Assembly: GCA_964451305.1 (NCBI GenBank) | Contig: CAYVHV010000012.1 | Coordinates: 8,353-72,352, forward strand | Source of the DNA: an uncultured Acidimicrobiales bacterium | Lineage (GTDB): Bacteria; Actinomycetota; Acidimicrobiia; Acidimicrobiales; SHLQ01 | DNA: 64,000 nucleotides | Direction of reading: 5' to 3' | In this document: positions 1-64,000 of the stretch, piece by piece | How positions within the stretch are numbered: the first letter of the stretch is position 1 | How the letters are laid out: every line of letters starts with the position of its first letter | Program-made: the position numbers and the translations under genes | The notes under the pieces: generated by a model | Database searches by the model: none | Seen by the model: the letters and a program-made list of their open reading frames with translations, nothing else | What the model was told of the DNA's origin: nothing

Positions 1-643
1 CAAGCCCGCGTCCACCGGACACGACAAAGGCTGCCTCATCGAGCTTTGGACCATCGCTCTCTTCGACGAAACGATCGATGACCTCAGCAGCACCAGCGGC
101 GCCAGAGTCGACGGTGTCGAGTACTGCCGCGCTCGCTGCGCCGCCACCGGTTTCCTCTGCAACGAAACTCTTTGGCCGGATCAACGCGATTTGGGCGACC
201 TCGCCGGTGAACTTGGTCTTGACGTTGGTCGTGCCACCGAAGACCGGGGATGTGCCGACGAGGGCATCTCCGTCGACGTCGAGGTCGACCAAGTTGCTGA
301 TCACCGGTGCGTCGAGAGCGACCGACAGACGAGCGGCCACATCGCGGCCGTCATAGGTCGTTCCTGCGAGCACGGCATCTGGACCGGTGCCGCCCTCGAT
401 CGCTCCAGCGATCGCCGCGGCGACGTGGACGCCCTGCAGACCTGCTCCGAGGTCCCCTGTCGCGTGGACGGTGCCAGCCCCATGAGCGCCAGCAGCGGTG
501 AGAACGGCATCGCTCGCTTCGCCACCGATGACAACATCGACCGAGTCGCTCAGCGTGCGCGCCTTGGCCAGCATTTCTGTGGAGAGGGTCGAAAGCTCAC
601 CGTCGACGACTTCTCCGTATACCCAAATAGTTGAAATTCCCAT
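1..643 (-). CDS. etfA: Electron transfer flavoprotein alpha subunit (N-terminal ~214 codons; C-terminus beyond window start)
   Basis: Absent from the ORF track because it runs off the window. Manual translation from ATG (rc of 641-643): MGISTIWVYGEVVDGELSTLSTEMLAKARTLSDSVDVVIGGEASDAVLTAAGAHGAGTVHATGD..., which is ETF-alpha-like. It starts 2 nt after the etfB stop on the same strand. Confidence 0.8.
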   Translation of the reverse strand, partial: MGISTIWVYGEVVDGELSTLSTEMLAKARTLSDSVDVVIGGEASDAVLTAAGAHGAGTVHATGDLGAGLQGVHVAAAIAGAIEGGTGPDAVLAGTTYDGRDVAARLSVALDAPVISNLVDLDVDGDALVGTSPVFGGTTNVKTKFTGEVAQIALIRPKSFVAEETGGGAASAAVLDTVDSGAAGAAEVIDRFVEESDGPKLDEAAFVVSGGRGL

Positions 644-645
644 GA

Positions 646-1425
646 TTAGAGCACCTTCAGTTCTTCAAGGAACGCAATGATGCGTTCGTGGGCATCGCCC
701 TCATCAACAATCTTCTCGCCAGCTTCGCGGGCCTCGGCCTCTTCGACCTCGATGATCTCTTGTCCAGATCCGGCCATTCCGACCGATGCTGGATCGATCG
801 ACAAATCGGCGAGCGTTACCTCGTCGACTGGCTTGGATTTCGCCGCCATGATTCCCTTGAACGATGGGTAGCGGGGTTCGACCACACCTGCGGTTACCGA
901 CACGAGGCACGGTGTTGGACAGGTGACCGAATCGAATCCGGATTCGGTCTGACGCTTCACCGCAACAGAGCCGTCTCCCACCTCGATCGACTTGGCAAAG
1001 GTCACCGATGGAAGACCCATGACTGCGGCGATTTGTTCGGGGACGGTGCCGGTGTATCCGTCGCTCGACTCGGTTGCTGCGAGGACGAGATCGGGTTCAG
1101 CTCGTGAGATCGCAGCAGCGAGCACCTTCGATGTGGAGAGCGCGTCGGAGCCAGCGAGCGCATCATCGCTCACCAAAATGGCATCGTCTGCACCCATTGC
1201 AAGCGCCGTCCGAAGGCCGGCCTGTTCTTGGTTGGGAGCCATGGACACGAGCGTGACCTTGCCTCCGCCAGCTGCCTCGACAAGCTGCAACGCCATCTCG
1301 ACTCCGTAGGAATCTGATTCGTCAAGGATCGGCTTCGAATCACGGTTCAGGGTTTTGGTGTCAGCATTGAGCGATCCGGTCTCGGCCGGATCGGGAATCT
1401 GTTTCACACATACGACAACGTTCAT
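646..1425 (-). CDS. etfB: Electron transfer flavoprotein beta subunit
   Basis: ORF 646..1539(-). MNVVVCVKQIPDP...LDESDSYGVEMALQL...GADDAILVSD is the typical EtfB/FixA N-terminus. Start trimmed to the internal ATG at 1425 (MNVVVCVKQ). Confidence 0.9.
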   Translation of the reverse strand: MNVVVCVKQIPDPAETGSLNADTKTLNRDSKPILDESDSYGVEMALQLVEAAGGGKVTLVSMAPNQEQAGLRTALAMGADDAILVSDDALAGSDALSTSKVLAAAISRAEPDLVLAATESSDGYTGTVPEQIAAVMGLPSVTFAKSIEVGDGSVAVKRQTESGFDSVTCPTPCLVSVTAGVVEPRYPSFKGIMAAKSKPVDEVTLADLSIDPASVGMAGSGQEIIEVEEAEAREAGEKIVDEGDAHERIIAFLEELKVL

Positions 1426-1657
1426 TGGCCTAATATGCCCCTTGTTCTGTTGACTTGTACGACCACATGCTCTGGCGTTGGCATTCTCGCCTCCGCCGTT
1501 GGCATGCCGGAACGATCTGGCCCCGGTCGTATTGATCAAGATAGTTGGACTTCCTACATTTTACCCAACCTTACCGGCCGGTAACTTAGACGAGAACATT
1601 GGAGCAAATGTTGAGAGGTCACACACAGCACCGACCGATGAGTTCGACGACATCAGC

Positions 1658-2608
1658 ATGAAGATCGTCCTTATCGCCAATGCTTCGGCCTCATCTGTCA
1701 CCGCACGAACGCGGGTCGTGATCCAAAAAGCGCTCTCGGCTGACCACGACGTCGAACTTCGAGAAACCGCCCGCCGTGGTCACGCAACACGAATTGCTAA
1801 AGGCGCTGCCGCCGAAGGCGTGGACATCGTTGCGGTCCTCGGCGGTGACGGCACGCTAAATGAGGCCGCCAACGGCATCGTTGGCACAAACACCGCGCTC
1901 GCCCCCATCCCAGGAGGATCGACGAACGTCTTCGCACGAACACTCGGTCTCCCAGAAGACCCCGTTCACGCAACCGCGTTAACCCTCGAGGCAATCGATT
2001 CACAATCGATTCGCTCCATCGGGCTCGGATCAGCAAACGAGCGCTACTTCCTCTTCCACATCGGCGTCGGGTTCGACGCGGCGGTTGTGGAACAGGTGGA
2101 GAAACGCGGACACCTGAAGCGATATGCCGGCCATGCGTTCTTCGCTTGGGCCGGATTCGACACCTGGGTCCGACACTTCGACCGAAAGAACCCACACTTC
2201 ACCGTCGAATACGACAACGGCGCGGTTATCGACGACGGCTACTTTGCCATCTGCCTAAACACCGACCCGTACACCTACCTCGGCACTCGACCGTTCACCG
2301 TCGTCCCCGGCGCAACGCTCGATACCCCACTCAGCCTCGTCACCCTCCGGTCCCTCAGCGCCTTCAATCTGACGAAACTCATGATGAAGAGCCTGTCCAA
2401 CCCCGACGGGGTCACAACCGGCCGCGGTGTCCATGTCCGCAACGACGTCACCTCCGCTCGAATCACGAGCGACACCGCATTTCCCTACCAACTCGACGGG
2501 GACTATCTCGGTGATGTCACCTCGATCGACCTTCGATGGCGACCCGATGCCATCCGCCTCGTCGTACCCGACGGACGCCACGTACCACGCCCTGACGACA
2601 TCCTCTAG
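1658..2608 (+). CDS. Diacylglycerol kinase catalytic-domain (LCB5/YegS-like) lipid kinase
   Basis: ORF 1478..2608(+). MKIVLIAN...VAVLGGDGTLNEAANGI...PIPGGSTNVFARTLG matches the DAGK_cat GGDGT motif. Start moved to ATG 1658. Confidence 0.8.
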   Translation: MKIVLIANASASSVTARTRVVIQKALSADHDVELRETARRGHATRIAKGAAAEGVDIVAVLGGDGTLNEAANGIVGTNTALAPIPGGSTNVFARTLGLPEDPVHATALTLEAIDSQSIRSIGLGSANERYFLFHIGVGFDAAVVEQVEKRGHLKRYAGHAFFAWAGFDTWVRHFDRKNPHFTVEYDNGAVIDDGYFAICLNTDPYTYLGTRPFTVVPGATLDTPLSLVTLRSLSAFNLTKLMMKSLSNPDGVTTGRGVHVRNDVTSARITSDTAFPYQLDGDYLGDVTSIDLRWRPDAIRLVVPDGRHVPRPDDIL

Positions 2609-2646
2609 CGCAGAACCCCGCCGCTAACGCAGAACCCCGCCGCTAA
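2609..2646. repeat. Tandem direct duplication, 2 x 19 bp (cgcagaaccccgccgctaa), with a third diverged copy continuing into the glpQ 3' end
   Basis: Read directly: 2609-2627 and 2628-2646 are identical. The unit contains the stop and last codons of the minus-strand gene (ctaacgcag). Confidence 0.9.
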
Positions 2647-3323
2647 CGCAGTGCCCGAACGGCGACATCGGGCACGTTCGTAATGATCCCAGCCACGCCC
2701 ATCTTCGCAAGCTCCACCATGCGGTCAGGGTCATCGACCGTCCACACGTTCACCGACAAGTCCGCCTCGTGAGCAGCAGCAATCCAACGAGACGAAACCA
2801 GCGTGTCCCACGGATTGATCGCACCATGTGAATGAGCCGTGACACGACCGATCGACACCTCAGGACCAACATCATCCATCGTGATCAACGCCGTGGGAAC
2901 CCGTGAGTCCCGGTCACGAACCGCATTGACCGCTCCCATATCGAATGAACTGATCAGACACTTGTCGGCGCTGAGCAGCTCACGAGCTGCGTCAAGAACA
3001 CCAGGCACCATTGTGTGCTCCGGATCGAAGCTCTCCTTCGCTGGATCGTTCTTAATCTCGATATTGACGCCCATATCACCGCACGCAGAAATTGCATCGG
3101 CCAGAGATGGAATGAAATCTGGAAGATCAGCAAAGGCCAACGTGGCCAGCAACTCCCCACTCTCCAACTCCTCATCGTGGAATACCGCGAGCTGCCCATC
3201 GGCGGTTTGCTGAACATCGAGCTCGACCCAATCCGCTCCAAGCTCGCGAGCGCCCACAAATGCTTCGATGGTGTTTTCGGTGAACGCCGCCGATGCGCCC
3301 CTGTGCCCAATGATCAGAGTCAT
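2643..3323 (-). CDS. glpQ: Glycerophosphodiester phosphodiesterase
   Basis: ORF 2643..3386(-). MTLIIGHRGASAAFTENTIEAF...ELDVQQTADGQLAVFHDEEL is the GDPD signature (HRG...E.D...HD). Start trimmed to ATG 3323. Confidence 0.85.
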   Translation of the reverse strand: MTLIIGHRGASAAFTENTIEAFVGARELGADWVELDVQQTADGQLAVFHDEELESGELLATLAFADLPDFIPSLADAISACGDMGVNIEIKNDPAKESFDPEHTMVPGVLDAARELLSADKCLISSFDMGAVNAVRDRDSRVPTALITMDDVGPEVSIGRVTAHSHGAINPWDTLVSSRWIAAAHEADLSVNVWTVDDPDRMVELAKMGVAGIITNVPDVAVRALR

Positions 3324-3561
3324 GGGTCCGAGCGTAGCGAAACCCAAACCCGAGCGACTGAGGCAAGTTGCCCAACTCGCGAGCAAGCCAACCGTTTTTC
3401 AACGATCTACCACCCACAAATTACACCGATGTAACACAGAAAGTGATCCTTCACCCACAAAGAGCGAGGAAATGCTTGCTACCGAGAGTGCCCGCATATA
3501 CATTCTGCGTAGCGAGTCACGTTCTGGGCATGCTGGGCGGCATGGGCATGGAACGGATTCG

Positions 3562-3906
3562 ATGCGTGGAGGAAACGTGTCAATCTCAATTGAAGACCCA
3601 GCGGTATTCCCAACTCGGGAATCCATCGAACCCAAGGTGTGGCGTAGCGACGCCGCATGCCGGGATACCGATCCCGATCTGTTCTTCCCTGTCGGCCAAA
3701 CCGGCCCGGCGATCGAACACATCGAGAACGCAAAGTCCGTTTGTCAAACGTGCGTTGTGCGAGTCGAATGCCTCGAATACGCGTTGATGACAAACCAGGA
3801 CGCCGGAATTTGGGGAGGCCTCACCGAAGACGACCGACGCAAGATTCGTCGTGAACGTCGTAAGGCCAACCGCGCTGCACAGGCAGCGATCCAAGCAAAG
3901 AGCTAG
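3562..3906 (+). CDS. whiB: WhiB-family transcriptional regulator (4Fe-4S)
   Basis: C-terminal part of ORF 3268..3906(+). WRSDAACRDTDPDLFFP...AKSVCQTCVVRVECLEYAL...GIWGGLTEDDRRKIRR gives the four-Cys and GIWGG motifs. Start is uncertain: ATG 3562, or in-frame GTG 3577 preceded by GGAGGA. Confidence 0.85.
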   Translation: MRGGNVSISIEDPAVFPTRESIEPKVWRSDAACRDTDPDLFFPVGQTGPAIEHIENAKSVCQTCVVRVECLEYALMTNQDAGIWGGLTEDDRRKIRRERRKANRAAQAAIQAKS

Positions 3907-4766
3907 TCCGGTACCGAGAAATCGAGTTGAAGCGCCAGGTCGTAGACCTGGCGCTTCTTCGCGTTTGTCATCGCCACGACCGTCTCCACCGCATCGCGCC
4001 GAGTCGCCCCACCATCGGCCTCTCGCTCAAGTGCCCGGAGAAGCGCTTCTGGCGAAGCATCGACTGGAGTCGCTCCGGACAGAATGAGCACGAACTCACC
4101 CCGCGGCTCGCGATCCTCGAAGTGAGCAATCGCCTCATCGAGGGATCCCCGCCATACCTCTTCAAACCTCTTTGTTAGTTCGCGGGCAAACACGATTTGC
4201 CGTCCACCACCGAGCGCTGCGGCCAAGTCCGTCAACGTTCGAACCAGTCGATGTGGAGCCTCGAACAACACGACCGTCCGAGATTCGTTTGTGAGTTCGC
4301 CAATTCGCTGAGATCGCTCGGCTCCTTTCCGGGGAAGGAAACCGTCGAAGCAGAATCGGTCGGTAGCAAGACCGCTCACCACAAGCCCGACGAGCACCGC
4401 GCTCGCACCGGGGATGGCCTCGACACGCTGCCCCGCGTCTATCACGGCCTGGACGACGCGTTGTCCCGGATCCGACACGGCCGGAGTTCCAGCGTCGGAT
4501 ACCAGCACGACCGTCTCACCCCTGCCGATTCGAGCGACAACCTCGGCGCTCGCCGAAGCTTCGGTGTGCTCGTTGCACACGATGAACGGATCGTGAGCAA
4601 TCCCAAAGTGAGCAAAGAGCGAACCGGTCCGTCTCGTATCTTCACAGGCAACAGAATCCGCGTTCGTCAACGCTTCGATCGACCGCGGCGACAAATCTCC
4701 AAGATTGCCAATGGGGGTCGAGACCAACACGAGTGACGGCTGGCGTTGCTCTCCTATATCGCTCAC
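3903..4766 (-). CDS. rsmI: 16S rRNA (cytidine1402-2'-O)-methyltransferase
   Basis: ORF 3903..4766(-). LVLVSTPIGNLGDLSPRSIEALTNADSVACEDTRRTGSL is the tetrapyrrole-methylase-fold RsmI N-terminus. GTG start overlaps the stop of the upstream DUF192 gene (GTGA). Confidence 0.85.
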   Translation of the reverse strand: MSDIGEQRQPSLVLVSTPIGNLGDLSPRSIEALTNADSVACEDTRRTGSLFAHFGIAHDPFIVCNEHTEASASAEVVARIGRGETVVLVSDAGTPAVSDPGQRVVQAVIDAGQRVEAIPGASAVLVGLVVSGLATDRFCFDGFLPRKGAERSQRIGELTNESRTVVLFEAPHRLVRTLTDLAAALGGGRQIVFARELTKRFEEVWRGSLDEAIAHFEDREPRGEFVLILSGATPVDASPEALLRALEREADGGATRRDAVETVVAMTNAKKRQVYDLALQLDFSVPD

Positions 4767-5116
4767 GTAGGTGAGATCGAGCCAGGCTCGTCACGGATTT
4801 CGAGTTGTGCTCCCGGTTCAACATTCCAATGGTTGAAGCGGCCCGCCGTCGTTTCGATCGCGCATGCGGCGCCGAACTCCACCTTAGAAACACGGTGTTT
4901 GGGCATCGTGACGATTCGCAGCACCTTCATCTCGTCGTCGCAGAATGCAACATCGATAGGGAACTTCATGCCGATCGTGTGAACGCTTTTGGTCTTGTCG
5001 AGCAACAACGCTCCATCGATTTCGTTGCGCCCGAGCAAGCCCAGTGTTCGCGAGCGCACCGAGTCGGCCCGTTCGACCGATGCCAAAACCGTGCCCTCAT
5101 GGAGAAGCCATGCCAT
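4763..5116 (-). CDS. DUF192-family protein
   Basis: C-terminal part of ORF 4763..5389(-). MAWLLHEGTVLASVERADS...RTLGLLGR...LLLDKTKSVHTIGMKFPIDVAFCD resembles DUF192/COG1430. The longer ORF overlaps ychF and was trimmed to ATG 5116. Confidence 0.65.
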   Translation of the reverse strand: MAWLLHEGTVLASVERADSVRSRTLGLLGRNEIDGALLLDKTKSVHTIGMKFPIDVAFCDDEMKVLRIVTMPKHRVSKVEFGAACAIETTAGRFNHWNVEPGAQLEIRDEPGSISPT

Positions 5117-5185
5117 GGGCGAGAGCTTAGGACTTGTGAGCACCAGGGAACGAATGCAGCACCCGCCGGTAAGCTCGTGAACCGT

Positions 5186-6259
5186 ATGGAACGATTTGGA
5201 TTCGTTGGACTCCCGAATGCGGGAAAGTCCTCTCTCTTCAACGCACTCGCAGGTGGCGGCGCTCTCGCCGCCCCTTACGCGTTTGCGACCACCGACCCGA
5301 ACGTTGGAGTAGCCAAGGTCTTCGACTCTCGGCTCGACGCACTTTCCGAGATGTCCAATTCGAAGAAAGTCATTCACGCGAGTGTCCAATTCAATGACAT
5401 CGGCGGGCTCGTAGAGGGAGCGAGCCAGGGTGAGGGTCTCGGCAACAAGTTCCTCGCAGGCATCCGCGAAGTCGACGCCATCGTGTTCGTACTGCGAGCG
5501 TTTCCCGACGACGATGTCCCTGGTCCGACGGATCCCTTAGAACACCTCGGTGTTGTCGAAACAGAACTCGCGCTCGCAGACCTCGATACCGCAGAGAAGC
5601 AGCTCGAGAAAGTTGGCCGAGCGGCCCGAGTCGACAAGTCGAAGGAAGGCGAGACGGCCCTTCTCGAGAAAGTCGTCGAGCTGCTTAGCGACGGAACTCC
5701 GCTCTACAAGAGCAGCCTGACCGACGATGAACGCGAGGAATTGAAGCCATTCTTCTTCCTGACGAACAAGCCGGTTCTCGCCGTCGTCAACATTGGCGAA
5801 GACCAACTCGAAGAGGGCGACGCCCTCGCCGCGCCGGTCAGTGAAGCATTGGGCGGCGCCGAAGTGGTTGCAACGTGCGTGCAGCTCGAAGCCGAAGCTG
5901 CGCTTCTCGAAGACGACGAGCGAGCCGAGATGCTCGAGGGGCTCGGCCTAGGCGAAGGCGCCATGCCACGGTTTATTCGAGCTGCGTACGAGCTCATGGG
6001 ACTTCGCACTTACCTCACCACCGGCGAGAAAGAGACCCGGGCTTGGACCTTCCGTGCCGGATCGACCGCACCACAAGCCGCCGGGGTCATTCACACCGAC
6101 TTCGAACGAGGCTTTATCCGAGCGGAAACCATCAACTGGGACGAGCTCGTCACCGCTGGATCCTGGGCAGCTGCCCGAGACAAGGGCTTGGTCCGCTCCG
6201 AAGGCAAGGACTACATCGTCCAAGATGGCGATGTTATGGAGTTCAGATTCAACGTCTAG
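5186..6259 (+). CDS. ychF: Ribosome-binding ATPase YchF (Obg-like GTPase family)
   Basis: ORF 4805..6259(+). From MERFGFVGLPNAGKSSLFNAL (P-loop) to the C-terminal TGS region ...FERGFIRAE...EGKDYIVQDGDVMEFRFNV. Start moved to ATG 5186. Confidence 0.9.
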   Translation: MERFGFVGLPNAGKSSLFNALAGGGALAAPYAFATTDPNVGVAKVFDSRLDALSEMSNSKKVIHASVQFNDIGGLVEGASQGEGLGNKFLAGIREVDAIVFVLRAFPDDDVPGPTDPLEHLGVVETELALADLDTAEKQLEKVGRAARVDKSKEGETALLEKVVELLSDGTPLYKSSLTDDEREELKPFFFLTNKPVLAVVNIGEDQLEEGDALAAPVSEALGGAEVVATCVQLEAEAALLEDDERAEMLEGLGLGEGAMPRFIRAAYELMGLRTYLTTGEKETRAWTFRAGSTAPQAAGVIHTDFERGFIRAETINWDELVTAGSWAAARDKGLVRSEGKDYIVQDGDVMEFRFNV

Positions 6260-6350
6260 GACGCTCTGATCAGGGTCATCGATCACCCGCGAAAAATCCA
6301 TCTCCGAAATCTCGCGACTTCTTTCGTCCCTGATCCGTCACTACATCTGT

Positions 6351-6396
6351 AAGCGCTGCAGGTAACCCGCCACCTGCAGCGTTTACGTTTTTTCGT
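6351..6396 (+). terminator. Rho-independent terminator downstream of ychF
   Basis: Stem gcgctgcaggt (6353-6363) pairs with acctgcagcg (6372-6381), loop aacccgcc, followed by tttacgttttttcg. Confidence 0.75.
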
Positions 6397-6477
6397 CAGC
6401 CGTCAAGCGCACTGCTCCGCCCTTCGAATTCGCGATTCTCGGCCGGAAGTCGACAGATACTGGCTATATTTATTCGA

Positions 6478-6567
6478 ATGTCGAAGCGCACTCAGAAGAA
6501 GAAGTTGAAGGCTCGCCGCTCGAAGGCCAACCACGGTCGCAAGCCAAACATGGGCCGCAACAGCTAA
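6478..6567 (+). CDS. Small basic protein resembling actinobacterial 50S ribosomal protein bL37 (29 aa)
   Basis: Below the ORF-track size cutoff. Manual translation: MSKRTQKKKLKARRSKANHGRKPNMGRNS. The K/R-rich N-terminus plus ANHG(K/R)(K/R)PN matches my recollection of mycobacterial bL37 (..KANHGKRPN..). Confidence 0.55.
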   Translation: MSKRTQKKKLKARRSKANHGRKPNMGRNS

Positions 6568-6648
6568 TTTGCTGTTCAGTCGTAGGACCGAGCATTCGTT
6601 TATGCTCGCCGCGCCAACATTCGAGCGCGTAGTTTTCGGATCCATGCC

Positions 6649-6795
6649 ATGTCCATAGTCGGCGTTTTCGCCATCGGCCTCATGGTTATCGTTCTCGCCA
6701 TCGCCATTTTCTCTCTCGTCGTGCTCGCGATCATCCCGATCGGCCGCTTCCTCGAAAAGCGCGCCATGAGACAATCCGAGGATGACCAGACCTAA
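6649..6795 (+). CDS. Small single-pass membrane protein (48 aa), hypothetical
   Basis: Manual translation: MSIVGVFAIGLMVIVLAIAIFSLVVLAIIPIGRFLEKRAMRQSEDDQT. One long hydrophobic helix with a charged tail. Not in the ORF track (<60 aa). Confidence 0.4.
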   Translation: MSIVGVFAIGLMVIVLAIAIFSLVVLAIIPIGRFLEKRAMRQSEDDQT

Positions 6796-6986
6796 CGGGT
6801 CTGCAGCAAACGCGCTCGTCGCGGGGTCCCGGAGCAGCCTCGAGCAACATTGAACGACCCACTTCAAAAGAGTTTTCGCGAATTTCACTCCCCGAATACT
6901 CCCTCGCCAGCGTATTGGGTAGTTTGTTGCCCGTTAGAGAGGCGGCCAACACGGGCCGCCTGCGCGACAAGCCGGAGGGGCAACTC

Positions 6987-8156
6987 ATGCGCAGAAATTC
7001 CAAACTCATCCTCGCGCTGATCTCAGTGCTCAGCCTGTTGGCGGTTGCATGTGGCAGCACGACTGACGCCGTCACCGATGCTGCAAGCGACGTGGTGGAA
7101 GAAACGACCGACGCTGTCGATGAAGCGACCGGAGGAGACGAGGGAGAAGACGAGGCTGTCGAAGCATCCGACGTCAGTGTCGGCCTCGTGTACGACATTG
7201 GTGGCCGTGGCGACCTCTCCTTCAACGACTCGGCAGCAGCTGGTCTCGATCGCGCAGAGGCCGATCTCGGCATTGGCTTCACCGACCTGTCGCCAAACGA
7301 CGATGGATCGAACCGCGGCGACCTCCTTCAGCTCGCCGCAGACGACAACCCGATCGTGATCGGCGTCGGCTTCTTGTTCGAGGGAGACGCTATTGCGACA
7401 GCAGCAGAGAACCCAGACACCAACTTTGCTGTCATCGACTCCGCCGTTCTCGACTTCGACCAGAGCCCTCCTGCTCCGTTCGGACCGAATATTGCAGGCC
7501 TCACCTTCGCCGAGCACGAAGGTTCGTACTTGGTCGGCGTCGCCGCTGCACTCACCAGCGAGACCGACACCCTCGGCTTTGTCGGTGGCGTCAGCGGCAT
7601 TGGCCTCATCGAGCGATTCGAAGCTGGCTTCCGAGCCGGCGCACAGTCGGTCAACCCAGACATCGAAGTGATCGTCGAGTACATCACCGCCGCCCCTGAC
7701 TTCGATGGCTTCAACCAGCCCGACCGAGCCCAGGTCATCGCAACCACCATGTTCGAAGACGGCGCAGACGTCATCTACCACGCTGCCGGCGGTGCTGGAA
7801 ACGGCATGTTCCAAGCAGCAGCAGACTTCACCGACGACAACGGCTCGAAGGTCTGGGGCATCGGCGTTGACTCCGACCAGTTCGAAACCATCGGCGCAGT
7901 CAGCCCTGAACTTCAAGAGTTCGTTCTCACCTCGATGCTCAAGCGTGTCGATGTTGCGGTCTTCGAAGTCCTTCAGGCGCAAGCCAATGGCGAGTTCGTC
8001 GCAGGAAACACCGTGTACGACCTCTCGGTCGACGGCGTTGGATACTCCACCACTGGAGGCTTCATCGACGACATCGTTCCTCAGATCGAAGAGGCCCGCG
8101 AGGCCATCATTGCGGGCGACGTCGTGGTTCCAACCGATCCAGCCGACCTCGGCTAA
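6987..8156 (+). CDS. BMP-family (PnrA/Med-like) ABC transporter substrate-binding lipoprotein, nucleoside-type
   Basis: ORF 6915..8156(+). MRRNSKLILALISVLSLLAVACGS is a signal peptide with lipobox; ...VGLVYDIGGRGDLSFNDSA... is the BMP family core. GGAGGGG lies 6 nt upstream of ATG 6987. Confidence 0.85.
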   Translation: MRRNSKLILALISVLSLLAVACGSTTDAVTDAASDVVEETTDAVDEATGGDEGEDEAVEASDVSVGLVYDIGGRGDLSFNDSAAAGLDRAEADLGIGFTDLSPNDDGSNRGDLLQLAADDNPIVIGVGFLFEGDAIATAAENPDTNFAVIDSAVLDFDQSPPAPFGPNIAGLTFAEHEGSYLVGVAAALTSETDTLGFVGGVSGIGLIERFEAGFRAGAQSVNPDIEVIVEYITAAPDFDGFNQPDRAQVIATTMFEDGADVIYHAAGGAGNGMFQAAADFTDDNGSKVWGIGVDSDQFETIGAVSPELQEFVLTSMLKRVDVAVFEVLQAQANGEFVAGNTVYDLSVDGVGYSTTGGFIDDIVPQIEEAREAIIAGDVVVPTDPADLG

Positions 8157-8169
8157 ACAACCGGCCTCA

Positions 8170-8204
8170 CGTGTGGCATGCGATATTGCCACACGCTGAT
8201 TTTC
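8170..8204 (+). terminator. Hairpin / partial terminator (attenuator) between the binding-protein gene and the ABC ATPase
   Basis: Perfect 9-bp stem cgtgtggca (8170-8178) / tgccacacg (8187-8195), then ctgatttt. The U-tract is weak, so probably partial termination. Confidence 0.5.
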
Positions 8205-8302
8205 GAGACCGGGCTCTCCCATTTCTCTCCTTCGGGAGCGATCGGGTAGGGTCCGGTCTCGGTCGTTTTACGCGGAGGGTTTGAAAGCGATATGACCAGA
8301 AC

Positions 8303-9838
8303 ATGACTGCCGCGATTGAGCTGTCGGGCATCACTAAAAGGTTCCCAGGCGTCATTGCAAACGATGACGTGAACCTCACTGTGGAGAAGGGCGAAATCCA
8401 CGCGATCTGCGGCGAAAATGGCGCGGGCAAATCGACGCTCATGAAGATCCTCTACGGGCTCCAACCGCCCGACGAAGGATCGATGAAAGTCAACGGCGAA
8501 GAGGTCAGCTTCTCGACACCAAACGATGCGATCGATCGCGGTATCGGCATGGTCCATCAGCACTTCATGCTCGCAGACCAATTGACGGTGCTTGAGAACA
8601 TCATCCTCGGCGCCGAACCCGCCGGCGCTGGCGGCATCATCAAGTTCAAAGAAGCAGAGGCCCACCTGTCAAAGGTGGCCGCCGACTACGGCCTGACGAT
8701 CGACCCAAACGACTTCATCGAGACGCTCGAGGTCGGGGCACGCCAACGCGTCGAGATCATCAAGGTCCTCTACCGCGGCGCTGACATCTTGATCCTCGAT
8801 GAGCCCACGGCAGTGTTGGTGCCCCAAGAGGTCGAAGCATTGTTCGAAAACATGCGCGACCTCAAAGCCGCTGGTGCAACGATTCTGTTCATCGATCACA
8901 AGCTCGAAGAAGTCCTCGAGATCTCGGACAGCATCACGGTGCTTCGCCATGGTAAGACCGTCGCGAGCATGCCCAACGAGGGCGTTACTGCCCATGACCT
9001 AGCCGAACTGATGGTGGGTAGTGAGCTCCCTACCCCGGAGACTGCGGAATCGACGGTTACCGGCGAGGTTGCGCTGGCGGTCGAGAACATCACCGTGGCC
9101 GACGCCGACGGACGGCCCGCAATCGAGAACGTCAACCTCACGATTCACAAGGGTGAGATCCTCGGCATTGCCGGAGTCGAGGGCAATGGCCAAGGTGAAC
9201 TCGTCGACGCCCTGATCGGAACCGCATCGGTTTCGGCCGGCTCCATCAACCTCCTCGGGCAAGACATCACGAAGTTGTCGGTTCGACGGCGTCGTGAAGG
9301 CGGGATTGGATACGTTCCCGAAGACCGCCATCACGAGGGGCTACTCCTCAACGCCCCGCTGTGGGAGAACGCTGCGCTTGGGCATCAAACGCAATCCCCG
9401 TATGGCTCGCGTTGGTTCATCGACCGGAGCGGTGCCCGGAACCAGACCGAGGTCATCAAAGAAGCGTTCGACGTCCGGACACCGAACATTGATGTCTCAG
9501 CTCACGCGCTCTCCGGTGGCAACCAACAGAAGTTGATCATCGGCCGCGAGCTCACCGCCAACCCGACGTTACTCGTCGCAGCACATCCGACGCGCGGGGT
9601 TGATGTCGGCGCGCAGGCAGCGATTTGGGAGCAGATTCGCGAAGCTCGCGCCGATGGCTTGGCGACGTTATTGATCTCTGCCGACCTCGACGAGTTGATA
9701 GGCCTATCCGACCGGATCGTGGTGATGTTCCGCGGCAAACTCGTCGCCACGGTCGACCCGGACACGGTGACGCCACGCGACCTCGGGGCGTACATGACCG
9801 GTGCCGCAACACAAGATGATGGAGCTGTGAGCCCATGA
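8303..9838 (+). CDS. ABC transporter ATP-binding protein, duplicated ABC domains (sugar/nucleoside type)
   Basis: ORF 8303..9838(+). Walker A GENGAGKST, a second domain GVEGNGQGEL, signature LSGGNQQK, and two Walker B ILILDEP-type motifs. Confidence 0.9.
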   Translation: MTAAIELSGITKRFPGVIANDDVNLTVEKGEIHAICGENGAGKSTLMKILYGLQPPDEGSMKVNGEEVSFSTPNDAIDRGIGMVHQHFMLADQLTVLENIILGAEPAGAGGIIKFKEAEAHLSKVAADYGLTIDPNDFIETLEVGARQRVEIIKVLYRGADILILDEPTAVLVPQEVEALFENMRDLKAAGATILFIDHKLEEVLEISDSITVLRHGKTVASMPNEGVTAHDLAELMVGSELPTPETAESTVTGEVALAVENITVADADGRPAIENVNLTIHKGEILGIAGVEGNGQGELVDALIGTASVSAGSINLLGQDITKLSVRRRREGGIGYVPEDRHHEGLLLNAPLWENAALGHQTQSPYGSRWFIDRSGARNQTEVIKEAFDVRTPNIDVSAHALSGGNQQKLIIGRELTANPTLLVAAHPTRGVDVGAQAAIWEQIREARADGLATLLISADLDELIGLSDRIVVMFRGKLVATVDPDTVTPRDLGAYMTGAATQDDGAVSP

Positions 9839-10962
9839 GAAAGCTTGCCTTTAGTCTTGCGGGCCCACTGAGCGCTTTCGCTCTGACGCTCGTCATCTCA
9901 TCGCTCGCACTCGTCGCTTTCGGATCAAATCCGATCGCAGCGTTCTCCGACATGCTTGGCCATGCTTCCGAACTCGAAACACAGGTGGAGATCCTCAACC
10001 GAGCAACGCCGCTCTATCTTTCGGCGGTCGCAGCGGCGATTGGTTTCCGCATGAACCTGTTCAACATCGGTGTGGAGGGCCAGTACCTCTTCGCCTTTAT
10101 CGTCGCCGCCCAGGTCGGCTCGCTCTTGGCACTCCCATCGATTCTTCACATCCCGCTGATCTTGATCACTTCGATGCTCGTCGGAGGCCTCTTCGCAGGT
10201 ATCGCAGGACTGCTGAAAGTCACTCGTGGAGTCAACGAGGTTATTTCGACGATCATGCTCAACTCGATCGCCGTCGCCGGGCTCATCGCTGCGCTGCAGG
10301 CGCGCTGGCAGCCCGAACAAGAGAACTTCTCGTCGACCACGCTCGGTACGGCTCCGGTCGACGAGAGCGGCTTGTTGCCCCACGTCAATGGGGTCGTCGA
10401 GATCTTCACCCGCGAAATCGGCCAGGGGGTCGAACTGACCGGAATGATCTTCGTAGCAGTCGCCGCTGGGGTCTCCTACTACGTGCTCCTCAACAAAATG
10501 CGGTTCGGCTTTGACCTACGGGCGAGTGGTCTCAACCCATTCGCCGCACGCGCTGGCGGTGTGCCGCCGAAACAGATGATCGTGCTGGCGATGTTCCTCT
10601 CCGGTGCTGTTGCCGGCTTGATCGGCATGGTCGAACTCGCCGACGTCGGCCGCTTTCCCGCAGACCCGATCCAAGGACTCGGTTTCGCCGGAATCGCGGT
10701 CGCCCTCCTCGGTCGCAACAACCCAGGTGCGATGGCATTCTCCGCATTACTCTTCGCCTTCCTCGATGTATCGGCTGGCATCTTGCAGAGCACCCAAACC
10801 GCAACCAAAGAGATCGTCAACATCATGCAAGGCATCGTCTTGCTCGCTGCGGTGATCGCTTATGGCGTTACCAAGCGCATTCAAACCCGCGAAGAGGCCC
10901 GAGCAACCGCTGAGGCGCTGCTTCGCCAGGATGAAAACACACCCTCGGGAGCTGCGGTATGA
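9835..10962 (+). CDS. ABC transporter permease (BMP/nucleoside-type, first)
   Basis: ORF 9835..10962(+). Polytopic hydrophobic protein with an ATGA overlap to the ATPase stop. FNIGVEGQ motif typical of this permease family. Confidence 0.85.
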   Translation: MRKLAFSLAGPLSAFALTLVISSLALVAFGSNPIAAFSDMLGHASELETQVEILNRATPLYLSAVAAAIGFRMNLFNIGVEGQYLFAFIVAAQVGSLLALPSILHIPLILITSMLVGGLFAGIAGLLKVTRGVNEVISTIMLNSIAVAGLIAALQARWQPEQENFSSTTLGTAPVDESGLLPHVNGVVEIFTREIGQGVELTGMIFVAVAAGVSYYVLLNKMRFGFDLRASGLNPFAARAGGVPPKQMIVLAMFLSGAVAGLIGMVELADVGRFPADPIQGLGFAGIAVALLGRNNPGAMAFSALLFAFLDVSAGILQSTQTATKEIVNIMQGIVLLAAVIAYGVTKRIQTREEARATAEALLRQDENTPSGAAV

Positions 10963-12197
10963 AATTCCTCAGTGACCTTCCCGCCTGGATTCGCTGGCCC
11001 CTCTATGCATTCGCAGGCATCTTTCTGCTGACGCTCGTTCAAACGATCTCAGACACCGAACGCCTCACGCAGGTTGCCACGGCGAGACAAATGCTGCGCT
11101 TCGCTGTACCGATCTTCCTCGCCGGACTCGGCGGACTCTTCAGCGAACGCTCTGGAGTCGTCAACATCGGACTCGAAGGCATGCTGATCCTCGGCATGTG
11201 GTTCGGCGCGTGGGGCTCCATCGAATTTGGACCTTGGTGGGGTCTTGTCATCGGCATGATCGGCGGAGGGATCGGTGGACTCCTTCACGCGATAGCAACC
11301 GTTGGCTTCGGCGTCGATCACATCATCTCCGGTGTCGCCATCAACATCCTCGCACCGGCGTTTACACGGTTCCTCTCCGACGAGGTCTGGGCCTCTCCAA
11401 CGACCTCTCCGCAGACCCAAAGCGTGGGCACATGGGACGTTCCGTTTCTCGCTGGCGGAACCATCTTTGGATGGGAATCGCCAGACTGGCTCTTGACGAT
11501 TAGCCAGACCGAGATTTGGTTTCTTCACGACTCGGCGCAACTCGCCCGTGGGCTTTTGCGGGGAACCCACTGGGTGTCGTACTTAGTGATTGTGCTCGTG
11601 CCTTTCACGACATGGTTGATCTGGCGCACTCGATTCGGCCTTCGGCTCCGTATCGCTGGTGAGAACCCGCAGGCGGGCGCAGCTCAAGGCATCAACATCA
11701 TTCGATACAAGTATGTCGCCGTGATCATCTCCGGCGTGCTGGCCGGACTCGGTGGAGCGTTCATCTCGACCGAGTTGTCAGGCTTGTTCCAAGGTGGAAA
11801 CAGCGCAGGCCGAGGCTTCATTGGCCTTGCAGCGCTGATCTTTGGCAACTGGCGTCCAGGCGGAGTGCTCATTGGAGCCCTCTTGTTCGGGTACGTCTTC
11901 GGTCTTGATCTCCGTGACCTCGACGGAACAGCATCACACGCCATGCTGCTCGTCAACACGATCGCTCTGGCCGGTGTTGCTGCATGGGCGGTGAAGGGTC
12001 AACGAACCACCGACGCCATCATGGCCGTCATCCTCGGCGGACTGTCGTTGACCTGGTGGTTATCCGCCGACACGGTCCCGAGTTGGTGGAGCGACGTCCT
12101 ACCGTTCGTACTCGTCTTGTTGGTCTTGGTCTTCTTCTCGCAACGACTTCGTGCACCGGAGAAACTCGGGGCGCCGTACTTTAGGGGATCGACGTAG
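10959..12197 (+). CDS. ABC transporter permease (BMP/nucleoside-type, second)
   Basis: ORF 10959..12197(+). Polytopic, with VNIGLEGMLILG motif and an ATGA overlap to the preceding permease. Confidence 0.85.
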   Translation: MKFLSDLPAWIRWPLYAFAGIFLLTLVQTISDTERLTQVATARQMLRFAVPIFLAGLGGLFSERSGVVNIGLEGMLILGMWFGAWGSIEFGPWWGLVIGMIGGGIGGLLHAIATVGFGVDHIISGVAINILAPAFTRFLSDEVWASPTTSPQTQSVGTWDVPFLAGGTIFGWESPDWLLTISQTEIWFLHDSAQLARGLLRGTHWVSYLVIVLVPFTTWLIWRTRFGLRLRIAGENPQAGAAQGINIIRYKYVAVIISGVLAGLGGAFISTELSGLFQGGNSAGRGFIGLAALIFGNWRPGGVLIGALLFGYVFGLDLRDLDGTASHAMLLVNTIALAGVAAWAVKGQRTTDAIMAVILGGLSLTWWLSADTVPSWWSDVLPFVLVLLVLVFFSQRLRAPEKLGAPYFRGST

Positions 12198-13025
12198 ATG
12201 TACGAACCGGCCGCGTTCGCCGAGAACGGCGTCGCCATCTTCCCCGATGCTTTCTCGCCTCAACAGCTCGACAGTTTTCGAGCTGCGGTCGACAGGCTGG
12301 TCGACGATTTCGACCCCGACGGTGTCCGCACCGTGTTCTCGACCGATGACCAGAGCCACGCTCGTAGCGACTACTTCCTGACATCGGGTGACAAAATCCG
12401 TTACTTCCTCGAGGACGGAGCGATCGACTCCAACGGCGAATTCGTACTCGAGAAACGTCAAGCGCTCAACAAGATCGGTCATGCCATGCATGACATCGAT
12501 CCAGATATCTCAGCGTTCTCTCGTTCGAATGGATTCGCGAGCGCCGCCAGCGCAGTCGGAATGAGTCACCCGCGGTTGCTTCAGTCGATGATCATTTTCA
12601 AAAACCCCGAGGTCGGTGGCGAGGTCAGCATTCATACCGATCACACATTCCTGTGGACCGAGCCGCAAAGTGCCATCGGGTTTTGGGTCGCCATCGATGA
12701 CGCCACGCAAGAAAACGGATGCTTGTGGGCGCTTCCAGGAGGCCACACGCTGCCGGTCAAGTCACGTTTCCAGCGAACTACCGCAGGGGATCAGACCGAG
12801 ATGGTGATGTTCGATGAGCAGCCGTACCCCGAAGATGGTTGGGTGCCGCTCGAGGTCGAGGCAGGCACGCTCATCGCGCTACACGGCACGCTTCCCCACT
12901 ACAGCGCTCCGAACCTCTCACAAAAGCCCCGACTCGCGTTCACGTTGCACTGCATTGAGGCCGATGCTGCGTACCCAGCGAACAACTGGCTACAACGCGC
13001 GGAGCTTCCCCTCGCTGGATTCTGA
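12198..13025 (+). CDS. Phytanoyl-CoA dioxygenase (PhyH) family Fe(II)/2-oxoglutarate oxygenase
   Basis: ORF 12198..13025(+). ...VSIHTDHTF... (HxD) and ...LIALHGTLPHYSAPN... (distal His) fit the PhyH fold. ATG directly abuts the permease stop (TAGATG). Confidence 0.7.
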   Translation: MYEPAAFAENGVAIFPDAFSPQQLDSFRAAVDRLVDDFDPDGVRTVFSTDDQSHARSDYFLTSGDKIRYFLEDGAIDSNGEFVLEKRQALNKIGHAMHDIDPDISAFSRSNGFASAASAVGMSHPRLLQSMIIFKNPEVGGEVSIHTDHTFLWTEPQSAIGFWVAIDDATQENGCLWALPGGHTLPVKSRFQRTTAGDQTEMVMFDEQPYPEDGWVPLEVEAGTLIALHGTLPHYSAPNLSQKPRLAFTLHCIEADAAYPANNWLQRAELPLAGF

Positions 13026-13049
13026 GACCGCAACTCCTAGCGTAGGAGC

Positions 13050-15131
13050 GTGACTCACTCGGACTCCTCCCACGACACGCCCAACGAACCCGACCCACAT
13101 CTCTGGCTCGAAGAAGTCGAAGGCGATGATGCCCTCGCCTGGGTTCGAGAACAAAACGAGCGAACCCTCGCCGAGCTCCAAGCGAACCCACGATATGCAG
13201 GTTTCGAGGCCGCCGCCCTCGAGGTGCTGACCTCCGACGATCGCATCCCCTACGGCACGATCCGCGACGGTTGGCTCTACAACTTCTGGCAGGACGATGA
13301 GCACGTCCGCGGCCTGTGGCGACGCACTCCGCTCGAGAGCTTCCGCACCGATGACCCCGATTGGGATGTACTGCTCGACGTCGATGCTCTGGCAGAGGCA
13401 GAGCAGTCGAATCATGTATTCAAGGGCGCCAATGTGTTTCGGCGTCCGGGCGCTGACAACTACAAGTGCATGATCTCACTGTCCGATGGCGGCAAGGACG
13501 CGATCACCCAACGAGAGTTCGACATGAAGGAGCGAACCTTCGTCGACGACGGCTTCATCACTCCTGAGGCAAAGCAGGGAGCCGACTGGCTCGATGACGA
13601 CACGTTACTCATCGCCACCGATTGGGCTGACGAAGATGCCCCAACCGTGACCGACTCCGGCTACCCCTTCGTCGTCAAACGGTGGGAGCGGGGAACACCG
13701 CTCGCAGAAGCGGTCGAAGTTTTGCGGGGCACGCCGAGTGACGTTGGAGTCTTCCCGTTCACGATCGAACTCGAAGACCGCACCCTGATCTCGGGAGCTC
13801 AGCAAGCCGACACATTCTTCACCACGACCTATTGGCTGTTCACAGACTCAGGTCCGGTGCAGTTTCCAATTCCGCCGAAGTCAACACCGAACGGCATCTC
13901 CCACGGCCGACTATTACTTTCGCTCGAACAGGACTGGCAGCCAGGTGACGTCGCCTTTGAAACCGGTGACCTCGTCGCCTTCGAGATCCAACCCTTTCTC
14001 GATACGCACGAGTTAGGGCCGGTCGAGCTCGTCTTTCGACCAACAGTCACACAGGCGGTCAACGGTATCGCTGTCGCCGCGGGTGGAACGCTGCTCGCAA
14101 TCACCGAGAACGTCGTCGGCCAAGTGCTCCGCCTCGAGCCCGATGACTCGGGATGGAAGACGACACCAATCGACCTTCCTGGATCCGGAGATGTGGGAAT
14201 TACATTTGCTGATCGAGACGAAGATCTCGTGCTGATCAACTATGAGGATTTCCTCACGCCGACATCGTTGCTCGCGCTGAATTCGACCACAAATGAGATC
14301 GATTCGCTCAAGAGCGTCCCGCCTCGCTTCGATGCCGACGGACTCGTGGTTGAGCAGCTCATGGCCACCTCGACCGACGGCACGAAGATTCCGCACTTCA
14401 TTGTTCGGCGACAAGACGTAGCGTTCGACGGATCAACACCGACGCTGTTGTACGGATATGGCGGTTTCCAGGTGCCACTCAACCCGTCGTATAGCGGGAC
14501 GATTGGCCGCAACTGGCTTGAACAGGGCGGCGCATTTGTTATGGCCAACATTCGTGGTGGTGGCGAGTTTGGTCCGGCGTGGCATCAAGCTGGACTCAAG
14601 ACCCATCGCCAACGCGTCTACGACGACTTCATTTCTGTTGCGGAGTCGTTGGTGACATCGGGCCTTACCTCACCCGATCACCTCGGCATTATGGGCGGAT
14701 CGAACGGTGGCCTCCTGATGGGCGTCATGTTGAATCAACGGCCCGACCTTTGGAACGCCGTCGTCATTCAGGTTCCCCTGCTCGACATGCTCCGCTATCA
14801 CCTATTGCTCGCTGGCGCCTCATGGGTCGACGAGTACGGATCTCCAGATGTCCCTGAAGAGCGGGCGTTCCTCGAGACGATCTCGCCGTATCAGAACTTC
14901 GATGACGCACTCTCGTACCCGACCCCGCTGTTCGTTACCTCGACAAAGGACGATCGGGTCCACCCGGGTCACGCGAGAAAGCTGGCGAAAAAGTTCGAGG
15001 ATGCCGGACTTTCGTTCTGGTACTACGAGAACATCGATGGCGGACACTCCGCTGCTGCGAACCAGACCGAAGCAGCGAAACGAACCGCGCTGGAGTACAC
15101 GTACCTCATGGAACAGCTCACGACGGACTAG
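13050..15131 (+). CDS. Prolyl oligopeptidase family (S9A) serine peptidase
   Basis: ORF 13050..15131(+). N-terminal beta-propeller region, then GIMGGSNGGLLMG (GxSxGG nucleophile elbow), ...DDRVHPGHARK... and ...IDGGHSAAAN. The GTG start is uncertain. Confidence 0.85.
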   Translation: MTHSDSSHDTPNEPDPHLWLEEVEGDDALAWVREQNERTLAELQANPRYAGFEAAALEVLTSDDRIPYGTIRDGWLYNFWQDDEHVRGLWRRTPLESFRTDDPDWDVLLDVDALAEAEQSNHVFKGANVFRRPGADNYKCMISLSDGGKDAITQREFDMKERTFVDDGFITPEAKQGADWLDDDTLLIATDWADEDAPTVTDSGYPFVVKRWERGTPLAEAVEVLRGTPSDVGVFPFTIELEDRTLISGAQQADTFFTTTYWLFTDSGPVQFPIPPKSTPNGISHGRLLLSLEQDWQPGDVAFETGDLVAFEIQPFLDTHELGPVELVFRPTVTQAVNGIAVAAGGTLLAITENVVGQVLRLEPDDSGWKTTPIDLPGSGDVGITFADRDEDLVLINYEDFLTPTSLLALNSTTNEIDSLKSVPPRFDADGLVVEQLMATSTDGTKIPHFIVRRQDVAFDGSTPTLLYGYGGFQVPLNPSYSGTIGRNWLEQGGAFVMANIRGGGEFGPAWHQAGLKTHRQRVYDDFISVAESLVTSGLTSPDHLGIMGGSNGGLLMGVMLNQRPDLWNAVVIQVPLLDMLRYHLLLAGASWVDEYGSPDVPEERAFLETISPYQNFDDALSYPTPLFVTSTKDDRVHPGHARKLAKKFEDAGLSFWYYENIDGGHSAAANQTEAAKRTALEYTYLMEQLTTD

Positions 15132-15141
15132 CGAGTAGCAG

Positions 15142-16005
15142 CTAGTCGCTGAACAGCGTCGGTTCATCGACTGCTGGCGCCTCGGGCTGTGCAGCGAGTT
15201 CGGGGATGACCTCACGAACCTCGTCGTAGAACTCGCGTGCGAGATCGAGCGCCACCGCATTGTCCGGCGTGTGAATGAACACGATCGGCGAACGACCGTC
15301 GCGCAGCCAGCGCGCGACCGTCGTAATCCATGGCGCCCAGAACTCGGGGTTCGTTTCGGCTGCCGTCTGGCCAATGAACCTGACGATCGGGGTCGCACTC
15401 GTCGCGACCGCTCGAACCGGGAGCCGAGGTTTGTTCTCGAACGCCTCGTGCTCGGCTGGGGTTACTCGTGGACCGGCGAACACCGCACGCGAGTCAAATA
15501 TGATGCGGTCCGCTCCACGCGCGGCGAGGAGGTCGTTGAGTGCTCGCTCATTCGAACCGCCATCGAAGAAACCGAGGTGTCGGACCTCGACGGCGTACCT
15601 GTTGGTTTGCGGGAGCGAGGACATGAAACCGTCGAGCACATCGACCGACTCAGGGCCAAACGAGGCAGGGAGCTGGATCGCGATCGGGTCCATCTTTTCA
15701 AGACATGGTTCCAGTGCACGAAAGAATGCTCCGACCTGGTCTGCACAGTTGCGAAGCTTGCGTTCGTGCGTGATTTCCTTGCTGAACTTGAACATGAAGC
15801 GGAAGTCGTCAGAGGTGCTGTCGGCCCAGCGTTGAGCAACCTCGACCGTCGGAAGGGCGTAAAACGTGGTGTTTCCTTCGACGGCTTCGACCAGCGCCGA
15901 GTACGCAGCGAGTTCACCTCCGGGCGGCGTCGACTTTGGGATGGAACGCCCAGGCCAATGGCTATTGGTCCACATCGCACAGCCCACACGTAGGTCTCCA
16001 ACCAC
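15142..16005 (-). CDS. DUF72 (UPF0759) family protein
   Basis: ORF 15142..16005(-). LRVGCAMWTNSHWPG...AVEGNTTFYALP...FRFMFKFSKEITH resembles the DUF72 pattern (IRIGTSGWsy..W...vEiNstFY..p). Confidence 0.7.
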   Translation of the reverse strand: MVGDLRVGCAMWTNSHWPGRSIPKSTPPGGELAAYSALVEAVEGNTTFYALPTVEVAQRWADSTSDDFRFMFKFSKEITHERKLRNCADQVGAFFRALEPCLEKMDPIAIQLPASFGPESVDVLDGFMSSLPQTNRYAVEVRHLGFFDGGSNERALNDLLAARGADRIIFDSRAVFAGPRVTPAEHEAFENKPRLPVRAVATSATPIVRFIGQTAAETNPEFWAPWITTVARWLRDGRSPIVFIHTPDNAVALDLAREFYDEVREVIPELAAQPEAPAVDEPTLFSD

Positions 16006-16027
16006 CCCGAAACGTTACCGCGTTCAC

Positions 16028-16070
16028 GCACCCCTTCGATTTGGGGTCTGACCCCAAATCGAAGGGGTGC
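16028..16070. repeat. 43-nt perfect palindrome (21-nt arms, 1-nt centre) carrying core TTTGGGGTC-T-GACCCCAAA
   Basis: gcaccccttcgatttggggtc t gaccccaaatcgaaggggtgc, verified base by base. Lies between the divergent starts of DUF72 (16005) and the reductase (16143). Confidence 0.95.
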
Positions 16071-16142
16071 GGTTGACCAGCGTCACGTGAAGAATGCCCA
16101 ATGGGTCGGGGTGAGTGCTCAGTTCGCTGGCAAGCTGGGTAT

Positions 16143-17366
16143 ATGACATCGTCAACAGCTGATCTGCTCGTCATCGGCGCAGGACCCGCCGGAGCGGCTG
16201 CGGCGATCCGTGGCGCACGCGGTGGAGCCAAAGTCGTCGTGTTCGACAAAGCGCCCTACGGCCGCGACAAGGTCTGCGGCGATGGCCTCACCCCACGAGC
16301 GATCGCTGCGTTGAACGAACTCAACATCGACTTCAGCGACGCCCACCACATCGTTGGACTCCGCATGATCGCGAACTCCACCGTTCGCGAGCTCGACTGG
16401 CCGTCGGGCGGGCGGTTCCCGAACCACGGGGCCGTGTGGCCGCGTCGCCGTCTCGATGCATCGCTTATCGATGCTGCCACCGAGGCGGGTGCCGAGGTCA
16501 TTTGGGAAACCGAAGCGCTCCCGATCATCGAAGGCGAACGGGTCGTCGGTGTCACCGCAGGTGGGATCGAATGGAAAGCCCCGATGACCGTCATCGCAGC
16601 GGGAGCACCTGGGAAAGTCGCAAAGATGCTCGGCACCGACCGCGTCGAAGACGAACCATTCGGGCTCGCCATTCGAGCCTATGTCCCATCATCGAGACAC
16701 GATGACCAACATCTCGAGGCTTGCCTGACGCTCAAGGACGAACACGGCACACCGGTTCCCGGATATGGCTGGATGTTCCCGGCAGGCGACGGCACCGTGA
16801 ACATCGGTGCCGGTGCCCTCAGCACGATGAAGGGCTTTAAGAAGCTCAACCTGAACAAGCTCCTCGATTCATATCGAGACATGGTCCAGCAGAGCTGGGG
16901 ACTTGGCGAATACGTCGAACGACCACGAGCGTGGCGTCTCCCGATGAGCGCTCAGCGCCGGCACGGTACAGGCTGGGTTGCGATCGGTGACGCCGCAGGT
17001 CTCATCAACCCGATGAATGGTGAGGGCATCGACTACGGGCTCGAGAGCGGCATCCTCGCCGCCGACCTCTTCCTCGATAATCCCGTCACTGCACCAGCAC
17101 GCTATGACCTGGCCGTCGAAGAGATGTTCGACGGGTTCCTAAGCACGGGTCGCCGTTTCAGCTTTCTCATCGGCCACCCATGGATTCTCAACAGCGGCCT
17201 GAAGATGGCGGTCGGAACTGACGCCATAGCGAAGATAACCCTCCAGGTCATGGGTAATCTCGTGGATGGCCAAACTCCCGGTGCGGCGGGTCGGATCTTC
17301 CGGCTCACCGACAAGACCCTCAAGACTGCCGATCCAGTGCTCCGTCGCACACGCGCTGCTGCGTAG
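16143..17366 (+). CDS. Geranylgeranyl reductase family FAD-dependent oxidoreductase
   Basis: ORF 16101..17366(+). DLLVIGAGPAGAAAAIRGARGGAKVVVFDKA...DKVCGDGLTPRA gives the Rossmann GxGxxG plus the GGR-family CGDG motif. Start moved to ATG 16143. Confidence 0.8.
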   Translation: MTSSTADLLVIGAGPAGAAAAIRGARGGAKVVVFDKAPYGRDKVCGDGLTPRAIAALNELNIDFSDAHHIVGLRMIANSTVRELDWPSGGRFPNHGAVWPRRRLDASLIDAATEAGAEVIWETEALPIIEGERVVGVTAGGIEWKAPMTVIAAGAPGKVAKMLGTDRVEDEPFGLAIRAYVPSSRHDDQHLEACLTLKDEHGTPVPGYGWMFPAGDGTVNIGAGALSTMKGFKKLNLNKLLDSYRDMVQQSWGLGEYVERPRAWRLPMSAQRRHGTGWVAIGDAAGLINPMNGEGIDYGLESGILAADLFLDNPVTAPARYDLAVEEMFDGFLSTGRRFSFLIGHPWILNSGLKMAVGTDAIAKITLQVMGNLVDGQTPGAAGRIFRLTDKTLKTADPVLRRTRAAA

Positions 17367-17379
17367 AACGGCCGCATAG

Positions 17380-18105
17380 ATGGCGGCACGACCACTCCCC
17401 GGCGCTGATATTCAGCTCGTCATCTTCGATCTGATGGGCACGCTCATCTGCGATGACGGTGTCGTCGAACGCGCATATCAGGCTGCGTTGCGACAAGCGG
17501 GTATCGACCAAGACAATCCTCTCTTCGACTCCTCGTGGCGTCAGATTGCAGAGTTGCGTGGCCGGCCAACACTTGTGGTCCTGAGCGAAGTACTGGGCGA
17601 CCCGGTGACCGCAGAAGAAGCAACGTGGGCCTTCGACGACAGCATCCTCTCTTCGGTTGCGGACATGGAACCGATCGACGGCGCTCCTGAGGTTCTTCAG
17701 CGCCTTGCTGACGAGGGCATCCTCAGTGCCGTGACCACGAGCTTTACCCCCGAGGTACGCAAGGCCGTGCTGAACAAGTGCGGATGGGACGCGACGTTTG
17801 CAGAGCAACTGTCGGCGAGGGGGAGCAAACGTGGACACCCCGCGCCAGACCTGCTCCTCGAGGCAATTCTCAACCTCGGGGTCGATAGCGTCGCCCAGGT
17901 GGCGATCGTCGGTGATAGCGCAGCCGATCTCGAAGCTGGCAATCGAGCCGGAGCGGGCCTCATCGTCGGTGTTCGCACCGGAGGCGCACCAGCTGGGAAG
18001 CTCGAGGCGGCGCCTCACACCCATCTCATCGACTCCGTCGCCGACCTCCCTCAGGTACTCGATGCTCCACGCACAAAGGGCGCTCGACGCACGTCTGACC
18101 GATAA
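17380..18105 (+). CDS. HAD-superfamily hydrolase (subfamily IA-like)
   Basis: ORF 17380..18105(+). LVIFDLMGTL is the DxxGT-type motif I (DLMGT), and ...VGDSAADLEAGNRAG is motif IV. Confidence 0.75.
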   Translation: MAARPLPGADIQLVIFDLMGTLICDDGVVERAYQAALRQAGIDQDNPLFDSSWRQIAELRGRPTLVVLSEVLGDPVTAEEATWAFDDSILSSVADMEPIDGAPEVLQRLADEGILSAVTTSFTPEVRKAVLNKCGWDATFAEQLSARGSKRGHPAPDLLLEAILNLGVDSVAQVAIVGDSAADLEAGNRAGAGLIVGVRTGGAPAGKLEAAPHTHLIDSVADLPQVLDAPRTKGARRTSDR

Positions 18106-18153
18106 GGGATAAGGACCCGAGACAGTTTCGGCCCAGAGCGGCCATACTTGGAC

Positions 18154-19233
18154 ATGTCTACTTCCACCCCGACACACGAGACCCTGCTGCAAGCACCGAA
18201 AGTGCTGCTTCACGATCACCTCGATGGTGGGTTGCGGCCGATGACGGTGATCGAGCTCGCCGACTCGAGCGGATACACGGGGCTTCCGACCTCCGATCCT
18301 GACGAGCTCGCCCAATGGATGACCAGAGGCGCAGACCGCAAGGACCTCGTGTTGTACCTCGACACGTTTGCCCACACCACCGGGGTGATGCAGACCGCAG
18401 ACGCGCTGCACCGGGTTGCTCGTGAAGCAGCCGAGGACCTCGCCGCCGATGGGGTCGTTTACGCCGAAGTTCGCTTCGCTCCAGAGCTCCATACCGAAAA
18501 TGGGCTCTCCATGGATGATGTCCTCGAGGCCGTCACTGGGGGCTTCGCCGAAGCCAGCGCGGATACACCGCTCACGATTCGAACGATCTGTTCGGCCATG
18601 CGGCAAAACAATCGCAGTCTCGAGGTTGTTCAGCTGGCGGTGCGCTGGCGGGATCGAGGGGTCGTCGGCTTCGACATCGCGGGACCTGAGAAGGGGTTCC
18701 CGCCCGATGACCACATCCTCGCATTTCAGTTCGCCCAGCGGGAGAACTTTCATTTCACCATCCACGCTGGCGAGGCCTACGGACCGAAGTCGATTTGGAA
18801 GGCGCTGCAATGGTGCGGGGCTGAACGCCTCGGCCACGGTGTTCGCATCGTCGATGACATCGTGATCGACGACGACGGCGAGGCTCAACTCGGCCGTCTT
18901 GCGGACTCGATCCGCGATCGACGTATCCCACTTGAGGTCTGCCCGTCTTCGAACTTGCATACCGGTGTTGTCGACGATCTTGCCGATCATCCAATTCGCT
19001 TGTTCAAAGAACTCAAGTTCCGTGTGACGCTCAACACCGACAACCGTCTGATGAGCAACATCTCTATGACTGGAGAGATGGAGAACATGGTCAACGTTTT
19101 TGGTTGGGACCTGCTCGATATGCAGTGGCTCACCGTCAACGGGATGAAGAGTGCGTTCCTGCCGTTCGACGAGCGCCTCTCCCTCATCAATGACGTGATC
19201 AAGCCCAGCTACGCGAAACTGATCAACAGCTAA
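18154..19233 (+). CDS. add: Adenosine deaminase
   Basis: ORF 18148..19233(+). PKVLLHDHLDGGLRP, ...FTIHAGE..., ...RLGHGV... and ...LNTDNRLMS are the canonical ADA metal/catalytic motifs. ATG 18154 preferred over TTG 18148. Confidence 0.9.
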   Translation: MSTSTPTHETLLQAPKVLLHDHLDGGLRPMTVIELADSSGYTGLPTSDPDELAQWMTRGADRKDLVLYLDTFAHTTGVMQTADALHRVAREAAEDLAADGVVYAEVRFAPELHTENGLSMDDVLEAVTGGFAEASADTPLTIRTICSAMRQNNRSLEVVQLAVRWRDRGVVGFDIAGPEKGFPPDDHILAFQFAQRENFHFTIHAGEAYGPKSIWKALQWCGAERLGHGVRIVDDIVIDDDGEAQLGRLADSIRDRRIPLEVCPSSNLHTGVVDDLADHPIRLFKELKFRVTLNTDNRLMSNISMTGEMENMVNVFGWDLLDMQWLTVNGMKSAFLPFDERLSLINDVIKPSYAKLINS

Positions 19234-19309
19234 ACGTCACACTTGGGGTCAGACCCCAAAGGTCATCTTTAAACGTAACTTTTGGGGTCAGACCCCTCAG
19301 GTCATCTTT
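19232..19309. repeat. Two tandem 39-bp units, each containing the palindrome TTGGGGTC-A-GACCCC
   Basis: Unit 1 is 19232-19270 (aaacgtcacacttggggtcagaccccaaaggtcatcttt). Unit 2 is 19271-19309 (aaacgtaacttttggggtcagacccctcaggtcatcttt). 34 of 39 positions are identical by hand alignment. Together they fill the whole convergent spacer. Confidence 0.9.
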
Positions 19310-19574
19310 AGGCAGCGACGTCGGTGTCGGCATCGGCCCGAGCGCCTGCGGTCACGATCTCGTACATCTCCTTGATCGCGGTACTGCCGGTCGTGCAATG
19401 GCGCCAGGGCATAACGGCGTGGATGGCACAACACCATGCGGCCTTCATGAGCTTCGCCGACATGCCGGCGGCGAACGCCATGTGCTCAAAGTAGGTCTCG
19501 TCGACGCTCTCTGGATGTTCGGTGAACTTCTGCGGCAACTTCATGACATCACCGTAGTGATTTTCTCGGAGCAT
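19308..19574 (-). CDS. Small conserved hypothetical protein (DUF6356-like by recollection)
   Basis: ORF 19308..19574(-). ...FTEHPESVDETYFEHMAFAAGMSAKLMKAAWCCAIHAVMPW... An alternative start at the internal ATG (19544) is possible. Confidence 0.45.
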   Translation of the reverse strand: MLRENHYGDVMKLPQKFTEHPESVDETYFEHMAFAAGMSAKLMKAAWCCAIHAVMPWRHCTTGSTAIKEMYEIVTAGARADADTDVAA

Positions 19575-19658
19575 GTGGTCGCAACATTTCGCGGATATTT
19601 CGAGTCATGGTGCAGTAATCCCCTGCAAATCTTCGAATCAATAGATTAAACTTGCTCT

Positions 19659-20117
19659 ATGGATGAGATCGACAAGAAAATCGTGCAACTACTTCAGGTA
19701 GATGCATCGATCTCCGTGCGAGAAATCGCCGACCAGGTCGGGCTGACGTCGACGCCGTGCTGGCGACGAATCCAAGCATTGGAGACGAGCGGGGTCATCA
19801 CTAAACGCGTCGCGCTCGTCGACCCACAACGGCTCAACTTGTCGCTGACCGCACTGGTGCTCGTCCGCACGAATGAACACAATGCAGACTGGACCGAGCG
19901 ATTCCTCAACACGGTCGAACACTTCGACGAAGTTGTGGAGGCATACCGGACGAGCGGCGAACTCGACTATCTGCTCAAAGTCATCGTCCCAAACATGGAC
20001 GCCTTCGATCAGTTCTATTTACGCCTTATCGAACACATCGATCTCTACGACGTACGCAGCACCTTCGTGATGGAGGAGATGAAGCACACGACTGCACTCC
20101 CCCTCGACTACGTCTAG
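19659..20117 (+). CDS. Lrp/AsnC family transcriptional regulator
   Basis: ORF 19659..20117(+). MDEIDKKIVQLLQVDASISVREIADQVGLTSTPCWRRIQALETSGVI is the HTH_AsnC N-terminus, followed by a RAM-like C-terminus. Confidence 0.9.
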   Translation: MDEIDKKIVQLLQVDASISVREIADQVGLTSTPCWRRIQALETSGVITKRVALVDPQRLNLSLTALVLVRTNEHNADWTERFLNTVEHFDEVVEAYRTSGELDYLLKVIVPNMDAFDQFYLRLIEHIDLYDVRSTFVMEEMKHTTALPLDYV

Positions 20118-20131
20118 AGCTCTTTCCGCAC

Positions 20132-20872
20132 TTAGCCGTGCGAGCAGGCGAGCGCAGCACCAACAATGCCCGCCTTGTTCAACATCTGCGCCGGAACCAC
20201 CGGGGTGCGCACCTTGTCGATGTACTCGCTGAAGTCCTCGAACTCTTTGCTGATCCCGCCGCCGAGGATGAACAGCTCGGGCCAGAACAGCTTCTCGATT
20301 TCTCGGAGGACATCCTCGAGGTGGCCGCCCCACTTCTTGAAGGACAAGTCCTTCTCATCTTTGACTCGCGATGACGCTCGGGCCTCCGCTATTTTTCCGT
20401 CCATCTCGAGGTGACCGAACTCGGTGTTCGCGACGAGCGCTCCGTCAGTAAATACTGCAGAGCCAATCCCCGTACCGAGCGTGAGCAAAATGACGGTGCC
20501 CTTCGCCCCAGCACCAGCGCCGAAGCGAACTTCGGCCAAACCTGCAGCGTCAGCGTCGTTGATCATGGTGACGTCGCAGCCGACAACGTCGGTAAAGGTC
20601 GCGTCGCCATCGACCCCGATCCACGACTTGTCGAGGTTTGCGGCGGTACGGATCACGCCACTTTGGACGACACCCGGGAAACCAATCCCGACCGGGCCCG
20701 TCCATTCGTGGTGTTCAGCGAGTTGTCGTGCAACATCTGCAACGGCATCTGGAGTTGACGGTGCTGGAGTCACGATGCGGTGTCGCTCCGAGACCATCTC
20801 CCCCTTCTCGGTGTCGACCGTCGCTGCCTTTACTCCAGAACCACCGATATCAATACCAAGAACGAGCGCCAC
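20132..20872 (-). CDS. ppgK: Polyphosphate glucokinase (ROK family)
   Basis: ORF 20132..20926(-). LGIDIGGSGVKAATVD...GIGFPGVV...NDADAAGLAE...LTLGTGIGSAVF are ROK/PPGK motifs. Start set at in-frame GTG 20872 (VALVLGIDIGG); ATG 20926 is the alternative. Confidence 0.8.
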   Translation of the reverse strand: MALVLGIDIGGSGVKAATVDTEKGEMVSERHRIVTPAPSTPDAVADVARQLAEHHEWTGPVGIGFPGVVQSGVIRTAANLDKSWIGVDGDATFTDVVGCDVTMINDADAAGLAEVRFGAGAGAKGTVILLTLGTGIGSAVFTDGALVANTEFGHLEMDGKIAEARASSRVKDEKDLSFKKWGGHLEDVLREIEKLFWPELFILGGGISKEFEDFSEYIDKVRTPVVPAQMLNKAGIVGAALACSHG

Positions 20873-20935
20873 TGAACTTTCCCTTTTTGTGCGAACCCTG
20901 CAGCGAGAAGATCGCTGCAGGGTCAAGCCTAGGAG

Positions 20936-22342
20936 CTAGGCGGGAGGTTCTGGCGTAACGACCTGTTCGACGCCATCAGGCATTTCGATCTGCGGTGCCT
21001 CAGACTCCGAGGTCTCGGTCAGAGCGTGCACACCGCTACCCGCAGCGGGAGGCGAGACGTTCTTCGATGCGCCACCAGCGTTGAGACTGCCGGCCATCTT
21101 GTCCCGGAGAGGACCCATGATGTCGACGCCGGTTGCGGTCTCGATCTGTTCTGCGATCGCAATGACCGAAGCCGGTAGCTGCTTTGCGATTCCAGGAAGC
21201 GCTTGACCGTCGCCACCAGCATCGATGACCGTCATCTTGTCGATGTCGATTCCGTTGACCGTGGACACGATCTGCTCGATGAGCTCTGGAAGCATGTTGA
21301 GCACGAAGATGTCGTGAGCGTCGTCTCCGGCCGCCTTGTATTGATCGGTCAGGCGCTGGAAGACCTCGACCTGGGCTGCGCCTTCCTCGACAATGTGCGC
21401 TGCGTCTGCGCGAGCCTGCAGCTGACGAGCCTCGAGGTCCGCTTGGGCCGGAAGGACAACGTCGGCCTGAAGACGGCGCTTTTCCAACTCGATTCGCTCG
21501 AGTTCGAGCTCCTGCTCGGCGATGGTCTTTGCCTTCTCGCCCGCAACGCGGGCCTCTTCTTCAGATGCTCGGGCAATGCCGTCGAGCTCTGCGCTTCGAA
21601 CACGCAAGAGGTTCTGCTCTTCGACGATCTTTCGCTCCGCCTGAGCCTGTGCGATCTGGGCACGCTGCTGAGAATCGGCCTCGGCCTGCTCGGCTTCAGC
21701 CTGCTTCTGAGCTTCGGTGACGCGAGCATCCTTGAGCACATCAGCGGTACGACGACGACCAACGGCCTCGAGGTAGCCAACCTCGTCGGTGACATTTTGG
21801 ATCTTCAGGACGTCGAGCTCGAGACCGAGCGTCTTGATGTCGTCGTCGGCCTCTTCGATGAGGAATTGGGAGAACTTGAGACGATCCTCGTTGACCTCTT
21901 CAGGGGTGAGGGTTGCGAGAACACCACGAAGGTTTGCCTCGAGCGTTTCCTTAGCGATCTGAGCGATCGACTGGTGAGGAACGTTCAAAAAGCGCTCGAC
22001 AGAGTTGCCGAGCAGTGAGTCCACGCTCGACACCTTGACGTTCGCAATGCCCTGCACGTTGAGCGGGATGGCGCCCTTTGAGTATGCGTTCAGAACCGAA
22101 ACTTCGAGGGGGATGTTGTTTAGATCCATCCATGAGACTTGCTCGAGCAGCGGAATACGGATGGTACGACCGCCCTTGAGCGTTCGATATCCGAGCTTGC
22201 GCCCATCTGGGGCTACCTGCCCCTTGCCGCCAGAAATCACCGCAACACGGTTGGGCGGACAGATAATGATCAAACTCTTGACGACAAAGATCGCCGTGAG
22301 GATCGCGAGTAGAACCGCAATGCCAACAATTGCAAGAATCAT
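20936..22342 (-). CDS. floT: Flotillin-like SPFH/band-7 domain protein
   Basis: ORF 20936..22399(-). N-terminal TM MILAIVGIAVLLAILTAIFVV, an SPFH core, then a long Ala/Glu/Gln-rich coiled coil (EAQKQAEAEQAEADSQQRAQIAQAQAERK). Start moved to ATG 22342. Confidence 0.8.
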   Translation of the reverse strand: MILAIVGIAVLLAILTAIFVVKSLIIICPPNRVAVISGGKGQVAPDGRKLGYRTLKGGRTIRIPLLEQVSWMDLNNIPLEVSVLNAYSKGAIPLNVQGIANVKVSSVDSLLGNSVERFLNVPHQSIAQIAKETLEANLRGVLATLTPEEVNEDRLKFSQFLIEEADDDIKTLGLELDVLKIQNVTDEVGYLEAVGRRRTADVLKDARVTEAQKQAEAEQAEADSQQRAQIAQAQAERKIVEEQNLLRVRSAELDGIARASEEEARVAGEKAKTIAEQELELERIELEKRRLQADVVLPAQADLEARQLQARADAAHIVEEGAAQVEVFQRLTDQYKAAGDDAHDIFVLNMLPELIEQIVSTVNGIDIDKMTVIDAGGDGQALPGIAKQLPASVIAIAEQIETATGVDIMGPLRDKMAGSLNAGGASKNVSPPAAGSGVHALTETSESEAPQIEMPDGVEQVVTPEPPA

Positions 22343-22411
22343 AAAATTATGTGACCTTCCCGTCGTTATTTCCAGAGTAGAGCATCGGTCGGTGCCCAAG
22401 TATTCCCAGCG

Positions 22412-23017
22412 CTAGAGATCGGGGTCGACCGCAACCACCTGAGCAACGCCACCATCGACCTTGACAATGACGACCTCGTCACCGCGAGCGAAGTCCATAT
22501 CGGGCATCGTTTCGAGAGCACCTGCGGTGAGCTGCAACCGTTCGCCACCGGTATCGAGTGTCACCCGGCCACGCTTTCCCGCCTCGATCGGGACGCTGAC
22601 CGTTGCCAGCCGACCTTCGAGCTGGCGATCACTGATGGAACTATCCGAGTCTCCCTTGCGCAGGAAGCTAAATAGCGCCGTGTTGACTCCAGCGGCGAAC
22701 ACGCCGAGCACGATCGCGAGGATCAGCGTCGTAATTGCCGCCACGCCCACGAGTGACGAGACGACCCCGACGCCTCCGAAGAACGCAAGGAACGCCGTGT
22801 ACGAACTAATTGGAATTCGACGGAACGCCGAGACGTCACCGACCCCAGCGTCCGCTCCGGACACGTCGATATCACCGCCGCCACCAGAGATGTCCACGCC
22901 CGCATCGAGGTCGGCATCAAACCCAACTTCGCCTTCAACGTCTCCCCCGCCGAATGCAAACAGAAGTTGCAGGGGGATTCCGACAATCGCACAGAAGATA
23001 TAAACCCCGATCATCAA
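22412..23017 (-). CDS. NfeD-like membrane protein (flotillin partner)
   Basis: ORF 22412..23017(-). Hydrophobic N-terminal half, then a C-terminal OB-like segment GRLATVSVPIEAGKRGRVTLDTGGERLQLTA...DEVVIVKVDG. Immediately upstream of the flotillin gene, as in yuaF-floT operons. Confidence 0.7.
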   Translation of the reverse strand: MMIGVYIFCAIVGIPLQLLFAFGGGDVEGEVGFDADLDAGVDISGGGGDIDVSGADAGVGDVSAFRRIPISSYTAFLAFFGGVGVVSSLVGVAAITTLILAIVLGVFAAGVNTALFSFLRKGDSDSSISDRQLEGRLATVSVPIEAGKRGRVTLDTGGERLQLTAGALETMPDMDFARGDEVVIVKVDGGVAQVVAVDPDL

Positions 23018-23087
23018 TCCAGTGTAGTTGCTCGTACGCGATCTCTTCCTCTCGTATTGAATGGTCAGAGACCGCTACATTCAGACC

Positions 23088-23711
23088 ATGGCAACGCACG
23101 TGGTCGAGCATCCGCTCATCTCCGAACGACTCACTCAACTTCGAATGAGAGCAACCCCTCGACCGGAGTTCCGCCGTGTGCTCACCGAACTCTCCGGGTT
23201 TGTCATCTACGAGGCAATGCGCGACCTCGCGGTCACACCGATCGATATCGATACACCGCTTGAACCCACAACGGGGGTAAAGGTGACCGCGTCCCCGATC
23301 CTCGTGCCGGTCATGCGCGCTGGTCTCGGAATGCTCGATGCTGCCCTGACGCTGCTGCCCGAATCACGCGTGGGATTCATCGGCCTCAAACGCGATGAGG
23401 ACACCCTGCTCCCCCACGCGTATGCGAATACCGTTCCCGGAGACCTTCAAGGCCGCTCGACGCTCGTCCTCGACCCGATGCTCGCAACCGGTGGCTCGCT
23501 TGTTCACACCTGTGAGTTGCTGCGCGAGTCCAACGCTGGAACCATCACTGTCGCCTGTGTGCTGACGTGTCCGGAAGGAATTGAGCGTATGGCTTCTGAG
23601 TATCCCGATATCGACATCTACACGAGTTCCATCGACATTGCCTTGAACGAGGTTGGATTCATCCGACCTGGCCTAGGCGATGCGGGCGACCGTCAATTCG
23701 GTCTCTCCTGA
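23088..23711 (+). CDS. upp: Uracil phosphoribosyltransferase
   Basis: ORF 23061..23711(+). MATHVVEHPLISERLTQLR...VPVMRAGLGM...LVLDPMLATGGS (PRPP-binding)...IRPGLGDAGDRQFG. Start moved to ATG 23088. Confidence 0.9.
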   Translation: MATHVVEHPLISERLTQLRMRATPRPEFRRVLTELSGFVIYEAMRDLAVTPIDIDTPLEPTTGVKVTASPILVPVMRAGLGMLDAALTLLPESRVGFIGLKRDEDTLLPHAYANTVPGDLQGRSTLVLDPMLATGGSLVHTCELLRESNAGTITVACVLTCPEGIERMASEYPDIDIYTSSIDIALNEVGFIRPGLGDAGDRQFGLS

Positions 23712-24283
23712 TGCTCGATCACGTCTTCGCCGATGCCATCGGCGCACTCCGGTCGGCCCTCGAGCTTGCACTGCTCGAACGCCAAGCCGTCGAGGAACGT
23801 TTCACCACCGACGCCTTGCTTGGCGATACCCGCTGGGAAACCTCGTACAGCATCCCGGGCGAAGGCACGCCTCCTCGGGTACAAGCCGACATGACCCTGC
23901 TCTGGCCAACCTGGTCACAAACGGCGTATCGCAGCTGGTATCTCAGCGGAGAGCTAAGTGACATCCCAGCGATCGAAGCAGAAGTGGTGGCGCGAGCGCA
24001 GCGGCTCCCTGAGCCACCAGACCCGTCCATCGTCCTCGACATCGTCCCGGAAGTATCTCCGCTCATCGGCAACAACATCCTCGAACGCGCAGAAGGTGCA
24101 ACGGTCGAGACGATCTACGGCCACGACCTCACCCGTGCCGAGTACGCGATCGAGATCAGCTACTCAGGTGTTTTTGAGCTCCACGCGGATGTGCTTGCCG
24201 ACGGCAACTTGCTCGACGAGATGTTCCAAGCCGCGGGAGGCTGGATTTCCAGCACCCTGGTACTGCTTTCCGATTCGGTCTAG
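23711..24283 (+). CDS. Hypothetical protein, coupled to upp
   Basis: ORF 23711..24283(+). ATG overlaps the upp stop (TGATG). No motif recognised. Confidence 0.5.
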   Translation: MLDHVFADAIGALRSALELALLERQAVEERFTTDALLGDTRWETSYSIPGEGTPPRVQADMTLLWPTWSQTAYRSWYLSGELSDIPAIEAEVVARAQRLPEPPDPSIVLDIVPEVSPLIGNNILERAEGATVETIYGHDLTRAEYAIEISYSGVFELHADVLADGNLLDEMFQAAGGWISSTLVLLSDSV

Positions 24284-24287
24284 AGCG

Positions 24288-24987
24288 TTAGGAATTCAGT
24301 CGCCCAGAGGTCGCGTCAAGCACGACTGGGTCCCCGGTTGCGACACTCTTCGTGAGCCCACGAGTGTTGGTTATCGACGGCACCTGGGCGAACTGGCTCG
24401 TGTGTTCGGCACTCAAGACGCCATCACCACTCCCCCAGAGCAACACGGACGGCTCCTCGATCGGCCCGAGCGAATTCCACCATGTCGGGGTCAACAGATC
24501 GAACATCACGCTGAACGCGTCGCACTCGACGTAGGCATCAAAGAAACGGTCGACGGTGTCCGAGGGAACGTCTGTGAAGCGGCGGCGGCCGACAGTCTTT
24601 GCCAACGGACTCGAGATCAGTGCCTTCGCAATCGCCCGAACCGGTTCGGGTCTCATGATCCTAGGGATCAGCCTCGTGTCGAGAGCCGGACCGACGAGCG
24701 AGTGAAAAAATGTAGCCGTCGGCCCAGCCAGTGGCTTGTGCAGCGCTGAGCAGAATCGAACCTCCGATCCCGTGGCCCATCACCACCCGAGGGCGCGGCA
24801 GCGCGTTGACCTGCTCGATCAACGCCGCAGCGAAGTCGTCTACCGACAGGGTGGCGTTTGGCAATGGCGTGCCACCAAAACCGGGGAGTGTGATGGGCAC
24901 GATCGTCACATCGTCTGATGGGTGAAGGTCCATCAGTTCAAACCGATGCAGGCTCCCCCGATTTCCCGGGATTACCGCAAGATGCAT
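24288..24987 (-). pseudogene. Alpha/beta-hydrolase-fold gene split by a frameshift in an A6/T6 run
   Basis: ORFs 24661..24987(-) and 24288..24656(-) are adjacent in different frames. Removing one base of the A6 run (24705-24710) gives continuous ...GWADGYIFHSLVGPALDTRLIPRIMRPEPVRAIAK... The nucleophile elbow reads GHGIGG (Ser position is Gly). Confidence 0.6.
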
Positions 24988-25018
24988 CTCATGACCTCAC
25001 GCTCAAGAAACGTCAGAT

Positions 25019-25858
25019 CTATAGACCGGTGTGAATCTCCGGGAGGTCGTCAAAGACAGCGTCTCGCCCTTCGGCCTTCGCACCGAACGATTCCATCATG
25101 TCCGCGGGCTGGAACATACCCGTCTGCCAGGTTGCGATGTAGTGGAGCGAGTCGGCAACGGTGTGGTCACGGGTGTAGTTGATCGTCTCTTTCGTTCCAT
25201 GAATTGCGAGCGGCGACTTCGACGCTATCCGTGCTGCGATGTCCATCACGGCGTTGACCATGGTCTCCTGATCGGCGTACACCTCGTTGACCAGGCCCAC
25301 TTCCTTCGCTCGTGCCGCTGGCATCCGATCGCCGGTGAAGGCCATCTCTCGGGCGATGCCTTCGGGGATGATCTTTGGCAGCCGCTGCAAGGTTCCGACA
25401 TCGGCGGTCATGCCGATGTTGATCTCATGGATGCAGAACCACGAGTCCTCGGTCGCATAACGCATATCGCACGCCGTGATCATGTCGACCCCAGCGCCGA
25501 CGACGCCCCCTTGAGTCGCCACGAGAACGGGCATCCGAGCCCGCTCCAGCGCGTTAAATGTCTCTTGTAGGTGCAGCACGTTGTACCGGAAGACCGAACG
25601 AGCTCGGCCGACCTCGACGTCACCGTCGTCGTCGAGTGCCCCTCCGGTGAACACGCTGAGATCCATCCCAGCGGTGAAGTGTCTGCCGGTCGACGAGATG
25701 ACGATGGCGCGTGCCGCACCCCGATTACTGATCTCATCGACGAGTTGAGGCAGTTCGCTCCAGAACTCGGGGATCATCGAGTTGAGTTCATCGGGTCGAT
25801 TCAGCACGATGTGCGCAATAGAATCGGACTCGGTTACCTCAAAACACATGTTTCCCAT
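25019..25858 (-). CDS. Enoyl-CoA hydratase/isomerase (crotonase) family protein
   Basis: ORF 25019..25858(-). IAHIVLNRPDELNSM...ISSTGRHFTAGMDL...GGVVGAGVDMITACDMRYA is the crotonase oxyanion-hole pattern, dienoyl-CoA-isomerase-like. Confidence 0.85.
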   Translation of the reverse strand: MGNMCFEVTESDSIAHIVLNRPDELNSMIPEFWSELPQLVDEISNRGAARAIVISSTGRHFTAGMDLSVFTGGALDDDGDVEVGRARSVFRYNVLHLQETFNALERARMPVLVATQGGVVGAGVDMITACDMRYATEDSWFCIHEINIGMTADVGTLQRLPKIIPEGIAREMAFTGDRMPAARAKEVGLVNEVYADQETMVNAVMDIAARIASKSPLAIHGTKETINYTRDHTVADSLHYIATWQTGMFQPADMMESFGAKAEGRDAVFDDLPEIHTGL

Positions 25859-25867
25859 GTCGGGAGA

Positions 25868-26845
25868 TTACTCGGCGCAGAAGTCCTTGAGTGACTGGAG
25901 CGGGCGCGCACCGATGTGGGTGATGATTTCAGCGGCTGCGCAGCTGCCCATCTGACCAGCAACATCGAGCGGCGCTCCGCTCGCTAACCCGGCGAGAACA
26001 CCAGCGGCATAGAGGTCACCAGCACCGGTGGTATCGACGCGCTTTTCAACCTCGACCACCGGAACACGAATCACGTCATCTTTGGTCACGATGATCGAAC
26101 CATCGCGGCCTTGGGTGATGCACGCGGTTTCGGTGAGGTCCCGAACGCCAGCGATGAGCGCATCGTGATCTTCGGTACCGAGCAGCGAAACCACTTCGTC
26201 CTGGTTGCCGAAGAGCAACGTGACACGGTCAGCAATGAGCGAAAGCCACTCGTCTCGATGACGGTCGACCGCGAAAGGATCAGAAAGCGTGAGCGATGCG
26301 GTAACCCCGTTGTCCTTTGCGATATCCATCGCATGTCGGATTGCTTGCTTGGCCTCTTCGAGGTCCCACAAGTATCCCTCGCAGTAGAGGATCTTCGACC
26401 CAGCGACGAGGCCCTCATCGATATCGCTTTTCGTCAACCTCGAGCTTGCCCCCAGGAACGTGTTCATCGTGCGCTCACCATCGGGGGTGACCTGAATCAA
26501 ACAGCGCGCCGTTGCTGGCCCAGCGTTCGCCGGGGCGACATCGAACTGGACCCCGGTATCGCGAATTCCTTGGACGAACGCATCGCCGAGTTCGTCGTCT
26601 CGAATCTTGCCGACATAGGCAGCGCCGATCCCGAACGACGCGACTCCGACCATCGTGTTGGCTGCGGAGCCGCCGGATTCCTTCAGCCCATCGGGCATGA
26701 GAGCGGTGAGCGTTTCGGCACGTGGTTCATCGATGAGCGTCATCGATCCACGGTTGAGGTCATGGTCCGCAATGAAGCTGTTGGGTACCTGACCGATCAC
26801 GTCGACGATGGCGTTACCGACGCCAACCACATCTGCAGTACTCAT
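25868..26845 (-). CDS. PfkB-family carbohydrate/nucleoside kinase, adenosine-kinase-like
   Basis: ORF 25868..26845(-). VGVGNAIVDVI...GGSAANT...DTTGAGDLYAAG (PfkB signature 2). The substrate assignment is inferred. Confidence 0.75.
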   Translation of the reverse strand: MSTADVVGVGNAIVDVIGQVPNSFIADHDLNRGSMTLIDEPRAETLTALMPDGLKESGGSAANTMVGVASFGIGAAYVGKIRDDELGDAFVQGIRDTGVQFDVAPANAGPATARCLIQVTPDGERTMNTFLGASSRLTKSDIDEGLVAGSKILYCEGYLWDLEEAKQAIRHAMDIAKDNGVTASLTLSDPFAVDRHRDEWLSLIADRVTLLFGNQDEVVSLLGTEDHDALIAGVRDLTETACITQGRDGSIIVTKDDVIRVPVVEVEKRVDTTGAGDLYAAGVLAGLASGAPLDVAGQMGSCAAAEIITHIGARPLQSLKDFCAE

Positions 26846-26963
26846 TTACTCGTCTCCTCGACGCCTTGGCACGGCCTCCGAAGGTACCATTCTGACCTCC
26901 GACCTCCACCATTCGCTCCCGGGTACATCGTCTGTCGATCCGGACCGCTCAATAAGGAAATCA

Positions 26964-29462
26964 ATGGCTCATCGCTTGCCCCGCACGATCCTTCCCGTTT
27001 CGTACAACGTCGAGATCCAACCCGACCTCGTCAGCCATTCCTTTCGTGGAGCTGTCACGGCGACGTGCGAGGTCGTCGAGGCAACGAACGAGCTGCGCTG
27101 CAACGTTGCCGACCTCACATTGAGTGATGTGACCATCGATGGCAAAGCGGTCTCCTTCACGATCGATGACGAATCCGAACAACTTGTGATCGACTTGGGA
27201 GCGGAACGAGCGCTGGGACCACTGACGTTCGCTGCATCATTCGAGGGAGAACTCAACGACGCTCTGAAGGGGTTCTATCGCTCGACCTTTACCGACGATG
27301 ACGACGTCGAGCACACGATTGCGACAACACAGTTTCAGTCAACCGACGCTCGCCGAGCCTTCCCGTGTTGGGACGAGCCGGACATGAAGGCAACCTTCGA
27401 AATTACGCTCGTCGTCGACCCACGATTCACTGCGGTAAGCAACGGGGCCGAAGTCTCGCGGGAAGACCGCGATGACGGACTCGTCGCGATCGGCTTTGCC
27501 GAAACGATGAAGATGTCGACGTATCTCGTCGCCTTCGTCGTCGGCCCGCTCGAGATCTCAGAGCCCGCCTTCCACCGCGATGTGCCGATCCGCATCGTGC
27601 ATCGTCCAGGTCAAGGCCACCTGACCGGGTTCGCGCTCGAGGTCGCAGTTCATGCCCTTGCCTACTTCGAGGACTACTACGGGATCCCCTACCCCGCGGA
27701 CAAGCTCGACATGATCGCGCTGCCCGACTTCGCGATGGGCGCAATGGAGAACTTGGGGTGTGTCACCTACCGAGAGATCCTGCTCCTCGTCGATCCCGAC
27801 GCTGCGACCCAACCCGAACTTCAGAACGTCGCCGATGTGATCAACCATGAGCTCGCACACATGTGGTTTGGCGATCTGGTCACGATGGGATGGTGGAATG
27901 GCATCTGGCTGAACGAGGCGTTCGCAACCTTCATGGAGATGAAGGCGACCGACGATCACCGTCCTGAATGGATGCGTTGGACGAGCTTTGGAATCAGCCG
28001 TTCTGCAGCGTTCGACATCGACAGTCTCGAAGCCACCCGCCCTATCGAGTTCCCGGTCGTATCACCCGAAGACGCCGAAGGCATGTTCGACCTGCTCACC
28101 TACGAAAAGGGGGCGGCGGTTGTTCGTATGCTCGAACAATGGCTTGGCGAAGAAACGTTCCGAGAGGGCATCCGCCACTACCTCGCAACCCACGCCTACG
28201 GGAACACCGAGACCCATCACCTGTGGGATGCACTCGAGCATATCTCGGGTCGGCCGGTCACCGCTGCAATGGAGACGTGGATCTTCCAAGGCGGGTACCC
28301 GGTCATCGAGGTGACCGCGGGTGAGCTACACCAGCGTCGATTTACCTACACCGGAAAGGGCGAAGCGCAGACGTGGTCGGTTCCAGTGCAATTGCGGACG
28401 ACGTCGGGAGATGTCCACACCGTGGAAGTCCACGAAGACACCGCCGAGCTTCCGGTGCCCGAATCGAGTGTCGCGACATACAACCACTCGGGCAACGGCT
28501 TCTTCCGAGTAAAGGTCCCACGCGAACAGCTGAAGGCCTACGGCGCAAGCGGCGTTGAGGGCCTCGCCCCCGTCGAACGTTTCGGACTGCTCGACGATTC
28601 GTGGACGTTGACCCTCGCCGGCGAAGTCGACCTCGCCGACTACCTCGCGCTCATCGGTGGATATTCGACCGAGACCGATGTATCGGTGTGGCAGCGTGCG
28701 ATCGGTTCGTTGAGCTTCATCGATCACGTCGCATCGGACTCGGACCGGGCCGCGCTGGGCACCATGATCAATGCACTCATCGCTCCGACGCGAGACAAAC
28801 TCGGTACTGAGCCGCCGGCAGGTGAGTCACCTCGAGACGGGCAGTTGCGCGGTTCGCTGTTCGCTGCGGCAGGCACGCTCACCGCCGACGGTTCAGACAC
28901 TCGAAATACGGCGATCGCGTTTGCCCGCGAGATCCTTGCGGCCGACGCCCCCGATGCCGAGCTGCGAAGCGCTGCGGTGAAGATCGTGGCGGCCAACGGC
29001 ACCGACGACGACTTTGCGACATTCCGCTCTGGATTCGAAACCGCTTCTACTCCCCAAGATGAGATCCGTAACCTCTACGCGTTGCCCGCCTTCCCCAGTT
29101 CGACCCATATCGACACGGTTGTATCGATGGCGCTCGACGGGTCGATCCGCACACAGAACGCGCCGTTCGTTCTCGCTCAAGCATTGATGAGCCGCGACCA
29201 CGGTGCGGCCACGTGGGACCGGATCAGTCGCAGCTGGGACGATGTCAACGAACAGTTCCCGTCAAATACGATCGTGCGCATGCTGACCGGCATCCGCTGG
29301 CTGACCAACGAAGACACCCGTACATTGGTACGAGACTTCTTTACCGACCGCGAGATCCCACAGGGTCAAAAGCAGCTCGATCAGCACCTCGAACGCCTCG
29401 ATGTCAACGCTGCATTTCAGACTCGCGTGCAACAGAACCTACAGGCAGCACTTCAGCGTTGA
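26964..29462 (+). CDS. pepN: Aminopeptidase N (M1 family)
   Basis: ORF 26808..29462(+). GAMENLG exopeptidase motif and HELAHMWFGDLVTMGWWNGIWLNEAF (HExxH-x18-E). Start moved to ATG 26964 (MAHRLPRTILPVSY). Confidence 0.9.
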   Translation: MAHRLPRTILPVSYNVEIQPDLVSHSFRGAVTATCEVVEATNELRCNVADLTLSDVTIDGKAVSFTIDDESEQLVIDLGAERALGPLTFAASFEGELNDALKGFYRSTFTDDDDVEHTIATTQFQSTDARRAFPCWDEPDMKATFEITLVVDPRFTAVSNGAEVSREDRDDGLVAIGFAETMKMSTYLVAFVVGPLEISEPAFHRDVPIRIVHRPGQGHLTGFALEVAVHALAYFEDYYGIPYPADKLDMIALPDFAMGAMENLGCVTYREILLLVDPDAATQPELQNVADVINHELAHMWFGDLVTMGWWNGIWLNEAFATFMEMKATDDHRPEWMRWTSFGISRSAAFDIDSLEATRPIEFPVVSPEDAEGMFDLLTYEKGAAVVRMLEQWLGEETFREGIRHYLATHAYGNTETHHLWDALEHISGRPVTAAMETWIFQGGYPVIEVTAGELHQRRFTYTGKGEAQTWSVPVQLRTTSGDVHTVEVHEDTAELPVPESSVATYNHSGNGFFRVKVPREQLKAYGASGVEGLAPVERFGLLDDSWTLTLAGEVDLADYLALIGGYSTETDVSVWQRAIGSLSFIDHVASDSDRAALGTMINALIAPTRDKLGTEPPAGESPRDGQLRGSLFAAAGTLTADGSDTRNTAIAFAREILAADAPDAELRSAAVKIVAANGTDDDFATFRSGFETASTPQDEIRNLYALPAFPSSTHIDTVVSMALDGSIRTQNAPFVLAQALMSRDHGAATWDRISRSWDDVNEQFPSNTIVRMLTGIRWLTNEDTRTLVRDFFTDREIPQGQKQLDQHLERLDVNAAFQTRVQQNLQAALQR

Positions 29463-30607
29463 GCACTCCCGCCCGAAGGCTCCGGCCACCATTTTCATCA
29501 CTCGACGAGCACGAGGTCTTTGCCGTCGAAGCCGAAGACGTCCAGCTATGTGTTCGATCGAGCTCAGACGAGGTCGTGGTGGCCGTTGCTGGTCAGCGGG
29601 TAGCGGCGAGAACCCAAGACGGTGTTGCCGTCGTGTCGATCGGTGATTTGCACCCAAATACGACCTATGTGGCATCGCTCGAAACCGGTCGAGGCGACCG
29701 CGCTGCACAGCTTTCGTTCACGACGCGGCCCGCTCTCTTGGGAGCCACCACCAAGTTCGCCACCATCTCCGACGTTCATCTCGGAGCAACCGACTTTGGT
29801 GGCGCACCTTCGGTCTCCGAACCTGCAGGAACCACTCCGCCGTTCGCGTTACGTTGCGCCGCTGCGGCGGTGAGCGAAGCGATTGCGTGGGGTGCAGAAG
29901 CACTTCTCATCAAAGGCGACCTCACCGATACCGGATCGGATGAAGACTGGGGACTCGCACACGAGCTCCTCGACGATCTTCCAATACCGGTAATGGCGAC
30001 GTGGGGAAACCACGACGTGTGGAAGACCCGCGACATCGATCCAAGCGACGCTGCCAGGACGTTCTCGTTTGCGTCGGGCCCCGTCATCACCGCCGAACTT
30101 GGCCCGATCCGAATCGTGCTCGCTGACACGTCGATGCCGGACAAAGGAATGGGTGACCTCGCCCAACACGCCGACCAGATGCTCCAGTACGCCGATACCG
30201 ATCGGCCGGTCTTCCTCGGCATTCATCACAACATCATGCGGACACCGGTCCCGTGGTTCTGGCCAGCGGGCATTCCATCGACCAACGCCGCACCGGTGCT
30301 CGCCGAACTTGCCCGAGTGAACCCCAACACGTTCATTAGCTCAGGGCACACCCATCGCAATCGACGCCACCATGTCGGCCCAAACCGTGGGCTCACCTTT
30401 ACCGAGGTCTCCGCAACAGCGGACTATCCCGGTGCCTGGGCCGGCTATGAGGTCTCCGAAGACATGATTCGCCAGACGGTCCGCCGTACCGCAGCACCCG
30501 AAGCGCTCAACTGGAGCGAGCGTCACCGAAGCGCCATCAACGGCGTCTGGGCCCGTTGGGCCCAAGGTCGCCTCGATGACCGTTGCGTAGACGTGGCGAT
30601 CACCTAG
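29459..30607 (+). CDS. Calcineurin-like metallophosphoesterase with N-terminal FN3-like (purple-acid-phosphatase-type) domain
   Basis: ORF 29213..30607(+). ISDVHLG, ...KGDLTDTG..., ...WGNHDV..., ...GIHHN... and ...SGHTHRN are the MPE motifs. No ATG follows the pepN stop; the proposed TTG 29459 overlaps it, so start confidence is low. Confidence 0.7.
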   Translation: MSTPARRLRPPFSSLDEHEVFAVEAEDVQLCVRSSSDEVVVAVAGQRVAARTQDGVAVVSIGDLHPNTTYVASLETGRGDRAAQLSFTTRPALLGATTKFATISDVHLGATDFGGAPSVSEPAGTTPPFALRCAAAAVSEAIAWGAEALLIKGDLTDTGSDEDWGLAHELLDDLPIPVMATWGNHDVWKTRDIDPSDAARTFSFASGPVITAELGPIRIVLADTSMPDKGMGDLAQHADQMLQYADTDRPVFLGIHHNIMRTPVPWFWPAGIPSTNAAPVLAELARVNPNTFISSGHTHRNRRHHVGPNRGLTFTEVSATADYPGAWAGYEVSEDMIRQTVRRTAAPEALNWSERHRSAINGVWARWAQGRLDDRCVDVAIT

Positions 30608-30685
30608 ATCGGCATACCGCGCCGATGCCACAAACGCTCGTCGGCAGCGGCCGAAGAATCCCCCTAGTGGCTAATCTCACCGAGT

Positions 30686-31945
30686 ATGAACTTTGACCTA
30701 TCGGCAATCGAGCTCCGGGTGATGTGTGCGTTGGCGGAAAAAGAGTCGACGACACCGGATCAGTATCCGCTGAGCACGAACGCCCTTCGCTCGGCGTGCA
30801 ATCAAAAGACGAGCCGCGATCCAATCACCGATGTCTCCGAAGCCGACATCGAATCAACCATCTTGTCGTTACGAGAGCGCGGTCTCGTTCGCAGCCTGAA
30901 ACCGACAGGTTCGCGGAGTTGGAAACATCGCCAAACCCTGCCCGAAGTCCTTCCGCTCACCGACGGCGAGTTGGCGCTGGTGACCGTGCTTGGGTTGCGC
31001 GGTCCGCAAACTCCTGGTGAACTCCGCCAGCGCACCGAGCGCATTTCCTCCTTCGAATCGGTCGAAGAATTAGAGGGCACACTCCAGGGTCTCGCGAACC
31101 GGGACAACCCTGTCGTAGAGAACCTCGGACGCGAGCCCGGCCAAAGCCAAGACCGCTGGATGCATCGTCTAAGCAGCGACACCCAAAGTCCTCAGCAGGG
31201 TCGCCAGCGCGTGATGGCAGCGGAGTTCGCTGCACTGCACGAGTCGGGATTCTTTGCGCTCCCCAACCCGTGGGACCTCATGTCGGCCAAAGCCATGGAG
31301 GCTGCCGGTGCCAAAGCGGTCGCGACGAGTAGCGCTGCGTTAGCCGCAGTTCTCGGCAAGGATGACTATGGGATCGAGCGCTCCGAGCTGGTCGACCATG
31401 TCGCTCAACTCGCGGAACACCTCTCCATCCCGGTACACGTCGATAGCGAACAGCTCTTCCCGAACGACCCCGGTGGTATTGCCGAGACGGTTCGACTGCT
31501 CGCAGGCGCGGGAGCGGCGGGGGTCTCTATTGAAGACTTTGATCCCGCAACCGAATCGATCATCGATCGGTCAGCGGCCATCGAGGCCGTCACCGAAGCT
31601 GTCGACGCGTGTCGTCAGCATCATCTCGTGCTCACCGCGCGCCATGAGAGTCACCTCTATGGTCCTGCCTCGCTCGACGAAACCATCGAGTGTTTATCGG
31701 CATATGCCGACGCCGGCGCGGACTGTGTGTACGCCCCAGGCCTCACCGACACGGACGAGATCCAACGGCTGGTTGAAAACGTTGGGGCGCCGGTCAACGT
31801 GCTGGCGTTACCCGACGCTCCAGAAAGCGAGTTCCTCGAGTTGATTGGCGTTCGCCGAGCATCCACGGGATCGCTGCTGTTCCGAAACGTCGAACGAACT
31901 ATGGTGGCGGCGATAACCAACTTCCTCGGAAACGGATCACTATGA
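30686..31945 (+). CDS. Fusion protein: N-terminal YceH/DUF480 winged-helix domain plus C-terminal isocitrate lyase/PEP mutase family domain
   Basis: ORF 30686..31945(+). Residues 1-165 align with my recollection of E. coli YceH (LSAIELRVMCALAEKESTTPDQYPLSTNALRSACNQKTSRDP...LRGPQTPGELRQRTERI...REPGQSQDRWMHRL). The rest is ...FFALPNPWDLMSAKAMEAAGAKAVATSSAA...VHVDSE...AGVSIED, which is ICL/PEPM-like. Confidence 0.75.
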   Translation: MNFDLSAIELRVMCALAEKESTTPDQYPLSTNALRSACNQKTSRDPITDVSEADIESTILSLRERGLVRSLKPTGSRSWKHRQTLPEVLPLTDGELALVTVLGLRGPQTPGELRQRTERISSFESVEELEGTLQGLANRDNPVVENLGREPGQSQDRWMHRLSSDTQSPQQGRQRVMAAEFAALHESGFFALPNPWDLMSAKAMEAAGAKAVATSSAALAAVLGKDDYGIERSELVDHVAQLAEHLSIPVHVDSEQLFPNDPGGIAETVRLLAGAGAAGVSIEDFDPATESIIDRSAAIEAVTEAVDACRQHHLVLTARHESHLYGPASLDETIECLSAYADAGADCVYAPGLTDTDEIQRLVENVGAPVNVLALPDAPESEFLELIGVRRASTGSLLFRNVERTMVAAITNFLGNGSL

Positions 31946-32592
31946 CCACCACCGATAGCGACGAAACTCCCGCTCGGCCCGTTCACCTGACCGTCTATTC
32001 GGACTTTCTCTGACCGTGGTGCTACGTCGGGACCGTGCGTCTCGACAAGCTGCAAGAACAGATGGGTGACCGAATCACCGTCGAGTGGAAGTCCTTTCTA
32101 TTGCGAGCGGAGCCAAAGACGGACGATCACGATGCGTTCGTCGAGTACACAACGTCGTGGCTGCGCCCGGCCGAGATGGAGGCCGAAGCACACTTCACCG
32201 TCTGGGCGAGTGCCGAAAGCCAACCCGATTCGAGCATTCCGGCCCAGGTCGCGTTCAAAACTGTCGAGGCGATCGCTCCCGAGCTCGCCAAGCCGTTCCA
32301 CGACCGGCTGATGACCGCATACTTCACCGAGAACCGCAATATCTCAAATAGCGACGTCCTCATGGAACTCGCTGGCGACGTGGGGGTCGATACCGCCGCT
32401 CTTGAAGAAGCGGGCCGAAGCCGCCGTGACGAGTTCACTCAGCTCGTGATCGACGAACACAACAGCGCAATGTCCCACAACGTCACCGGGATACCCACCG
32501 TGCTGTTTGAGAATCAGTTCCCCGTGCCGGGCGCGCAACCGCTCGCCGCATATGTGGACATCGTCGAACGGATCGAAGCGCACTTCGCGTAG
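31942..32592 (+). CDS. DsbA/FrnE-family thiol:disulfide oxidoreductase with in-frame TGA at the first Cys of CPWC (candidate Sec codon, or nonsense-disrupted gene)
   Basis: Manual translation from ATG 31942 (ATGA overlap with the upstream stop): MTTTDSDETPARPVHLTVYSDFL-TGA(32011-32013)-PWCYVGTVRLDKLQEQ..., continuous with track ORF 32035..32592. C-terminus NVTGIPTVLFENQFPVPGAQP is the DsbA/FrnE cis-Pro region. Confidence 0.6.
32026..32046 (+). promoter_or_regulatory. Hairpin 12 nt downstream of the in-frame TGA (SECIS-like candidate)
   Basis: gtcggga(c) / (g)tctcgac gives 7-8 bp including one G-U pair. The apical loop ccgtgcg contains GU, and a possible 3-bp lower stem (tgc/gca region) is separated by an internal loop. 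Confidence 0.35.
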
Positions 32593-32653
32593 CTGTGACC
32601 TGACCTGCTCGCGAGCGTTGACTACGGTGTGGCTGAACCGGCGGCTTTGACAC

Positions 32654-33247
32654 ATGACTTTCTCTTTCGAACCACAACTGATCAAACAGGACTCGGCGGT
32701 TCCCCTCAGAATGATGACCGGCGGCTGGATAGCTGGCGCTGCGATCATCTTGCTCATCGGACCGGTAGCAAACCGGCTCATTGCATTCATGGGAATCTCC
32801 TTGATCGCCGGGGGCTTGATCGCGCTTCACCTGCGTGGCACTCGCATGTGGCGGATGGTCCTCGGCGCGAGCGCTGGGGCTGTCGCTGCGTGGCTCGGCT
32901 TTCGTTTCGCATTCTCCGATCGACTACTCCCAGCGACCAGCGACCCGCTCGAGCTGGCAAATACCGATCTGCTCTTCGCCGTCGCCCTCGGTCTTTGTGT
33001 CCTTTCGATTGGTCTCGGCGGAGTGCTCGAGGCGGTCCGCGCACAGGGAACGCCGGGCTCATCTCCCGTTCCGGTCAAGATCTTCCTCATCGTCGTCGGC
33101 CTATTTATTACCGCGGCGATTGCGAGCGGCGCTGGGGTCTCTATGGGAATCACCCTCCTGCTCGCCATCGGTGCTGCTGCTGGACTGAGCGCTATGGCCT
33201 TCCTCCGAAGAGAACGTCCGGCGAGCGACTTCGTCCCACAACCCTGA
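32654..33247 (+). CDS. Hypothetical polytopic membrane protein
   Basis: ORF 32654..33247(+). About five hydrophobic segments (WIAGAAIILLIGPV..., FMGISLIAGGLIAL..., LLFAVALGLCVLSIGLGGV..., IFLIVVGLFITAAIA..., ITLLLAIGAAAGL). Confidence 0.6.
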   Translation: MTFSFEPQLIKQDSAVPLRMMTGGWIAGAAIILLIGPVANRLIAFMGISLIAGGLIALHLRGTRMWRMVLGASAGAVAAWLGFRFAFSDRLLPATSDPLELANTDLLFAVALGLCVLSIGLGGVLEAVRAQGTPGSSPVPVKIFLIVVGLFITAAIASGAGVSMGITLLLAIGAAAGLSAMAFLRRERPASDFVPQP

Positions 33248-33263
33248 CGGCTAGCCTCTCGGC

Positions 33264-34433
33264 GTGCGCGTACTCATCATCTCCAACGACGTCATCTCCG
33301 GCTTCGGGGTCCCCGTTGCGGCGCCTGGTCTACGGGCCATGGGCTTGGCCGCTGGTCTGACCGCTCACGGCCACGATGTATCGACATCGGTCCCGAGCGA
33401 CCTGCTCGCGCTCGTTTTCGGTGACGAGATCCCTCCAGCGCCCGACGGCGTCGACATCGTGTCTCCTCCCGATTTGATGGCTCACATAGAGCAGATCGGC
33501 GCCGACACCGTCGTATTTATCAACTCAAATTTGTCGCCACACCTGCACCCAACGCCAGGCGTCACGTTCGTCTACGACCTCTTTGCTCCGAAGTTGCTCG
33601 AGGGTCTAGCGAGCACGACCGGTGGGCGTCCGTTCGCTGGTGCGGCAGCGGAGAAGGAACGGGCACTTGCGCTCGCCGACCATGTGTGGGTGAATGGCCG
33701 GCGCAAGATGGGCTATGCGCTCGGTTGGTTACTGCGTGACGAGGTCGACCGGATCCGTACAGAGATCTTCGCCAAGCCTTCGCTTCGTGACCGCGACGTG
33801 GCGAACATGATCACCTTGGTCGAGATGCCGGTGTCGCTCCCCGAAACGGTCGAGGTTTCCACCGTCACGACCACCGAATCGCCAGACCCGGTGCGCCTCG
33901 GCCTTGCCGGATACGCACAAGCATGGAGCACGCTGTCCGAGGTCGCTCTTGGCCATCGGCTGATGATCGACGCTGGACATGCACTTCACGCCCTCACGCC
34001 ACAACACTGGGCGGGAAATCCCGATGATGCGCCGCGCCAAGCACTCCCTCCCGAAACGATTCTCCACGACGGACCATTGCCGTTCGATGAGTTCGCCCGC
34101 TGGGTGCAATCGATGGATGCGATGGTCGATCTCTTCGAACCCAGCGCAGAACGCGCCTTTGCCATGATCACGCGAAGCGCTGTAGCTCTTCGGCTCGGAG
34201 TGCCGCTTATCCATGCGGTCGATTCGGAGATCTCCGACGTAATCGAGTTCTACGACGCCGGCTGGGTTCTCGATCCTCACGATCACGATCGCTGGAACCA
34301 GATCGCCGTCGAGGTAGCAGATCCATCGATCCTCACTCGAAAGCAGCAGGGCGCTCGCCGAGTTTCACTCGAACGGTTTGCTCCTCACGCAGCCCTCGCC
34401 GAAGCGTCTGCTCGGCTGCAACACGCGACGTAA
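33264..34433 (+). CDS. Glycosyltransferase, GT-B fold (GT4-like, divergent)
   Basis: ORF 33264..34433(+). MRVLIISNDVISGFGVPVAAPGLRAMGLAAGLTAHGHDV is the typical GT4 N-terminus, with a divergent C-terminus ...ERAFAMITRSAVALRLGVPLI. GTG start. Confidence 0.6.
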   Translation: MRVLIISNDVISGFGVPVAAPGLRAMGLAAGLTAHGHDVSTSVPSDLLALVFGDEIPPAPDGVDIVSPPDLMAHIEQIGADTVVFINSNLSPHLHPTPGVTFVYDLFAPKLLEGLASTTGGRPFAGAAAEKERALALADHVWVNGRRKMGYALGWLLRDEVDRIRTEIFAKPSLRDRDVANMITLVEMPVSLPETVEVSTVTTTESPDPVRLGLAGYAQAWSTLSEVALGHRLMIDAGHALHALTPQHWAGNPDDAPRQALPPETILHDGPLPFDEFARWVQSMDAMVDLFEPSAERAFAMITRSAVALRLGVPLIHAVDSEISDVIEFYDAGWVLDPHDHDRWNQIAVEVADPSILTRKQQGARRVSLERFAPHAALAEASARLQHAT

Positions 34434-34444
34434 GGAGCGGCACC

Positions 34445-35518
34445 ATGTCAGAAACCGCCCCGACGAATCTGAGCGTGCTCGTTCCATTCTGGGGACTCGC
34501 TGGCGGGGTCATCAAGATCCTCGACTATGCGGCCCACGGAGTAGACCTCGGATTGGCGGTCACCGTCTGGGCTCCTCCACTTCCCGAAGCGGATCATCCA
34601 ATACATCAACTACCGGTCGCTCGACGTCTGATCGATGACCCTGCGGTGGATATCGCCCTCCTCGATGAACTCGACCTTCGAGACCGGGCAGGTGTCGGCC
34701 ACGTCGCCCTCTTTACCGAACCCACACATCATCGCCTGATCGAGCGAGCGATCGATCGACCTCTCGGCGCAACGCTGTGCCACCTGGTCCAAGGCACTCG
34801 ACATGCAAACCCGCTCTGGCAAGACGGCGTGAACTATCGGCTGTTACACCGACCGATGACCCGGATCGCCGTCACCCCCCAAGTCTTTGATGCGATCTCT
34901 CCGCTGGTCAACCAACGCTTCTCGCTCACCACGATCGTCGAGGGTCACGCTGCGGAGTACTTCAGCGGACGTCCCCCTCGCGACACGCTCGAAACACAGA
35001 CAGCTCGACCGTTGCGGGTTCTCTACACCACATGGAAATCTGACCTCGGCGACCGCGTTGCTGAGCTACTGGCCAACGACGAACGCTTCGCATTTATCGC
35101 AGTCCGCTCAGAAACCTCATGGCCGGCGTTGAGAAATCGGTACCACGGCGCCGACGTTCTCCTCTGCGCTCCTGGCCCCGAAGAGGGCTTCTACCTCCCT
35201 GGGCTTGAGGCAATGGCGGCCGAGGTCGCTGTGGTCTCTGCTGTCGTCGGCGGCAACGCCACCTATCTACATGACGGGGAGAATGCGTTGGTGGTTGGCT
35301 ATGACGACGCGGAGCAACATCGCGCAGCGCTCGTTCGCTTGGCCGAAAACCCGTCCTTGCGTCAGACGCTCGTAGCGACCGGCCGAGAGACAATTGCCCG
35401 CCATTCCCTTGTCCGAGAACGCGCCGATTTCAAAAGCGTCCTCGCAAACACACAACGCTCCGAACCAGCGCAGAACGGCCAACTAGCCTACGAAGCGAAC
35501 GACCAGGAGGCCCCATGA
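34445..35518 (+). CDS. Glycosyltransferase family 4 (GT-B)
   Basis: ORF 34445..35518(+). ...LLCAPGPEEGFYLPGLEAMAAEVAVVSAVVGGNATYLHDGENALVV contains the E-x7-E nucleotide-sugar motif. Confidence 0.75.
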   Translation: MSETAPTNLSVLVPFWGLAGGVIKILDYAAHGVDLGLAVTVWAPPLPEADHPIHQLPVARRLIDDPAVDIALLDELDLRDRAGVGHVALFTEPTHHRLIERAIDRPLGATLCHLVQGTRHANPLWQDGVNYRLLHRPMTRIAVTPQVFDAISPLVNQRFSLTTIVEGHAAEYFSGRPPRDTLETQTARPLRVLYTTWKSDLGDRVAELLANDERFAFIAVRSETSWPALRNRYHGADVLLCAPGPEEGFYLPGLEAMAAEVAVVSAVVGGNATYLHDGENALVVGYDDAEQHRAALVRLAENPSLRQTLVATGRETIARHSLVRERADFKSVLANTQRSEPAQNGQLAYEANDQEAP

Positions 35519-35817
35519 GCAGCACATCGCCAAATATCGGACTCACGCCAGCGACACCCATCACCTCCGATGAGAAGGCCGAACTCGACTTCCTGCGCTA
35601 TGAGGCGGCATACCTGCAACGCCGACTCGACGTTGTCGAAGACGAACTTGTTCACACCATCATCGAGCGCGACACCATTCGTCATGAGCGAAACCTAATG
35701 GCTCAGGACTTCTCGTGGACCCTCCAACGCCTCGCCCGCTCGCCAGCCGGTGTCGTGTTGTCACGCACCGCTGGATTCCGGCGCATGCTCGAAACGTGGG
35801 GACATGCCGCCGACTGA
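35515..35817 (+). CDS. Hypothetical small protein with predicted coiled coil
   Basis: ORF 35515..35817(+). ATGA overlap with the preceding GT. EKAELDFLRYEAAYLQRRLDVVEDELVHTIIERDTIRHE is heptad-like. Confidence 0.5.
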   Translation: MSSTSPNIGLTPATPITSDEKAELDFLRYEAAYLQRRLDVVEDELVHTIIERDTIRHERNLMAQDFSWTLQRLARSPAGVVLSRTAGFRRMLETWGHAAD

Positions 35818-36505
35818 CCGTCCATCGATAGAGGTCGTGCCAACGGCCGATCCAGAGGCACCCCCGCCCTTGACCCGTTGCTGCTATCGCGGGCGGCTCC
35901 GTCTTTCGGGGCCGGCGTCCGACGGCGAAGCCACCTTCGACGACTTGGTGATGCCGTCGGAACTCAACGACGCAATGTCATCGGCCGACATCGTGTCGAT
36001 CCTCGACCCGATGTCGTTCCCGTGGAACTCGATCGATCTCGATGTAAACGCGGTCGTGATCATCGACGCGTCGATGTGCAGCGATGACGACCTCGATGCT
36101 CTGCTGCCCGTGCTCGGTTCGCTGACCGCCGCAGACACGGTCATCGATCCGACCGACTCTCCCTCGCGTTCGTTGAGCCGAGCGTTGGGAACTCGCACTC
36201 ATCAGCCGTCGGTCGATGAGTGGCCGGCAGTCCAGCAGGAGAAGCACCTCCTGCGAGCCGATCGTCGAATCACCGATCGAATCGCCCGAGAGATCGGCGA
36301 CCACGCCATTGTCCAGCGCGTCGAGATCGACGAGCTCGTGGCGTCAGGAATTCGGATCGATACTTACCTATCTGAGGCCGCTGCTGCGCTGGATAGCACG
36401 GCGGTTGGCCTCTGGGGAGTCCGCACCGAGCCAGGCGCCCCGTTGCATCATGGATGGGCAATCTTTGAACCAACAGGTCACACGAACCAATGCATCCAGT
36501 ACTGA
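35804..36505 (+). CDS. Hypothetical protein
   Basis: ORF 35750..36505(+), with start moved to ATG 35804 (MPPTDRPS), overlapping the previous gene by 14 nt. No motif recognised. Confidence 0.45.
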   Translation: MPPTDRPSIEVVPTADPEAPPPLTRCCYRGRLRLSGPASDGEATFDDLVMPSELNDAMSSADIVSILDPMSFPWNSIDLDVNAVVIIDASMCSDDDLDALLPVLGSLTAADTVIDPTDSPSRSLSRALGTRTHQPSVDEWPAVQQEKHLLRADRRITDRIAREIGDHAIVQRVEIDELVASGIRIDTYLSEAAAALDSTAVGLWGVRTEPGAPLHHGWAIFEPTGHTNQCIQY

Positions 36506-37254
36506 TCGCCGGGGTCCACCGAAGCGGGACATCGTGGGTTGCGCGAACGCTCCACGAGGCTGGAATGAACCTCGGAGACGACCTCCTCGGCGACCAACCA
36601 GGCAATCCATACGGTCATTTCGAAGACAACCGCGTCGTTGCATTGCACGATGCCGCGCTCGAAGAACAAGACTTGACATGGAAGAGCACGACTCCGGTCC
36701 AACATCGTTCAGAGTCCGACCTACGTGTTGGTATCGATGCGATCGTACGTGAGCGAAGCAATACGGCGACACCGTGGGCCATAAAGGACCCTCGGCTGTG
36801 CTTGTTTCTTCCGGAATGGCTTGCCGTTGCACCCCAGAGTCGCCTGATCGTCGTCTTTCGCAGACCCGACGAGGTTGTCGAGTCGCTGCGCCGACGACAC
36901 GCCCGGCGATGGGTCCACACTCGCCATGTTGATCCAAGCGATCTTGCCTTTTGGGAACAGCCCGACCTTGGACTGCACCTGTGGGTTCACTACAACGAAC
37001 AACTGCTCATCAGCGCGAGATCAATGGATCCAGGTCACGTGCACGTCATCGAATGGAACACCACCGGCGCGACTTCGAGGCTGGTCTCATCGATCGCCGA
37101 GAAATGGAATCTCGAACTTACGCCGACGACGATTTCCCTAGATCCCACGCTCGGGAAACGTTCCACACGCCCGCTCGAAGTCCATGATCCACGTTTGATC
37201 ACCCGAGCGGAAGCAGCGTGGGCTGGTCTTCAGGAACTGCGAAGCGCTCCATAG
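36490..37254 (+). CDS. Sulfotransferase family protein
   Basis: ORF 36490..37254(+). VLIAGVHRSGTSWVARTL is 5'-PSB-loop-like and VVFRRPDEVVESLRRR is 3'-PB-like (R-x7-S). Overlaps the previous gene by 16 nt. Confidence 0.65.
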   Translation: MHPVLIAGVHRSGTSWVARTLHEAGMNLGDDLLGDQPGNPYGHFEDNRVVALHDAALEEQDLTWKSTTPVQHRSESDLRVGIDAIVRERSNTATPWAIKDPRLCLFLPEWLAVAPQSRLIVVFRRPDEVVESLRRRHARRWVHTRHVDPSDLAFWEQPDLGLHLWVHYNEQLLISARSMDPGHVHVIEWNTTGATSRLVSSIAEKWNLELTPTTISLDPTLGKRSTRPLEVHDPRLITRAEAAWAGLQELRSAP

Positions 37255-37329
37255 TCCACCGGGGCCTATTTTCGTCTCGTTGCAACAGTTCGTCTCAAGT
37301 CATCGAGAGCCGACGCCGATCTCCTCGGT

Positions 37330-37845
37330 ATGGACATGATTGGAGATCGTCGCGGGAAATCACGTCGCAAGATCGTTCTTCTCGATCTCGAAAATATGCT
37401 CTTTGGCGATCACAAGGGCAACGACAACGGCCAGCCACGCGACCGCTCAGCGGAAATTCTTGAACTCGCTCAAGCTCGCCGACCCGGCGACACCATCATC
37501 GTTGGATGCAACCCCCACCTCGTCTTCCTCGCTCACGACCTTTTCCCTGGATCCAAGATCGTGACGGGCAAAGGCAAGGACGGCGCCGACCTCGCATTGA
37601 TCGATGCCCTCGATCTCTCCCGAGCAATCGACCGGTATGACGAACTCTGTATCGTCTCGGGCGATCACCTCTTCTGCGAAGTGGCCCACCCCGCGCACTA
37701 CGCAGGCCTCACGGTGCGCATCGTTGCTCCGCACGCAGGCCTGAGCACTGCACTTCGGGTATACGCCGACACTGCAGTCTTCCTTCCCGAAGAATTTGAT
37801 CCCGAAGCCGACGACGAGCTCGACGCCGGCCCACTCGCCGCCTGA
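37330..37845 (+). CDS. NYN/LabA-like (PIN-fold) domain protein
   Basis: ORF 37330..37845(+). IVLLDLENML..., ...GKGKDGADLALIDAL... and ...LCIVSGDHLF...GLTVRIV match the NYN domain acidic-residue pattern. Confidence 0.7.
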   Translation: MDMIGDRRGKSRRKIVLLDLENMLFGDHKGNDNGQPRDRSAEILELAQARRPGDTIIVGCNPHLVFLAHDLFPGSKIVTGKGKDGADLALIDALDLSRAIDRYDELCIVSGDHLFCEVAHPAHYAGLTVRIVAPHAGLSTALRVYADTAVFLPEEFDPEADDELDAGPLAA

Positions 37846-37920
37846 CCAAGAACGCATCAGCGCCGAACGGCCTCCAAATTTCGTCTAAGGGCAACCGCTT
37901 CCAAGGCCGATGCCACTTGG

Positions 37921-38286
37921 ATGGAACGGCGCCTATTTCATCGTGAGAGCATTGCAATGAATGGCGACCTTTCATGGGTAACCAAAGGGCGCCTCGGCCG
38001 CAAGCAAACGCAGCGTTCGTATGTGAGAACCCTCAACCTGTCCCTCGATGGCGCCCGTATCGAGCTGAAGGGCCACTACCCGTTCCTCGTCGACGCGGTC
38101 GCTCGAATACAACTTGGGATTCGTTACTGCGACGTGCGCATACTCGACGTCGTACACACAGGCGAGCGCACGATCTTGCGTATCTTCTTCATCTCACCAG
38201 ACCCAGACTTCGTGTCGGTGATAGAGGATCAGCTCCCGTCACTCACCGCAGATCGTGAGCTCCATGAACGCAAGTGGATGGCCTAA
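37921..38286 (+). CDS. Stand-alone PilZ domain protein (putative c-di-GMP receptor)
   Basis: ORF 37921..38286(+). RRLFHR at residues 3-8 (RRxxxR) and NLSLDG at 39-44 ((D/N)xSxxG), with canonical ~30-residue spacing. Confidence 0.7.
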   Translation: MERRLFHRESIAMNGDLSWVTKGRLGRKQTQRSYVRTLNLSLDGARIELKGHYPFLVDAVARIQLGIRYCDVRILDVVHTGERTILRIFFISPDPDFVSVIEDQLPSLTADRELHERKWMA

Positions 38287-38948
38287 CGCTTCTTCGGCCG
38301 ATTCATCTTTGCTTCGAGTGTGACCTGCTTCTTTGTCGCAGCCCACGAGCAGATCGGGCACTCCTCAAGATCGTGATAGCGGGCCGGGCAATACTCTCGC
38401 CCGAAGAAGATGATTTGCAGGTGCCTCCGGTTCCACGTGTCCTCGGGGAATACTGCCTTTAGGTCTTTCTCGGTTCGTTCGACCGTCGTCCCGTTCGAGA
38501 GGCCCCACCGATTCGCGAGGCGATGAATGTGGGTATCGACGGCGAAGGCAGGCACATCGAACGCACCGGCCATAACGACGCTCGCTGTCTTGTGCCCCAC
38601 TCCGGCGAGTGACTCAAGGAAATCCCAGTCCGGAATGATCTCTCCCCCCGCATCGACGATCTGGTGGGCCATCGTCGACAAGTTCCGGGCTTTGGTCGGA
38701 GCGAGACCGATCTGCTTGATCAACGACAGAATCTCGTCTGGATGCAGCGCAGCCATCTTTTCGGGGGTGTCCGCGACCGCGAAGAGCCCCGGCGTCACCT
38801 CGTTGACCTTCTTGTCGGTGGTTTGAGCGGACAGAGCGACAGCGACCACCAGCGTGTACGGGTCGTGATGGTCGAGAGGAACAGGGGTCTCGGGATACAG
38901 ATCGTCCAACATCACGCCGATGCGGTCCGCTTTCTCAGCACGTTTCAT
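38283..38948 (-). CDS. nth: Endonuclease III (HhH-GPD family)
   Basis: ORF 38283..39257(-) trimmed to ATG 38948. ...DPYTLVVAVALSAQTTDKKVN...LAGVGHKTASVV...AVDTHIHRLANRWG gives the HhH plus catalytic Lys/Asp pattern. Cys-rich C-terminal loop CPARYHDLEECPIC. Confidence 0.85.
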   Translation of the reverse strand: MKRAEKADRIGVMLDDLYPETPVPLDHHDPYTLVVAVALSAQTTDKKVNEVTPGLFAVADTPEKMAALHPDEILSLIKQIGLAPTKARNLSTMAHQIVDAGGEIIPDWDFLESLAGVGHKTASVVMAGAFDVPAFAVDTHIHRLANRWGLSNGTTVERTEKDLKAVFPEDTWNRRHLQIIFFGREYCPARYHDLEECPICSWAATKKQVTLEAKMNRPKKR

Positions 38949-39041
38949 GCCCCGCACCCTACCCAGCACCAGATCGACGGAACGAAGAAGTTCACCTCGG
39001 TGGGTGTGCAAACCAGGGAACACTGTCGGCAAACTAGAGGG

Positions 39042-40025
39042 ATGACGCCCCTCGAAGTTCTTCCGCGAGAAGGAGCCGGTGCCGAAGTACTCGGGGTTGA
39101 TGTGTCCGCCATGACCGTCGGCGAATGGAACCAGATCGAAGCGGCCTTCGCCGCGTTCGGTCTCCTGGTATTCCGAGACCAGATTCTGACCGAGCGCGAC
39201 CACGTCGAATTCGCGCAACGTTGGGGGGCTCCCGTTCCCCCTGACCGTCGGGCGCATCCGACCGAGCCTGAAATCGCCGTTCGGGATGCAACGTCACCCT
39301 CGGAACCAGGGAGCCAGAGCACACAAGGGGTCTGGTACGCCGATCGAAGCTATGCCTTGCGCCCACCACTCGGATCGGTCGAGATCGCTCGAGAGATTCC
39401 AGCCGGTGGGGCAACGACCATCTTTGCCGACACGCACGCCGCATTCGACACGTTGAGCAGCGGCACGCAGCGGGCGTTGGAAGCGCTCCGTGCGGTCCAT
39501 ACACACCCGGTACCCGGTGGTGATGTTGAGGAATCTCGACATCCAATTGTGATCCACCACCCGGTGAGTGGTCGAAAGACGCTCTTCGTCAATCCAACAT
39601 TCACCACGAGCGTCGAAGACATGGACGAACGAGAAGGCCTTGGACTGCTCAACCAGTTGTACGACCATTGCCAGCAGCCCGAGTTTCTGACCACGGTCGA
39701 ATGGGAACTTGGAATGGTCGTCATATGGGACAGTCGAGCGGTCTGGGAATTCTCTCCTCGTGCAACCGACCAGCCGACCATGCACCGGGTCACGATCTCT
39801 GGCACCGAGCTACGACCCGCAATCGCCCCTGCAAAGAAGGACCCGACGCTCACCCAACGCGCTGGAGCGACCCTCGCCGGAGGCATTCTGACAGCAGCGA
39901 TGACCGGCATTGCCGAGGTGATCGACCCCGAACGGGTCAAACACGACATCGAAATTGTGAGTGAGGCACCCGAGCCCGATGACCTCCCCGATTTCGACTT
40001 TGGTGAGCTCCCCCCACTGGACTAA
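39042..40025 (+). CDS. TauD/TfdA-family protein with non-canonical metal-site residues
   Basis: ORF 38664..40025(+) trimmed to ATG 39042 (after AGAGGG). Collinear with my recollection of E. coli TauD. WYAD replaces WHTD, IWDSRAVWEF replaces IWDNRVTQHY, and MHRVTISG matches MHRATILG. Confidence 0.75.
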   Translation: MTPLEVLPREGAGAEVLGVDVSAMTVGEWNQIEAAFAAFGLLVFRDQILTERDHVEFAQRWGAPVPPDRRAHPTEPEIAVRDATSPSEPGSQSTQGVWYADRSYALRPPLGSVEIAREIPAGGATTIFADTHAAFDTLSSGTQRALEALRAVHTHPVPGGDVEESRHPIVIHHPVSGRKTLFVNPTFTTSVEDMDEREGLGLLNQLYDHCQQPEFLTTVEWELGMVVIWDSRAVWEFSPRATDQPTMHRVTISGTELRPAIAPAKKDPTLTQRAGATLAGGILTAAMTGIAEVIDPERVKHDIEIVSEAPEPDDLPDFDFGELPPLD

Positions 40026-40029
40026 CCGG

Positions 40030-40905
40030 CTAGCCGACGCGCCCGACCGGCGATCCCCAACGCTGACGAAGTGCATCGAGGATCGCTGCTTTACGAGCGC
40101 TCGCCGACCAGTAGGGCGTTCGACGCTTCGGATCGATTGCACCGGCGAGCAATTGCCAGATCATCAACGCGAACCGCATAGCGGCCTTGCGTCGACCGAA
40201 TTGTCGAGACATCAAGAGAATCGTGTTGCGTTCCATCAAATACTCGACGGTTGGAGACGGCGTGCTCACCATGGGGTTCTCGACCATTGCGCCGCGAACC
40301 AATCCCACGTCGAAGCCCGCCTTCTTTGCGCGCAAACCTAGGTCGGCTTCCTCGCAATACGCGAAGTAGCGCTCATCGAACAGCCCGATGGTCGACAAGC
40401 ACGTACGGCTTGCCATCATCATCGTTCCATGTGGGTAGTCGACCTCTTCAAAGCCAACGTCACCGGCGGCAGGAACGAGAATCGGGCCAAAGACATGGTC
40501 GACGAATGGGCGCAGTCCATCACCAACATCGGCACTCAACAACCCCGCGTCCGGATGCTCGTCTGCAGCGCGAAGCATCATCGAGAGCGTGTCGGGAGCC
40601 GGCAGCGCGTCGTGCGGGGCAACAACGGACCACTCGCCTCCGGATTCGTCGCGTAACCATTGTTCCCAGCCGCGATTCGCAGCGGGTCCAAAGCCACTGT
40701 TGAAACCGACCTCGATTAGGGAGAGATCACGCTCTGAGATTGCGGCGAGACGTTCGTGTAGCTCCCGTTGGTTCTCCGCTGTCGAGCCGTTGTCGACGAT
40801 CACCACCCGAGCGACCTCGGGCAACGCCGAGAACCTTCGAGCGGTTTGAGCGCACGAGCGTGGTTGGTTCCAATGAATGAGGATGACCGTTACGGACGCC
40901 TGCAT
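40030..40905 (-). CDS. Glycosyltransferase family 2
   Basis: ORF 40030..40944(-). VTVILIHWNQP...RVVIVDNGSTAENQ...LSADVGDG... is the GT-A fold with a DxD-like region. Start taken at the internal ATG 40905. Confidence 0.75.
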   Translation of the reverse strand: MQASVTVILIHWNQPRSCAQTARRFSALPEVARVVIVDNGSTAENQRELHERLAAISERDLSLIEVGFNSGFGPAANRGWEQWLRDESGGEWSVVAPHDALPAPDTLSMMLRAADEHPDAGLLSADVGDGLRPFVDHVFGPILVPAAGDVGFEEVDYPHGTMMMASRTCLSTIGLFDERYFAYCEEADLGLRAKKAGFDVGLVRGAMVENPMVSTPSPTVEYLMERNTILLMSRQFGRRKAAMRFALMIWQLLAGAIDPKRRTPYWSASARKAAILDALRQRWGSPVGRVG

Positions 40906-40915
40906 CCTCTGGAAG

Positions 40916-41941
40916 CTACCGGATTGGTCGAAGCCCGGTAACAACGATCGACGTATCGAGATCTTTGAGTTGCTCGGTGAGCCGAAGTATGACGTCGTTG
41001 CCGAGATCGCTCACGCCCATGTCGGCGGCGACCTGCATGTCATTGCGAGCCGACAGCTGATCGAGCTCGGAGCCATGTGGAGTGAACGAGAGAACATCGA
41101 GTTCGACCTCGCCGTCTTGACCAATCGCTCCGGCTAACCCTGCGAGGAGCGGAACGAAGACTTGGATCTCGCCCGAGTCGTCGTGAAAGGTGCCAACGCA
41201 GCCGCGAATTGGTCCGCCGCAAACAGTATTTGAGTAGTAGCCCCGAAGCGTGGCACGAACACCCGGGTTCGCTTGACGATCGGTCTTGAACTCGTCGACG
41301 GTGTGGCTGGGTCCGCGTAGGTTGAAATGGTCGGGAGGAAGCCCGTCAGCTGATAACCAATGCGCCGGAAAGCGGCTTCGATCGACCGATTCGATACGAC
41401 GAGGCGCCGAAGCTGACACGAACTCGCGAACCTCTCGGGTTGCTAGCGCCTCGAGATGGGTTCGGTGAAGACCGCCGCGGGCGGTATCGACGAGGTCGCG
41501 TTCGAAGGCCAATGCGAGCAGATCGAAGAGTCCGGACATGCCAAATGCCCACAGGTCGACGTGGCTGTCGTTGTCCTCACCGCGAAAGATCCGTCCACCG
41601 GGGTGCGATGCCGATGCGAGTTCGATCCAGAGACGGGTGTTCGCCCAATCCGCTATCGGCAAGAGGACCGCTGGCGCGATCGGACGTTCCCTCTCACGCT
41701 GTTCGAGCAGCGCGTGGATTGGGATGAACCCCTCGAGGCATGGCCACTGGACCGTCGAAGGATCCCACGTATTCCAGAAAGAACGCAGTTCCATCGGCAG
41801 GCGCAAGGGGGCGATTGCCTCCTCGATCTCACCGATGTGCCGACGGTGCTTGGAACGACGCGACCAAGGCCGTATCGATACGCCGTATGGTCGGCCTGAG
41901 AAATTAAGGCGTTCGATCGCCTCGTCTACCAAGATCATCAC
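40916..41941 (-). CDS. Hypothetical protein with SMI1/KNR4 (SUKH)-like N-terminal region
   Basis: ORF 40916..41941(-). ...IEEAIAPLRLPMELRSFWNTWD...LLPIADWANTRLWIEL... resembles the SUKH pattern. The C-terminal ~170 aa are unassigned. Confidence 0.4.
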   Translation of the reverse strand: MMILVDEAIERLNFSGRPYGVSIRPWSRRSKHRRHIGEIEEAIAPLRLPMELRSFWNTWDPSTVQWPCLEGFIPIHALLEQRERERPIAPAVLLPIADWANTRLWIELASASHPGGRIFRGEDNDSHVDLWAFGMSGLFDLLALAFERDLVDTARGGLHRTHLEALATREVREFVSASAPRRIESVDRSRFPAHWLSADGLPPDHFNLRGPSHTVDEFKTDRQANPGVRATLRGYYSNTVCGGPIRGCVGTFHDDSGEIQVFVPLLAGLAGAIGQDGEVELDVLSFTPHGSELDQLSARNDMQVAADMGVSDLGNDVILRLTEQLKDLDTSIVVTGLRPIR

Positions 41942-41995
41942 ACGAGGAATCGGCGTGGAAAAGCGTCGCCTTTACCCATTGTCCAAGATTTTGGG

Positions 41996-42406
41996 TCAGA
42001 CAAATCCGCGGCGAATTCGAAGCGACGACCACGCCCACTGCGACAGCGGTATGACGACCACCGCTGGCGCAAACGCAGCGACGCACAATCCGTACCAAAC
42101 AATGTGTGGCGCCGAGTCAGCACTGAGCGATGCATCTCCGAATTCGACCCAACTCAGCACGAAGAACGCAGCGCTGAGCCCGAGCGAGATCCCGGCGCGC
42201 TCGCTCCATTGATCATCGCTTGCAAGACGCGAGGCAGCAAAGACGGATGCGACGACCATGATGACCCCGACACCGCTGCCGTTGTTGTCGATCGTTGCTG
42301 GGTTCCCATCGATGTACCGAGCAACGACATACGAAGCCCACGCAGCGAACGGGATGAAAACACTCGCCGCAACCAATCGGAGAATCCGCCCTGGAGTTCC
42401 ACTCAT
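41996..42406 (-). CDS. Hypothetical membrane protein (4 predicted TM)
   Basis: ORF 41996..42406(-). Four hydrophobic segments; no motif recognised. Confidence 0.5.
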   Translation of the reverse strand: MSGTPGRILRLVAASVFIPFAAWASYVVARYIDGNPATIDNNGSGVGVIMVVASVFAASRLASDDQWSERAGISLGLSAAFFVLSWVEFGDASLSADSAPHIVWYGLCVAAFAPAVVVIPLSQWAWSSLRIRRGFV

Positions 42407-42584
42407 TCCTCCACGCTCTCACCCTTGGGCGACCACCGCTAGGGTCGCCCGGCCCACCGATTCGTGGCGTCTGAACTTGCATTCGACCGCGAGTACAACC
42501 TGCGGTACCCTCCCATAAGGCGGTCGAGGAAATGTACTTCCATGACCATGGAATTCATTCGTCACAATACGAGGTCAAACACTT

Positions 42585-44057
42585 ATGAAGGTTCAATCCC
42601 CCCGGCGAGGGAAGAAACTCGCCTCCGCCCTGCTTACTGCCGGTGTTGTCGGCGCGACGCTGGTCGCTCCCACGTCCGCAGTTGGCGCTCAGACAGCAAC
42701 CTCGTGCGGAACCGCTCCGGCTGGGTACAACGTCATCGAATCCAATGCCCGCATCATTCGCGGCACGACCGGACCAGACTTCATCTGTGCTGGCCCGGGT
42801 AACAACATCATTCGCGCAATGGGCCAAGACGACATCATCTTTGGTGGCGACGGCATCGACGTGATCTTTGGCGGATTCGGCAATGACACCATCGATGGTG
42901 GCGCAGGCGACGACCGAATCACCGCAGGTTCCGGCCTCGACACCGTGAACGCTGGGCCCGGCAATGACACTGTTCTTGCAGGCAATGGCCCCGACGTCGT
43001 CGATGGCGGCGCAGGCGCCGACCAATTGACCGGCGGCAACGGCAACGACACGCTCTCCGGTGGTGTCGGCAACGACCGACTCATCGGCAACATGGGCCTC
43101 GACACCTTGATTGGAAACGACGGCCGGGACACGCTTCAGGGCGGCATCGGCAACGACCGGATCATCGGCGGAAACGGCCATGACAATCTCAACGGTGGCG
43201 ACAGCGACGATGTCCTCTTCGGCGGCAACGGCAACGACCTCCTTCAGGGTGGTAACGGCGAAGATCAGCTCACCGGCGGCAACGGCAACGACGATCTCCG
43301 AGGACAGGGCAACCCCGACATCCTTCGGGGAAACAACGGTGACGACATCTTGAACGGTGGCAACGGCCTCAACACCGCTGTCGGCGGAGATGGCGCCGAC
43401 GTGTGCTTTAATGCAGCCGGCGACGGAACGAGCTGTGAGTCCCTCGACGGTGTGGTACTCGCTGAACCTTCTCAGGTCATCATCGCAACCTTCCCTAACG
43501 AAATCGGGGGCTTGGCGACGATCACTGGTCAGAACTGGCGAGTGAACCCATCGTTCCCACTCGAAGCAGACATTCGTGTCACCATCCCTGGCCTTCAGCC
43601 AGGCTCGGCAACGATCGTCGACGGTAGCTGGGCAGTTACAGCGCCATCGTCGTTCGCATTCGGCACGGACATCACCGCCACCAACCTGAGCACGACCCAG
43701 GTGCTCGATCAGGCGCTTGAGAGCTTCGACTACAACCCACGGACCCGGGATCTCACGGTCACGGGCGAGACGGATGCGACCGTCCGAGTGCTTGTCTACA
43801 ACAACGCTGACGAGCTCGTGTTTGTCGAGCAGATCACCTTCGATGCGGCTGGAAACGGTGAGGCGAACTTCACCGAGGTTGCAAACATTGGGTCGATCGA
43901 TATCTCCCGACAGGATTCTGACGGCGACATTGCGGTGTACCTCGATGTGCACCGCGATCCGGTAGATCTGACCGCTCCAGCTGCACCACAAGATGATGCG
44001 GCCGACGACGACGAAGAGATCGAAGATACCCCCGAGGACATCCCCGACGAGGTATAG
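42585..44057 (+). CDS. Secreted calcium-binding RTX-type (GGxGxD nonapeptide) repeat protein
   Basis: ORF 42585..44057(+). Signal peptide MKVQSPRRGKKLASALLTAGVVGATLVAPTSAVGA, then roughly 20 consecutive nonapeptides (GGNGNDTLS GGVGNDRLI ...). These are followed by ~200 aa of non-repeat sequence and an acidic tail DDAADDDEEIEDTPEDIPDEV. Confidence 0.85.
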   Translation: MKVQSPRRGKKLASALLTAGVVGATLVAPTSAVGAQTATSCGTAPAGYNVIESNARIIRGTTGPDFICAGPGNNIIRAMGQDDIIFGGDGIDVIFGGFGNDTIDGGAGDDRITAGSGLDTVNAGPGNDTVLAGNGPDVVDGGAGADQLTGGNGNDTLSGGVGNDRLIGNMGLDTLIGNDGRDTLQGGIGNDRIIGGNGHDNLNGGDSDDVLFGGNGNDLLQGGNGEDQLTGGNGNDDLRGQGNPDILRGNNGDDILNGGNGLNTAVGGDGADVCFNAAGDGTSCESLDGVVLAEPSQVIIATFPNEIGGLATITGQNWRVNPSFPLEADIRVTIPGLQPGSATIVDGSWAVTAPSSFAFGTDITATNLSTTQVLDQALESFDYNPRTRDLTVTGETDATVRVLVYNNADELVFVEQITFDAAGNGEANFTEVANIGSIDISRQDSDGDIAVYLDVHRDPVDLTAPAAPQDDAADDDEEIEDTPEDIPDEV

Positions 44058-44078
44058 CCCGACGCCTACTATGGCGCT

Positions 44079-44993
44079 GTGACGTCGCCACAGCCGAAAC
44101 GACTCATCTGGGTTGTTCCGGCTGTGGCTTTCGTCATTTTTGGGTTCGCTGGGCCTGCTACACAGGTTGACGGTCTTGCCCAAGAGGCGACAAAGATCGT
44201 TGTCGAAGCAACTGCGACATCGATCTCAAAGGAGACTGCGATAGCCCCGGCCGTCCCAGAGCCTCAGGTCCTTGGCGAAGCACAGATTGCTGGACCCACG
44301 ACGACACAACCCGCTCCCGTCACCCCGACAGCCCCTCCGGCTCCAACCCGACCCGATCGAGCAGAGTTGACCCCAGCCCAGCTCGCCGATCGCAGGCTTG
44401 ATACCTTCGATGCGCTGGACCCTCCAATCGACGACGTCTTTGTCTCGACGGTCGAATCGCCGGCCCCTCTGGATGTCATCGCACGAAGCACATGGAACCC
44501 GGAGTGCCCTGTTAGCCCGGCCGACCTGTCGTATGCACAAGTGTCCTTCTACGGCTTCGACGGCCGCTTCCATACCGGTGAGCTGTTGCTCCACTCCGAG
44601 TACGCAGACGATATTGTCGGGATCTTTGCTCGACTGCACGAGATGCGATTCCCGATTGAAGAGATGCGCGTGGTGTCACTAGATGACTTCGCAAACCCGA
44701 TCGCCACCGAGAACAACACGACGGTCTTCACCTGTCGACGATCGGTGTCTTCGTCACGTTGGTCGCGCCACGCCCACGGCGATGCCATCGATATCAACCC
44801 ATTCCACAATCCGTACGTATCGAACAGCCGTGTCATTCCTGAACTGGCAACCGCCTACGTCGACCGCGATCGTGAAGTCCCTGGTCTCATCAACGCCGAA
44901 GTGCGGGCGATGTTCAGCGAGATCGGCTGGGGTTGGGGCGGCAACTGGAATTCCGTCAAAGACTGGATGCACTTCAGCGCAACGGGCAGGTAA
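44079..44993 (+). CDS. M15-family (VanY/LD-carboxypeptidase-like) peptidoglycan peptidase, membrane-anchored
   Basis: ORF 44079..44993(+). N-terminal TM LIWVVPAVAFVIFGFAG, then ...SRHAHGDAIDINP... (H-x6-D) and ...DWMHFSATG (distal His). GTG start. Confidence 0.75.
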   Translation: MTSPQPKRLIWVVPAVAFVIFGFAGPATQVDGLAQEATKIVVEATATSISKETAIAPAVPEPQVLGEAQIAGPTTTQPAPVTPTAPPAPTRPDRAELTPAQLADRRLDTFDALDPPIDDVFVSTVESPAPLDVIARSTWNPECPVSPADLSYAQVSFYGFDGRFHTGELLLHSEYADDIVGIFARLHEMRFPIEEMRVVSLDDFANPIATENNTTVFTCRRSVSSSRWSRHAHGDAIDINPFHNPYVSNSRVIPELATAYVDRDREVPGLINAEVRAMFSEIGWGWGGNWNSVKDWMHFSATGR

Positions 44994-45017
44994 CGCGCTC
45001 GACGCGCGCCGACCGGC

Positions 45018-46169
45018 CTAGCTCGCGTCTATCGCCGGTTCATCTCCATCGGCCATGATCCACTCGGCGAGCTTCTCCAAGCGGTGAACGCCCAGGTACG
45101 CGAGCACCAGCCCAACGACTGCAAAGACGAGCAACACGATGTCGGTTCGGAGTTGATCGAGGAAAATCGCGGTGGTCGCCACCTCCAGGAGCGCCATGAA
45201 GGCAACGAACCTGATCACCGTTCTCTCACTGACCTTCGCGGCAACCCACGCGCCCAAGGGCGCTCCCCAGACCACGATCGGTGCAGCGGCGAGCCAAATG
45301 CCAAAGAGGTCGAACTGTACGGCCGGCTCGGGCCCGAAGGTCGCTCCGGCGACCGCAACGACCTCGCTGCCATCTGGGTTGAGGCCAATATCGAGCTGAC
45401 CATGCCAGAATCCGAGCACGAACAACCCGACGAGCGAGACGGTTGCCATCGCAATGATGCTCGTCGGGATGGCGACCTTTGGCGTGACTCCGGCTACCAG
45501 CACGATGAACACGAAGAGGAAGACATCGGTTCCTGAACCGGTCAGCGCCGAAAACAGTCCACCGACAAAGGCGAAGACGGACATGACGAGCACGGAACGA
45601 AAACCCCAGTCGGGCACCTCGTCATAGCGCGAGGTCCGGTTCGAGCAGATGCGAACGATGACCGCCACCGCAAAGATTGCGATCGTGAACGCTACCTTGA
45701 CGAACGATGGCTCGATGCGCGGAGACCAAAACGGTGTATTCGGGTCGCCGAGAGCAACCAGGCCAACGCCGAACCCGACGATGCCACCAGCCACTCCTAA
45801 CCCGAGCGCCTTCCAATCAATTTTGCGTCCGGACAAGATGATCGATGCTGACGCCATGACCATCCCGGTGGCCTGAATCACGATGGAGAACGTGCGCGCG
45901 ACCGGAGCCGAAATTCCGATCACCTTCGTAAAGACTGGAAATGCCACCGCGCCACCGCCTTGTGGGGTGGATCCTGCAACGAAGCTGCCGACGACCATCG
46001 TTGCCGAAGAACGCCAATTGTCTAGAACCCTGTCGAAGTGTCCAAAGGTAAACACAAAGACGAACCACCCAATGGTGAAGGCTGCGGGCAGACCCCAGAC
46101 AGCCGCTCGCCGAATGACGCCCAGTTCTTTGTCCACTTCGTGTTTCTGGGTTGCCTCGGCCGTATCCAT
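45018..46169 (-). CDS. TauE/SafE (TSUP, DUF81) family anion exporter-like membrane protein
   Basis: ORF 45018..46235(-). Polytopic, with internally repeated halves rich in G/A/V (..VGSFVAGSTPQGGGAVAFPV.., ..GGLFSALTGSGTDVFLF..). Start moved to ATG 46169. Confidence 0.6.
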   Translation of the reverse strand: MDTAEATQKHEVDKELGVIRRAAVWGLPAAFTIGWFVFVFTFGHFDRVLDNWRSSATMVVGSFVAGSTPQGGGAVAFPVFTKVIGISAPVARTFSIVIQATGMVMASASIILSGRKIDWKALGLGVAGGIVGFGVGLVALGDPNTPFWSPRIEPSFVKVAFTIAIFAVAVIVRICSNRTSRYDEVPDWGFRSVLVMSVFAFVGGLFSALTGSGTDVFLFVFIVLVAGVTPKVAIPTSIIAMATVSLVGLFVLGFWHGQLDIGLNPDGSEVVAVAGATFGPEPAVQFDLFGIWLAAAPIVVWGAPLGAWVAAKVSERTVIRFVAFMALLEVATTAIFLDQLRTDIVLLVFAVVGLVLAYLGVHRLEKLAEWIMADGDEPAIDAS

Positions 46170-46306
46170 CACGTCGTGAACCCACCGTCGGCAATAGTTG
46201 TTCCGATTCTGTTCATCTCCTGTGTCGGACTGCACTGCGGATCGAAAGGGAAGAAGAACGAATGATGGGTTTGGAAGTCGCTCTTTGGAACTACTGTTTC
46301 GTGGAT

Positions 46307-46876
46307 ATGGACATCAAAAACAAAAAACCACTGATCGCAGGAGGCGGTATCGTCGCCATCGCCGTCTTGGCGTGGCTCGCCTTCGGATTCTTCGGTATCC
46401 AAACAGCATTTATCGACAATGAGGTTTCTGAGGCAGGACCAACCTTTGGTGACCCTGCCGTCGTCGAGACCGATGAGTTCCAAGAAGCCATGGAGCTTGC
46501 GGAAGAAAACTCAACGTCCACTGCTGAAGGCGATCCCGACATGGCTGGAGAAATCCAGACCGTCTTCACCGGTAGTTTCGAAGACAACGTCATCAACGGA
46601 TACGAGATTCTCGGCACCGCCTCGGTTCTGACCGACGGAAGCGATCAGCGCTTCCTCCGCCTTGAAGGGTTCAACTCGCCCAACGGTCCCGATCTCAAGG
46701 TCTACTTGCGGGCCGCCAACGGAGACTTCGTCAGCCTTGGTGACCTCAAGGGCAACATTGGTGACCAGAACTATGAGATCCCCCCAGATGTCGACCTCAC
46801 CGAATTCAGCTTCGTCGACATTTGGTGCGAGCGCTTTAGCGTCGGCTTCGGCGGAGCACAGCTCGCCGCCGTCTAA
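46307..46876 (+). CDS. DM13-domain protein with N-terminal membrane anchor
   Basis: ORF 46151..46876(+). TM IAGGGIVAIAVLAWLAFGFFGI, then ...GSFEDNVINGYEILGTASVLTDGSDQRFLRLEGFNSPNGPDLKVYL...DIWCERFSVGFGGAQL, which fits the DM13 pattern. Start ATG 46307 (or 46263). Confidence 0.65.
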   Translation: MDIKNKKPLIAGGGIVAIAVLAWLAFGFFGIQTAFIDNEVSEAGPTFGDPAVVETDEFQEAMELAEENSTSTAEGDPDMAGEIQTVFTGSFEDNVINGYEILGTASVLTDGSDQRFLRLEGFNSPNGPDLKVYLRAANGDFVSLGDLKGNIGDQNYEIPPDVDLTEFSFVDIWCERFSVGFGGAQLAAV

Positions 46877-46987
46877 CACGTAGTCACCACCTGGAGATGT
46901 TCCTGCGCCCCCGATTTCGGACGTGGTGCAGGGACATCGTGGTTTTTGGGTTCTTCCATCGCCCCGATCGACAAGTACGGTCGGGTC

Positions 46988-48403
46988 ATGGCTGGGGGCA
47001 CAGAGACGAGCACACATCGCGAGCATGACGAGGCGCTCCCATTTCCAGTCATCCTGGCTCTCGCCGGCGGGTACCTCGGGATATCAACCTTGGTCAACCT
47101 CATCAATACGCTGCTGGTCTTCTTCTACTTGCCTCCCGAAACCGCGGGGCTCCCATCGCTTCTCAGTGACGCCACCATTCTCGGCGTACTCAATGTGGTG
47201 GCGATCATCGCCGCCGCAGGACGATTCACCGACTCGATCACCGATCCACTCATCGCCGCGTGGTCCGACAGAAGCACGAACAAAAGGGGCCGACGCATTC
47301 CGTTCATGGCCGCCGGAATGGTTCCGGCGGCAGTCTTCACCGTGTTGATGTTCGTTCCTCCGAACGCGACGGCGAGTGGCCTGAATGTGGTGTGGCTTCT
47401 GGGCATTCAAGTGCTCTTATACATCAGCTTGACCGCGTACCTGACCCCGGCGTTCGCGCTCGTCGCGGACCTCGGCGCAGACCCCGCTGAGCGGCTCCGG
47501 CTGTCGACGTGGACGTCGATGGCGTGGGCGATTGGCATCGTCGTTGCAGCTATGACGTTCTTTATCGGGCCAGCGCTCGACGGTACCTTCGAGACGTTCC
47601 GCGCGTGGCAGGTCGCGATCGGGATCGTGTGCGCCGTTGCCCTTACCTTCATGGCCATTCCTGTGTTGTTGATCGACGAGCCACGTTGGGTACGTGACAC
47701 CCCATCGACAATGCCGCTGTTGGCGTCGATCAAGACCGTCCTCGGAAACCCATTCTTCCGGTTCTATGCGGCTGCTGATTTCGTTTATTTTGCGGGCCTG
47801 GCGATTATTCAGACGGGACTGCTGTTCTACGTCACGGTCCTCTTGGAGTTAGAGGAATGGGTTTCCACAGTCTTGCTCTTGTTGATGGTCATTGTCTCTG
47901 CGTTCTTGTTCCCACTCATCGCTGGGTGGGCAAGAAAACAGGGTGGCGGTAAGCGCCTCACCGTGATGGCGTTCATCATTGCGTCGGGGGTCTTCCTCGC
48001 GATCGCAGGAGTTGGACTCATCGATCGACTTCCGTTCCTCCAAGCCGCGCTTCCAATCGCAGTCTTTGCGCTCCCCTTCGCCATCCTGAGCGTCATGCCG
48101 CAGTGGATTCTCGCCGACATTGCCGAGCACGCAGCCCGCACCGGTGGCGAAGCGCAGGCGGGCATGTTCTACGCAACCCGGACGTTCCTCCAAAAGCTTG
48201 CGACCACGCTCGGCGTCGTGATGTTCGCCCTACTCCTGCAATTTGGACGCGACGTCGGCGACGACCTCGGTGTGAGGCTCACCGGCGTCGGAGGAGCGTT
48301 GCTCTACATGATGGCAGCGATACTTTTCCGCAAGTACGACGAGGTCCGTTTACAGCGCGAGCTCGCCGAAGCCGGACAGGTTTCGGAGTTCTCCAAAGCC
48401 TGA
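46988..48403 (+). CDS. MFS transporter, glycoside-pentoside-hexuronide (GPH) family-like
   Basis: ORF 46946..48403(+). DSITDPLIAAWSDRSTNKRGRRIPFMAAG is the GPH signature (D-x3-DP-x5-D-R-x6-GR-x-RP-like). About 12 TM segments. Confidence 0.75.
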   Translation: MAGGTETSTHREHDEALPFPVILALAGGYLGISTLVNLINTLLVFFYLPPETAGLPSLLSDATILGVLNVVAIIAAAGRFTDSITDPLIAAWSDRSTNKRGRRIPFMAAGMVPAAVFTVLMFVPPNATASGLNVVWLLGIQVLLYISLTAYLTPAFALVADLGADPAERLRLSTWTSMAWAIGIVVAAMTFFIGPALDGTFETFRAWQVAIGIVCAVALTFMAIPVLLIDEPRWVRDTPSTMPLLASIKTVLGNPFFRFYAAADFVYFAGLAIIQTGLLFYVTVLLELEEWVSTVLLLLMVIVSAFLFPLIAGWARKQGGGKRLTVMAFIIASGVFLAIAGVGLIDRLPFLQAALPIAVFALPFAILSVMPQWILADIAEHAARTGGEAQAGMFYATRTFLQKLATTLGVVMFALLLQFGRDVGDDLGVRLTGVGGALLYMMAAILFRKYDEVRLQRELAEAGQVSEFSKA

Positions 48404-48435
48404 GGCCAGTGAACGTCAAAGCACCGCTGGTGGGC

Positions 48436-49662
48436 CTACTGAATACGCATTCCTGAGATTGCCCGGCTGATCACGAGCTGCTGGATCTGTTCGGTGCCCT
48501 CGAAGATGTCGTGAATCTTGGCATCGCGATGCCAGCGCTCGACCGGGTACTCGCGAACGTACCCATAACCACCGAGGATCTGGATGGCACGCTCGGTCAC
48601 CCACGTTGCGGTGCGCCCAGCCTTTAGCTTGGCCATCGAACCTTCGGCGTTCTCGAACTGGCCGTTCTTGGCAAGCCACGCAGCGCGATGCACGAGTAGC
48701 CGCGATGCTTCGATCTCGGTCAGCATGTCCGCGAGCATGAAGGCAATCGATTGGTTCTGAATGATCGGACGACCGAACTGCACTCGTTCCTTTGCGTACT
48801 CGAGCGAGTACTCGTATGCAGCACGGGCAATGCCGATCGCCTGTGCTCCAACAGCTGGACGAGTCGACTCGAAGGTCTTCATCGCCGAGTTGCTCACCGC
48901 ACCCTTGGTTCCCTCTCGAATCTTGGCGTGCTTTTCGTCCATGCGTTCCTTGCCACCGAGCAAGAACGAGCCTGGGATCTTCACGTCTTCGAGGATCACT
49001 TCAGCGGTGTGGCTCGCACGAATGCCGTGCTTCTTGAACTTTTGGCCTTGACGAAGCGTGCCATCTTCTTTGGCTTCAACGGGCACGACAAAGCTGGCAT
49101 GACCCTTGGTCCCAAGCTCTGGATCAACGACGGCAACCACGACGTGCACGTCGGCAATACCACCGTTGGTAATCCATGTCTTGGTGCCGTTGAGCGTCCA
49201 TTCGTCCTTTGCCTCGTCATAGGTCGCACGGGTCCGCATGGCAGAAACGTCGGAGCCTGCGTCCGGTTCAGATGAGCAGAATGCGCCGAGCTTGATGTCG
49301 TCGGCGGTGCCATACATCTGAGGTACCCATTCCATGACCTGTTCGGGAGAACCGGCCGCAGCAACACCGGCCGCAGCAAGCCCCGTACCCATCAGCGCCA
49401 TCGCAATGCCTGCGTCTCCCCAAAAGAGTTCTTCGAGCAGCACCATCGATGAGAGCCCGGTGGGATCGTTCATCATGGTCTCCGCCATGATTTCCCAGCC
49501 GTACAGTCCAAGTTTGGCGGCCTCTTCGATAATTGGCCATGGCGTTTCTTCACGCTCGTCCCACTCTTCGGCTGAAGGACGCATCACGTCTACAGCAAAT
49601 CCATGTACCCAGTCCTTGAGCTGAACTTGATCATCGTTGAGTGCTAGTGAGAAATCGGCCAT
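48436..49662 (-). CDS. Acyl-CoA dehydrogenase
   Basis: ORF 48436..49662(-). ...FCSSEPDAGSD..., ...KTWITNGG... and ...ILGGYGYVREYPVERWHRDAKIHDIFEGTEQIQ are canonical ACAD motifs. Confidence 0.9.
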   Translation of the reverse strand: MADFSLALNDDQVQLKDWVHGFAVDVMRPSAEEWDEREETPWPIIEEAAKLGLYGWEIMAETMMNDPTGLSSMVLLEELFWGDAGIAMALMGTGLAAAGVAAAGSPEQVMEWVPQMYGTADDIKLGAFCSSEPDAGSDVSAMRTRATYDEAKDEWTLNGTKTWITNGGIADVHVVVAVVDPELGTKGHASFVVPVEAKEDGTLRQGQKFKKHGIRASHTAEVILEDVKIPGSFLLGGKERMDEKHAKIREGTKGAVSNSAMKTFESTRPAVGAQAIGIARAAYEYSLEYAKERVQFGRPIIQNQSIAFMLADMLTEIEASRLLVHRAAWLAKNGQFENAEGSMAKLKAGRTATWVTERAIQILGGYGYVREYPVERWHRDAKIHDIFEGTEQIQQLVISRAISGMRIQ

Positions 49663-49705
49663 GAGAGCTCCTCGTGCAGTGGCGGCAATCCCGCCGTGAG
49701 ATCTA

Positions 49706-49739
49706 ATCGGTTACTAAGCCTACGAGCTTAGTTACCGAT
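49706..49739. promoter_or_regulatory. Operator-like inverted repeat upstream of the acyl-CoA dehydrogenase
   Basis: atcggttactaagc (49706-49719), spacer ctacga, gcttagttaccgat (49726-49739). 13 of 14 arm positions are complementary. It lies 44-77 nt upstream of the ACAD start codon. Confidence 0.5.
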
Positions 49740-49873
49740 GAGTAACCTCGGCGGGTAAGAAAGTGCCTGAAGTACTAGGACGCCAGCCCCCAAGTTTCAC
49801 AGAGAATTTCGCAGAATTCGCCGAGAAACACTCGAAACCACCTCAGGTGCCCGCCGACGCAGCCGATACAACC

Positions 49874-49891
49874 AATACCAATCTTGGTATT
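49874..49891. promoter_or_regulatory. Perfect 18-bp palindrome upstream of the first cNMP-binding gene
   Basis: aataccaa tc ttggtatt (8-bp arms, 2-bp spacer). It lies ~80 nt upstream of ATG 49973. Confidence 0.45.
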
Positions 49892-49972
49892 CGGCGGAAT
49901 ATGTTATGAAAATCGGCGATCGGCTGCACCAGCAGCATCAATCCACTGCAAATACCTAGGGTCAACCATCAC

Positions 49973-50368
49973 ATGGGCTTTCTCCGCAAGATAGACAAAG
50001 AACTCAAAGCACTGAAGGGCTCGTATAGCGAAGACGAACTCGAAGCGATCAGCAAGCATGGGACGATCATCGACCTGCCACCCGGCAAGGTCCTCTTCCC
50101 GGAGGGCCAGGCTGGAACAGAGTCAGCGATCATCCTTTCCGGACAAGCAAAGCTGTCGACCAACGGCGCCAATATCTCATTGCTCGAACCGGGAGCCGTC
50201 GTTGGTGAAGCCGCGATCTTGACCGGAGAACCACGTACGACCACGGTGTCATCGGTATCGATGCTAAAGGTCTCCGTCCTCAACGCTGGAGCACTGCTCA
50301 GCGTTATAGAAGAGAGTCCAGACTTTCGCTCACGCATCGGCGTGACGATCGAGGCTGACGCCGCCTAA
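49973..50368 (+). CDS. Stand-alone cyclic-nucleotide-binding domain protein (131 aa)
   Basis: ORF 49973..50368(+). ...GKVLFPEGQAGTESAIILSG...GAVVGEAAILTGEPRTTTVSS is the phosphate-binding-cassette pattern G-E-x-A-(I/L)-x6-R-T-(T/A). No output domain. Confidence 0.8.
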   Translation: MGFLRKIDKELKALKGSYSEDELEAISKHGTIIDLPPGKVLFPEGQAGTESAIILSGQAKLSTNGANISLLEPGAVVGEAAILTGEPRTTTVSSVSMLKVSVLNAGALLSVIEESPDFRSRIGVTIEADAA

Positions 50369-50530
50369 CTGCCAACTTGTCGGGCGTCGACATCGACGGC
50401 GACGATGCTGTTGACGAGCCTGCGCGCTGGCTGTGAAAGCGGTCTCAGTGCCCAGAGACACGTCAATTCGGGGCAGGTAATCGACCGACGAACGGTTTGA
50501 GTAGATACCGGAACTCAACTGGAGAAGACC

Positions 50531-50929
50531 ATGTTCTTTAATAAAGCCCCTCAGATCAACCCAACCTTGTGCGCACTGAACGAATCGTTCAACGATCACG
50601 AACTTTCATCGCTCAGCACCTTGGGAACCGTCGTTGAACTGCCCGCCGGTGCCGTGCTCGCTCGAGAAGGTGCGGTCGGCCAAGAGGCTGTCGTCGTCAT
50701 CTCCGGAACCGCTCTTGTCGTACGCGACACCGAGACGATCGCGACCGCCGGACCGTCAACAATCCTGGGCGAAATAGCGCTGCTGACCGGCGAGGCTCGC
50801 AACGCATCACTGATCGCCGAGACCGACCTCGTGATCAGCGTGTTGAACCGCCGCGAGTTCAACTCGTGGCTCAACGAGTGCCCACGCATCGAGCGTCAGG
50901 TCAACGACCTCGCTGCCAGCCGTTCGTAA
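50531..50929 (+). CDS. Stand-alone cyclic-nucleotide-binding domain protein (132 aa), paralogue of the preceding gene
   Basis: ORF 50531..50929(+). ...GAVLAREGAVGQEAVVVISG...STILGEIALLTGEARNASLIA. GGAGAAG RBS lies before the ATG. Confidence 0.8.
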   Translation: MFFNKAPQINPTLCALNESFNDHELSSLSTLGTVVELPAGAVLAREGAVGQEAVVVISGTALVVRDTETIATAGPSTILGEIALLTGEARNASLIAETDLVISVLNRREFNSWLNECPRIERQVNDLAASRS

Positions 50930-51024
50930 ACACACGAGAAGACGGCTAGAAAAACTGCTGCGATCACCGAAATCACCCCAGTTTGGTGGTCGAGGGAAGC
51001 TGACACCGCCAGTAGCCTAACGCT

Positions 51025-54000
51025 GTGAGTGACACTCTTCCAGAACTAGCCAAGGTCTACGTCCCAAGCGACACCGAACACGTCGTAACAGCGAAATGGG
51101 CGGAGAGCGGCGTATTCCACGCCGAACCCTCCGAGACTGCGAACACCGCTGACGGCGCAGCGACCTATTCGGTCGTGATCCCGCCTCCAAATGTGACCGC
51201 AGCGTTGCACCTCGGCCATGCGCTGAACAACACGCTTCAAGATGTGCTTGTGCGCTACCACAGGATGCGTGGCTTCAACACGCTGTGGATGCCAGGCACC
51301 GACCACGCTGGCATCGCGACCCAGACCGTCGTCGAGAAACGTCTCCTCCAGCAGGGCACGAAACGCCTCGACATGGGACGCGAAGCGTTCATTTCCAAGA
51401 CCCAGGAATGGAAGGACGAGTACGAGTCGGTCATCCTCGGTCAGTTGTCAGAAATGGGGGCGAGCTGCGACTACGAACGCACCCGCTTCACGATGGACGA
51501 GATGTGCACTGTTGCGGTTCGACACGCATTCTTCGTGCTGTTCAAAGACGGGCTTGTGTACCGTGGAAAACGGCTTGTGAACTGGGACCCCGTGACCGGA
51601 ACAGCACTCGCCGATGACGAGGTCGAGATGGAAGACGTCGCTGGCCACATGTGGTACCTGCGGTACCCACTCGAGGACGGATCCGGCCATGTCACGGTTG
51701 CCACGACTCGACCAGAAACAATGTTCGGCGACACCGCGGTCGCGGTGAACCCAGAGCATCCACGAGCGGCTGAACTGCGCGGAAAGAACGTCGTTCTTCC
51801 AATCGTTGGTCGCGTTATTCCGATCATCGAAGACGACTACGTCGTTATTGGCGACCCCGAGTCATCGGACGCGAAAGCACAGATGTCGAGCGGCTTTCTC
51901 AAGGTCACACCCGCTCATGATCCAAACGATTGGGAGATTGGACTTCGTCACGAGCTCGAGGCCATCAACGTCATGGCCCCGGACGCGTCGATCAGCGATC
52001 AATACGGTTGGGAGGAGATTTCGCCGGAAGCTCGATCGTTTGTCGGGCTAGCGCGCGAAGATGCTCGCTCCGCTGTCGTGGCGTGGTTCGACGAACACGA
52101 TCTCCTCGAGAAGGTGGTCGACTACAGCCACTCGGTCGGCCACAGCTATCGAAGCCATGTCCCTGTTGAGCCATGGCTTTCGGACCAGTGGTACGTGCGA
52201 GCATCCGATGACCGGATGGCTGGATCTGCTCTGCGTGCGCAACTCGACACCCAGGCAACAACCCGCGCTGAGCATCATCAGCCCGGCGATGCAAACGGCG
52301 ATGGTGAGCTTCGCTTCGTTCCAGAACGTTACGCCCGCACGTACCAGCAATGGCACGAAGGAATCCGTGATTGGTGTATCAGCCGCCAGGTCTGGTGGGG
52401 TCACCAGATTCCGGTCTGGAGCACGACGATCGCCGATGCGTCCGGCCACCATCCAGACCCTGCAATCGATGCTGCTCTCAACAACGTCGAACCTGGAACT
52501 GCGGTGCCAATACAGAGTCGCTGGTCGAGCGCCGGGGCGTTCCACGTAGCCCGGCGCGTGACCGACGATGAGTTCGTCGAGTCGGTGTGTGTGCCGCCTC
52601 AGAACACGCTCGACCATGAACCCCGCGACGACGACTCAATGAGCGAATTCGAACTCGTCGCTGCACTGGAAGCGGTCGGGTTCGAGCGAGATCCCGACGT
52701 GCTCGACACGTGGTTCTCATCGGCGCTCTGGCCAATGTCCACGATGGGATGGCCATACCCTCAGGACTTCCCCGAAACGACCGGCAACGGAAGCGACCTT
52801 CTCCAAACCTTTAATCCCACGTCGCTACTCAGCACCGCTCGCGAGATCATCACGCTGTGGGTCAGCCGCATGGTGATGTTTAATCGGTACTTCCTCGACG
52901 GCCAGCTTCCGTACACCGACGTGTTTATCCACGCCATGGTTCAAGACGGACACGGCCAGAAGATGTCGAAGAGTCTCGGTAATGGCGTCGACCCTCGCGA
53001 CATCATTTACAGCCACGGCGCAGACGCGATGCGCTTCACGTTGGTGCAGATGACCACCGACACCCAAGACGTTCGCATGCCCGTGGACATGGTGTGTGCG
53101 TACACCGGTGACTCCTTTACACCGAAGTTCATTACGACAAAGGCCGGCTATCAGGTCGCTGCTCCAAGCCAAGCCTGCCCTGTGGACCCATCCAAGATGA
53201 TGGCCAGCGCGTACGGCGTGGCGGTCGGGGCTGTCGAAATCACCGAAGACCTGCCGTTGGCTCGCAACACCTCGACCAAGTTCGACGGTGGACGCAACTT
53301 CTCGAACAAGGTCTGGAACGCGGTCCGCTTTGCCATCGGGCGTCTCGACGGCTCGTCCACGCCGACCGACAGTACCGATCCGTCGACCGGTCGCTTCATC
53401 GACCGATGGATCTTGTCCCGTCTCGCGACGACGATCGATGCCCTTGAGAAAGCTGTCGAGAACTACCAGTTCAATGTCTACGCAGACACGCTCTACGACT
53501 TCATCTGGCACGACGTATGCGACCGCTACCTCGAAGCGATCAAGCCAACCATCGACGATGACGCTGCACAGCAAGCAGTGCTTGGCGCAGTCCTCGACGC
53601 ATCGCTACGCCTGATGCATCCGGTGTGCCCGTTCATCACCGAAACCCTATGGCCACACGTGAGCGACGCTCGTACGGGTGAGATTTCCGGGCTCGCGCTC
53701 CCAGCATCGGATTTGCTCGCTACCGCTGCATGGCCAGTCGCAGAAAACGTTCTGTTCGATGCTTCGGTCGTGACCGATTTCGACCGAGCGTTCGACCTAA
53801 TCACGAAGATCCGCACGATTCGGGCGAAGCAGAATGTGAAGCCAAAGCAGCAAATCGTGCTCCATGCTCCCGATCAGATCCTCGATCTTGTCAGCACGAC
53901 CGGCGGCCTTATCGAGACCCTTTCGGGCATTGGTGAGGTTCGGCACTCAGACGATGAAATTCCGGCAATATCATCGCCGTTTGCCTTCGAGGGTTGTCAG

Positions 54001-54231
54001 ATCAACCTGTCGGGCCTGACGAACGACATGGACCTCGGGGTCGAACGGGAACGGATCGAAACGGCCATCGAACAGAAGCTCAAGCAAATCGCTGGGTTCA
54101 AGGCAAAGCTGTCAAATGATGGGTACGTCAATGGAGCGCCAGCGCACCTCGTGCAAGAAACTCGCGATCTACTCGCCGCTACCGAGGAAGACTTAGCAAT
54201 TGCGCGAGTGGCGTTGGAGAGCCTCGGATGA
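51025..54231 (+). CDS. valS: Valine--tRNA ligase (long form, 1068 aa)
   Basis: ORF 51025..54231(+). PPPNVTAALHLGHALN (HIGH), WMPGTDHAGIATQ, KMSKSLGN (KMSKS), and a C-terminal coiled coil. GTG start. Confidence 0.95.
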   Translation: MSDTLPELAKVYVPSDTEHVVTAKWAESGVFHAEPSETANTADGAATYSVVIPPPNVTAALHLGHALNNTLQDVLVRYHRMRGFNTLWMPGTDHAGIATQTVVEKRLLQQGTKRLDMGREAFISKTQEWKDEYESVILGQLSEMGASCDYERTRFTMDEMCTVAVRHAFFVLFKDGLVYRGKRLVNWDPVTGTALADDEVEMEDVAGHMWYLRYPLEDGSGHVTVATTRPETMFGDTAVAVNPEHPRAAELRGKNVVLPIVGRVIPIIEDDYVVIGDPESSDAKAQMSSGFLKVTPAHDPNDWEIGLRHELEAINVMAPDASISDQYGWEEISPEARSFVGLAREDARSAVVAWFDEHDLLEKVVDYSHSVGHSYRSHVPVEPWLSDQWYVRASDDRMAGSALRAQLDTQATTRAEHHQPGDANGDGELRFVPERYARTYQQWHEGIRDWCISRQVWWGHQIPVWSTTIADASGHHPDPAIDAALNNVEPGTAVPIQSRWSSAGAFHVARRVTDDEFVESVCVPPQNTLDHEPRDDDSMSEFELVAALEAVGFERDPDVLDTWFSSALWPMSTMGWPYPQDFPETTGNGSDLLQTFNPTSLLSTAREIITLWVSRMVMFNRYFLDGQLPYTDVFIHAMVQDGHGQKMSKSLGNGVDPRDIIYSHGADAMRFTLVQMTTDTQDVRMPVDMVCAYTGDSFTPKFITTKAGYQVAAPSQACPVDPSKMMASAYGVAVGAVEITEDLPLARNTSTKFDGGRNFSNKVWNAVRFAIGRLDGSSTPTDSTDPSTGRFIDRWILSRLATTIDALEKAVENYQFNVYADTLYDFIWHDVCDRYLEAIKPTIDDDAAQQAVLGAVLDASLRLMHPVCPFITETLWPHVSDARTGEISGLALPASDLLATAAWPVAENVLFDASVVTDFDRAFDLITKIRTIRAKQNVKPKQQIVLHAPDQILDLVSTTGGLIETLSGIGEVRHSDDEIPAISSPFAFEGCQINLSGLTNDMDLGVERERIETAIEQKLKQIAGFKAKLSNDGYVNGAPAHLVQETRDLLAATEEDLAIARVALESLG

Positions 54232-55094
54232 GCGAACGCATTCGCGTTCGGGTAGGCGGGGTGCCTGAGCATTTTAATCTCCCGTGGCTCCTCGCAATCG
54301 AAGAGGGCCTGTTCACCAACGCTGGATATGACGTCGAATGGATCGACTTTCCCGACGGCACCGGCGCGATCATGGCAGCTCTTGCCAACGGCGATCTCGA
54401 TATGGCCACTCCACTGACCGAGGGCGCCGTGACAGCTATCGCCAACGGCGCGTCAGCTCGTTTCGTCTCCGTATGGGTTGACTCTCCGCTGTTGTGGGGA
54501 ATTCATGTCGCTGCCGCCAACCATGACGCCACAGTTGCTGATCTCGAGGGGCAGCGGTTCGCTATCTCTCGTCACGGATCCGGTTCTGAGCTCATGGCTC
54601 GAGTACTCGCTGAGGAATTCCAGTGGGCGCTCACGAATGACAGTTGGGTCGTCGTCGGCGGTCTGGACGGGGCGTTGGAGGCACTTCCCAACGGTGATGC
54701 GGAGATCTTCTTGTGGAACAAGTCGATGACCCAGCCTCACGTTACAGACGGCACCTTCGCGAGGGCTGGGGTTCTCTCGACCCCGTGGCCGAGCTTCGCC
54801 GTTGCTTCCAACCCAGATTTTCTTCGAAAACACTCCACGTCGGCAATCGAGGTTTCAACAATCGCTCTTCAGCGTGCGGAGCAACTGTCGAAAAACCCTG
54901 ATCTCGCAGACGAGGTTGCCGAACGGTACGACTTGGCGCTGGCGAGCGCAGCAGAATGGGCTGAAGAGATTCGCTGGACGTCACCAGATGCGGATCTGGA
55001 CACCGCCATGATCACGCAGGTCGCGAGCCGCATGCAGCGCCTCGGCCGAATCGACGAGGTTCCGGAACTGAACGCACTCGCCTGGTTCAGATGA
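54228..55094 (+). CDS. NMT1/THI5-like periplasmic-binding-protein-fold protein without signal peptide
   Basis: ORF 54228..55094(+). MSERIRVRVGGVPEHFNLPWLLAIEEGLF...VEWIDFPDGTGAIMAAL. ATGA overlap with the valS stop. Family call from recollection. Confidence 0.55.
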   Translation: MSERIRVRVGGVPEHFNLPWLLAIEEGLFTNAGYDVEWIDFPDGTGAIMAALANGDLDMATPLTEGAVTAIANGASARFVSVWVDSPLLWGIHVAAANHDATVADLEGQRFAISRHGSGSELMARVLAEEFQWALTNDSWVVVGGLDGALEALPNGDAEIFLWNKSMTQPHVTDGTFARAGVLSTPWPSFAVASNPDFLRKHSTSAIEVSTIALQRAEQLSKNPDLADEVAERYDLALASAAEWAEEIRWTSPDADLDTAMITQVASRMQRLGRIDEVPELNALAWFR

Positions 55095-55857
55095 TGGTCC
55101 AACCACCGTCGACATAGAGGGTCTGACCCGTCATGTAGCTGCTCGCATCGGAGGCGAGGTAGAGCAGCGCTCCATCGAGTTCGTGTTCTTGACCGGCTCG
55201 GCCCATCGGTGCGCCGCGCCTGATGAACTCTTGACCGCGGTCGGTGTCGAACATGGCGTCTTTGGTCATTTCCGATTCGAACCATCCCGGTCCGATCCCG
55301 TTCACGCGTATGGCGTTTCGGGCCCATTCGCTTGCGAGTTCTCGCGTCAAATGCACGAGACCGCCCTTGGCTGCCGCATAGCCAGGAAGCGGTAGTGGCC
55401 CTCCCGCGACCTGACCGAGCACGGACGCGATGTTGATAATCGAGCCGGGTCGACCGCCCTCGATCATCACGTGCGCTGCCCGTCGAGCAAGGTCATATGG
55501 GGCCACAAGATCGATCTGAAGTTCTCTTCGGAAGTCCTCGAGATCATCATCGACGGCCTTCACCGTCCGGCTGATGCCAGCGTTGTTCACCACGACATCG
55601 ATCGCACCAAACTCAGACAAGGCTGCCTCAATAATCGCTGGCACCGCCTCGTCATGGGCGAGGTCTGCCCGTACAACAACAGCGTTGCTCAGTCCGTTTG
55701 CCAGGCTCTCGAGCCGTTCGACACGACGCGCTGCCAAAACCAGTGAGGCCCCTGCAGCATCACACACGCGTGCAAAGCGGGCGCCGAGCCCGGAACTTGC
55801 ACCGGTAATGATGACGACCTTGCCATCGAGACGGAACGTGGAAAGCGGATCGAACAT
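55087..55857 (-). CDS. Short-chain dehydrogenase/reductase (FabG-like)
   Basis: ORF 55087..55857(-). VVIITGASSGLGARFA (TGxxxGxG), NNAG, and Y-x3-K in PGYAAAKGG. Confidence 0.9.
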   Translation of the reverse strand: MFDPLSTFRLDGKVVIITGASSGLGARFARVCDAAGASLVLAARRVERLESLANGLSNAVVVRADLAHDEAVPAIIEAALSEFGAIDVVVNNAGISRTVKAVDDDLEDFRRELQIDLVAPYDLARRAAHVMIEGGRPGSIINIASVLGQVAGGPLPLPGYAAAKGGLVHLTRELASEWARNAIRVNGIGPGWFESEMTKDAMFDTDRGQEFIRRGAPMGRAGQEHELDGALLYLASDASSYMTGQTLYVDGGWTII

Positions 55858-55866
55858 CCTCGAACT

Positions 55867-57969
55867 CTACGCACCAGCGCCGTTCTTGGAGAGGTGGGTC
55901 AGGAGGAAGTCTCGTTGCAGGTGAAGGAGGTTCTCCGCGACCTGCTCCTGGGGGGTCATGTGTGTCACGCCGCTCAAGGGGAGCACTTCGTGTGGACGCC
56001 CAGCTTCGAGGAGCGCCTGACTCAGCTTCAGCGTGTGCGCTGCGACGACGTTGTCATCTGCGAGACCGTGGATGAGCATCAACGGTCGCTCGAGGTTGAC
56101 AGCATCGGACATCAACCCACTCCGCTCGTAATTTTCGGGGTACTCGTCGGGGTGACCGATGTACCGCTCGGTGTAATGCGTGTCGTATAGGCGCCAGTCG
56201 GTCACCGGCGCTCCAGATACCGCCGCGTGCACAGCATCGGGGCGACGCATGACCGCGAGCGCAGCGAGGTAACCACCGAAGGACCAGCCGCGAATCCCAA
56301 CTCGGGAGAGGTCGAGCTCACTTCGAGTTTCAGCGAGCGCGTGAAGTGCATCGATCTGGTCGTCGAGCACCTTGGAGGCGAAGTCCCCCCAGATCTCTCG
56401 TTCGAAGGCTGGCCCTCGATTGGGGGTCCCTCGGCCGTCGATGATGACGACAGCAAAACCCTGTTCGGCAAACCATTGAGAGGTCGCGTACGCGTTGCGC
56501 GACCGGAGCACCCGCTGGGCGTGTGGACCGCCGTACGGGTCTAGAAGCACCGGCAGCGGAGAGCCATCGTGGTCTGCGGGAAGGCAGAGGGCCGTCCGGG
56601 ATTTCTGGGTACCCAACTGGTGGAACGTCGGCGTCGATGCAAAACCCGGGCTATCAGCGAAGGAGTCGATAGTCGTCTGGCTGCCATCACCCCAGTGGAC
56701 CACGGTGACGGTGTCACCATCGGGGCGCGCCGTTGCCACCACGTGGGTCGGACCGCCAACGCTGACCGTTACGAAGAGGTGCTCACTGGTGAGTAATTCG
56801 ATCGAACCGTCGAGTGAAAGTTTGGCGAACAACGAATCGGTTCCATCGGTGGTCACCGTCGCAAGGATCACTCCATCCTCGACTGCGATCAGAGAGCGAA
56901 CGTTGTAGCCGTGGTCGATGGGAGCAGTGTCGACGGCGACCTTTCGGGTGTCGCCATCATCGACGACCATGATGACGCCGAGTTCGGACTGGTGAGGAGT
57001 ACCCGACTGCAACTCAACCCAGTGGGCGTCGGTGATCCGTTGCACTTCTTCGGCCGCGCCCGTGTCGGGGTCGAAATCGATGATGGCCAGCGTCTTCTGA
57101 TCCCGCGTTTGAACGGTGCAACGAACCACGTCTCGAGATTCGAGGGACAGCCACTGGACCGAGGCCAGGTACTCGAACTCGCCCCGACTCCAATCGATCT
57201 GCCGCTCCGGTCCGGCATCGACATCGAGAATCCAGAGCTGGACATCCGCATTGGTCGTACCAGCCGCGGGGTAACGGATTGCCCGCGGCGCGCTCCACGG
57301 TTGTTCCGGAGACGAGATCCACCATTGGTCCACCGCGGACGTATCCACCCGAGCCGCCACCAGACGTCGGCCCGATGGCGACCACCAAAACCCTCTCCCC
57401 CGCTTCATCTCTTCGGCTGCAACGAACTCGGCAGAACCCCAAGAGACGTCGTCGCCACCCTCGTCAGTTCCCGGAACGAGACGGTCGGTTTCGCCATTCG
57501 TCAGACGAAGGGTTGCACCACTGACGTACGCCACCCGCGACCCATCGGACTCAAAGCGAGGGTCAAAGACGTTGCCATCGGTGACCATCGACGTGATCTC
57601 ACCATCGTCACGTACATGAAAGAGTTCGCCGCCGAGGGAAAATACAACCTCGCTATTGTCCGGACGGGCGGAGAATGACACCACCCCGCCCTGTTGCTCT
57701 CGAGCTCGCTCGCGGCGCGCCCGCTCGGCATCGGTCAGGTCACGATCGCTGCGGCCACTCGCATCGAATAACGCCACAGGCTCCTCACCAGCGCGCACGA
57801 TCCACAAGCTGTTGTTGGGATCGAGCGGTCCGGCAGAACGGAGGAACAGCACCGATGAGCCGTCCGCGGCCACCGAATAGGACCGAGGTGCACCGAGAGA
57901 GAATCGCCGTGTCGCTGCGTGGCGACGCGGAAAGGACTGAACAAATTCCGAAGTTTGCAATTTAGTCAC
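55867..57969 (-). CDS. S9-family dipeptidyl aminopeptidase / prolyl oligopeptidase-like serine peptidase
   Basis: ORF 55867..58380(-) trimmed to in-frame GTG 57969 (VTKLQTSEFVQSFPRRHAATRRFSLGAP...). Propeller region, then GIRGWSFGGYLA (GxSxGG), ...HGLADDNV... and ...GVTHM. Confidence 0.8.
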   Translation of the reverse strand: MTKLQTSEFVQSFPRRHAATRRFSLGAPRSYSVAADGSSVLFLRSAGPLDPNNSLWIVRAGEEPVALFDASGRSDRDLTDAERARRERAREQQGGVVSFSARPDNSEVVFSLGGELFHVRDDGEITSMVTDGNVFDPRFESDGSRVAYVSGATLRLTNGETDRLVPGTDEGGDDVSWGSAEFVAAEEMKRGRGFWWSPSGRRLVAARVDTSAVDQWWISSPEQPWSAPRAIRYPAAGTTNADVQLWILDVDAGPERQIDWSRGEFEYLASVQWLSLESRDVVRCTVQTRDQKTLAIIDFDPDTGAAEEVQRITDAHWVELQSGTPHQSELGVIMVVDDGDTRKVAVDTAPIDHGYNVRSLIAVEDGVILATVTTDGTDSLFAKLSLDGSIELLTSEHLFVTVSVGGPTHVVATARPDGDTVTVVHWGDGSQTTIDSFADSPGFASTPTFHQLGTQKSRTALCLPADHDGSPLPVLLDPYGGPHAQRVLRSRNAYATSQWFAEQGFAVVIIDGRGTPNRGPAFEREIWGDFASKVLDDQIDALHALAETRSELDLSRVGIRGWSFGGYLAALAVMRRPDAVHAAVSGAPVTDWRLYDTHYTERYIGHPDEYPENYERSGLMSDAVNLERPLMLIHGLADDNVVAAHTLKLSQALLEAGRPHEVLPLSGVTHMTPQEQVAENLLHLQRDFLLTHLSKNGAGA

Positions 57970-57996
57970 CCCATCATCTTGGCCCGAGGGCCGACT

Positions 57997-58455
57997 ATGA
58001 GGAATGATGATTCGGTGAGTACCGAAATTCAGGTCGATGATGAAACACGGGCGGCGCTGCTGCTCTTCAACGAGCGCGTGGAAGCAACCGCTGCTGCCGA
58101 GCGAGGCAAGAAGAAAATTGCCAAGGCCGAACGCGCGAAAGCTGAAGCTGCGAAAGAGGTTCGACGGGTCAATGACAACCCCGACGCAACCGCCGAGCAG
58201 AAGGCCGAAGCCGAGGCTGCCTACAAGGCAGCGTCCGATCACTTCCAGGTCGTACAAGCCAACCCGCTCGCCGGAGAACAGCGCCCCAAGCCAAAGGCCG
58301 AAGAGCCCCCGGCAGCTGACACAGCGGACGACTCTGGTACCGCAGACGGCTCTGAGGCCTCCGCCGACGCCCCTGCCCAAGGAGACGAGCTGGCCGAGGC
58401 GAGCGCTGACGAAGAAGCGCCGTCATCTGAAGAAGCGTCACCCGAAGGGGAATAG
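57997..58455 (+). CDS. Hypothetical Lys/Ala/Glu-rich low-complexity protein
   Basis: ORF 57919..58455(+) trimmed to ATG 57997. ...AAAERGKKKIAKAERAKAEAAKEVRR...AEQKAEAEAAYKAA..., with an acidic tail. Confidence 0.45.
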   Translation: MRNDDSVSTEIQVDDETRAALLLFNERVEATAAAERGKKKIAKAERAKAEAAKEVRRVNDNPDATAEQKAEAEAAYKAASDHFQVVQANPLAGEQRPKPKAEEPPAADTADDSGTADGSEASADAPAQGDELAEASADEEAPSSEEASPEGE

Positions 58456-58464
58456 CTTCCGTTC

Positions 58465-59541
58465 ATGGGCGCTCACATCACAGGTTCGGGTATCTACTTG
58501 CCCGACAACGTCGTCACCAATGACGACCTTGCGACGATTATGGACACGTCCAATGAATGGATCGTCAAGCGAAGCGGCGTCGAAGAACGACGCGTCGCTC
58601 AGCCTGGCGTCGGTTCAGCTGAGCTAGGCGCTCAGGCGGTTCTAGCGGCTCTCGATGACGCTGGCCTTGAACCGGCGGACGTCGATGCGATCGTGTCGGC
58701 CACCATGACCCCAGATCATTACGCACCTGGTAACGCTCCACTCATCCAGCATCGAGCTGGCCTCGGGAACGTCGGAGCCTTTGAGGTTCGGCAACAATGT
58801 GGTGGTTTCTTGTACGGCATGGACCTTGCCGACATGTTGATCGCAACAAACCGCGCCGAAACGGTCGTCGTCGTCGGAGCCGAAGCCCATCGGGGCTACA
58901 TGCCATATGGAGCGAGCCTCGATATTCTCCTTGGCACATCGACGGCCGAACCCACTGCGGACGACTACGAAGCAGCGACGGCCAGCAGAGCATGGAGCGT
59001 GCTCTTTGGCGATGCGGGTGCAGCGATGGTTTTCCAGCCCGGAACCGATGAGACCGGAGTGCTCGGCTCCAGCCTTCATAGCAACGGTGACCTCTTCGAT
59101 CTCATCCACGTGCCCGGACCCGGTTTTGTCCATCAGCCGTGGTCGAGCTCGGCACAGATCGAAGCTGGACTCCACAACCCACAGATGAACGGGCGCGAGC
59201 TATTCCGCCAGGCGGTCCGCCTCATGCCAGAGTCCGTACTCGGGGTCCTCGACGACTCTCCGTTCGAACTCGACGACGTCGACATGGTGCTCGCTCATCA
59301 AGCAAACCAACGAATCCTCGACGGCATCGCGAAACAGCTCGATATCGCTCCGGAGCGTGTCCCATCGAACATTTCAAAGTACGGCAACACCACCGCAGCG
59401 ACGCTTCCGTTGCTCTACCACAGTGTCCGAGATGAGCTCGCCGATGATGCCCTGCTCGCGTTCACGGCGTTTGGAGCAGGCGCCCACTGGGGCGCCATGC
59501 TCTACCGCGAGCCGTCGTCAGCGCCTACTTCTGCTTCGTAA
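58465..59541 (+). CDS. 3-oxoacyl-ACP synthase III (FabH-like KAS III)
   Basis: ORF 58465..59541(+). ...NEWIVKRSGVEERR..., active-site Cys in VRQQCGGFLYG, ...LAHQANQRI... (His) and ...YGNTTAATLP... (Asn). Confidence 0.8.
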   Translation: MGAHITGSGIYLPDNVVTNDDLATIMDTSNEWIVKRSGVEERRVAQPGVGSAELGAQAVLAALDDAGLEPADVDAIVSATMTPDHYAPGNAPLIQHRAGLGNVGAFEVRQQCGGFLYGMDLADMLIATNRAETVVVVGAEAHRGYMPYGASLDILLGTSTAEPTADDYEAATASRAWSVLFGDAGAAMVFQPGTDETGVLGSSLHSNGDLFDLIHVPGPGFVHQPWSSSAQIEAGLHNPQMNGRELFRQAVRLMPESVLGVLDDSPFELDDVDMVLAHQANQRILDGIAKQLDIAPERVPSNISKYGNTTAATLPLLYHSVRDELADDALLAFTAFGAGAHWGAMLYREPSSAPTSAS

Positions 59542-60175
59542 CGACGTAGGTGTCGGCGAAGCGGTCCATAACCGTCCGGTGTTCGGGATCACTGAACAAG
59601 AACACGAGTGACACGATGTTCAAGATTCCCTGCCCGATCAGGCTGATCAGGATGCCGAGGACCGGGATCACAGTGAGGATGTCGAGAATGTGATTGCCGC
59701 TTCGTTTGATGCCGTCGGGGGTGCCGAGTGGTTCGGTTCCGTCTGCTCGCACGATGCGGAGGCCAAGAATTTGCTTGCCGACCCCACCGCTCATGAAGGT
59801 GTTCATCAGCGTGTGATAGGTGGCGATGAGGATCGTGCCGATCAGACTGAGAAGCACGAAGCCACCCGAGGTGAGGTCGAGAGAATCGCCGCCGCCCGAA
59901 AGCGTCCCGGTCAGCACCGCTCCGCCGCCGAAGATGGCGCCAACAATTCCGACCAGAATGCCATCGATAATGGCAGCAGCAACACGCATCCACGGGTCAG
60001 CAAGTTCACGTCCGTTGGCGATTGTCGACGCACCAGGAACAACGAAACCACTCTGCTGTTGGGCGCCTTGTTGCTGAGGTCCGCCGACCCACTGGCCGCC
60101 GTCCCACCACCGAACCGTTCCTGGAGGGTCTCCCTGCGCTGGGTACCAGCCTGCCGGTTGACTTGATCCACTCAT
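59525..60175 (-). CDS. RDD-family membrane protein with N-terminal GWYPD-type (DUF2510-like) motif
   Basis: ORF 59525..60190(-). PAGWYPAQGDPPGTVRWWDGGQWV, then the RDD region RVAAAIIDGILVG...RIVRADG. Start at ATG 60175 or 60190. Confidence 0.65.
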   Translation of the reverse strand: MSGSSQPAGWYPAQGDPPGTVRWWDGGQWVGGPQQQGAQQQSGFVVPGASTIANGRELADPWMRVAAAIIDGILVGIVGAIFGGGAVLTGTLSGGGDSLDLTSGGFVLLSLIGTILIATYHTLMNTFMSGGVGKQILGLRIVRADGTEPLGTPDGIKRSGNHILDILTVIPVLGILISLIGQGILNIVSLVFLFSDPEHRTVMDRFADTYVVTKQK

Positions 60176-60344
60176 TGATCTCTCCCACACGTGCTTGCGT
60201 TCGTTTGTAACGCGGTGTTATCCAACTCCACACTATGCGACCAACGGTTTCAGGTTTGGGATTCTTCCCCCATGCTGCGAAAACTGAACACGCATCGCCG
60301 TATGTTCTGTCCGGAAAACCACGAAATGGACCTACTCTGGGCAC

Positions 60345-61202
60345 GTGGATCCAATTCGCTACGAGTCACATCCTGTACCGGAGCTCGAGCAACCCATCTT
60401 CGTGATGGCCTTTAAAGGCTTGTTCGATATGGGCGAGGCAGCGACGGCAGCGGTCGATTGGCTATCGATGACACACAACGGAAAGCCCGCCGTGTCGATC
60501 GATCCCGAATTGTTATTCGACTTCCAGGAAACACGGCCCGAGATCAGGCTCGGCGCGAACGGAAATCGTGAGATCCATTGGCCAGCCAACAATGTGGTCT
60601 GGGCCAAGACGCCAGCGGGATCACCGGACCTTGTTCTGCTCAGCGGCGTAGAGCCAAACCTGCGGTGGCGGTCGTTTTGCGCGACGCTCGGTGAGATCAT
60701 TGAGAACTTCGGTGTCACGAAGGTGATTACTCTTGGCTCCGCCCTCGCAATGGTTCCCCACACCCGGTCGTTCCCCGTCACTGCTTCGACCCGGGATGAG
60801 AACCTCGCCGCTGCCCTCGAGGTCGGCCAGCCAACATATGTTGGACCAACGGGCTTGATCGGATCATTCCATCAGCACCTCGCCGGCTCAGAGACCCCCG
60901 TGCTGTCGCTCCGGGTGAACGTACCCCACTATGTCCCGGGTAGTCCGTCGCCGAAAGCAACGTCTGCGCTACTCGCTCGTCTCGAAACGCTTTGTGGTGT
61001 CCCAACCGACCATGTTGGCATGGCTGATGATATTCGCGATTGGGAGTCTCGGGTTCACCAGGCTCTCACCGATGACGACGAGGTCCGCGCGTATGTTGCC
61101 GACCTCGAACTCAAGAGTGACAGCGAGCCGGCAATCGTCTTCGACGCTGGCGATATGGCTGACGAGGTCGAGAAGTTCCTCCGCAATCAAGACGAGACCT
61201 AG
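60345..61202 (+). CDS. PAC2 (proteasome assembly chaperone 2-like) family protein
   Basis: ORF 60345..61202(+). ...PIFVMAFKGLFDMGEAATAAVDWL...LLSGVEPNLRWRSF...PHYV... resembles the actinobacterial PAC2 family. GTG start. Confidence 0.6.
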   Translation: MDPIRYESHPVPELEQPIFVMAFKGLFDMGEAATAAVDWLSMTHNGKPAVSIDPELLFDFQETRPEIRLGANGNREIHWPANNVVWAKTPAGSPDLVLLSGVEPNLRWRSFCATLGEIIENFGVTKVITLGSALAMVPHTRSFPVTASTRDENLAAALEVGQPTYVGPTGLIGSFHQHLAGSETPVLSLRVNVPHYVPGSPSPKATSALLARLETLCGVPTDHVGMADDIRDWESRVHQALTDDDEVRAYVADLELKSDSEPAIVFDAGDMADEVEKFLRNQDET

Positions 61203-61205
61203 CTC

Positions 61206-61223
61206 GCGGCGATGGGTCGCCGC
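61206..61223. terminator. Short GC hairpin in the convergent spacer (possible bidirectional terminator)
   Basis: gcggcga tggg tcgccgc: 7-bp perfect stem, 4-nt loop. No clear U-tract. Confidence 0.35.
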
Positions 61224-61225
61224 TG

Positions 61226-62212
61226 CTACGCGCTCACATCGACGACGACCCGGCCTCGGATCTTGCCGCCGATGATTTCGTCTGCGACCCGCGGTACGTC
61301 GTCGAGGCCAACTTCGCTCGTGATTGCATCGAGCAGGTTAACGTCGAGATCTGTCGTCAGACGGTTCCACGCAAGTTCGCGTCGCTCCGGTGTCTCGTGG
61401 ACCGAATCCACGCCGATGAGCGCGATCCCTCGCAAGATGAGCGGAGCGACCGTCGTAACAAGATCCATACCCTGGGCCAAGCCACACGCAGCAACACACC
61501 CCTTGGGAGCGGTCGCAGCGAGGACGTTGGCGAGCGTATGGCTTCCAGCCACGTCGATGGCTCCCGCCCATCGGGCTTTCGCCATCGGCCGCCCTCCCGG
61601 TTCGTTCAGTTCGTCGCGGTGCAATAGTTCGGTCGCTCCGAGCGACCGAAGGTACTCGCCAACTTGTTCGACTCGACCTGTCGATGCGATCACCTCGTAG
61701 CCGAGCTTTGCAAGGACAGCCACAGCGACAGAGCCAACGCCACCGGCCGCGCCGGTGACGAGGATCTTTCCGCGTTCGGGCGTGAGACCGTGGTCTTCAA
61801 GCGCGAGCACCGACAACATGGCGGTGTAGCCGGCAGTCCCGATCGCAGCCGCTTGATAGGTCGAGAACTCAGCGGGAATCAGCGTGAGCCATTCCCCTTG
61901 CACACGAGCACGCTCGGCCAGCCCGCCCCAGTGTTTCTCCCCGACATCCCAGCCGTTGAGGACAACCCTGTCGCCGGCCTTGAGCTTGTCGTTCTCTGAG
62001 TTGAGAACCGTGCCAGCGAAGTCGACACCAGGAACCATCGGCCAACTTCGAACAATCGGCGAGCTATTGGTTATCGCCAGACCATCCTTGTAGTTGACCG
62101 TCGAGTATTCGACGGCGACCAGAGTGTCGCCGTCAGGCATCTGATCATCGTCGATCTCTGCGATCTCGATCGAAAATTCATCGTTGACGTTATTGAGGAG
62201 AACTGCTCGCAT
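61226..62212 (-). CDS. YhdH/AcuI-type NADPH:quinone oxidoreductase / acrylyl-CoA reductase (MDR superfamily)
   Basis: ORF 61226..62251(-) trimmed to ATG 62212. MRAVLL...VAVEYSTVNYKDGLAI...PGVDFAGTV...VTGAAGGVGS. Confidence 0.8.
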   Translation of the reverse strand: MRAVLLNNVNDEFSIEIAEIDDDQMPDGDTLVAVEYSTVNYKDGLAITNSSPIVRSWPMVPGVDFAGTVLNSENDKLKAGDRVVLNGWDVGEKHWGGLAERARVQGEWLTLIPAEFSTYQAAAIGTAGYTAMLSVLALEDHGLTPERGKILVTGAAGGVGSVAVAVLAKLGYEVIASTGRVEQVGEYLRSLGATELLHRDELNEPGGRPMAKARWAGAIDVAGSHTLANVLAATAPKGCVAACGLAQGMDLVTTVAPLILRGIALIGVDSVHETPERRELAWNRLTTDLDVNLLDAITSEVGLDDVPRVADEIIGGKIRGRVVVDVSA

Positions 62213-62257
62213 GGCGCCTGACCCTAGGCGCTCTTTGCGAATTCGACGCAACCGCAG

Positions 62258-62938
62258 CTATGACGCTGAGTCTTGTGGAGTGGTCGTCGGGTGCTGAACA
62301 GCCGGCAGATTCTTCAGGCTCGTCCAGTTCTGGAAGGCCATCGCTCCCAAGATGATCGGGGCAAACAACAGGTTCGTCACGAACCAGAGCACCGGGGCGA
62401 GCACCGCAGCGATGGCGATCGATACCCATGCGGCCCGGCGTCGTCGTTCGAGTGGATCTCCCGGAAGGAGGTCGGTCATGATGTGGCCGCCATCGAGAGG
62501 GACGATCGGCACCAAGTTGAACGCGCTCCAGCCAAACGTTGTGAACAAGCCGATGTTGAACAGGTTCCTCACGAATACCGTGTCTTCGACTACCCCGGCG
62601 CTTCGAACAGCAAGAATGATCGCTCCGAGGACGATGCCGGTGAGCGGCCCCGCGAAGCTAATGAAGATCGACTGACCCCGGCTTGGAGGCTTGGCCAGCC
62701 GATATCGGGTGAGGCCCGCCATCCCAGCGAGACTGATCTGAGGTGTCCCTACCGTTCCCTGCGAACGAGCGGCGAACGCATGCCCAAACTCGTGGATGAG
62801 GACAGCCACCACTGCAATGATGACGAAGGCGACGATCAGGTCGATCCGGTCATCGAAGGAGATAAACCCGAGGAACCCGAGGGTCAGCAAGAACGAGCCC
62901 TCAATGTTGACGGGAAATCCTAGTAATCGAAATGCCAT
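62258..62938 (-). CDS. M50-family site-2 protease-like membrane metalloprotease
   Basis: ORF 62258..62938(-). LIHEFGHAFAAR (HExxH within a TM helix) and NLVPIVPLDGGH (the second conserved motif). Confidence 0.8.
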   Translation of the reverse strand: MAFRLLGFPVNIEGSFLLTLGFLGFISFDDRIDLIVAFVIIAVVAVLIHEFGHAFAARSQGTVGTPQISLAGMAGLTRYRLAKPPSRGQSIFISFAGPLTGIVLGAIILAVRSAGVVEDTVFVRNLFNIGLFTTFGWSAFNLVPIVPLDGGHIMTDLLPGDPLERRRRAAWVSIAIAAVLAPVLWFVTNLLFAPIILGAMAFQNWTSLKNLPAVQHPTTTPQDSAS

Positions 62939-62987
62939 AGAAAACTCTCTGTAGATTCCGCGGCAGTCACGAGCCGTGCTTTTCAGG

Positions 62988-63887
62988 CTATTCGAGTTCT
63001 AGCCCACTTCGTTCTTCGGCGGTCAAGCAACTTGCAATCTGAGAATTGACCCGATCCTGATCGTCAACGTTTCCGGACAGGTCGGCTTCGATGGTGACTC
63101 GCACGAACTCGCGGTCGTCATAGAGGCCATCGATGCAGCCGACCGTCGGCGCGGAGAGCTCCAAGGAGACCTGCTCTCCAATAGCGCGACCGACCGAAAC
63201 GCACTCGGTATAGAGGTCGAGGAATCGGTTCTGCACCTCGGTGTCGGCGATGAGAAAGTCAAAAGGTTCTTCTTCGAGCAATGCCGCCCAGAAGGGTTGG
63301 TACTCATCGCCGGACTGGAGTCGAGAAGAAACACAGGCTGCTTCGGTCGGCGGAAGGGGTGCGCCGCCGGCCACGATGAGTTCGGCGGAGAAGTCATCGA
63401 TCGCGGCTGGCGTTGCGCACGCCTGCACAGCACTGATGACGGCGTTGAGTTCACCCTCACCAGCGTCGGCGGCGGTTGCCGCGGCCTCGTCGGCGCATGC
63501 CTGCTCGTCGAGCGAGAGGACGAGGCCCGAGATTGCAAGCTCGGTGAACGTGGCAGCGTTCTCGGAGTCTTCATCGACCACGAACGCTGGTGGGACATCG
63601 CCATCTCCGCCAACGCCGACCACCGCGTCGTCATTTTCTGGATCGACCCCTGCGCCATCTTGGCCGTCATCGGCTCCATCACCGGCTGCTGGAACGGTTG
63701 CAGTGACATCACCTTCGGTGACGACCTCACCGGATGAATCGTCATCGTCACCATCTCCATCAGAGTCGGTTGGGGTGGTCGTGGTCGTCGTATCGGTGTC
63801 ACCTGGCCCTGGCTCGACGATCGAGTCGGCCTGGCCACAGCTTGCGAGTAGCAAGGCAGCGATGAACATCTTCACGACGAGCTTCAT
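62988..63887 (-). CDS. Hypothetical acidic lipoprotein
   Basis: ORF 62988..63887(-). MKLVVKMFIAALLLASCG gives signal peptide plus lipobox, then a T/D/G-rich low-complexity linker and a Cys-containing C-terminal domain. Confidence 0.65.
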   Translation of the reverse strand: MKLVVKMFIAALLLASCGQADSIVEPGPGDTDTTTTTTPTDSDGDGDDDDSSGEVVTEGDVTATVPAAGDGADDGQDGAGVDPENDDAVVGVGGDGDVPPAFVVDEDSENAATFTELAISGLVLSLDEQACADEAAATAADAGEGELNAVISAVQACATPAAIDDFSAELIVAGGAPLPPTEAACVSSRLQSGDEYQPFWAALLEEEPFDFLIADTEVQNRFLDLYTECVSVGRAIGEQVSLELSAPTVGCIDGLYDDREFVRVTIEADLSGNVDDQDRVNSQIASCLTAEERSGLELE

Positions 63888-64000
63888 GGCCCCACGTTAC
63901 GAGAACTGCAGTGCGGACCGTATTCACGGCGAGAACAACGTCTTCGCCGCCCTCCTCGGATCACTCCGTCGGCTTCAAAGATCTGTCCGCTGAAGATGCG

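Follow-up and report, generated by a model that had tools for sequence, protein, structure and literature searches.

The window (the whole 64-kb stretch of DNA that was analysed) contains a reading frame for a DsbA-like protein with one TGA codon inside it, at the place where the first cysteine of the redox motif would be expected. The features of the locus are listed below.

30686-31945: upstream DUF480/PEP_mutase gene, ending in the TGA of an ATGA overlap
31942..31945, forward strand: ATGA overlap, start codon of the candidate selenoprotein gene with the TGA stop of the upstream gene
31942..32592, forward strand: full candidate selenoprotein ORF, 216 codons with selenocysteine (Sec) as residue 24, then a TAG stop (from sequence and translation)
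32011..32013, forward strand: predicted Sec-encoding UGA, at the nucleophilic first Cys of CxxC
32014..32022, forward strand: P-W-C, the rest of the redox motif, with C27 at 32020-32022
32026..32046, forward strand: putative SECIS hairpin, 5' arm 32026-32033, apical loop 32034-32038, 3' arm 32039-32046
32485..32502, forward strand: T-G-I-P-T-V loop with the conserved proline P185, aligning to TGVPFF of FrnE

Translation from the ATG at 31942 reads MTTTDSDETPARPVHLTVYSDFL*PWCYVGTVRLDKL..., where the asterisk is the sole in-frame TGA (32011-32013); the ATG is the sole in-frame start 5' of it and the read-through ORF ends at a TAG at 32590-32592. The mechanical list of ORFs offers nothing longer than GTG 32035..32592 (185 aa), and public gene calls begin later still, at ATG 32062 (176 aa, P0001). 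Truncation of the N-terminus at this same point was found in ~112 of the best 120 protein matches and, among the matches listed, the public protein records of close relatives were all N-truncated and without the catalytic residue. An earlier note on this DNA had remarked that the ORF called from GTG 32035 was truncated and lacked the active site, and had placed the true start at ATG 31942, coupled through ATGA to the preceding gene; the ORF list and the overlap with the stop of 30686-31945 agree with both statements. TGA is the ordinary stop of 17/53 ORFs in the window, so that the recoding is local and not a change of genetic code, and since the upstream gene stops at the TGA of the ATGA overlap the same genome reads TGA there as a stop. 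The operon context points to no functional partner, because the neighbourhood is kept only in the ~10 closest relatives.

Residues 16-206 of the read-through protein match the Pfam DSBA profile (PF01323) from position 2 to position 188 of its 191 (E=3.8e-24). The solved structures nearest to this protein are those of Deinococcus radiodurans FrnE (5CNW/5CP1, E=5.6e-15, residues 12-202), with a further match to SCO1869 (3GL5, 1.2e-9), and the DsbA/FrnE-type N-terminus proposed in the earlier note is thereby borne out. U24-P-W-C27, which lies where the subfamily has its C-P-(W/F)-C site, some 20-25 residues into the protein, aligned to C22-P-W-C25 of FrnE, with the TGA opposite C22, and together with the translation this places the codon at the first Cys of CPWC, again as had been claimed. 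The alignment shows no variation at P185 or V187, and P185 is taken here to be the cis-proline of the thioredoxin fold; in DsbA-family proteins the conserved proline adjoins the active site. The N-terminus, MTTTDSDETPARP, is acidic and polar when read by eye, and an active site beginning as early as residue 24 would leave no space for a signal peptide.

The FrnE proteins of D. radiodurans (DR_0659; PDB 5CNW/5CP1) and Streptomyces roseofulvus are cytoplasmic disulfide oxidoreductases/isomerases of the DsbA family (PMC8945050). The window protein shares with them the T-G-x-P loop and a UPWC motif that aligns with CP(W/F)C, and by eye its N-terminus shows no signal peptide, but it has Sec in place of Cys and little sequence conservation over the aligned region. 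It also differs from D. radiodurans FrnE, in which a C239-x4-C244 tail regenerates the active site, in having no such C-terminal CxxxxC motif: the chain stops after residue 216, and apart from Sec its one cysteine is C27. This is not disqualifying for the FrnE subfamily, since the tail, present in many members, is likewise absent from the S. roseofulvus and D. maricopensis forms (PMC8945050), and recycling of the window protein would presumably proceed through another reductant. It is highly probable, judging from sequence and homology, that 31942-32592 encodes a 216-residue, putatively cytoplasmic thiol-disulfide oxidoreductase from the FrnE subfamily (COG2761/cd03024) of DsbA proteins, with an attacking Sec in U24-P-W-C27. 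By analogy with FrnE biochemistry (PMC8945050), U24 and the resolving cysteine C27 would cycle between selenolate/thiol and selenenylsulfide, and the protein may reduce or isomerise disulfides of cytoplasmic substrates in oxidative or thiol stress. It would be expected to work faster than a Cys form, Sec being more nucleophilic and having the lower pKa.

Conservation of the codon was assessed at several levels. The TGA was identical in 6/6 independent metagenome assemblies of the organism, obtained from different samples. The alignment of orthologues proposed in the earlier note had TGA at the same codon in 79/80 species-representative genome loci, with protein identity ranging from 36-85%; the genome carriers were titled Acidimicrobiales, Acidimicrobiia or other Actinomycetota, save one (L034) labelled Gammaproteobacteria. 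A further 62/77 metagenome loci, counting those in which the motif was found, also carried it, giving conservation of the TGA in 141 homologous loci in total. Sec/Cys pairing was apparent, with the TGA aligning to TGC or TGT of CPWC in L085, in L088-L092 and in 15 metagenome loci. A midpoint-rooted NJ tree did not separate Sec from Cys as the ancestral state for the family.

The sequence on either side of the TGA behaves as coding sequence. The codon before it is CTC, homologues having a pyrimidine-ending Leu codon always except for CTG in 2/79, and the base after it is an invariant C. In the 5' flank the V/W/S/D/F/L codons are kept with synonymous variation (Ser TCC/TCG/TCA/TCT/AGC, Asp GAC/GAT, Leu CTC/CTT), as is P-W-C-Y-V-G-T in the 3' flank. 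P-W-C itself is invariant across homologues while its codons vary (CCG/CCC/CCA/CCT and TGC/TGT), which indicates that the stretch is translated and so excludes a start at GTG 32035. In all Sec forms the frame has a start codon and runs open for no fewer than 15 codons 5' of the TGA, and none of the copies contains a frameshift or extra stop. Both flanks of the UGA are thus under protein-level constraint in one frame.

The hairpin described in the earlier note at 32026-32046, 12 nt after the TGA and with GU in its loop, was recovered as 8 bp, with 32026-32033 paired to 32039-32046 and a loop CGUGC (32034-38) in which GU lies at 32035-36; folded alone it has an energy of -10.6 kcal/mol. The bSECIS model specifies an apical loop of 3-9 nt, an upper stem of 4-16 bp, a G in the first two loop positions, a UGA-to-loop distance of 16-37 nt and an MFE of -7.5 kcal/mol or lower (PMC13188914). 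With a loop of 5 nt, a stem of 8 bp, GU as the second and third loop nucleotides, a UGA-to-loop distance of 20 nt and the folding energy given above, the hairpin stays inside all these limits, and the suggestion that the spacing suits a bacterial SECIS therefore held. Rfam gave no SECIS or other match, either for the whole window at the gathering threshold or for 31900-32150 at E up to 10; bacterial SECIS elements are poorly represented in that database (10.64898/2026.04.03.716425). A caveat that must be applied to the fold of the single sequence is that it showed no gain in stability over shuffles (z = 0.28), the energy of one sequence being uninformative because this is 60% GC coding DNA. 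Support for the hairpin is therefore comparative, not thermodynamic.

The comparative support takes several forms. The window holds a single instance of TGA combined with the hairpin pattern, where chance predicts 0. In the alignment 94.5% of cells were paired, compared with 31-47% when partners were slid, and RNAalifold, run independently, predicted the same stem. Compensatory changes were found at three pairs (numbered with the U of UGA as 1), namely 21-31, where GC (69) changes to CG (5), 22-30, where AU (58) changes to GC (13), and the apical pair 24-27 (CG 45, GC 21, GU 6, AU 3); the covariation score was not reached in any of 500 shuffles. Codon usage tells the same story: the hairpin-forming Val5 codon is GTC in 73/79, Gly6 is GGG in 58/68 compared with 14% of Gly codons in the window, and Arg9 is CGT in 63/78 compared with 20% window-wide. 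The retention of the rare synonymous codons GGG and CGT indicates that the hairpin is kept intact by codon choice. At least 7 of the 8 pairs were kept in 115/125 Sec forms but in only 1/17 Cys forms, which had 0-7 pairs, and the apical G25-U26, nearly invariant across Sec forms, was present in only 10/17 of the Cys forms. One Cys form (L088) has the identical peptide YVGTVRLD, but its GTG and CGC codons break two pairs. A divergent subgroup of Sec forms has a hairpin at the same place with a different sequence and a GGUCAG loop. On these comparative grounds, what preserves the hairpin is selection acting at synonymous sites, together with compensatory substitution.

Comparison with the E. coli fdhF-type SECIS revealed both similarities and differences. 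In each case the hairpin lies within the coding region right after the UGA and has a small G-U apical loop. The fdhF element has an 11-nt spacer with the loop nucleotides at G23/U24, whereas the window hairpin has a 12-nt spacer and G-U at +25/+26 (U of UGA = 1 in both). The window hairpin departs from the fdhF-type element and the bSECIS consensus in having no bulged U in the 5' arm and in its pair 24-27, which encloses G-U alone with the invariant C28 spare on the 3' side. The apical covariation at 24/27 thus leaves a 2-nt G-U loop and a bulged C28, a slight departure from the N1...N2 spacing of the published bSECIS consensus. If the E. coli-type mechanism applies, the hairpin would act as a bacterial SECIS, binding SelB.GTP.Sec-tRNA(Sec) as the ribosome nears the UGA, with Sec being inserted instead of termination.

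Attempts were made to find the Sec machinery in and around the carriers. Neither the 64-kb window nor ~1.34 Mb of related loci turned up a selA, selB, selD or tRNA-Sec gene. ARAGORN reported no tRNA in the window and 60 loci, and 4 tRNAs in the metagenome loci, none of them for Sec. Pfam searches of 40 window ORFs and the gene table of the central 20 kb yielded no SelA, SelB or SelD, and tblastn with approximate E. coli SelA/SelB/SelD query sequences gave no match in 0.67 + 0.67 Mb of loci. The sister order Actinomarinales is reported to carry selA, selB, selC and selD universally and has ~5 predicted selenoproteins per genome, many of them shortened by gene callers (bioRxiv 10.64898/2026.04.03.716425). 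The window organism belongs to the same class (Acidimicrobiia) but to another order, and the word 'DsbA' has 0 occurrences in that preprint. No literature besides the Actinomarina preprint was found that linked Acidimicrobiales, Microthrix or Ilumatobacter to selenoproteins. We infer that the organism has a Sec-decoding trait.

Searches for further selenoprotein genes were less productive. A generic scan for ORFs joined by TGA was too noisy, and a hairpin-constrained scan of the window and related loci returned 56 DsbA-like matches and only 4 others, which were unconvincing. A TauE-like family (K07090) has been predicted as a selenoprotein in Actinomarina (10.64898/2026.04.03.716425); the TauE/SafE gene of the window (45018-46235, reverse strand) was rejected as a further candidate, there being no in-frame extension.

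Other explanations of the TGA have to be set against these observations. The earlier note had itself offered a nonsense mutation, pseudogene or sequencing error, TGC or TGT having become TGA and the product restarting at GTG 32035 or ATG 32062 without the nucleophilic Cys. Gene callers yield precisely such a truncated product, and another gene in the window does show an assembly-dependent homopolymer frameshift, but the TGA is the same in six assemblies and is conserved across an order (79/80 genome and 62/77 metagenome loci). With the N-terminal and PWCYVGT codons still under amino-acid constraint and no copy decayed by frameshift or extra stop, this reading was rejected on conservation and retains a negligible probability. 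It is also very improbable that there are two genes, a conserved 23-codon upstream ORF regulating a DsbA-like protein without the first Cys, with the hairpin as a regulatory element or attenuator. Bacteria do use some short upstream ORFs with downstream hairpins as regulators and GTG 32035 sits in the hairpin loop, but the upstream peptide is the canonical beta1 strand and active-site approach of the DSBA domain, the Pfam and FrnE alignments begin at residues 12-16, and the frame is always continuous with the downstream part. Moreover, the invariant P-W-C is encoded between the TGA and any later start, and a start codon corresponding to 32035 is missing from many homologues, Val8 being ATG/GTN only because Val is encoded.

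Read-through of the UGA as something other than Sec is improbable, though less so than either of these. The amino acid might be Cys, from a sulfur-charged Sec machinery, or near-cognate Trp or Cys, or one carried by a dedicated suppressor tRNA. The failure to see Sec machinery in the window and the ~1.34 Mb of related loci is in its favour, as is the UGA-C context, which is a weak one for termination, and generic read-through can be stimulated by a 3' hairpin. Set against this, the site is the catalytic Cys of CxxC, in a listed UxxC family where Sec/Cys exchange is usual; Trp would inactivate the site, and for Cys a TGC would do without the cost of a conserved hairpin. The hairpin moreover has SelB-type traits (G-U in a small apical loop and a spacing inside the bSECIS model), and the sister order possesses selABCD. 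The in-frame TGA is thus almost certainly a real selenocysteine codon as far as comparative sequence can tell, and the candidate selenoprotein (UPWC) of the earlier note is upheld by the conservation of the TGA, the coding constraint on both sides and a hairpin kept by codon choice and compensation.

The gene is a new, database-truncated member of an already known selenoprotein family. The DsbA-like protein (COG2761/PF01323, UxxC; 'DsbA-like protein form 1') has counted as a prokaryotic selenoprotein family ever since the work on the Sargasso Sea by Zhang, Fomenko & Gladyshev in 2005 (PMC1088965), and DsbA-like UxxC selenoproteins also appear in Zhang et al. 2006 (PMC1794560), Peng et al. 2016 (PMC5029168) and reviews (PMC9312934, PMC13188914), so that the earlier note was right to call UxxC an established bacterial pattern that includes DsbA-like proteins. 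The window gene shares with this family the Pfam and COG assignment, Sec for the first Cys of CxxC, a bSECIS hairpin directly downstream with a G in a small apical loop, widespread Cys homologues and routine mis-annotation as a truncated gene. It differs in its carriers: those known earlier were Sargasso Sea reads, Deltaproteobacteria and Clostridia (for example Anaeromyxobacter, Desulfovibrio, Desulfotomaculum), whereas here they are Acidimicrobiales/Actinomycetota, with one exception, and the Sec form is nearly fixed. This near-fixation across Acidimicrobiales is the sole modestly new point. The gene indicates that this abundant order of waters and soils, mostly without cultured members, very probably needs selenium for one or more redox enzymes of the cytoplasm. 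No NCBIfam model for the family was found, and a family model with a SECIS alignment would mend well over a hundred database entries. The current understanding of Sec decoding and of the selenoproteome is unchanged, and the result is mainly an annotation fix, although the 125 different SECIS sequences found in nature, which show clear covariation, make useful comparative data on an actinobacterial SECIS.

A broader reading, to which somewhat less than an even chance is given, is that the FrnE-like selenoprotein is near-fixed order-wide (marine, sediment, sponge, soil and wastewater), that most of the Acidimicrobiales decode Sec and that the SECIS is a compact, lineage-specific class. As tentatively proposed, members of this class would combine a stem of 8 bp with a covarying N-GU-N' apex that has a 2-nt loop and a bulged C, and one subgroup would carry a register-shifted GGUCAG variant. 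If true, Sec decoding, for which the sister order Actinomarinales has until now been the only reported case, would extend to most of the abundant and largely aerobic Acidimicrobiales, a lineage-specific SECIS class would have been missed by Rfam and standard annotation, and the gene would be a handy marker and a model for SelB-SECIS recognition in Actinomycetota.

The gene at 31942-32592 of the window (+ strand) is, on translation, one frame of 216 sense codons that ends in TAG and has the TGA at 32011-32013 as its sole interruption. ATG 31942 is the only in-frame start 5' of that TGA and, as an earlier note on this DNA had claimed, it is ATGA-coupled to the gene before it, whose TGA stop it overlaps. 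This preceding gene (30686-31945, +) encodes a 419 aa protein in which DUF480 is fused to a PEP_mutase/isocitrate-lyase-like domain, and the translationally coupled pair is kept only in the ~9 closest relatives. The mechanical ORF list contains only GTG 32035..32592, the truncated call already pointed out from the sequence, and in public gene calls the protein begins at ATG 32062 (record P0001, 176 aa). With Cys in place of the stop, Pfam DSBA (PF01323) matches residues 16-206 of the product (E=3.8e-24) and the closest solved structure is FrnE of Deinococcus radiodurans (5CNW/5CP1, E=5.6e-15). In the FrnE alignment C22-P-W-C25 lies opposite TGA-P-W-C and the T-G-V-P loop opposite T-G-I-P, which upholds the original assignment to the DsbA/FrnE family with TGA at the nucleophilic Cys. 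Read from its sequence, the protein probably lacks a signal peptide and has no Cys beyond C27.

Orthologues, whose alignment the earlier note had suggested, were found to carry TGA at this position in 79/80 species-representative genomes with a relative (36-85% identity), the other having TGC. The titles of 79 of these genomes are Acidimicrobiales, Acidimicrobiia or other Actinomycetota, the exception being L034 (CAXMSE010000035.1), labelled 'uncultured Gammaproteobacteria bacterium'. This locus has a typical Acidimicrobiales-type Sec form (TGA rather than TGC or TGT), is near-identical in the region to that of an Acidimicrobiales MAG (L031) and its contig is probably mis-binned. An independent metagenome scan gave 80 loci, of which 77 had a locatable motif, with TGA in 62 and TGC or TGT in 15. 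Six assemblies from different samples (loci L001-L006) are identical through the region, TGA included. Among the matches listed in a protein search, homologues at 82% to ~45% identity are almost all 175-190 aa, the short ones starting MRLDKL..., MGD... or MGTVRLD... directly past the TGA position, and full-length homologues with CPWC are a few distant matches only. On both sides of the TGA amino acids are kept while synonymous change is free, 5' in Ser (TCC/TCG/TCA/TCT/AGC), Asp (GAC/GAT) and Leu (CTC/CTT) codons and 3' in Pro (CCG/CCC/CCA/CCT), Cys (TGC/TGT) and Tyr (TAC/TAT) codons, and in each copy an in-frame start lies upstream and no further stop is present. The stretch from the TGA to any downstream start must therefore be translated, in the frame of the codons before the TGA. 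Since TGA is the ordinary stop for 17/53 window ORFs, recoding would be local.

The hairpin and the codons that form its stem are listed here, with residues numbered from the TGA codon and codon counts taken from an alignment (A2) of 79 Sec-form loci.

Hairpin and stem codons
32026-32033 paired with 32039-32046, + strand: SECIS-type hairpin, loop CGUGC, 12 nt past the TGA, -10.6 kcal/mol
Val5 codon: GTC in 73/79 at the hairpin; GTC is 48% of window Val codons
Gly6 codon: GGG in 58/68 Gly at the hairpin; GGG is 14% of window Gly and 5/79 at control Gly18
Arg9 codon: CGT in 63/78 at the hairpin; CGT is 20% of window Arg
Leu10 codon: CTC in 68/79 at the hairpin; CTC is 48% of window Leu codons

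The hairpin that the earlier note had described at 32026-32046, with GU in its loop, was thus recovered with 8 bp; counting the T of TGA as 1, the paired arms are 16-23 and 29-36, with 24-28 as the loop. Its single-sequence fold is no better than shuffles (z = 0.28), so that whether it is real must be decided by comparing sequences. Codon usage in the stem departs strongly from that of the genome at large, and where Thr7 or Leu10 is replaced a second change preserves the RNA pairing. Thr7 to Ala7 (A22 to G22) is accompanied by CGT to CGC, pair 22-30 being AU in 58, GC in 13 and GU in 5, and Leu10 to Val10 (C31 to G31) by GGG to GGC, pair 21-31 being GC in 69 and CG in 5. Across A2 94.5% of cells are paired, as against 31-47% with partners slid by 1-3 columns; the covariation score was reached by 0/500 shuffles and RNAalifold independently predicted the same stem. 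In a wider set of 125 distinct Sec-form sequences and 17 Cys forms (TGC or TGT), at least 7/8 pairs are kept in 115/125 Sec forms but only 1/17 Cys forms, while G-U at 25-26 is present in 124/125 Sec forms and 91% of the 125 reach -7.5 kcal/mol or below. On this comparative evidence the RNA structure is under selection. In the loop, columns 24 and 27 of A2 (window 32034 and 32037) covary round G25-U26 (CG 45, GC 21, GU 6, AU 3). They are synonymous third positions of the neighbouring codons Thr7 ACN and Val8 GTN, form one of these four pairs in 75/79 and enclose just G25-U26, with the invariant C28 left over. It is sterically unusual for a loop of 2 nt to be closed by a canonical pair, and on binding the apex may take up a special fold.

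In E. coli fdhF the spacer is 11 nt and G23/U24 are contacted by SelB, a geometry from which the window hairpin differs by 1-2 nt at most. The bacterial SECIS model comprises a 3-9 nt apical loop on a 4-16 bp upper stem, G in the first two loop positions, usually then G or U, a UGA-to-loop distance of 16-37 nt and an MFE no higher than -7.5 kcal/mol (PMC13188914). With a 5-nt loop, an 8-bp stem, G-U at loop positions 2-3, 20 nt spacing and -10.6 kcal/mol, the window element agrees with all four constraints, and the spacing first thought compatible with a SECIS proved to be so. Rfam gave no match to the window or hairpin region, as expected from its thin coverage of bacterial SECIS elements.

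One Cys form with CPWC (locus L088:1001-1633, ENA ERZ27256841 k141_4213634, protein P0095) has the identical peptide YVGTVRLD, yet its GTG and CGC codons break two pairs, leaving 6/8. Its closest neighbour being a Sec form (L136), this gene seems to have gone from Sec to Cys recently, leaving a SECIS remnant in decay. A divergent Sec subgroup of five metagenome loci (L142, L144, L148, L154 and L157), with the motif YSDYI-U-PWCYV[A/S]AVRLR[K/R], has a hairpin of other arm sequences at the same distance (nt 17-36 after the TGA), with a 7-bp stem and a 6-nt GGUCAG loop. This loop contains GGUC, the loop sequence of E. coli fdhF.

No tRNA was found in the 64-kb window, nor SelA, SelB or SelD domains among 40 of its ORFs compared with Pfam and the annotated genes of its central 20 kb, nor sel genes or tRNA-Sec in ~1.34 Mb of related loci (ARAGORN; tblastn with E. 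coli SelA, SelB and SelD queries). This is expected if these genes are unlinked to the locus and does not imply their absence from the genome. External support for the Sec machinery comes solely from the sister order Actinomarinales of the same class, Acidimicrobiia, in which all 84 complete genomes are reported to have selA, selB, selC and selD (2026 preprint, 10.64898/2026.04.03.716425).

The possibility raised at the outset, a pseudogene or sequencing error with re-initiation at GTG 32035, is ruled out by conservation, both of the TGA, in six identical assemblies and beyond, and of the constrained P-W-C codons. A separate upstream ORF followed by a truncated DsbA was also rejected, as what would be the uORF codes for beta1 of the DSBA domain, and the P-W-C codons come after the TGA but before any downstream start. 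Read-through of the UGA with an amino acid other than Sec is improbable and unparsimonious, given that the site is that of the catalytic Cys, that the family is already catalogued as UxxC selenoproteins and that the hairpin is SelB-type. The observation is confirmed, and the TGA is very probably a selenocysteine codon in a DsbA/FrnE-like protein.

Comparative analysis establishes a conserved UGA, a frame translated continuously across it and a SECIS-type hairpin under selection. On the E. coli paradigm (background in PMC1794560) SelB.GTP.Sec-tRNA(Sec) would bind the hairpin apex and deliver Sec at the UGA. FrnE, a disulfide reductase/isomerase of the DsbA family, is cytoplasmic and gives protection from diamide, cadmium and oxidative stress (PMC8945050). 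By analogy U24 would attack substrate disulfides and be resolved by C27 via a selenenylsulfide. In D. radiodurans FrnE a C-terminal CxxxxC tail recycles the enzyme, whereas inspection of the window protein sequence found no such tail, which is likewise missing from FrnE of S. roseofulvus and D. maricopensis (PMC8945050).

The gene order M1 peptidase, metallophosphatase, DUF480/PEP_mutase, putative selenoprotein gene, two hypothetical proteins and glycosyltransferase is kept only in the ~10 closest relatives and so gives no clue to selenoprotein function. Elsewhere in the window, an alpha/beta-hydrolase gene on the minus strand (~24288-24987) contains a homopolymer at 24705-24710 (A6 read on the + strand) whose length varies between assemblies. 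It is A6 in the window and L001-L004, where the Abhydrolase_6 gene is broken into ORFs of 108 aa and 122 aa, and A5 in L005 and L006, which come from other samples and have one 232-aa ORF. Either the frameshift is a true polymorphism or the homopolymer was misassembled. Two adjacent small ORFs (49973-50368 and 50531-50929, +; 131 and 132 aa) each encode a lone cyclic-nucleotide-binding domain, and an ORF with a C-terminal WhiB domain (3268-3906, +) is consistent with an Actinomycetota origin of the window.

The selenoprotein family 'DsbA-like protein' (COG2761, UxxC) was first recognised in 2005, in nine sequences from Sargasso Sea reads (PMC1088965), and was then recorded in several genomes of Deltaproteobacteria and Clostridia in 2006 (PMC1794560) and in 41 organisms in 2016 (PMC5029168), and 'DsbA-like protein form 1, PF01323, UxxC' is listed in reviews of 2022 and 2026 (PMC9312934, PMC13188914). 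The window gene therefore adds a member to a known selenoprotein family. No report was found in the literature of its near-fixation across Acidimicrobiales or of detailed covariation of its SECIS; NCBIfam has no model for the family and its database entries are truncated. The value of the finding lies in the repair of this annotation and in the broad use of selenocysteine that it implies in Acidimicrobiales.

Follow-up and report, generated by a model that had tools for sequence, protein, structure and literature searches.

A YceH/DUF480 tandem winged-helix module fused to an ICL/PEPM-superfamily barrel in one marine lineage of Acidimicrobiales

The window analysed here, a stretch of 64,000 nucleotides from an uncultured Acidimicrobiales bacterium, contains on the plus strand at positions 30686..31945 a gene whose 419-residue product is a genuine two-domain protein, vertically inherited in one lineage of Acidimicrobiales. 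A complete YceH/DUF480 tandem winged-helix module makes up its N-terminal half, followed by an equally complete ICL/PEPM-superfamily (beta/alpha)8 barrel as its C-terminal half; both Pfam domains match across their full profiles, as expected from a first, sequence-only reading of this DNA in which such a fusion had been claimed. The fusion is genuine and subject to selection. The pairing of YceH with this barrel is rare, whereas fusions of DUF480 to one or another small-molecule-binding or enzyme domain at the C terminus recur, and the label "unusual" that was given to the fusion therefore fits the exact pairing but not C-terminal fusions of DUF480 in general.

The gene is one unbroken ORF with an ATG start and a TGA stop (31943-31945); all features described below lie on the same, plus strand. 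The two-Pfam-domain architecture was found in about 70 (71) protein clusters at 90% identity, with 50-74% identity and from many independent contigs, and a near-identical protein, with two differences across the C-terminal 243 residues, is encoded in three independent assemblies. Identity among orthologues is 60-80% in the N-terminal domain and 50-69% in the C-terminal domain. The fusion-bearing cluster is confined to one syntenic, marine lineage of Acidimicrobiales. Verrucomicrobiales were considered as a second host phylum and rejected, since the gene order of the locus in question is the same as in the window and the contig is probably mis-binned. Every relative examined has the fusion as a single ORF, nowhere split in two genes, and L021, the most divergent member, has kept it without the usual neighbour genes. 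Met177, an internal start that would yield a separate barrel, is not conserved across the family alignment.

The two domains could have been joined without any functional coupling, either by a neutral loss of a stop codon between once-adjacent genes that was then fixed in one clade, or by an assembly or frameshift artefact. At 50% identity, the full-length fusion is indeed limited to a single cluster out of 1.84 billion representatives, and no other genomic association of both families was found. However, an artefact joining two genes that are separate in relatives, a possibility raised by the sequence-only reading itself, is ruled out, because the same ORF is present across many independent assemblies and sources. 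Moreover, adjacent but separate yceH and barrel genes were found in none of the relatives examined, and both domains as well as the length of the linker are conserved down to 50% identity. Six loci of stand-alone YceH have zero synteny with the window and no barrel gene within about 8 kb; thus, there is no independent genomic link between both families, and an origin from formerly adjacent genes finds no support. Together with the apparently precise replacement of the YceH C-terminal helix described below, this makes a fusion without functional coupling very unlikely.

The DUF480/YceH domain comprises residues 5-153 (30698..31144). It matches PF04337 over the complete profile (1-149 of 149; E 3.9e-50, 170.3 bits vs a cut-off of 25) and, by sequence, the YceH/UPF0502 structures 5VYV from E. 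coli, 5U8J from Enterobacter cloacae and 3BZ6 from Pseudomonas syringae (E 1e-27 to 1e-38), with which it shares the fold and the invariant motifs. Residues 1-168 align with E. coli YceH (5vyv) from residue 1 onwards (E 8e-38; 43-44% identity with Foldseek), which bears out the claim that the first ~165 residues are collinear with YceH/DUF480. The AF2 model of the domain alone (pLDDT 89.8, pTM 0.86) has a tandem winged-helix fold that is superposable on the same three structures (TM 0.88-0.91). Pfam, PDB and Foldseek matches thus strongly support DUF480 at the N terminus. The NCBIfam equivalog PRK11239 is matched below its cut-off (147.8 vs 321 bits). Beyond the YceH structures, Foldseek returned only generic winged-helix analogues (E > 1e-3, TM < 0.4), among them the N-terminal winged-helix domains of O-methyltransferases (5icg, 4a6d).

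Predicted secondary structure and invariant residues delimit two winged-helix repeats. The first (residues 5-83, 30698..30934) carries the motifs TTPDQYPLS and ACNQKTSRDP and the wing GSRxWKH, with helices predicted by AF2 at residues 7-22, 31-38 and 52-64 and strands at 68-71 and 80-83. The second (residues 85-160, 30938..31165) carries the motif LRGxQTxGELRxRxxR and the wing GRxxGQSQDRW, with predicted helices at residues 93-105, 110-116 and 126-137 and strands at 144-148 and 157-160. The domain is net acidic (pI 5.2-6.9). Basic positions conserved in 74 representatives are R11, K19, R44, R63, R69, R77 and K80 in the first repeat and R105, R114, R116, R119, R149 and R157 in the second, and these residues may form an anion-binding surface. 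An identity of ~44% to E. coli YceH is unusually high for a sequence-specific regulator. YceH/UPF0502 proteins, for which three crystal structures are available, range from E. coli to Actinobacteria. The literature searched gives no function for YceH, DUF480 or UPF0502, and its only pointer to a role of YceH in connection with nucleic acids is a computed interactome cluster.

The linker between the domains (residues 161-180, 31166..31225) was delimited from the family alignment, the AF2 model and the tails of stand-alone proteins. Its length is identical in 22 of 25 aligned family members. In the AF2 model of the full-length protein, which was used as a check of inter-domain packing (mean pLDDT 93.3, pTM only 0.69), a helix at residues 169-187 (pLDDT 74-85) runs into the barrel. 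Stand-alone YceH usually has a low-complexity spacer at this position and then ends in an amphipathic, coiled-coil-like helix with motifs like RVAALEARLAxLExELGL, as seen in Acidimicrobiales and most representatives. In contrast, the fusion has 27 residues between the two Pfam matches, lacks both the spacer and the amphipathic tail helix and has the 240-residue barrel instead. Apparently, the barrel occupies the place of the C-terminal helix of stand-alone YceH. The removal of this usual helix argues for the precise replacement of a module and not for read-through.

Inspection of other DUF480 proteins revealed a variety of C-terminal partners: M19 dipeptidase, SAM methyltransferase, ALDH, CMD, VOC/glyoxalase, GNAT, SnoaL and a THAP4-like (nitrobindin-like) haem-binding barrel. 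Such domains followed DUF480 in 14 of the 20 long representatives scanned. Several of these fusions were seen on more than one long contig, among them one from Acidimicrobiales. The fusion described here is one of many fusions of YceH to small-molecule-binding domains.

The barrel (residues 181-412, 31226..31921) was identified from Pfam, PDB and Foldseek matches. PF13714 (PEP_mutase) is covered from position 1 to 238 of 240 (E 3e-61, 207.5 bits vs a cut-off of 31.5), the matches in the PDB include 4lsb (E 2e-47, 43% identity) and 2ze3 (E 3e-29), and the target-normalised TM to 4lsb, 2ze3 and 4mg4 is 0.82-0.89. A C-terminal helix is present in the AF2 model (397-413). The best sequence and structure matches are a "putative lyase/mutase" from Burkholderia cenocepacia (4LSB), DFA0005 from Deinococcus ficus (2ZE3), 4MG4 and 2QIW. 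Like the fusion barrel, they have a D-x-E metal motif and a short loop after IED and lack a KRCGH loop, but they are single-domain proteins of ~245-295 aa that have no N-terminal winged-helix module. By sequence, the barrel is assigned to an uncharacterised, 4LSB/DFA0005-like branch, which is a working grouping and not a curated family. The branch was delimited by closest similarity to these structures, by D-x-E, by a 13-residue loop after IED and by a barrel of ~240 residues with no extra C-terminal segments, and the fusion barrel has all of these features. The PDB title of 2ze3 describes a structure in complex with alpha-ketoglutarate; the literature searched gave no ligand, substrate, activity or reaction for members of the branch.

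From alignment to 1xg3 and conservation among homologues, D227 (31364..31366) corresponds to D58 of PrpB/PEPM, which is part of the Mg2+ shell, D253-S-E255 (31442..31450) to the metal motif D85-x-D87 of PrpB with the second Asp replaced by Glu, and E283-D284 (31532..31537) to the IED motif, with E115 in PrpB. R319 (31640..31642) is the equivalent of PrpB R158, which binds the substrate carboxylate. D227, D253, E255, E283 and R319 do not vary among 71 fusion proteins and 48 stand-alone homologues, and the Ser/Thr turn T214-S215-S216, which binds carboxylate, is kept in the barrel. With the acidic Mg2+ cluster, the turn and R319 retained, the predicted Mg2+/2-oxo-acid site is intact. Stand-alone homologues at 52-59% identity have every conserved site residue in common with the fusion barrel, and from this identity of the site it follows that the barrel underwent no decay after the fusion.

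The motifs on which the earlier assignment to ICL/PEPM had been based are present in the translation (PNPWD..SA; ATSS, quoted as TSS; VDSE, quoted as D.E; and GVSIED), and the assignment, "PrpB-like" in its original wording, holds at the level of the superfamily but not for PrpB proper. PrpB (1MUM, 1XG3) and isocitrate lyase have the superfamily fold, the acidic Mg2+ cluster and the equivalent of R158 in common with the fusion barrel. They differ in a gating loop of their own with the catalytic Cys123, which is deleted in the fusion barrel: in the HMMER alignment to 1xg3, the seven-residue ICL/MICL loop K121-R-C123-G-H-R-P of PrpB is absent at the A288-T289 junction (31547..31552). K[KR]CGH was found in 0 of 120 homologues, and the loop following IED has a constant length of 13 residues in 119 homologues. 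In addition, the position of PrpB E188 is taken by an invariant Pro (Pro351). With these changes and scores of 74 bits vs a cut-off of 354.4 for the equivalog TIGR02317 and 57 bits vs 353 for PRK11320, a PrpB-like lyase was rejected; there are no propionate-catabolism genes among the neighbours. PEP mutase (Ppm, TIGR02320) gives its name to the Pfam family PF13714 that is matched by the fusion barrel, but the score against TIGR02320 is 38 bits vs a cut-off of 319.6. The Ppm-specific motif EDKx5NS (PMC8942020) was found in 0 of 120 family members, for which reason PEP mutase was rejected as well. IED is followed by F/Y/W, where the Ppm motif has Lys, and no phosphonate genes are found near the fusion gene. 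Given the deletion of the loop and the replacement of E188 by Pro, the C-C lyase or mutase chemistry that had been suggested for the barrel is not supported.

The position of the barrel at the site of the YceH helix, and the presence of other domains at this site in other lineages, make a mechanism like that of trigger enzymes the most likely one: ligand binding or catalysis in the barrel, together with its oligomerisation, would control the winged-helix module. We hold this proposal tentatively, as plausible but not yet probable. Since ICL/PEPM barrels are obligate helix-swapped oligomers, the barrel would supply the oligomerisation. Its ligand or substrate would be a 2-oxo or oxalo acid chelated to Mg2+, such as oxaloacetate, pyruvate or 2-oxoglutarate, and binding or turnover of this compound would control what is bound by the winged-helix module. 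The target of the latter is probably nucleic acid or another polyanion, as suggested by the conservation of 12 or more basic residues in a domain that is acidic overall. Trigger enzymes and enzyme-regulator fusions are exemplified by BirA (wHTH and biotin ligase), PutA (RHH and TIM-barrel proline dehydrogenase) and NadR, and MocR/GabR consist of a GntR wHTH and an aminotransferase-like sensor. All of them have, like the window protein, an N-terminal HTH-type module and an intact enzyme or ligand-binding, oligomerising domain. However, they have no homology to the fusion, and the comparison is a works-like analogy, not a statement of membership. The literature searched gave no described function that joins the two domains, in agreement with the sequence-only reading.

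A barrel that lacks both the gating loop and the general base E188 of PrpB could also be an inert sensor, in which case the protein would be a pure one-component regulator, i.e. a ligand-gated, MocR/GabR-like winged-helix transcription factor. An N-terminal winged helix followed by a variable C-terminal small-molecule-binding domain would be in accordance with this, and the computed E. coli interactome groups YceH with annotated negative regulators of transcription. However, the gating loop is likewise missing in all stand-alone relatives, presumably enzymes; its loss is therefore a trait of the subfamily and not decay after the fusion. An operator-like element was not definable, a scan for promoters and terminators from 26500 to 33400 gave hits at chance level, and only a very short stretch separates some orthologues from the upstream gene, which makes an autoregulated promoter directly upstream unlikely. 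The high conservation across phyla is, furthermore, atypical of sequence-specific repressors. A function as transcription factor only is unlikely on these grounds.

It is possible, though rather doubtful, that the protein is an enzyme that carries DUF480 as a non-regulatory appendage. The barrel would then catalyse the same reaction as stand-alone 4LSB-like barrels, e.g. decarboxylation, tautomerisation or hydrolysis of an oxalo or 2-oxo acid, and DUF480 could serve in dimerisation, protein-protein docking or localisation. The site residues of the barrel are, as mentioned, the same as in its stand-alone homologues. DUF480 is acidic and has no specific DNA-binding analogues; its weak Foldseek matches include domains of O-methyltransferases, and plant O-methyltransferases have a winged-helix dimerisation domain. 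Many of the other partners of DUF480 (M19, ALDH, methyltransferase, GNAT) are bona fide enzyme families, but several (SnoaL, the haem-binding barrel, VOC) are binding domains and not enzymes, and stand-alone YceH is widespread with no enzyme partner at all. Moreover, DUF480 is better conserved than the barrel among orthologues, and the conservation of 12 or more of its basic residues across phyla suggests that the domain has its own conserved ligand or partner and does not play a passive role.

The gene upstream of the fusion gene encodes a calcineurin-like metallophosphoesterase (29576..30607), for which only a weak NCBIfam match, to SpdA phosphodiesterase, was obtained. All syntenic loci examined have this gene upstream in the same orientation, separated from the fusion gene by one small ORF in L013; it was not seen in L021. 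Downstream, analysis of sequence and frames revealed an ATGA overlap (31942..31945) of the stop codon of the fusion gene with the start codon of a DsbA-family gene (31942..32592; PF01323 on the called 3' part). The ATG at 31942-31944 opens the DsbA-family frame, which contains an in-frame TGA at 32011-32013. This TGA is the first position of the redox motif FL-U-PWC and has a hairpin 3' of it; the TGA and the in-frame coding sequence 5' of it are conserved in 7 of 7 loci. From these features, the DsbA-family gene is probably a selenoprotein gene. The coupling of the fusion gene to a TGA-containing DsbA-like gene, as noted before, is thus present in the window but does not extend to all loci, being interrupted in L014 and L015 and missing from L021. 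Shared descent in a narrow clade could be a sufficient cause of the synteny with the metallophosphoesterase and DsbA-family genes. Three loci of stand-alone barrels have no conserved neighbours and give no hint at a pathway. A SelB-like, SECIS-binding role, which was raised by the adjacent putative selenoprotein gene, was rejected, since Foldseek returned no SelB and generic winged helices only; the occurrence of stand-alone YceH in other contexts also weighed against it.

Natural fusions are among the few sequence-only routes to a hypothesis on YceH. The fusion described here is a modest clue to the role of YceH, from a narrow and uncultured clade, and it gives a partner to the 4LSB/DFA0005-like branch of ICL/PEPM with its four structures. 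It is tempting to speculate further that DUF480/YceH is the conserved output module of an unrecognised modular winged-helix family, that the window protein is a trigger enzyme responding to a 2-oxo acid and that E. coli YceH acts in the same pathway as regulator or adaptor; taken together, these assumptions are more speculation than expectation and rather improbable. The default form would oligomerise via its C-terminal coiled coil, and variants would have swapped the C-terminal helix for small-molecule-binding or enzyme domains. The partner domains hint at electrophile, carbonyl or redox stress as a common theme. The adjoining selenocysteine DsbA-like gene is consistent with this theme. In the fusions surveyed, the position of the C-terminal helix is interchangeable with small-molecule-binding or enzyme domains, and this leads to a testable model for the family, in which YceH would be an oligomerising, ligand-coupled winged-helix module.

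The gene at 30686..31945 (+ strand) is a single unbroken ORF with an ATG start, and its product of 419 amino acids carries both domains, YceH and ICL/PEPM, that a sequence-only reading had assigned to it. PF04337 (DUF480/YceH) was found at the N terminus over its complete profile (residues 5-153, E = 3.9e-50) and PF13714 (PEP_mutase) at residues 181-412 (profile 1-238 of 240, E = 3e-61); the barrel motifs quoted before are all in the translation. E. coli YceH (PDB 5vyv) matches residues 1-168, starting at residue 1 (E = 8e-38; 43-44% identity in Foldseek), and 4lsb, a "putative lyase/mutase", matches residues 177-414 (E = 2e-47, 43% identity).

An assembly or frameshift artefact joining two genes that are separate in relatives is excluded. 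The fusion is one ORF on every orthologous contig read (L001, L011-L015, L019 and the most divergent member, L021), and a near-identical protein is present in three independent assemblies. A search of 5.8 billion clustered proteins returned a near-identical cluster representative (2 differences over the C-terminal 243 residues) and 70 more clusters of about 415-420 amino acids with 50-74% identity, all with both Pfam domains. Orthologues share 60-80% identity in the N-domain and 50-69% in the C-domain, the linker length is identical in 22 of 25 aligned family members and, judged from these sequences, purifying selection acts on both halves. In an exhaustive HMMER scan of 1.84 billion representatives clustered at 50% identity, only one cluster was a full-length fusion (P0121, 465 bits), beside three fragments spanning the domain junction; all remaining matches were single-domain. 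The hosts are named uncultured Acidimicrobiales in the genome collection. One contig, L019 (JGI Ga0535658_0032375), carries the NCBI label "Verrucomicrobiales bacterium", but is probably mis-binned, as its gene order is that of the window (metallophosphoesterase, fusion, DsbA gene, 197-aa membrane protein, 389-aa protein, GT1) and it resembles the window in GC content (0.615 vs 0.598). The pairing of DUF480 with the barrel arose once and is restricted to one lineage.

In the full-length model (pLDDT 93.3) the C-terminal half is a confident (beta/alpha)8 barrel, best matched by 4lsb, 2ze3, 4mg4 and 2qiw (target-normalised TM 0.82-0.89). Like the fusion barrel, these have no assigned reaction; 2ze3 (DFA0005) contains alpha-ketoglutarate according to its title. 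The barrel had been called PrpB-like, which holds for the superfamily (PF13714) but not for the mechanism, as the catalytic loop is deleted and the score is 74 bits against a cut-off of 354. Aligned with E. coli PrpB (1xg3), the fusion lacks the seven-residue gating loop K121-R-C123-G-H-R-P between A288 and T289 and has Pro351 opposite PrpB E188. PEP mutase was rejected as well, since the barrel lacks EDKx5NS, a Ppm-specific motif (PMC8942020). Neither K[KR]CGH nor EDKx5NS occurs in any of 120 fusion and stand-alone homologues, and absence of the gating loop is a subfamily trait and not decay after fusion. In the same alignment PrpB D58, D85, D87, E115 and R158 correspond to D227, D253, E255, E283 and R319, and the S45/G46 turn to S215/S216. 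These site residues are the same and invariant in 71 fusion and 48 stand-alone proteins, position 215 (Ser/Thr) being the sole exception. Since they are invariant and common to the stand-alone relatives, the barrel would keep whatever Mg2+/2-oxo-acid-binding or catalytic capacity those relatives have. That this loopless barrel is inert and the protein a pure sensor-regulator is improbable.

Two other barrel architectures were also seen: P0125 has a Glyoxalase/VOC domain fused C-terminally to a stand-alone-type 4LSB-like barrel, and in P0153 a barrel is combined with a 5'-3' exonuclease N-terminal domain, perhaps through a chimeric gene call.

The N-domain, modelled alone, is a tandem winged helix (pLDDT 89.8, pTM 0.86) with a TM of about 0.9 to three YceH crystal structures; beyond YceH, Foldseek gave only generic matches (RPC62, ESCRT-II, AlkX/YcaQ, MarR, ScpB; E > 1e-3, TM < 0.4). 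Among 74 representatives of 50% identity or less, picked for CNQ so that conservation of CNQ itself is circular, the basic residues R11, K19, R44, R63, R69, R77, K80, R105, R114, R116, R119, R149 and R157 are conserved, several of them in or beside the two beta-hairpin wings. This fits, but does not prove, a putative anion- or nucleic-acid-binding surface; the domain is net acidic (pI 5.2). A full-text literature search did not yield any study on the function of YceH/DUF480/UPF0502 or the 4LSB/DFA0005 branch, to which the barrel's best matches belong. The sole mentions of YceH were in gene lists and in a single cluster of a computed interactome, which bears the annotation "negative regulation of transcription"; PDB titles label YceH "involved in membrane biogenesis". 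E. coli yceH presumably sits between rimJ and yceM/murJ.

In stand-alone YceH of other Acidimicrobiales, as in most YceH representatives, the DUF480 core is followed by a low-complexity spacer and then by an amphipathic, heptad-like helix at the C terminus (e.g. LRAEVAELRRLVERLYEQLG). The window protein has no such tail helix; a linker of some 27 residues leads straight into its barrel. In 14 of 20 unusually long DUF480 representatives a different extra domain is C-terminal to DUF480: M19 dipeptidase, SAM methyltransferase, VOC/glyoxalase, a SnoaL-like domain and a THAP4-like haem-binding barrel (two each), and ALDH, CMD and GNAT (one each). In one additional protein the extra domain, Suc_Fer-like, precedes DUF480, and the helix is retained. 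DUF480 fusions of these kinds, the Suc_Fer-like one included, are P0145, P0162, P0148, P0196, P0226, P0242, P0228, P0175, P0240, P0241, P0254, P0258, P0231 and P0192. Three long contigs (82-196 kb), named as Acidimicrobiales by their sources, carry the M19 fusion; the cluster of methyltransferase fusions counts five members, on at least five contigs. These varied partners make DUF480 a modular unit with an interchangeable C-terminal partner, an exchange of which the barrel fusion is an example.

The intact barrel site, the replacement of the usual C-terminal helix and the small-molecule-binding domains found there in other lineages lead us to favour, tentatively, a trigger-enzyme-like protein analogous to BirA, PutA, NadR and MocR. 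Oligomerisation would come from the barrel, as ICL/PEPM barrels are helix-swapped oligomers; the barrel would also serve to bind or convert a 2-oxo or oxalo acid chelated to Mg2+, and so could modulate what the winged-helix module binds. Weak points are that the N-domain is acidic and conserved unusually strongly for a specific repressor, and that the full-length model reaches a pTM of 0.69, which leaves any packing between the two domains tentative. As a somewhat less probable alternative, the winged-helix module would be a passive appendage of an enzyme; its conserved basic positions speak against this.

The arrangement conserved in the lineage runs from a PfkB-family kinase gene, on the opposite strand, through genes for an M1 aminopeptidase and a metallophosphoesterase to the fusion, and on to the DsbA-family gene, a gene for a membrane protein of ~197 aa and glycosyltransferase genes. 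The aminopeptidase N gene (26808-29462, + strand; TIGR02412, 316 bits, under the equivalog cut-off) is mechanically an ORF of 884 aa, or 832 aa from the gene-caller start 52 codons later. The DsbA-family gene (31942-32592, + strand) has an in-frame TGA at 32011-32013 within the redox motif SDFL-TGA-PWC (FL-U-PWC). This TGA and the in-frame coding sequence 5' of it are kept in 7/7 orthologous loci, and a conserved hairpin with two compensatory pairs starts ~15 nt past it; the product is probably a selenocysteine (UxxC) DsbA-like protein, which gene callers shorten to 179-191 aa (93 aa in L015). No tRNA-Sec was found within the 64-kb window. The proposed coupling to the fusion was borne out in part: the ATGA stop/start overlap at 31942-31945 is real, but in L014 (7395-10151) and L015 (6190-8934) a minus-strand gene of ~915 aa with SdrD_B/CLIPPER repeats separates the two, and in L021 tblastn located no metallophosphoesterase or DsbA gene beside the fusion. 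Stand-alone YceH and stand-alone barrel loci have no context in common with the window or each other. With synteny confined to a narrow clade, where it may be mere descent, the neighbourhood gives no independent functional link. Absence of any functional coupling between the two domains is very improbable, given their near-constant linker length and joint conservation.

A conserved cluster downstream of the fusion locus (window about 33264-38000, + strand; L008 12654-16569) comprises unannotated proteins of 364-389 aa, a GT1 glycosyltransferase, small unannotated ORFs and a Sulfotransfer_3 protein, followed by NYN, HhH-GPD, TauD and GT2 genes; it may serve cell-surface glycan modification or sulfation.

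The sequence-only reading stands in the main but needs correcting on two points: the mechanism of the enzyme half is not PrpB-like, and "unusual" applies to the barrel pairing, not to DUF480 fusions as a class, which are not rare. The fusion is a new, undescribed architecture from two known families. It offers a concrete, testable model for YceH, although the model is inferred and comes from one narrow uncultured clade.

Follow-up and report, generated by a model that had tools for sequence, protein, structure and literature searches.

A recurring five-gene glycosyltransferase and sulfotransferase module in a marine Acidimicrobiales genome, with a sulfated glycan as its possible product

Five same-strand ORFs lie on the + strand at positions 33264-37254 of the window (the whole 64,000-nt stretch analysed), which comes from a marine Acidimicrobiales genome. 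g1 (33264-34433, +, GTG start, 389 aa) is separated from g2 (34445-35518, +, 357 aa) by an 11-nt gap with AGGAG inside it; g2 and g3 (35515-35817, +, 100 aa) share an ATGA, a 4-nt overlap; g4 (35804-36505, +, 233 aa) overlaps g3 by 14 nt, and g5 (36490-37254, +, 254 aa) overlaps g4 by 16 nt. An ORF check bore out all the coordinates and spacings given in an earlier, sequence-only reading of this DNA. The called frames fit the codon-position GC (GC1 and GC3 are each well above GC2), and public gene callers made identical five-gene calls on 23 near-identical contigs. Transmembrane-like segments were absent from all five proteins by hydropathy, and all five are predicted to be soluble.

g2 is predicted to be a soluble retaining GT4 glycosyltransferase of GT-B type with the pair E247-x7-E255. 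Both PF13692 (40.2 bits) and PF00534 (38.4 bits) exceed their Pfam cut-offs, NCBIfam GT4 models match the C-domain only, the PDB sequence matches are PimA, ManT and GlgM, and the motif EEGFYLPGLEAMA is invariant; together these confirm the canonical E-x7-E GT4 enzyme named in the earlier reading. For g1, the start at 33264 is backed by a conserved N-terminus (MRVLVISNDV...) in 31 orthologues. The window protein gave zero Pfam matches, and 11-12 of the 31 orthologues gave weak matches to GT4 N- and C-domain models. When its AF2 model (pLDDT 91.7, pTM 0.92) was searched with Foldseek, the best PDB matches were MshA, GlgM, SPS, BshA and WaaG (E ~1e-11, TM ~0.65, 12-14% identity), and we are confident that the modelled fold is GT-B, nearest to GT4 enzymes. 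ManT is also found among these fold matches as well as among the sequence matches of g2. The g1 consensus reads G216-Y-A-Q-A-W-S at the GT4 G-R-x4-K-G position, and R297 and S305 stand opposite the E-x7-E pair of g2 in a low-confidence profile alignment of the two (hhalign probability 0.3%). Since g1 is without the GT4 donor-binding motifs, it may not be a transferase and the label glycosyltransferase is putative: the protein could be a glycosyltransferase of atypical kind, or else assist g2 without catalysis of its own. The former description of g1 as a divergent GT4-like enzyme thus holds for the fold but, with the canonical motifs missing, becomes conjectural for the activity. The protein is very strongly conserved (~60 invariant residues), and its N-domain contains the invariant basic residues K110, K131, R133, K148 and R165.

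The two middle genes, in which no motif had been recognised at first, fall into no known family after profile searches. g3 encodes an acidic, helical 100-aa protein with a conserved C-terminal motif (RL..SP.GP.L.R..GF.R....W) and no family in Pfam, NCBIfam or PADLOC. Orthologues occur both in the marine clade (E 1e-27 to 1e-54) and elsewhere (40 of 76 metagenome loci, Nocardioides, L031 and L033), and g3 always adjoins g4 or a fusion of the g4 N-domain (g4N). Its first description as a coiled coil is not confirmed: a crude heptad test on the window protein was not significant for coiled-coil periodicity. Pro and Gly are missing from residues 18-75, and generic coiled-coil Pfam models match some of the orthologues. 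g3 is possibly a coiled-coil scaffold. In g4 a Rossmann-like domain at the N-terminus (residues ~22-130) bears the motif DDPLSFPW; it is followed by a long helix at 137-163 and by an alpha+beta domain at the C-terminus. Its family is small (59 matches among 1.84 billion representative proteins), none of 35 members had a significant Pfam match, and the AF2 structure (pLDDT 93) found no convincing match in the PDB or BFVD. In other lineages g4 is replaced by fusions of g4N to a SAM-methyltransferase (MT), whose N-domain is homologous to that of g4 (hhalign probability 98.9%, E 2.4e-17).

By its sequence, g5 appears to be a soluble PAPS-type sulfotransferase of Sulfotransfer_3, in a subfamily we call ST5. 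PF13469 is matched over residues 3-189 with 33.9 bits against a curated cut-off of 27 (E 5e-8), and both the 5'-phosphosulfate loop H10-R-S-G-T-S15 and the 3'-phosphate motif R124-x-P126-x5-S132 are invariant in 11 orthologues; the PAPS-type sulfotransferase first proposed from the HRSGTS loop and the 3' motif has thus passed a profile search. There are 1230 g5 homologues: PF13469 is precomputed on most of the best 120, and some bear the NCBI name sulfotransferase. Against PDB sequences g5 gave marginal matches only, with no close solved relative.

The arrangement of these five genes is far beyond chance. The order g1-g2-g3-g4-g5 is retained, with the genes adjacent, in ~17 Acidimicrobiales species (g1 identity 50-79%). 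A rearranged order, ST5-g3-g4N::MT-g1-g2, occurs in ~40 metagenome loci, mostly from soil, and cultured Nocardioides marinquilinus holds the full rearranged set with four 4-nt overlaps, so that co-occurrence across genomes, which the sequence-only reading had named as a check, is found in all these settings. Further orders are g1-g4N::MT-g2 (L032) and g4N-g1-g2-ST (context of P0143). A scan of 76 metagenome loci found g1 in 57, g4N-MT in 49, g2 in 48, ST5 in 44 and g3 in 40, counts affected by the many loci that end at contig edges. There are three natural fusions: g1::g2 (a 732-aa ORF in one species, seen in two assemblies 0.8% apart), g2::Sulfotransfer_1/3 (613 aa; L059, L061 and L067) and g4N::SAM-methyltransferase. 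That the set recurs in other orders and that three fusions join its parts argues for a real functional module, in agreement with the earlier view of the genes as a single unit. The genes might instead be mere neighbours with unrelated functions, held together by clade-wide synteny; the marine clade does conserve the entire neighbourhood beyond the five genes, including M1 peptidase, Metallophos, DUF480-PEP mutase, DsbA, NYN and HhH-GPD genes. This is extremely improbable, as the components recur in other orders and in unrelated neighbourhoods, three different fusions join them, and start and stop codons overlap at the junctions. The rearranged loci, the fusions and the Nocardioides set effectively refute it.

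The marine clade alone may have a sixth member, the gene for a 197-aa basic membrane protein (32654-33247, +), which has ~5-6 hydrophobic segments by hydropathy and no Pfam family. It ends 16 nt upstream of g1, and marine Acidimicrobiales loci conserve it in this place, with opposite-strand genes inserted between the two in L009, L017, L023 and L026; it is absent from the soil and Nocardioides variants. A GT2 glycosyltransferase gene (40030-40905, -, PF00535 and PF13641), 2.8 kb downstream, is syntenic in close relatives, and its homologues (E 1e-11 to 6e-19) are neighbours of Wzt in three soil clusters, L048, L049 and L051, a weak link by which it possibly belongs to the same pathway. In the soil clade the module keeps company with a Wzm (ABC2_membrane)/Wzt exporter whose Wzt carries the PF14524 Wzt_C cap-binding domain (beside the module in L048, L049, L051 and L080), LCP (PF03816), a pyruvyl transferase, GT2s and 3-5 additional Sulfotransfer_1/3 genes. 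Relatives also have a WecA-like PF00953 initiating transferase and an NDP-sugar dehydrogenase (TIGR03026) with a GalE-like epimerase near the module. In L063 the adjoining Wzt is without the CBM, so cap-dependent export does not strictly go with the module. Housekeeping genes surround a lone module in the window, the marine loci and Nocardioides marinquilinus: no exporter, LCP, initiating transferase or PAPS-synthesis genes lie nearby in the window, in any marine Acidimicrobiales locus or in N. marinquilinus, and no export or lipid-carrier genes lie within 10-30 kb in the marine clade and Nocardioides. Because the module stands alone there, the link to a polymer and its export comes solely from the soil clade. 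In this organism the module has no linked export genes.

We give roughly even chances to the reading that this is a self-contained cytoplasmic module whose product is a sulfated oligo- or polysaccharide, probably at the cell surface. The formation of a complex, the order of reactions, the choice of sugars, the polymer product and what g1, g3 and g4 each do are all inferred. g2 would transfer a sugar from a nucleotide sugar as a retaining GT4, and g1, in a physical complex with g2, would add a second sugar or linkage or hold the acceptor. g5 would O-sulfate the chain made by g1 and g2 with PAPS as donor, and g3 and g4 might be non-enzymatic scaffold or adaptor subunits through which the transferase pair is linked with the modifying enzyme. 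The chain would grow at the cytoplasmic face, with a polyprenyl as its probable carrier; an ABC transporter would then export the product, and in relatives an LCP ligase would attach it to the wall. In ABC-transporter-dependent pathways, complexed GT modules polymerise the glycan in the cytoplasm, a coiled-coil-linked modifying enzyme often caps it, and the CBM of Wzt reads the cap (PMC11231755; PMC3482155). Sulfated glycans are almost undescribed in the phylum Actinomycetota, in which this module is recurring and uncharacterised; the earlier remark that sulfated glycoconjugates are poorly described there is fair, as sulfated polysaccharides in actinomycetes were still termed unverified in 2026 (PMC13390465).

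The sequence-only reading had favoured decoration of a small acceptor over a polysaccharide because the unit is without flippase, polymerase or lipid-carrier genes. Such cytoplasmic decoration, without polymerisation or dedicated export, is unlikely in our estimate; the acceptor could be a glycolipid or a metabolite, or else a compatible solute such as a sulfated di-glycoside. It agrees with the standalone module of the marine clade and Nocardioides, with five soluble proteins and with the many invariant basic residues in the g1 N-domain, and a sulfated solute is conceivable given the marine habitat. The best folds for g1 (MshA, GlgM, SPS and BshA) act on small anionic acceptors, but TM ~0.65 to GT4 enzymes reflects the fold in general. 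Two non-enzymatic subunits would be unusual in a solute pathway, and the phosphatase or acyltransferase expected from known glycoside-solute or sulfolipid pathways is absent. Since polymer-assembly and export genes (Wzm/Wzt with Wzt_C, LCP ligase, PF00953, extra sulfotransferases) sit beside the module in relatives, a polymer is at least as likely as a small acceptor.

We regard as quite unlikely a non-exported, modified intracellular oligo- or polysaccharide resembling the mycobacterial polymethylated polysaccharides MMP and MGLP, with sulfate in the marine clade and methyl plus sulfate in other clades. The MMP cluster is likewise compact, with one GT4 (ManT), methyltransferases, a helper and no export genes (PMC9883506); the module includes a SAM-methyltransferase in most lineages and is standalone in two. 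ManT is among the g1 and g2 matches, but the resemblance goes no further than the generic GT4 fold; homologues of the MMP hydrolase and MeT1/MeT3 were not recognised, and the soil-clade exporter and LCP favour a surface product. A sharper version of our preferred reading, which we consider unlikely, is a split WbdA/WbdD-type polymerase and chain terminator: g1 and g2 would polymerise, and g3, g4 and g5 would finish the chain with a sulfate, or with a methyl group in other clades. This end group would fix the chain length, and its recognition by the C-terminal domain of Wzt would lead to export. It would explain the PF14524-bearing Wzt beside the module in four loci and the helical protein and modifying enzyme (MT and/or ST) that invariably adjoin the GT pair; a coiled-coil protein marks such systems, whose catalytic modules may occupy separate polypeptides (PMC11231755). 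Against it, g3 is short (~55 helical residues), not fused to the modifying enzyme and not significant in the heptad test, Wzt in L063 has no CBM, the same clusters hold other candidate terminators (the pyruvyl transferase and further sulfotransferases), and the window has no linked exporter.

We compared the preferred reading, a sulfated and probably surface glycan, with ABC-dependent O-polysaccharide systems (E. coli O9a / K. pneumoniae O3 WbdA-WbdD-Wzm-Wzt; K. pneumoniae O4, O7 and O12). As in these systems, assembly would be cytoplasmic and carried out by a complex of soluble or peripheral GT modules (proposed for our module). WbdA is a dual GT4-module protein, comparable with the g1::g2 fusion of one species; in both cases a helical or coiled-coil protein accompanies a modifying enzyme (methyltransferase or kinase there, sulfotransferase and/or methyltransferase here), and a Wzt with Wzt_C adjoins the module in soil relatives. 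Unlike these systems, the module has no sequence homology to WbdD, its g3 is a separate 100-aa polypeptide rather than a long ruler fused to an enzyme, its hosts, as Actinomycetota, have an LCP ligase and not LPS, and the window has no linked exporter. The chemistry would also differ, being sulfation; we found no sulfate-terminated example in the literature searched. GtfA/GtfB-type pairs combine an active GT4 with a divergent acceptor-binding GT-B protein that is without donor-binding residues, and their substrate is a serine-rich protein. In this respect g1 is similar, as it lacks G-R-x4-K-G and E-x7-E and is fused to g2 in one species, but its ~60 invariant residues would also fit a catalytic role, and no GtfB chains were among its top 50 Foldseek matches.

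Within Actinomycetota, sugar sulfation is known from the mycobacterial sulfolipid-1 pathway (Stf0 trehalose 2-sulfotransferase, PapA1/2, Pks2, MmpL8), in which it is PAPS-dependent and cytoplasmic. Stf0 belongs to a Pfam family other than PF13469. Unlike the module, this pathway has no glycosyltransferases, and the module has none of the acyltransferases, polyketide synthase or MmpL transporter that the pathway requires; the sugar sulfation of sulfolipid-1 is cited in PMC8205485. Glycosyltransferases and PF13469/PF00685 sulfotransferases are likewise clustered for a sulfated bacterial glycan in the exopolysaccharide cluster for synechan (xss) of Synechocystis PCC 6803 and the predicted wps-1 cluster of Actinoplanes missouriensis (PMC8205485; PMC13390465). 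Those clusters are Wzx/Wzy-dependent, with flippase, polymerase and PCP, and have no g1-, g3- or g4-type proteins, whereas the module is standalone or ABC-transporter-associated. The four-gene MMP cluster (ManT GT4, MeT1, MeT3, MmpH) is also actinobacterial and compact: it joins a GT4 to transferases for O-modification and to a helper protein that was at first unknown, and it has no export genes (PMC9883506). Homology to the module stops at the GT4 fold: the MMP cluster has no sulfotransferase, second GT-B protein, g3 or g4, its modification is methylation only and its product is intracellular. Like the MMP cluster, the module does carry a SAM-methyltransferase in most lineages.

The five same-strand genes g1 to g5 lie at 33264-37254 (+), and the ORFs and junctions are exactly as the sequence-only reading had given them. 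g1 (33264-34433, GTG start, 389 aa) is separated by an 11-nt gap carrying AGGAG from g2 (34445-35518, 357 aa), which shares an ATGA overlap with g3 (35515-35817, 100 aa); g4 (35804-36505, 233 aa) overlaps g3 by 14 nt, and g5 (36490-37254, 254 aa) overlaps g4 by 16 nt. The frames agree with codon-position GC, and the same genes were called by public gene callers on 23 metagenome contigs, all near-identical and the longest 322 kb. The host is an uncultured marine Acidimicrobiales-type actinobacterium of ~60% GC. No source record gives a protein name to any of the five, and all five proteins are free of transmembrane-like segments. A promoter and terminator scan, uninformative for an actinobacterium at 60% GC, returned no promoter-like sites and terminator-like matches at chance level inside coding sequences.

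Profile searches assign g2 to the retaining GT4 glycosyltransferases: its C-terminal domain matched PF13692 (40.2 bits, cut-off 27) and PF00534 (38.4 bits, cut-off 26.4), and the EEGFYLPGLEAMA motif (E247-x7-E255; E247-GFYLPGL-E255) is invariant in 11 orthologues, which bears out the earlier call of a canonical E-x7-E enzyme. In GT4 enzymes the second glutamate of this motif binds the donor ribose (PMC9883506). The C-domain also shows weak similarity to PimA, ManT, GlgM and MshA, and the N-terminal half is covered by no Pfam match. By the same kind of evidence g5 is a PAPS-type sulfotransferase of the Sulfotransfer_3 family, as proposed earlier: it scored 33.9 bits against PF13469, above the curated gathering cut-off of 27, with the match running from position 1 to 192 of the 216-position model; there was no significant match to a different sulfotransferase family. 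Both H10-R-S-G-T-S15 and R124-x-P126-x5-S132 are invariant (n=11 orthologues); we take the HRSGTS stretch to be the 5'-phosphosulfate-binding loop and the R...S stretch the 3'-phosphate-binding motif, both PAPS-binding. At E<=1e-5 the g5 family counts 1230 proteins; among the best 120, most carry PF13469 and some are named sulfotransferase by NCBI. No close solved relative appeared among PDB sequences (marginal match 5tiz, E 0.32), and the precomputed Pfam annotation of the ~64-kb window lists no PAPS-synthesis genes.

The protein encoded by g1 matched no Pfam family. Its AlphaFold (AF2) model, built with 31 orthologues (pLDDT 91.7, pTM 0.92), has a two-Rossmann-domain GT-B fold, and a search of the PDB gave 432 matches at E<=0.001, of which the top-listed are GT-B enzymes with GT4 members leading. 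The best neighbours are MshA, GlgM, sucrose-phosphate synthase, BshA and WaaG (E ~1e-11, TM ~0.65, 12-14% identity). Among the orthologues, GT4 Pfam models matched only 11-12 of 31 (best E-values 8e-7 to 3.5e-4), and the g1 profile found only marginal GT4 C-domain matches in PDB sequences (best E 0.05). Some 60 residues do not vary. Where GT4 enzymes have the donor signature G-R-x4-K-G, behind the first strand of the C-domain, g1 has G216-Y-A-Q-A-W-S; further on, in E296-R297...R304-S305-A306-V307, R297 and S305 fall opposite E247 and E255 of g2, in a profile alignment of low confidence (hhalign probability 0.3%). The earlier description of g1 as a divergent GT4-like enzyme thus holds for the modelled fold, which is nearest to GT4 enzymes, but not for the sequence, where Pfam matches and donor motifs are absent. 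With a GT-B fold but no donor signature, g1 would be an atypical transferase or else a partner without catalytic function. That g1 and g2 might be recent paralogues was considered and rejected, as neither BLASTP nor hhalign found significant similarity between them. Distant g1 homologues at a Fulvimarina locus and around the homologue P0084 yielded nothing informative.

Of the HMM and structure searches that the sequence-only reading had suggested for g3 and g4, profile searches of both and a structure search of g4 found no family. g3 is short, helical-looking and separate from any enzyme: residues 18-75 contain no Pro and no Gly, a rough test for heptad periodicity gave no significant signal, and some orthologues match generic coiled-coil Pfam models. 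No fusions of g3 to g4-family proteins were found. The g4 family is very small, with 59 matches among 1.84 billion representative proteins, and Pfam gave nothing significant for any member. The g4 model (pLDDT 93) begins with a Rossmann-like domain, followed by a long helix and a C-terminal alpha+beta domain; Foldseek against PDB and BFVD gave no convincing neighbour (best 3k5p, TM 0.27), and the sequence had no matches in the PDB. By hhalign (probability 98.9%), residues 22-130 share homology with the N-domains in a set of methyltransferase fusions. As hhalign aligns the N-domain alone, we rejected the idea that the C-terminal half of g4 is a degenerate methyltransferase.

The order g1-g2-g3-g4-g5 is kept in ~17 Acidimicrobiales species, which by itself is weak evidence of a functional link because the whole neighbourhood is syntenic there. 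A metagenome scan seeded with the g1 alignment gave 76 loci, mostly from soil, and in ~40 of them ORF and phmmer tables reveal a rearranged block, ST5-g3-g4N::SAM-methyltransferase-g1-g2, where ST5 is the g5-like sulfotransferase subfamily, g4N the N-domain of g4 and '::' a gene fusion. Component counts over the 76 loci, many of them on incomplete contigs, were 57 for g1, 49 for the g4N-methyltransferase, 48 for g2, 44 for ST5 and 40 for g3; behind the synteny tables is a rough GC3-based gene caller, which in several loci overlooked g1 and called opposite-strand shadow ORFs in its place. Other orders are g1-g4N::methyltransferase-g2 (L032) and g4N-protein-g1-g2-sulfotransferase (around the homologue P0143). 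Besides g4N::methyltransferase, two further natural fusions occur: g1::g2, a 732-aa ORF in two assemblies differing by 0.8%, and g2 with a C-terminal Sulfotransfer_1/3 domain, 613 aa, in three loci (L059 1996-3837, L061 3305-5146, and L067). The cultured Nocardioides marinquilinus (Propionibacteriales; GCA_039543705.1, contig BAABKG010000004.1, ~52.3-56.8 kb) carries ST5-g3-g4N::methyltransferase-like-g1-g2, whose genes meet in four 4-nt overlaps; SMC/FtsY flank the block on one side and amt-glnB-glnD on the other. On the strength of the rearranged distant loci, the three fusions and the Nocardioides set, gene content and order argue that g1-g5 are a genuine functional module, in line with the five-gene unit first proposed; mere synteny of unrelated genes is effectively excluded by the distant rearranged loci and the fusions.

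Several observations on individual relatives stand beside these comparisons. Two contigs, L013 (JBLIMK010000126.1) and L027 (CAXMRH010000207.1), are binned as Verrucomicrobiales and Chthoniobacterales, yet their gene order is fully of the Acidimicrobiales type and their g1 is 56-60% identical, so they are probably mis-binned. At the N. marinquilinus locus (L111), a 987-aa protein with a Gly/Arg-rich tail and no precomputed Pfam match is encoded divergently upstream of the module (6916-9879, -). One Acidimicrobiales MAG (L009; L024 is the same contig) has a 661-aa arylsulfatase-like PF00884 protein divergent beside g1 (5941-7926, -) and a second Sulfotransfer_3 gene after g5 (12166-13095, +). 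Some marine relatives have a GalE-like epimerase, a TPR/TOD1-MUCI70-like protein and a second sulfotransferase inserted in the locus.

Downstream of g5, after a 75-nt gap, the window encodes an NYN-domain (LabA-like nuclease) protein (37330-37845, +) and then a 121-aa basic protein (37921-38286, +). Both are syntenic in most marine Acidimicrobiales loci that reach past g5; neither is found in the soil or Nocardioides variants, which makes it likely that they are neighbours with no relation to the module. An anti-phage defence role, prompted by the adjacent NYN nuclease, was rejected: g1-g5 match no PADLOC model and the NYN match is marginal (E 0.0098). Within 8 kb of the operon are also a TauD-family dioxygenase (39042-40025, +) and a membrane protein of the TauE family, resembling sulfite exporters (45018-46235, -); they may be connected with the turnover of organosulfur compounds or sulfate esters. 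Many marine relatives likewise have TauD close to the module (L010, L016, L019-L022, L025). A GT2 glycosyltransferase (40030-40905, -), whose homologues adjoin a Wzt gene in three soil loci (L048, L049, L051; E 1e-11 to 6e-19), lies beside a conserved 341-aa protein of no family (40916-41941, -). Next come a secreted RTX-type protein with HemolysinCabind repeats (42585-44057, +), overlapped by a long and probably spurious antisense ORF (42555-44183), and a Peptidase_M15_4 protein (44079-44993, +). Upstream, a 197-aa basic membrane protein with ~5-6 hydrophobic segments and no Pfam family (32654-33247, +) ends 16 nt before g1 and might be co-transcribed with the module; its gene is conserved upstream of g1 in the marine clade only. 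A 419-aa DUF480 plus PEP-mutase/isocitrate-lyase-like protein (30686-31945, +) is likewise conserved upstream in the marine clade, its L009 counterpart consisting of the PEP_mutase part only.

The soil-clade loci place the module in richer company. Round it are 3-5 additional Sulfotransfer_1/3 genes, a Wzm permease, an LCP ligase (PF03816), a polysaccharide pyruvyl transferase, GT2s, a PF00953 polyprenyl-phosphate sugar-phosphate transferase and a nucleotide-sugar dehydrogenase (TIGR03026), and in four loci (L048, L049, L051, L080) a Wzt ATPase with Wzt_C (PF14524) lies beside the module. Such a gene set typifies ABC-transporter-dependent assembly of glycopolymers that are then attached to the wall.

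Beyond the observed folds, families, co-occurrence and fusions, we infer a complex, an order of steps and a polymer product. The retaining GT4 g2 would move sugar from a nucleotide sugar, with g1 in complex with it as a second transferase or an acceptor-holding partner; g5 would sulfate the g1/g2 product with PAPS; and g3 and g4 may be scaffold or adaptor subunits joining the modifying enzyme to the glycosyltransferase pair. The sequence-only reading favoured a small acceptor over a polysaccharide, and a small-acceptor or solute product fits the module standing alone in the window and in N. marinquilinus, with no Wzm/Wzt exporter in the 64 kb or at the Nocardioides locus, as well as the resemblance of g1 to small-acceptor GT4 enzymes. 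However, since the soil relatives carry Wzm/Wzt, LCP and PF00953 genes, the argument from missing export, polymerase and lipid-carrier genes is valid for the window only and does not extend to the module as a whole. By analogy with the mycobacterial MMP pathway (PMC9883506), an intracellular modified polysaccharide would be a rival product.

The polymer mechanism also has a sharper version, drawn by analogy, in which g3, g4 and g5 would together act as a terminator in separate parts and cap the chain with sulfate. In WbdA/WbdD systems the methyltransferase and kinase that end the chain sit on a coiled-coil protein, a dual-glycosyltransferase protein serves as polymerase, and only capped chains are exported, via the Wzt CBM (PMC3482155; PMC11231755). 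Adjacent Wzt_C in soil loci is consistent with such a cap, whereas g3 is short and did not pass the heptad test for a coiled coil, one adjacent Wzt (L063) is without a CBM, the same clusters hold further possible terminators and no exporter is linked in the window. Carried furthest, this version would make the module a new Actinomycetota route to a phosphate-free sulfated anionic wall glycopolymer: with g3 as helical spacer and g4N as adaptor, the g1/g2 chain would receive a sulfate cap from ST5 or a methyl cap from the fused methyltransferase, Wzt_C would read the cap as export signal, and in P-poor seawater and soil the polymer could take over the function of teichoic acids. We consider this full scheme improbable. 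If the sulfate-cap reading were true, sulfate would be a new chain-terminating chemistry and g1, g3 and g4 the founders of new protein families.

Sulfated glycans are rare in bacteria, and the module offers a five-gene handle on such a glycan. It is both widespread and sharply defined, occurring in marine Acidimicrobiales, in one cultured Nocardioides and on many contigs, mostly from soil, that encode an LCP wall ligase; with the full operon in a culturable strain, direct testing is possible. It opens questions on actinobacterial sulfated wall polymers, on the function of a GT-B protein free of donor motifs and on a sulfate cap in ABC export, and a sulfate-based anionic polymer would bear on the ocean phosphorus economy.

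In the papers we found, sulfated bacterial polysaccharides come mainly from cyanobacteria and a few marine Gram-negatives, and those of actinomycetes are still unverified according to a 2026 paper (PMC13390465); no paper was found on the genes of the module itself. Its logic is shared with ABC-transporter-dependent O-polysaccharide assembly with chain termination, its chemistry with sulfated-EPS clusters of the Wzx/Wzy type in Synechocystis (PMC8205485) and, as the predicted wps-1 cluster, in Actinoplanes (PMC13390465), and its compactness and phylum with the mycobacterial MMP cluster. The Stf0 sulfolipid pathway, also among the nearest known systems, differs, being built on an Stf0-family sulfotransferase, Pap acyltransferases, Pks2 and MmpL8; g5 belongs to PF13469 instead, and acyltransferase, PKS and MmpL genes are absent from the window annotation. 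What the module has in common with the chain-terminator, sulfated-EPS, MMP and Stf0 systems is at most a GT4 and a PF13469-type sulfotransferase, and it is a predicted glycan assembly and sulfation cluster with three unclassified protein families, those of g1, g3 and g4.
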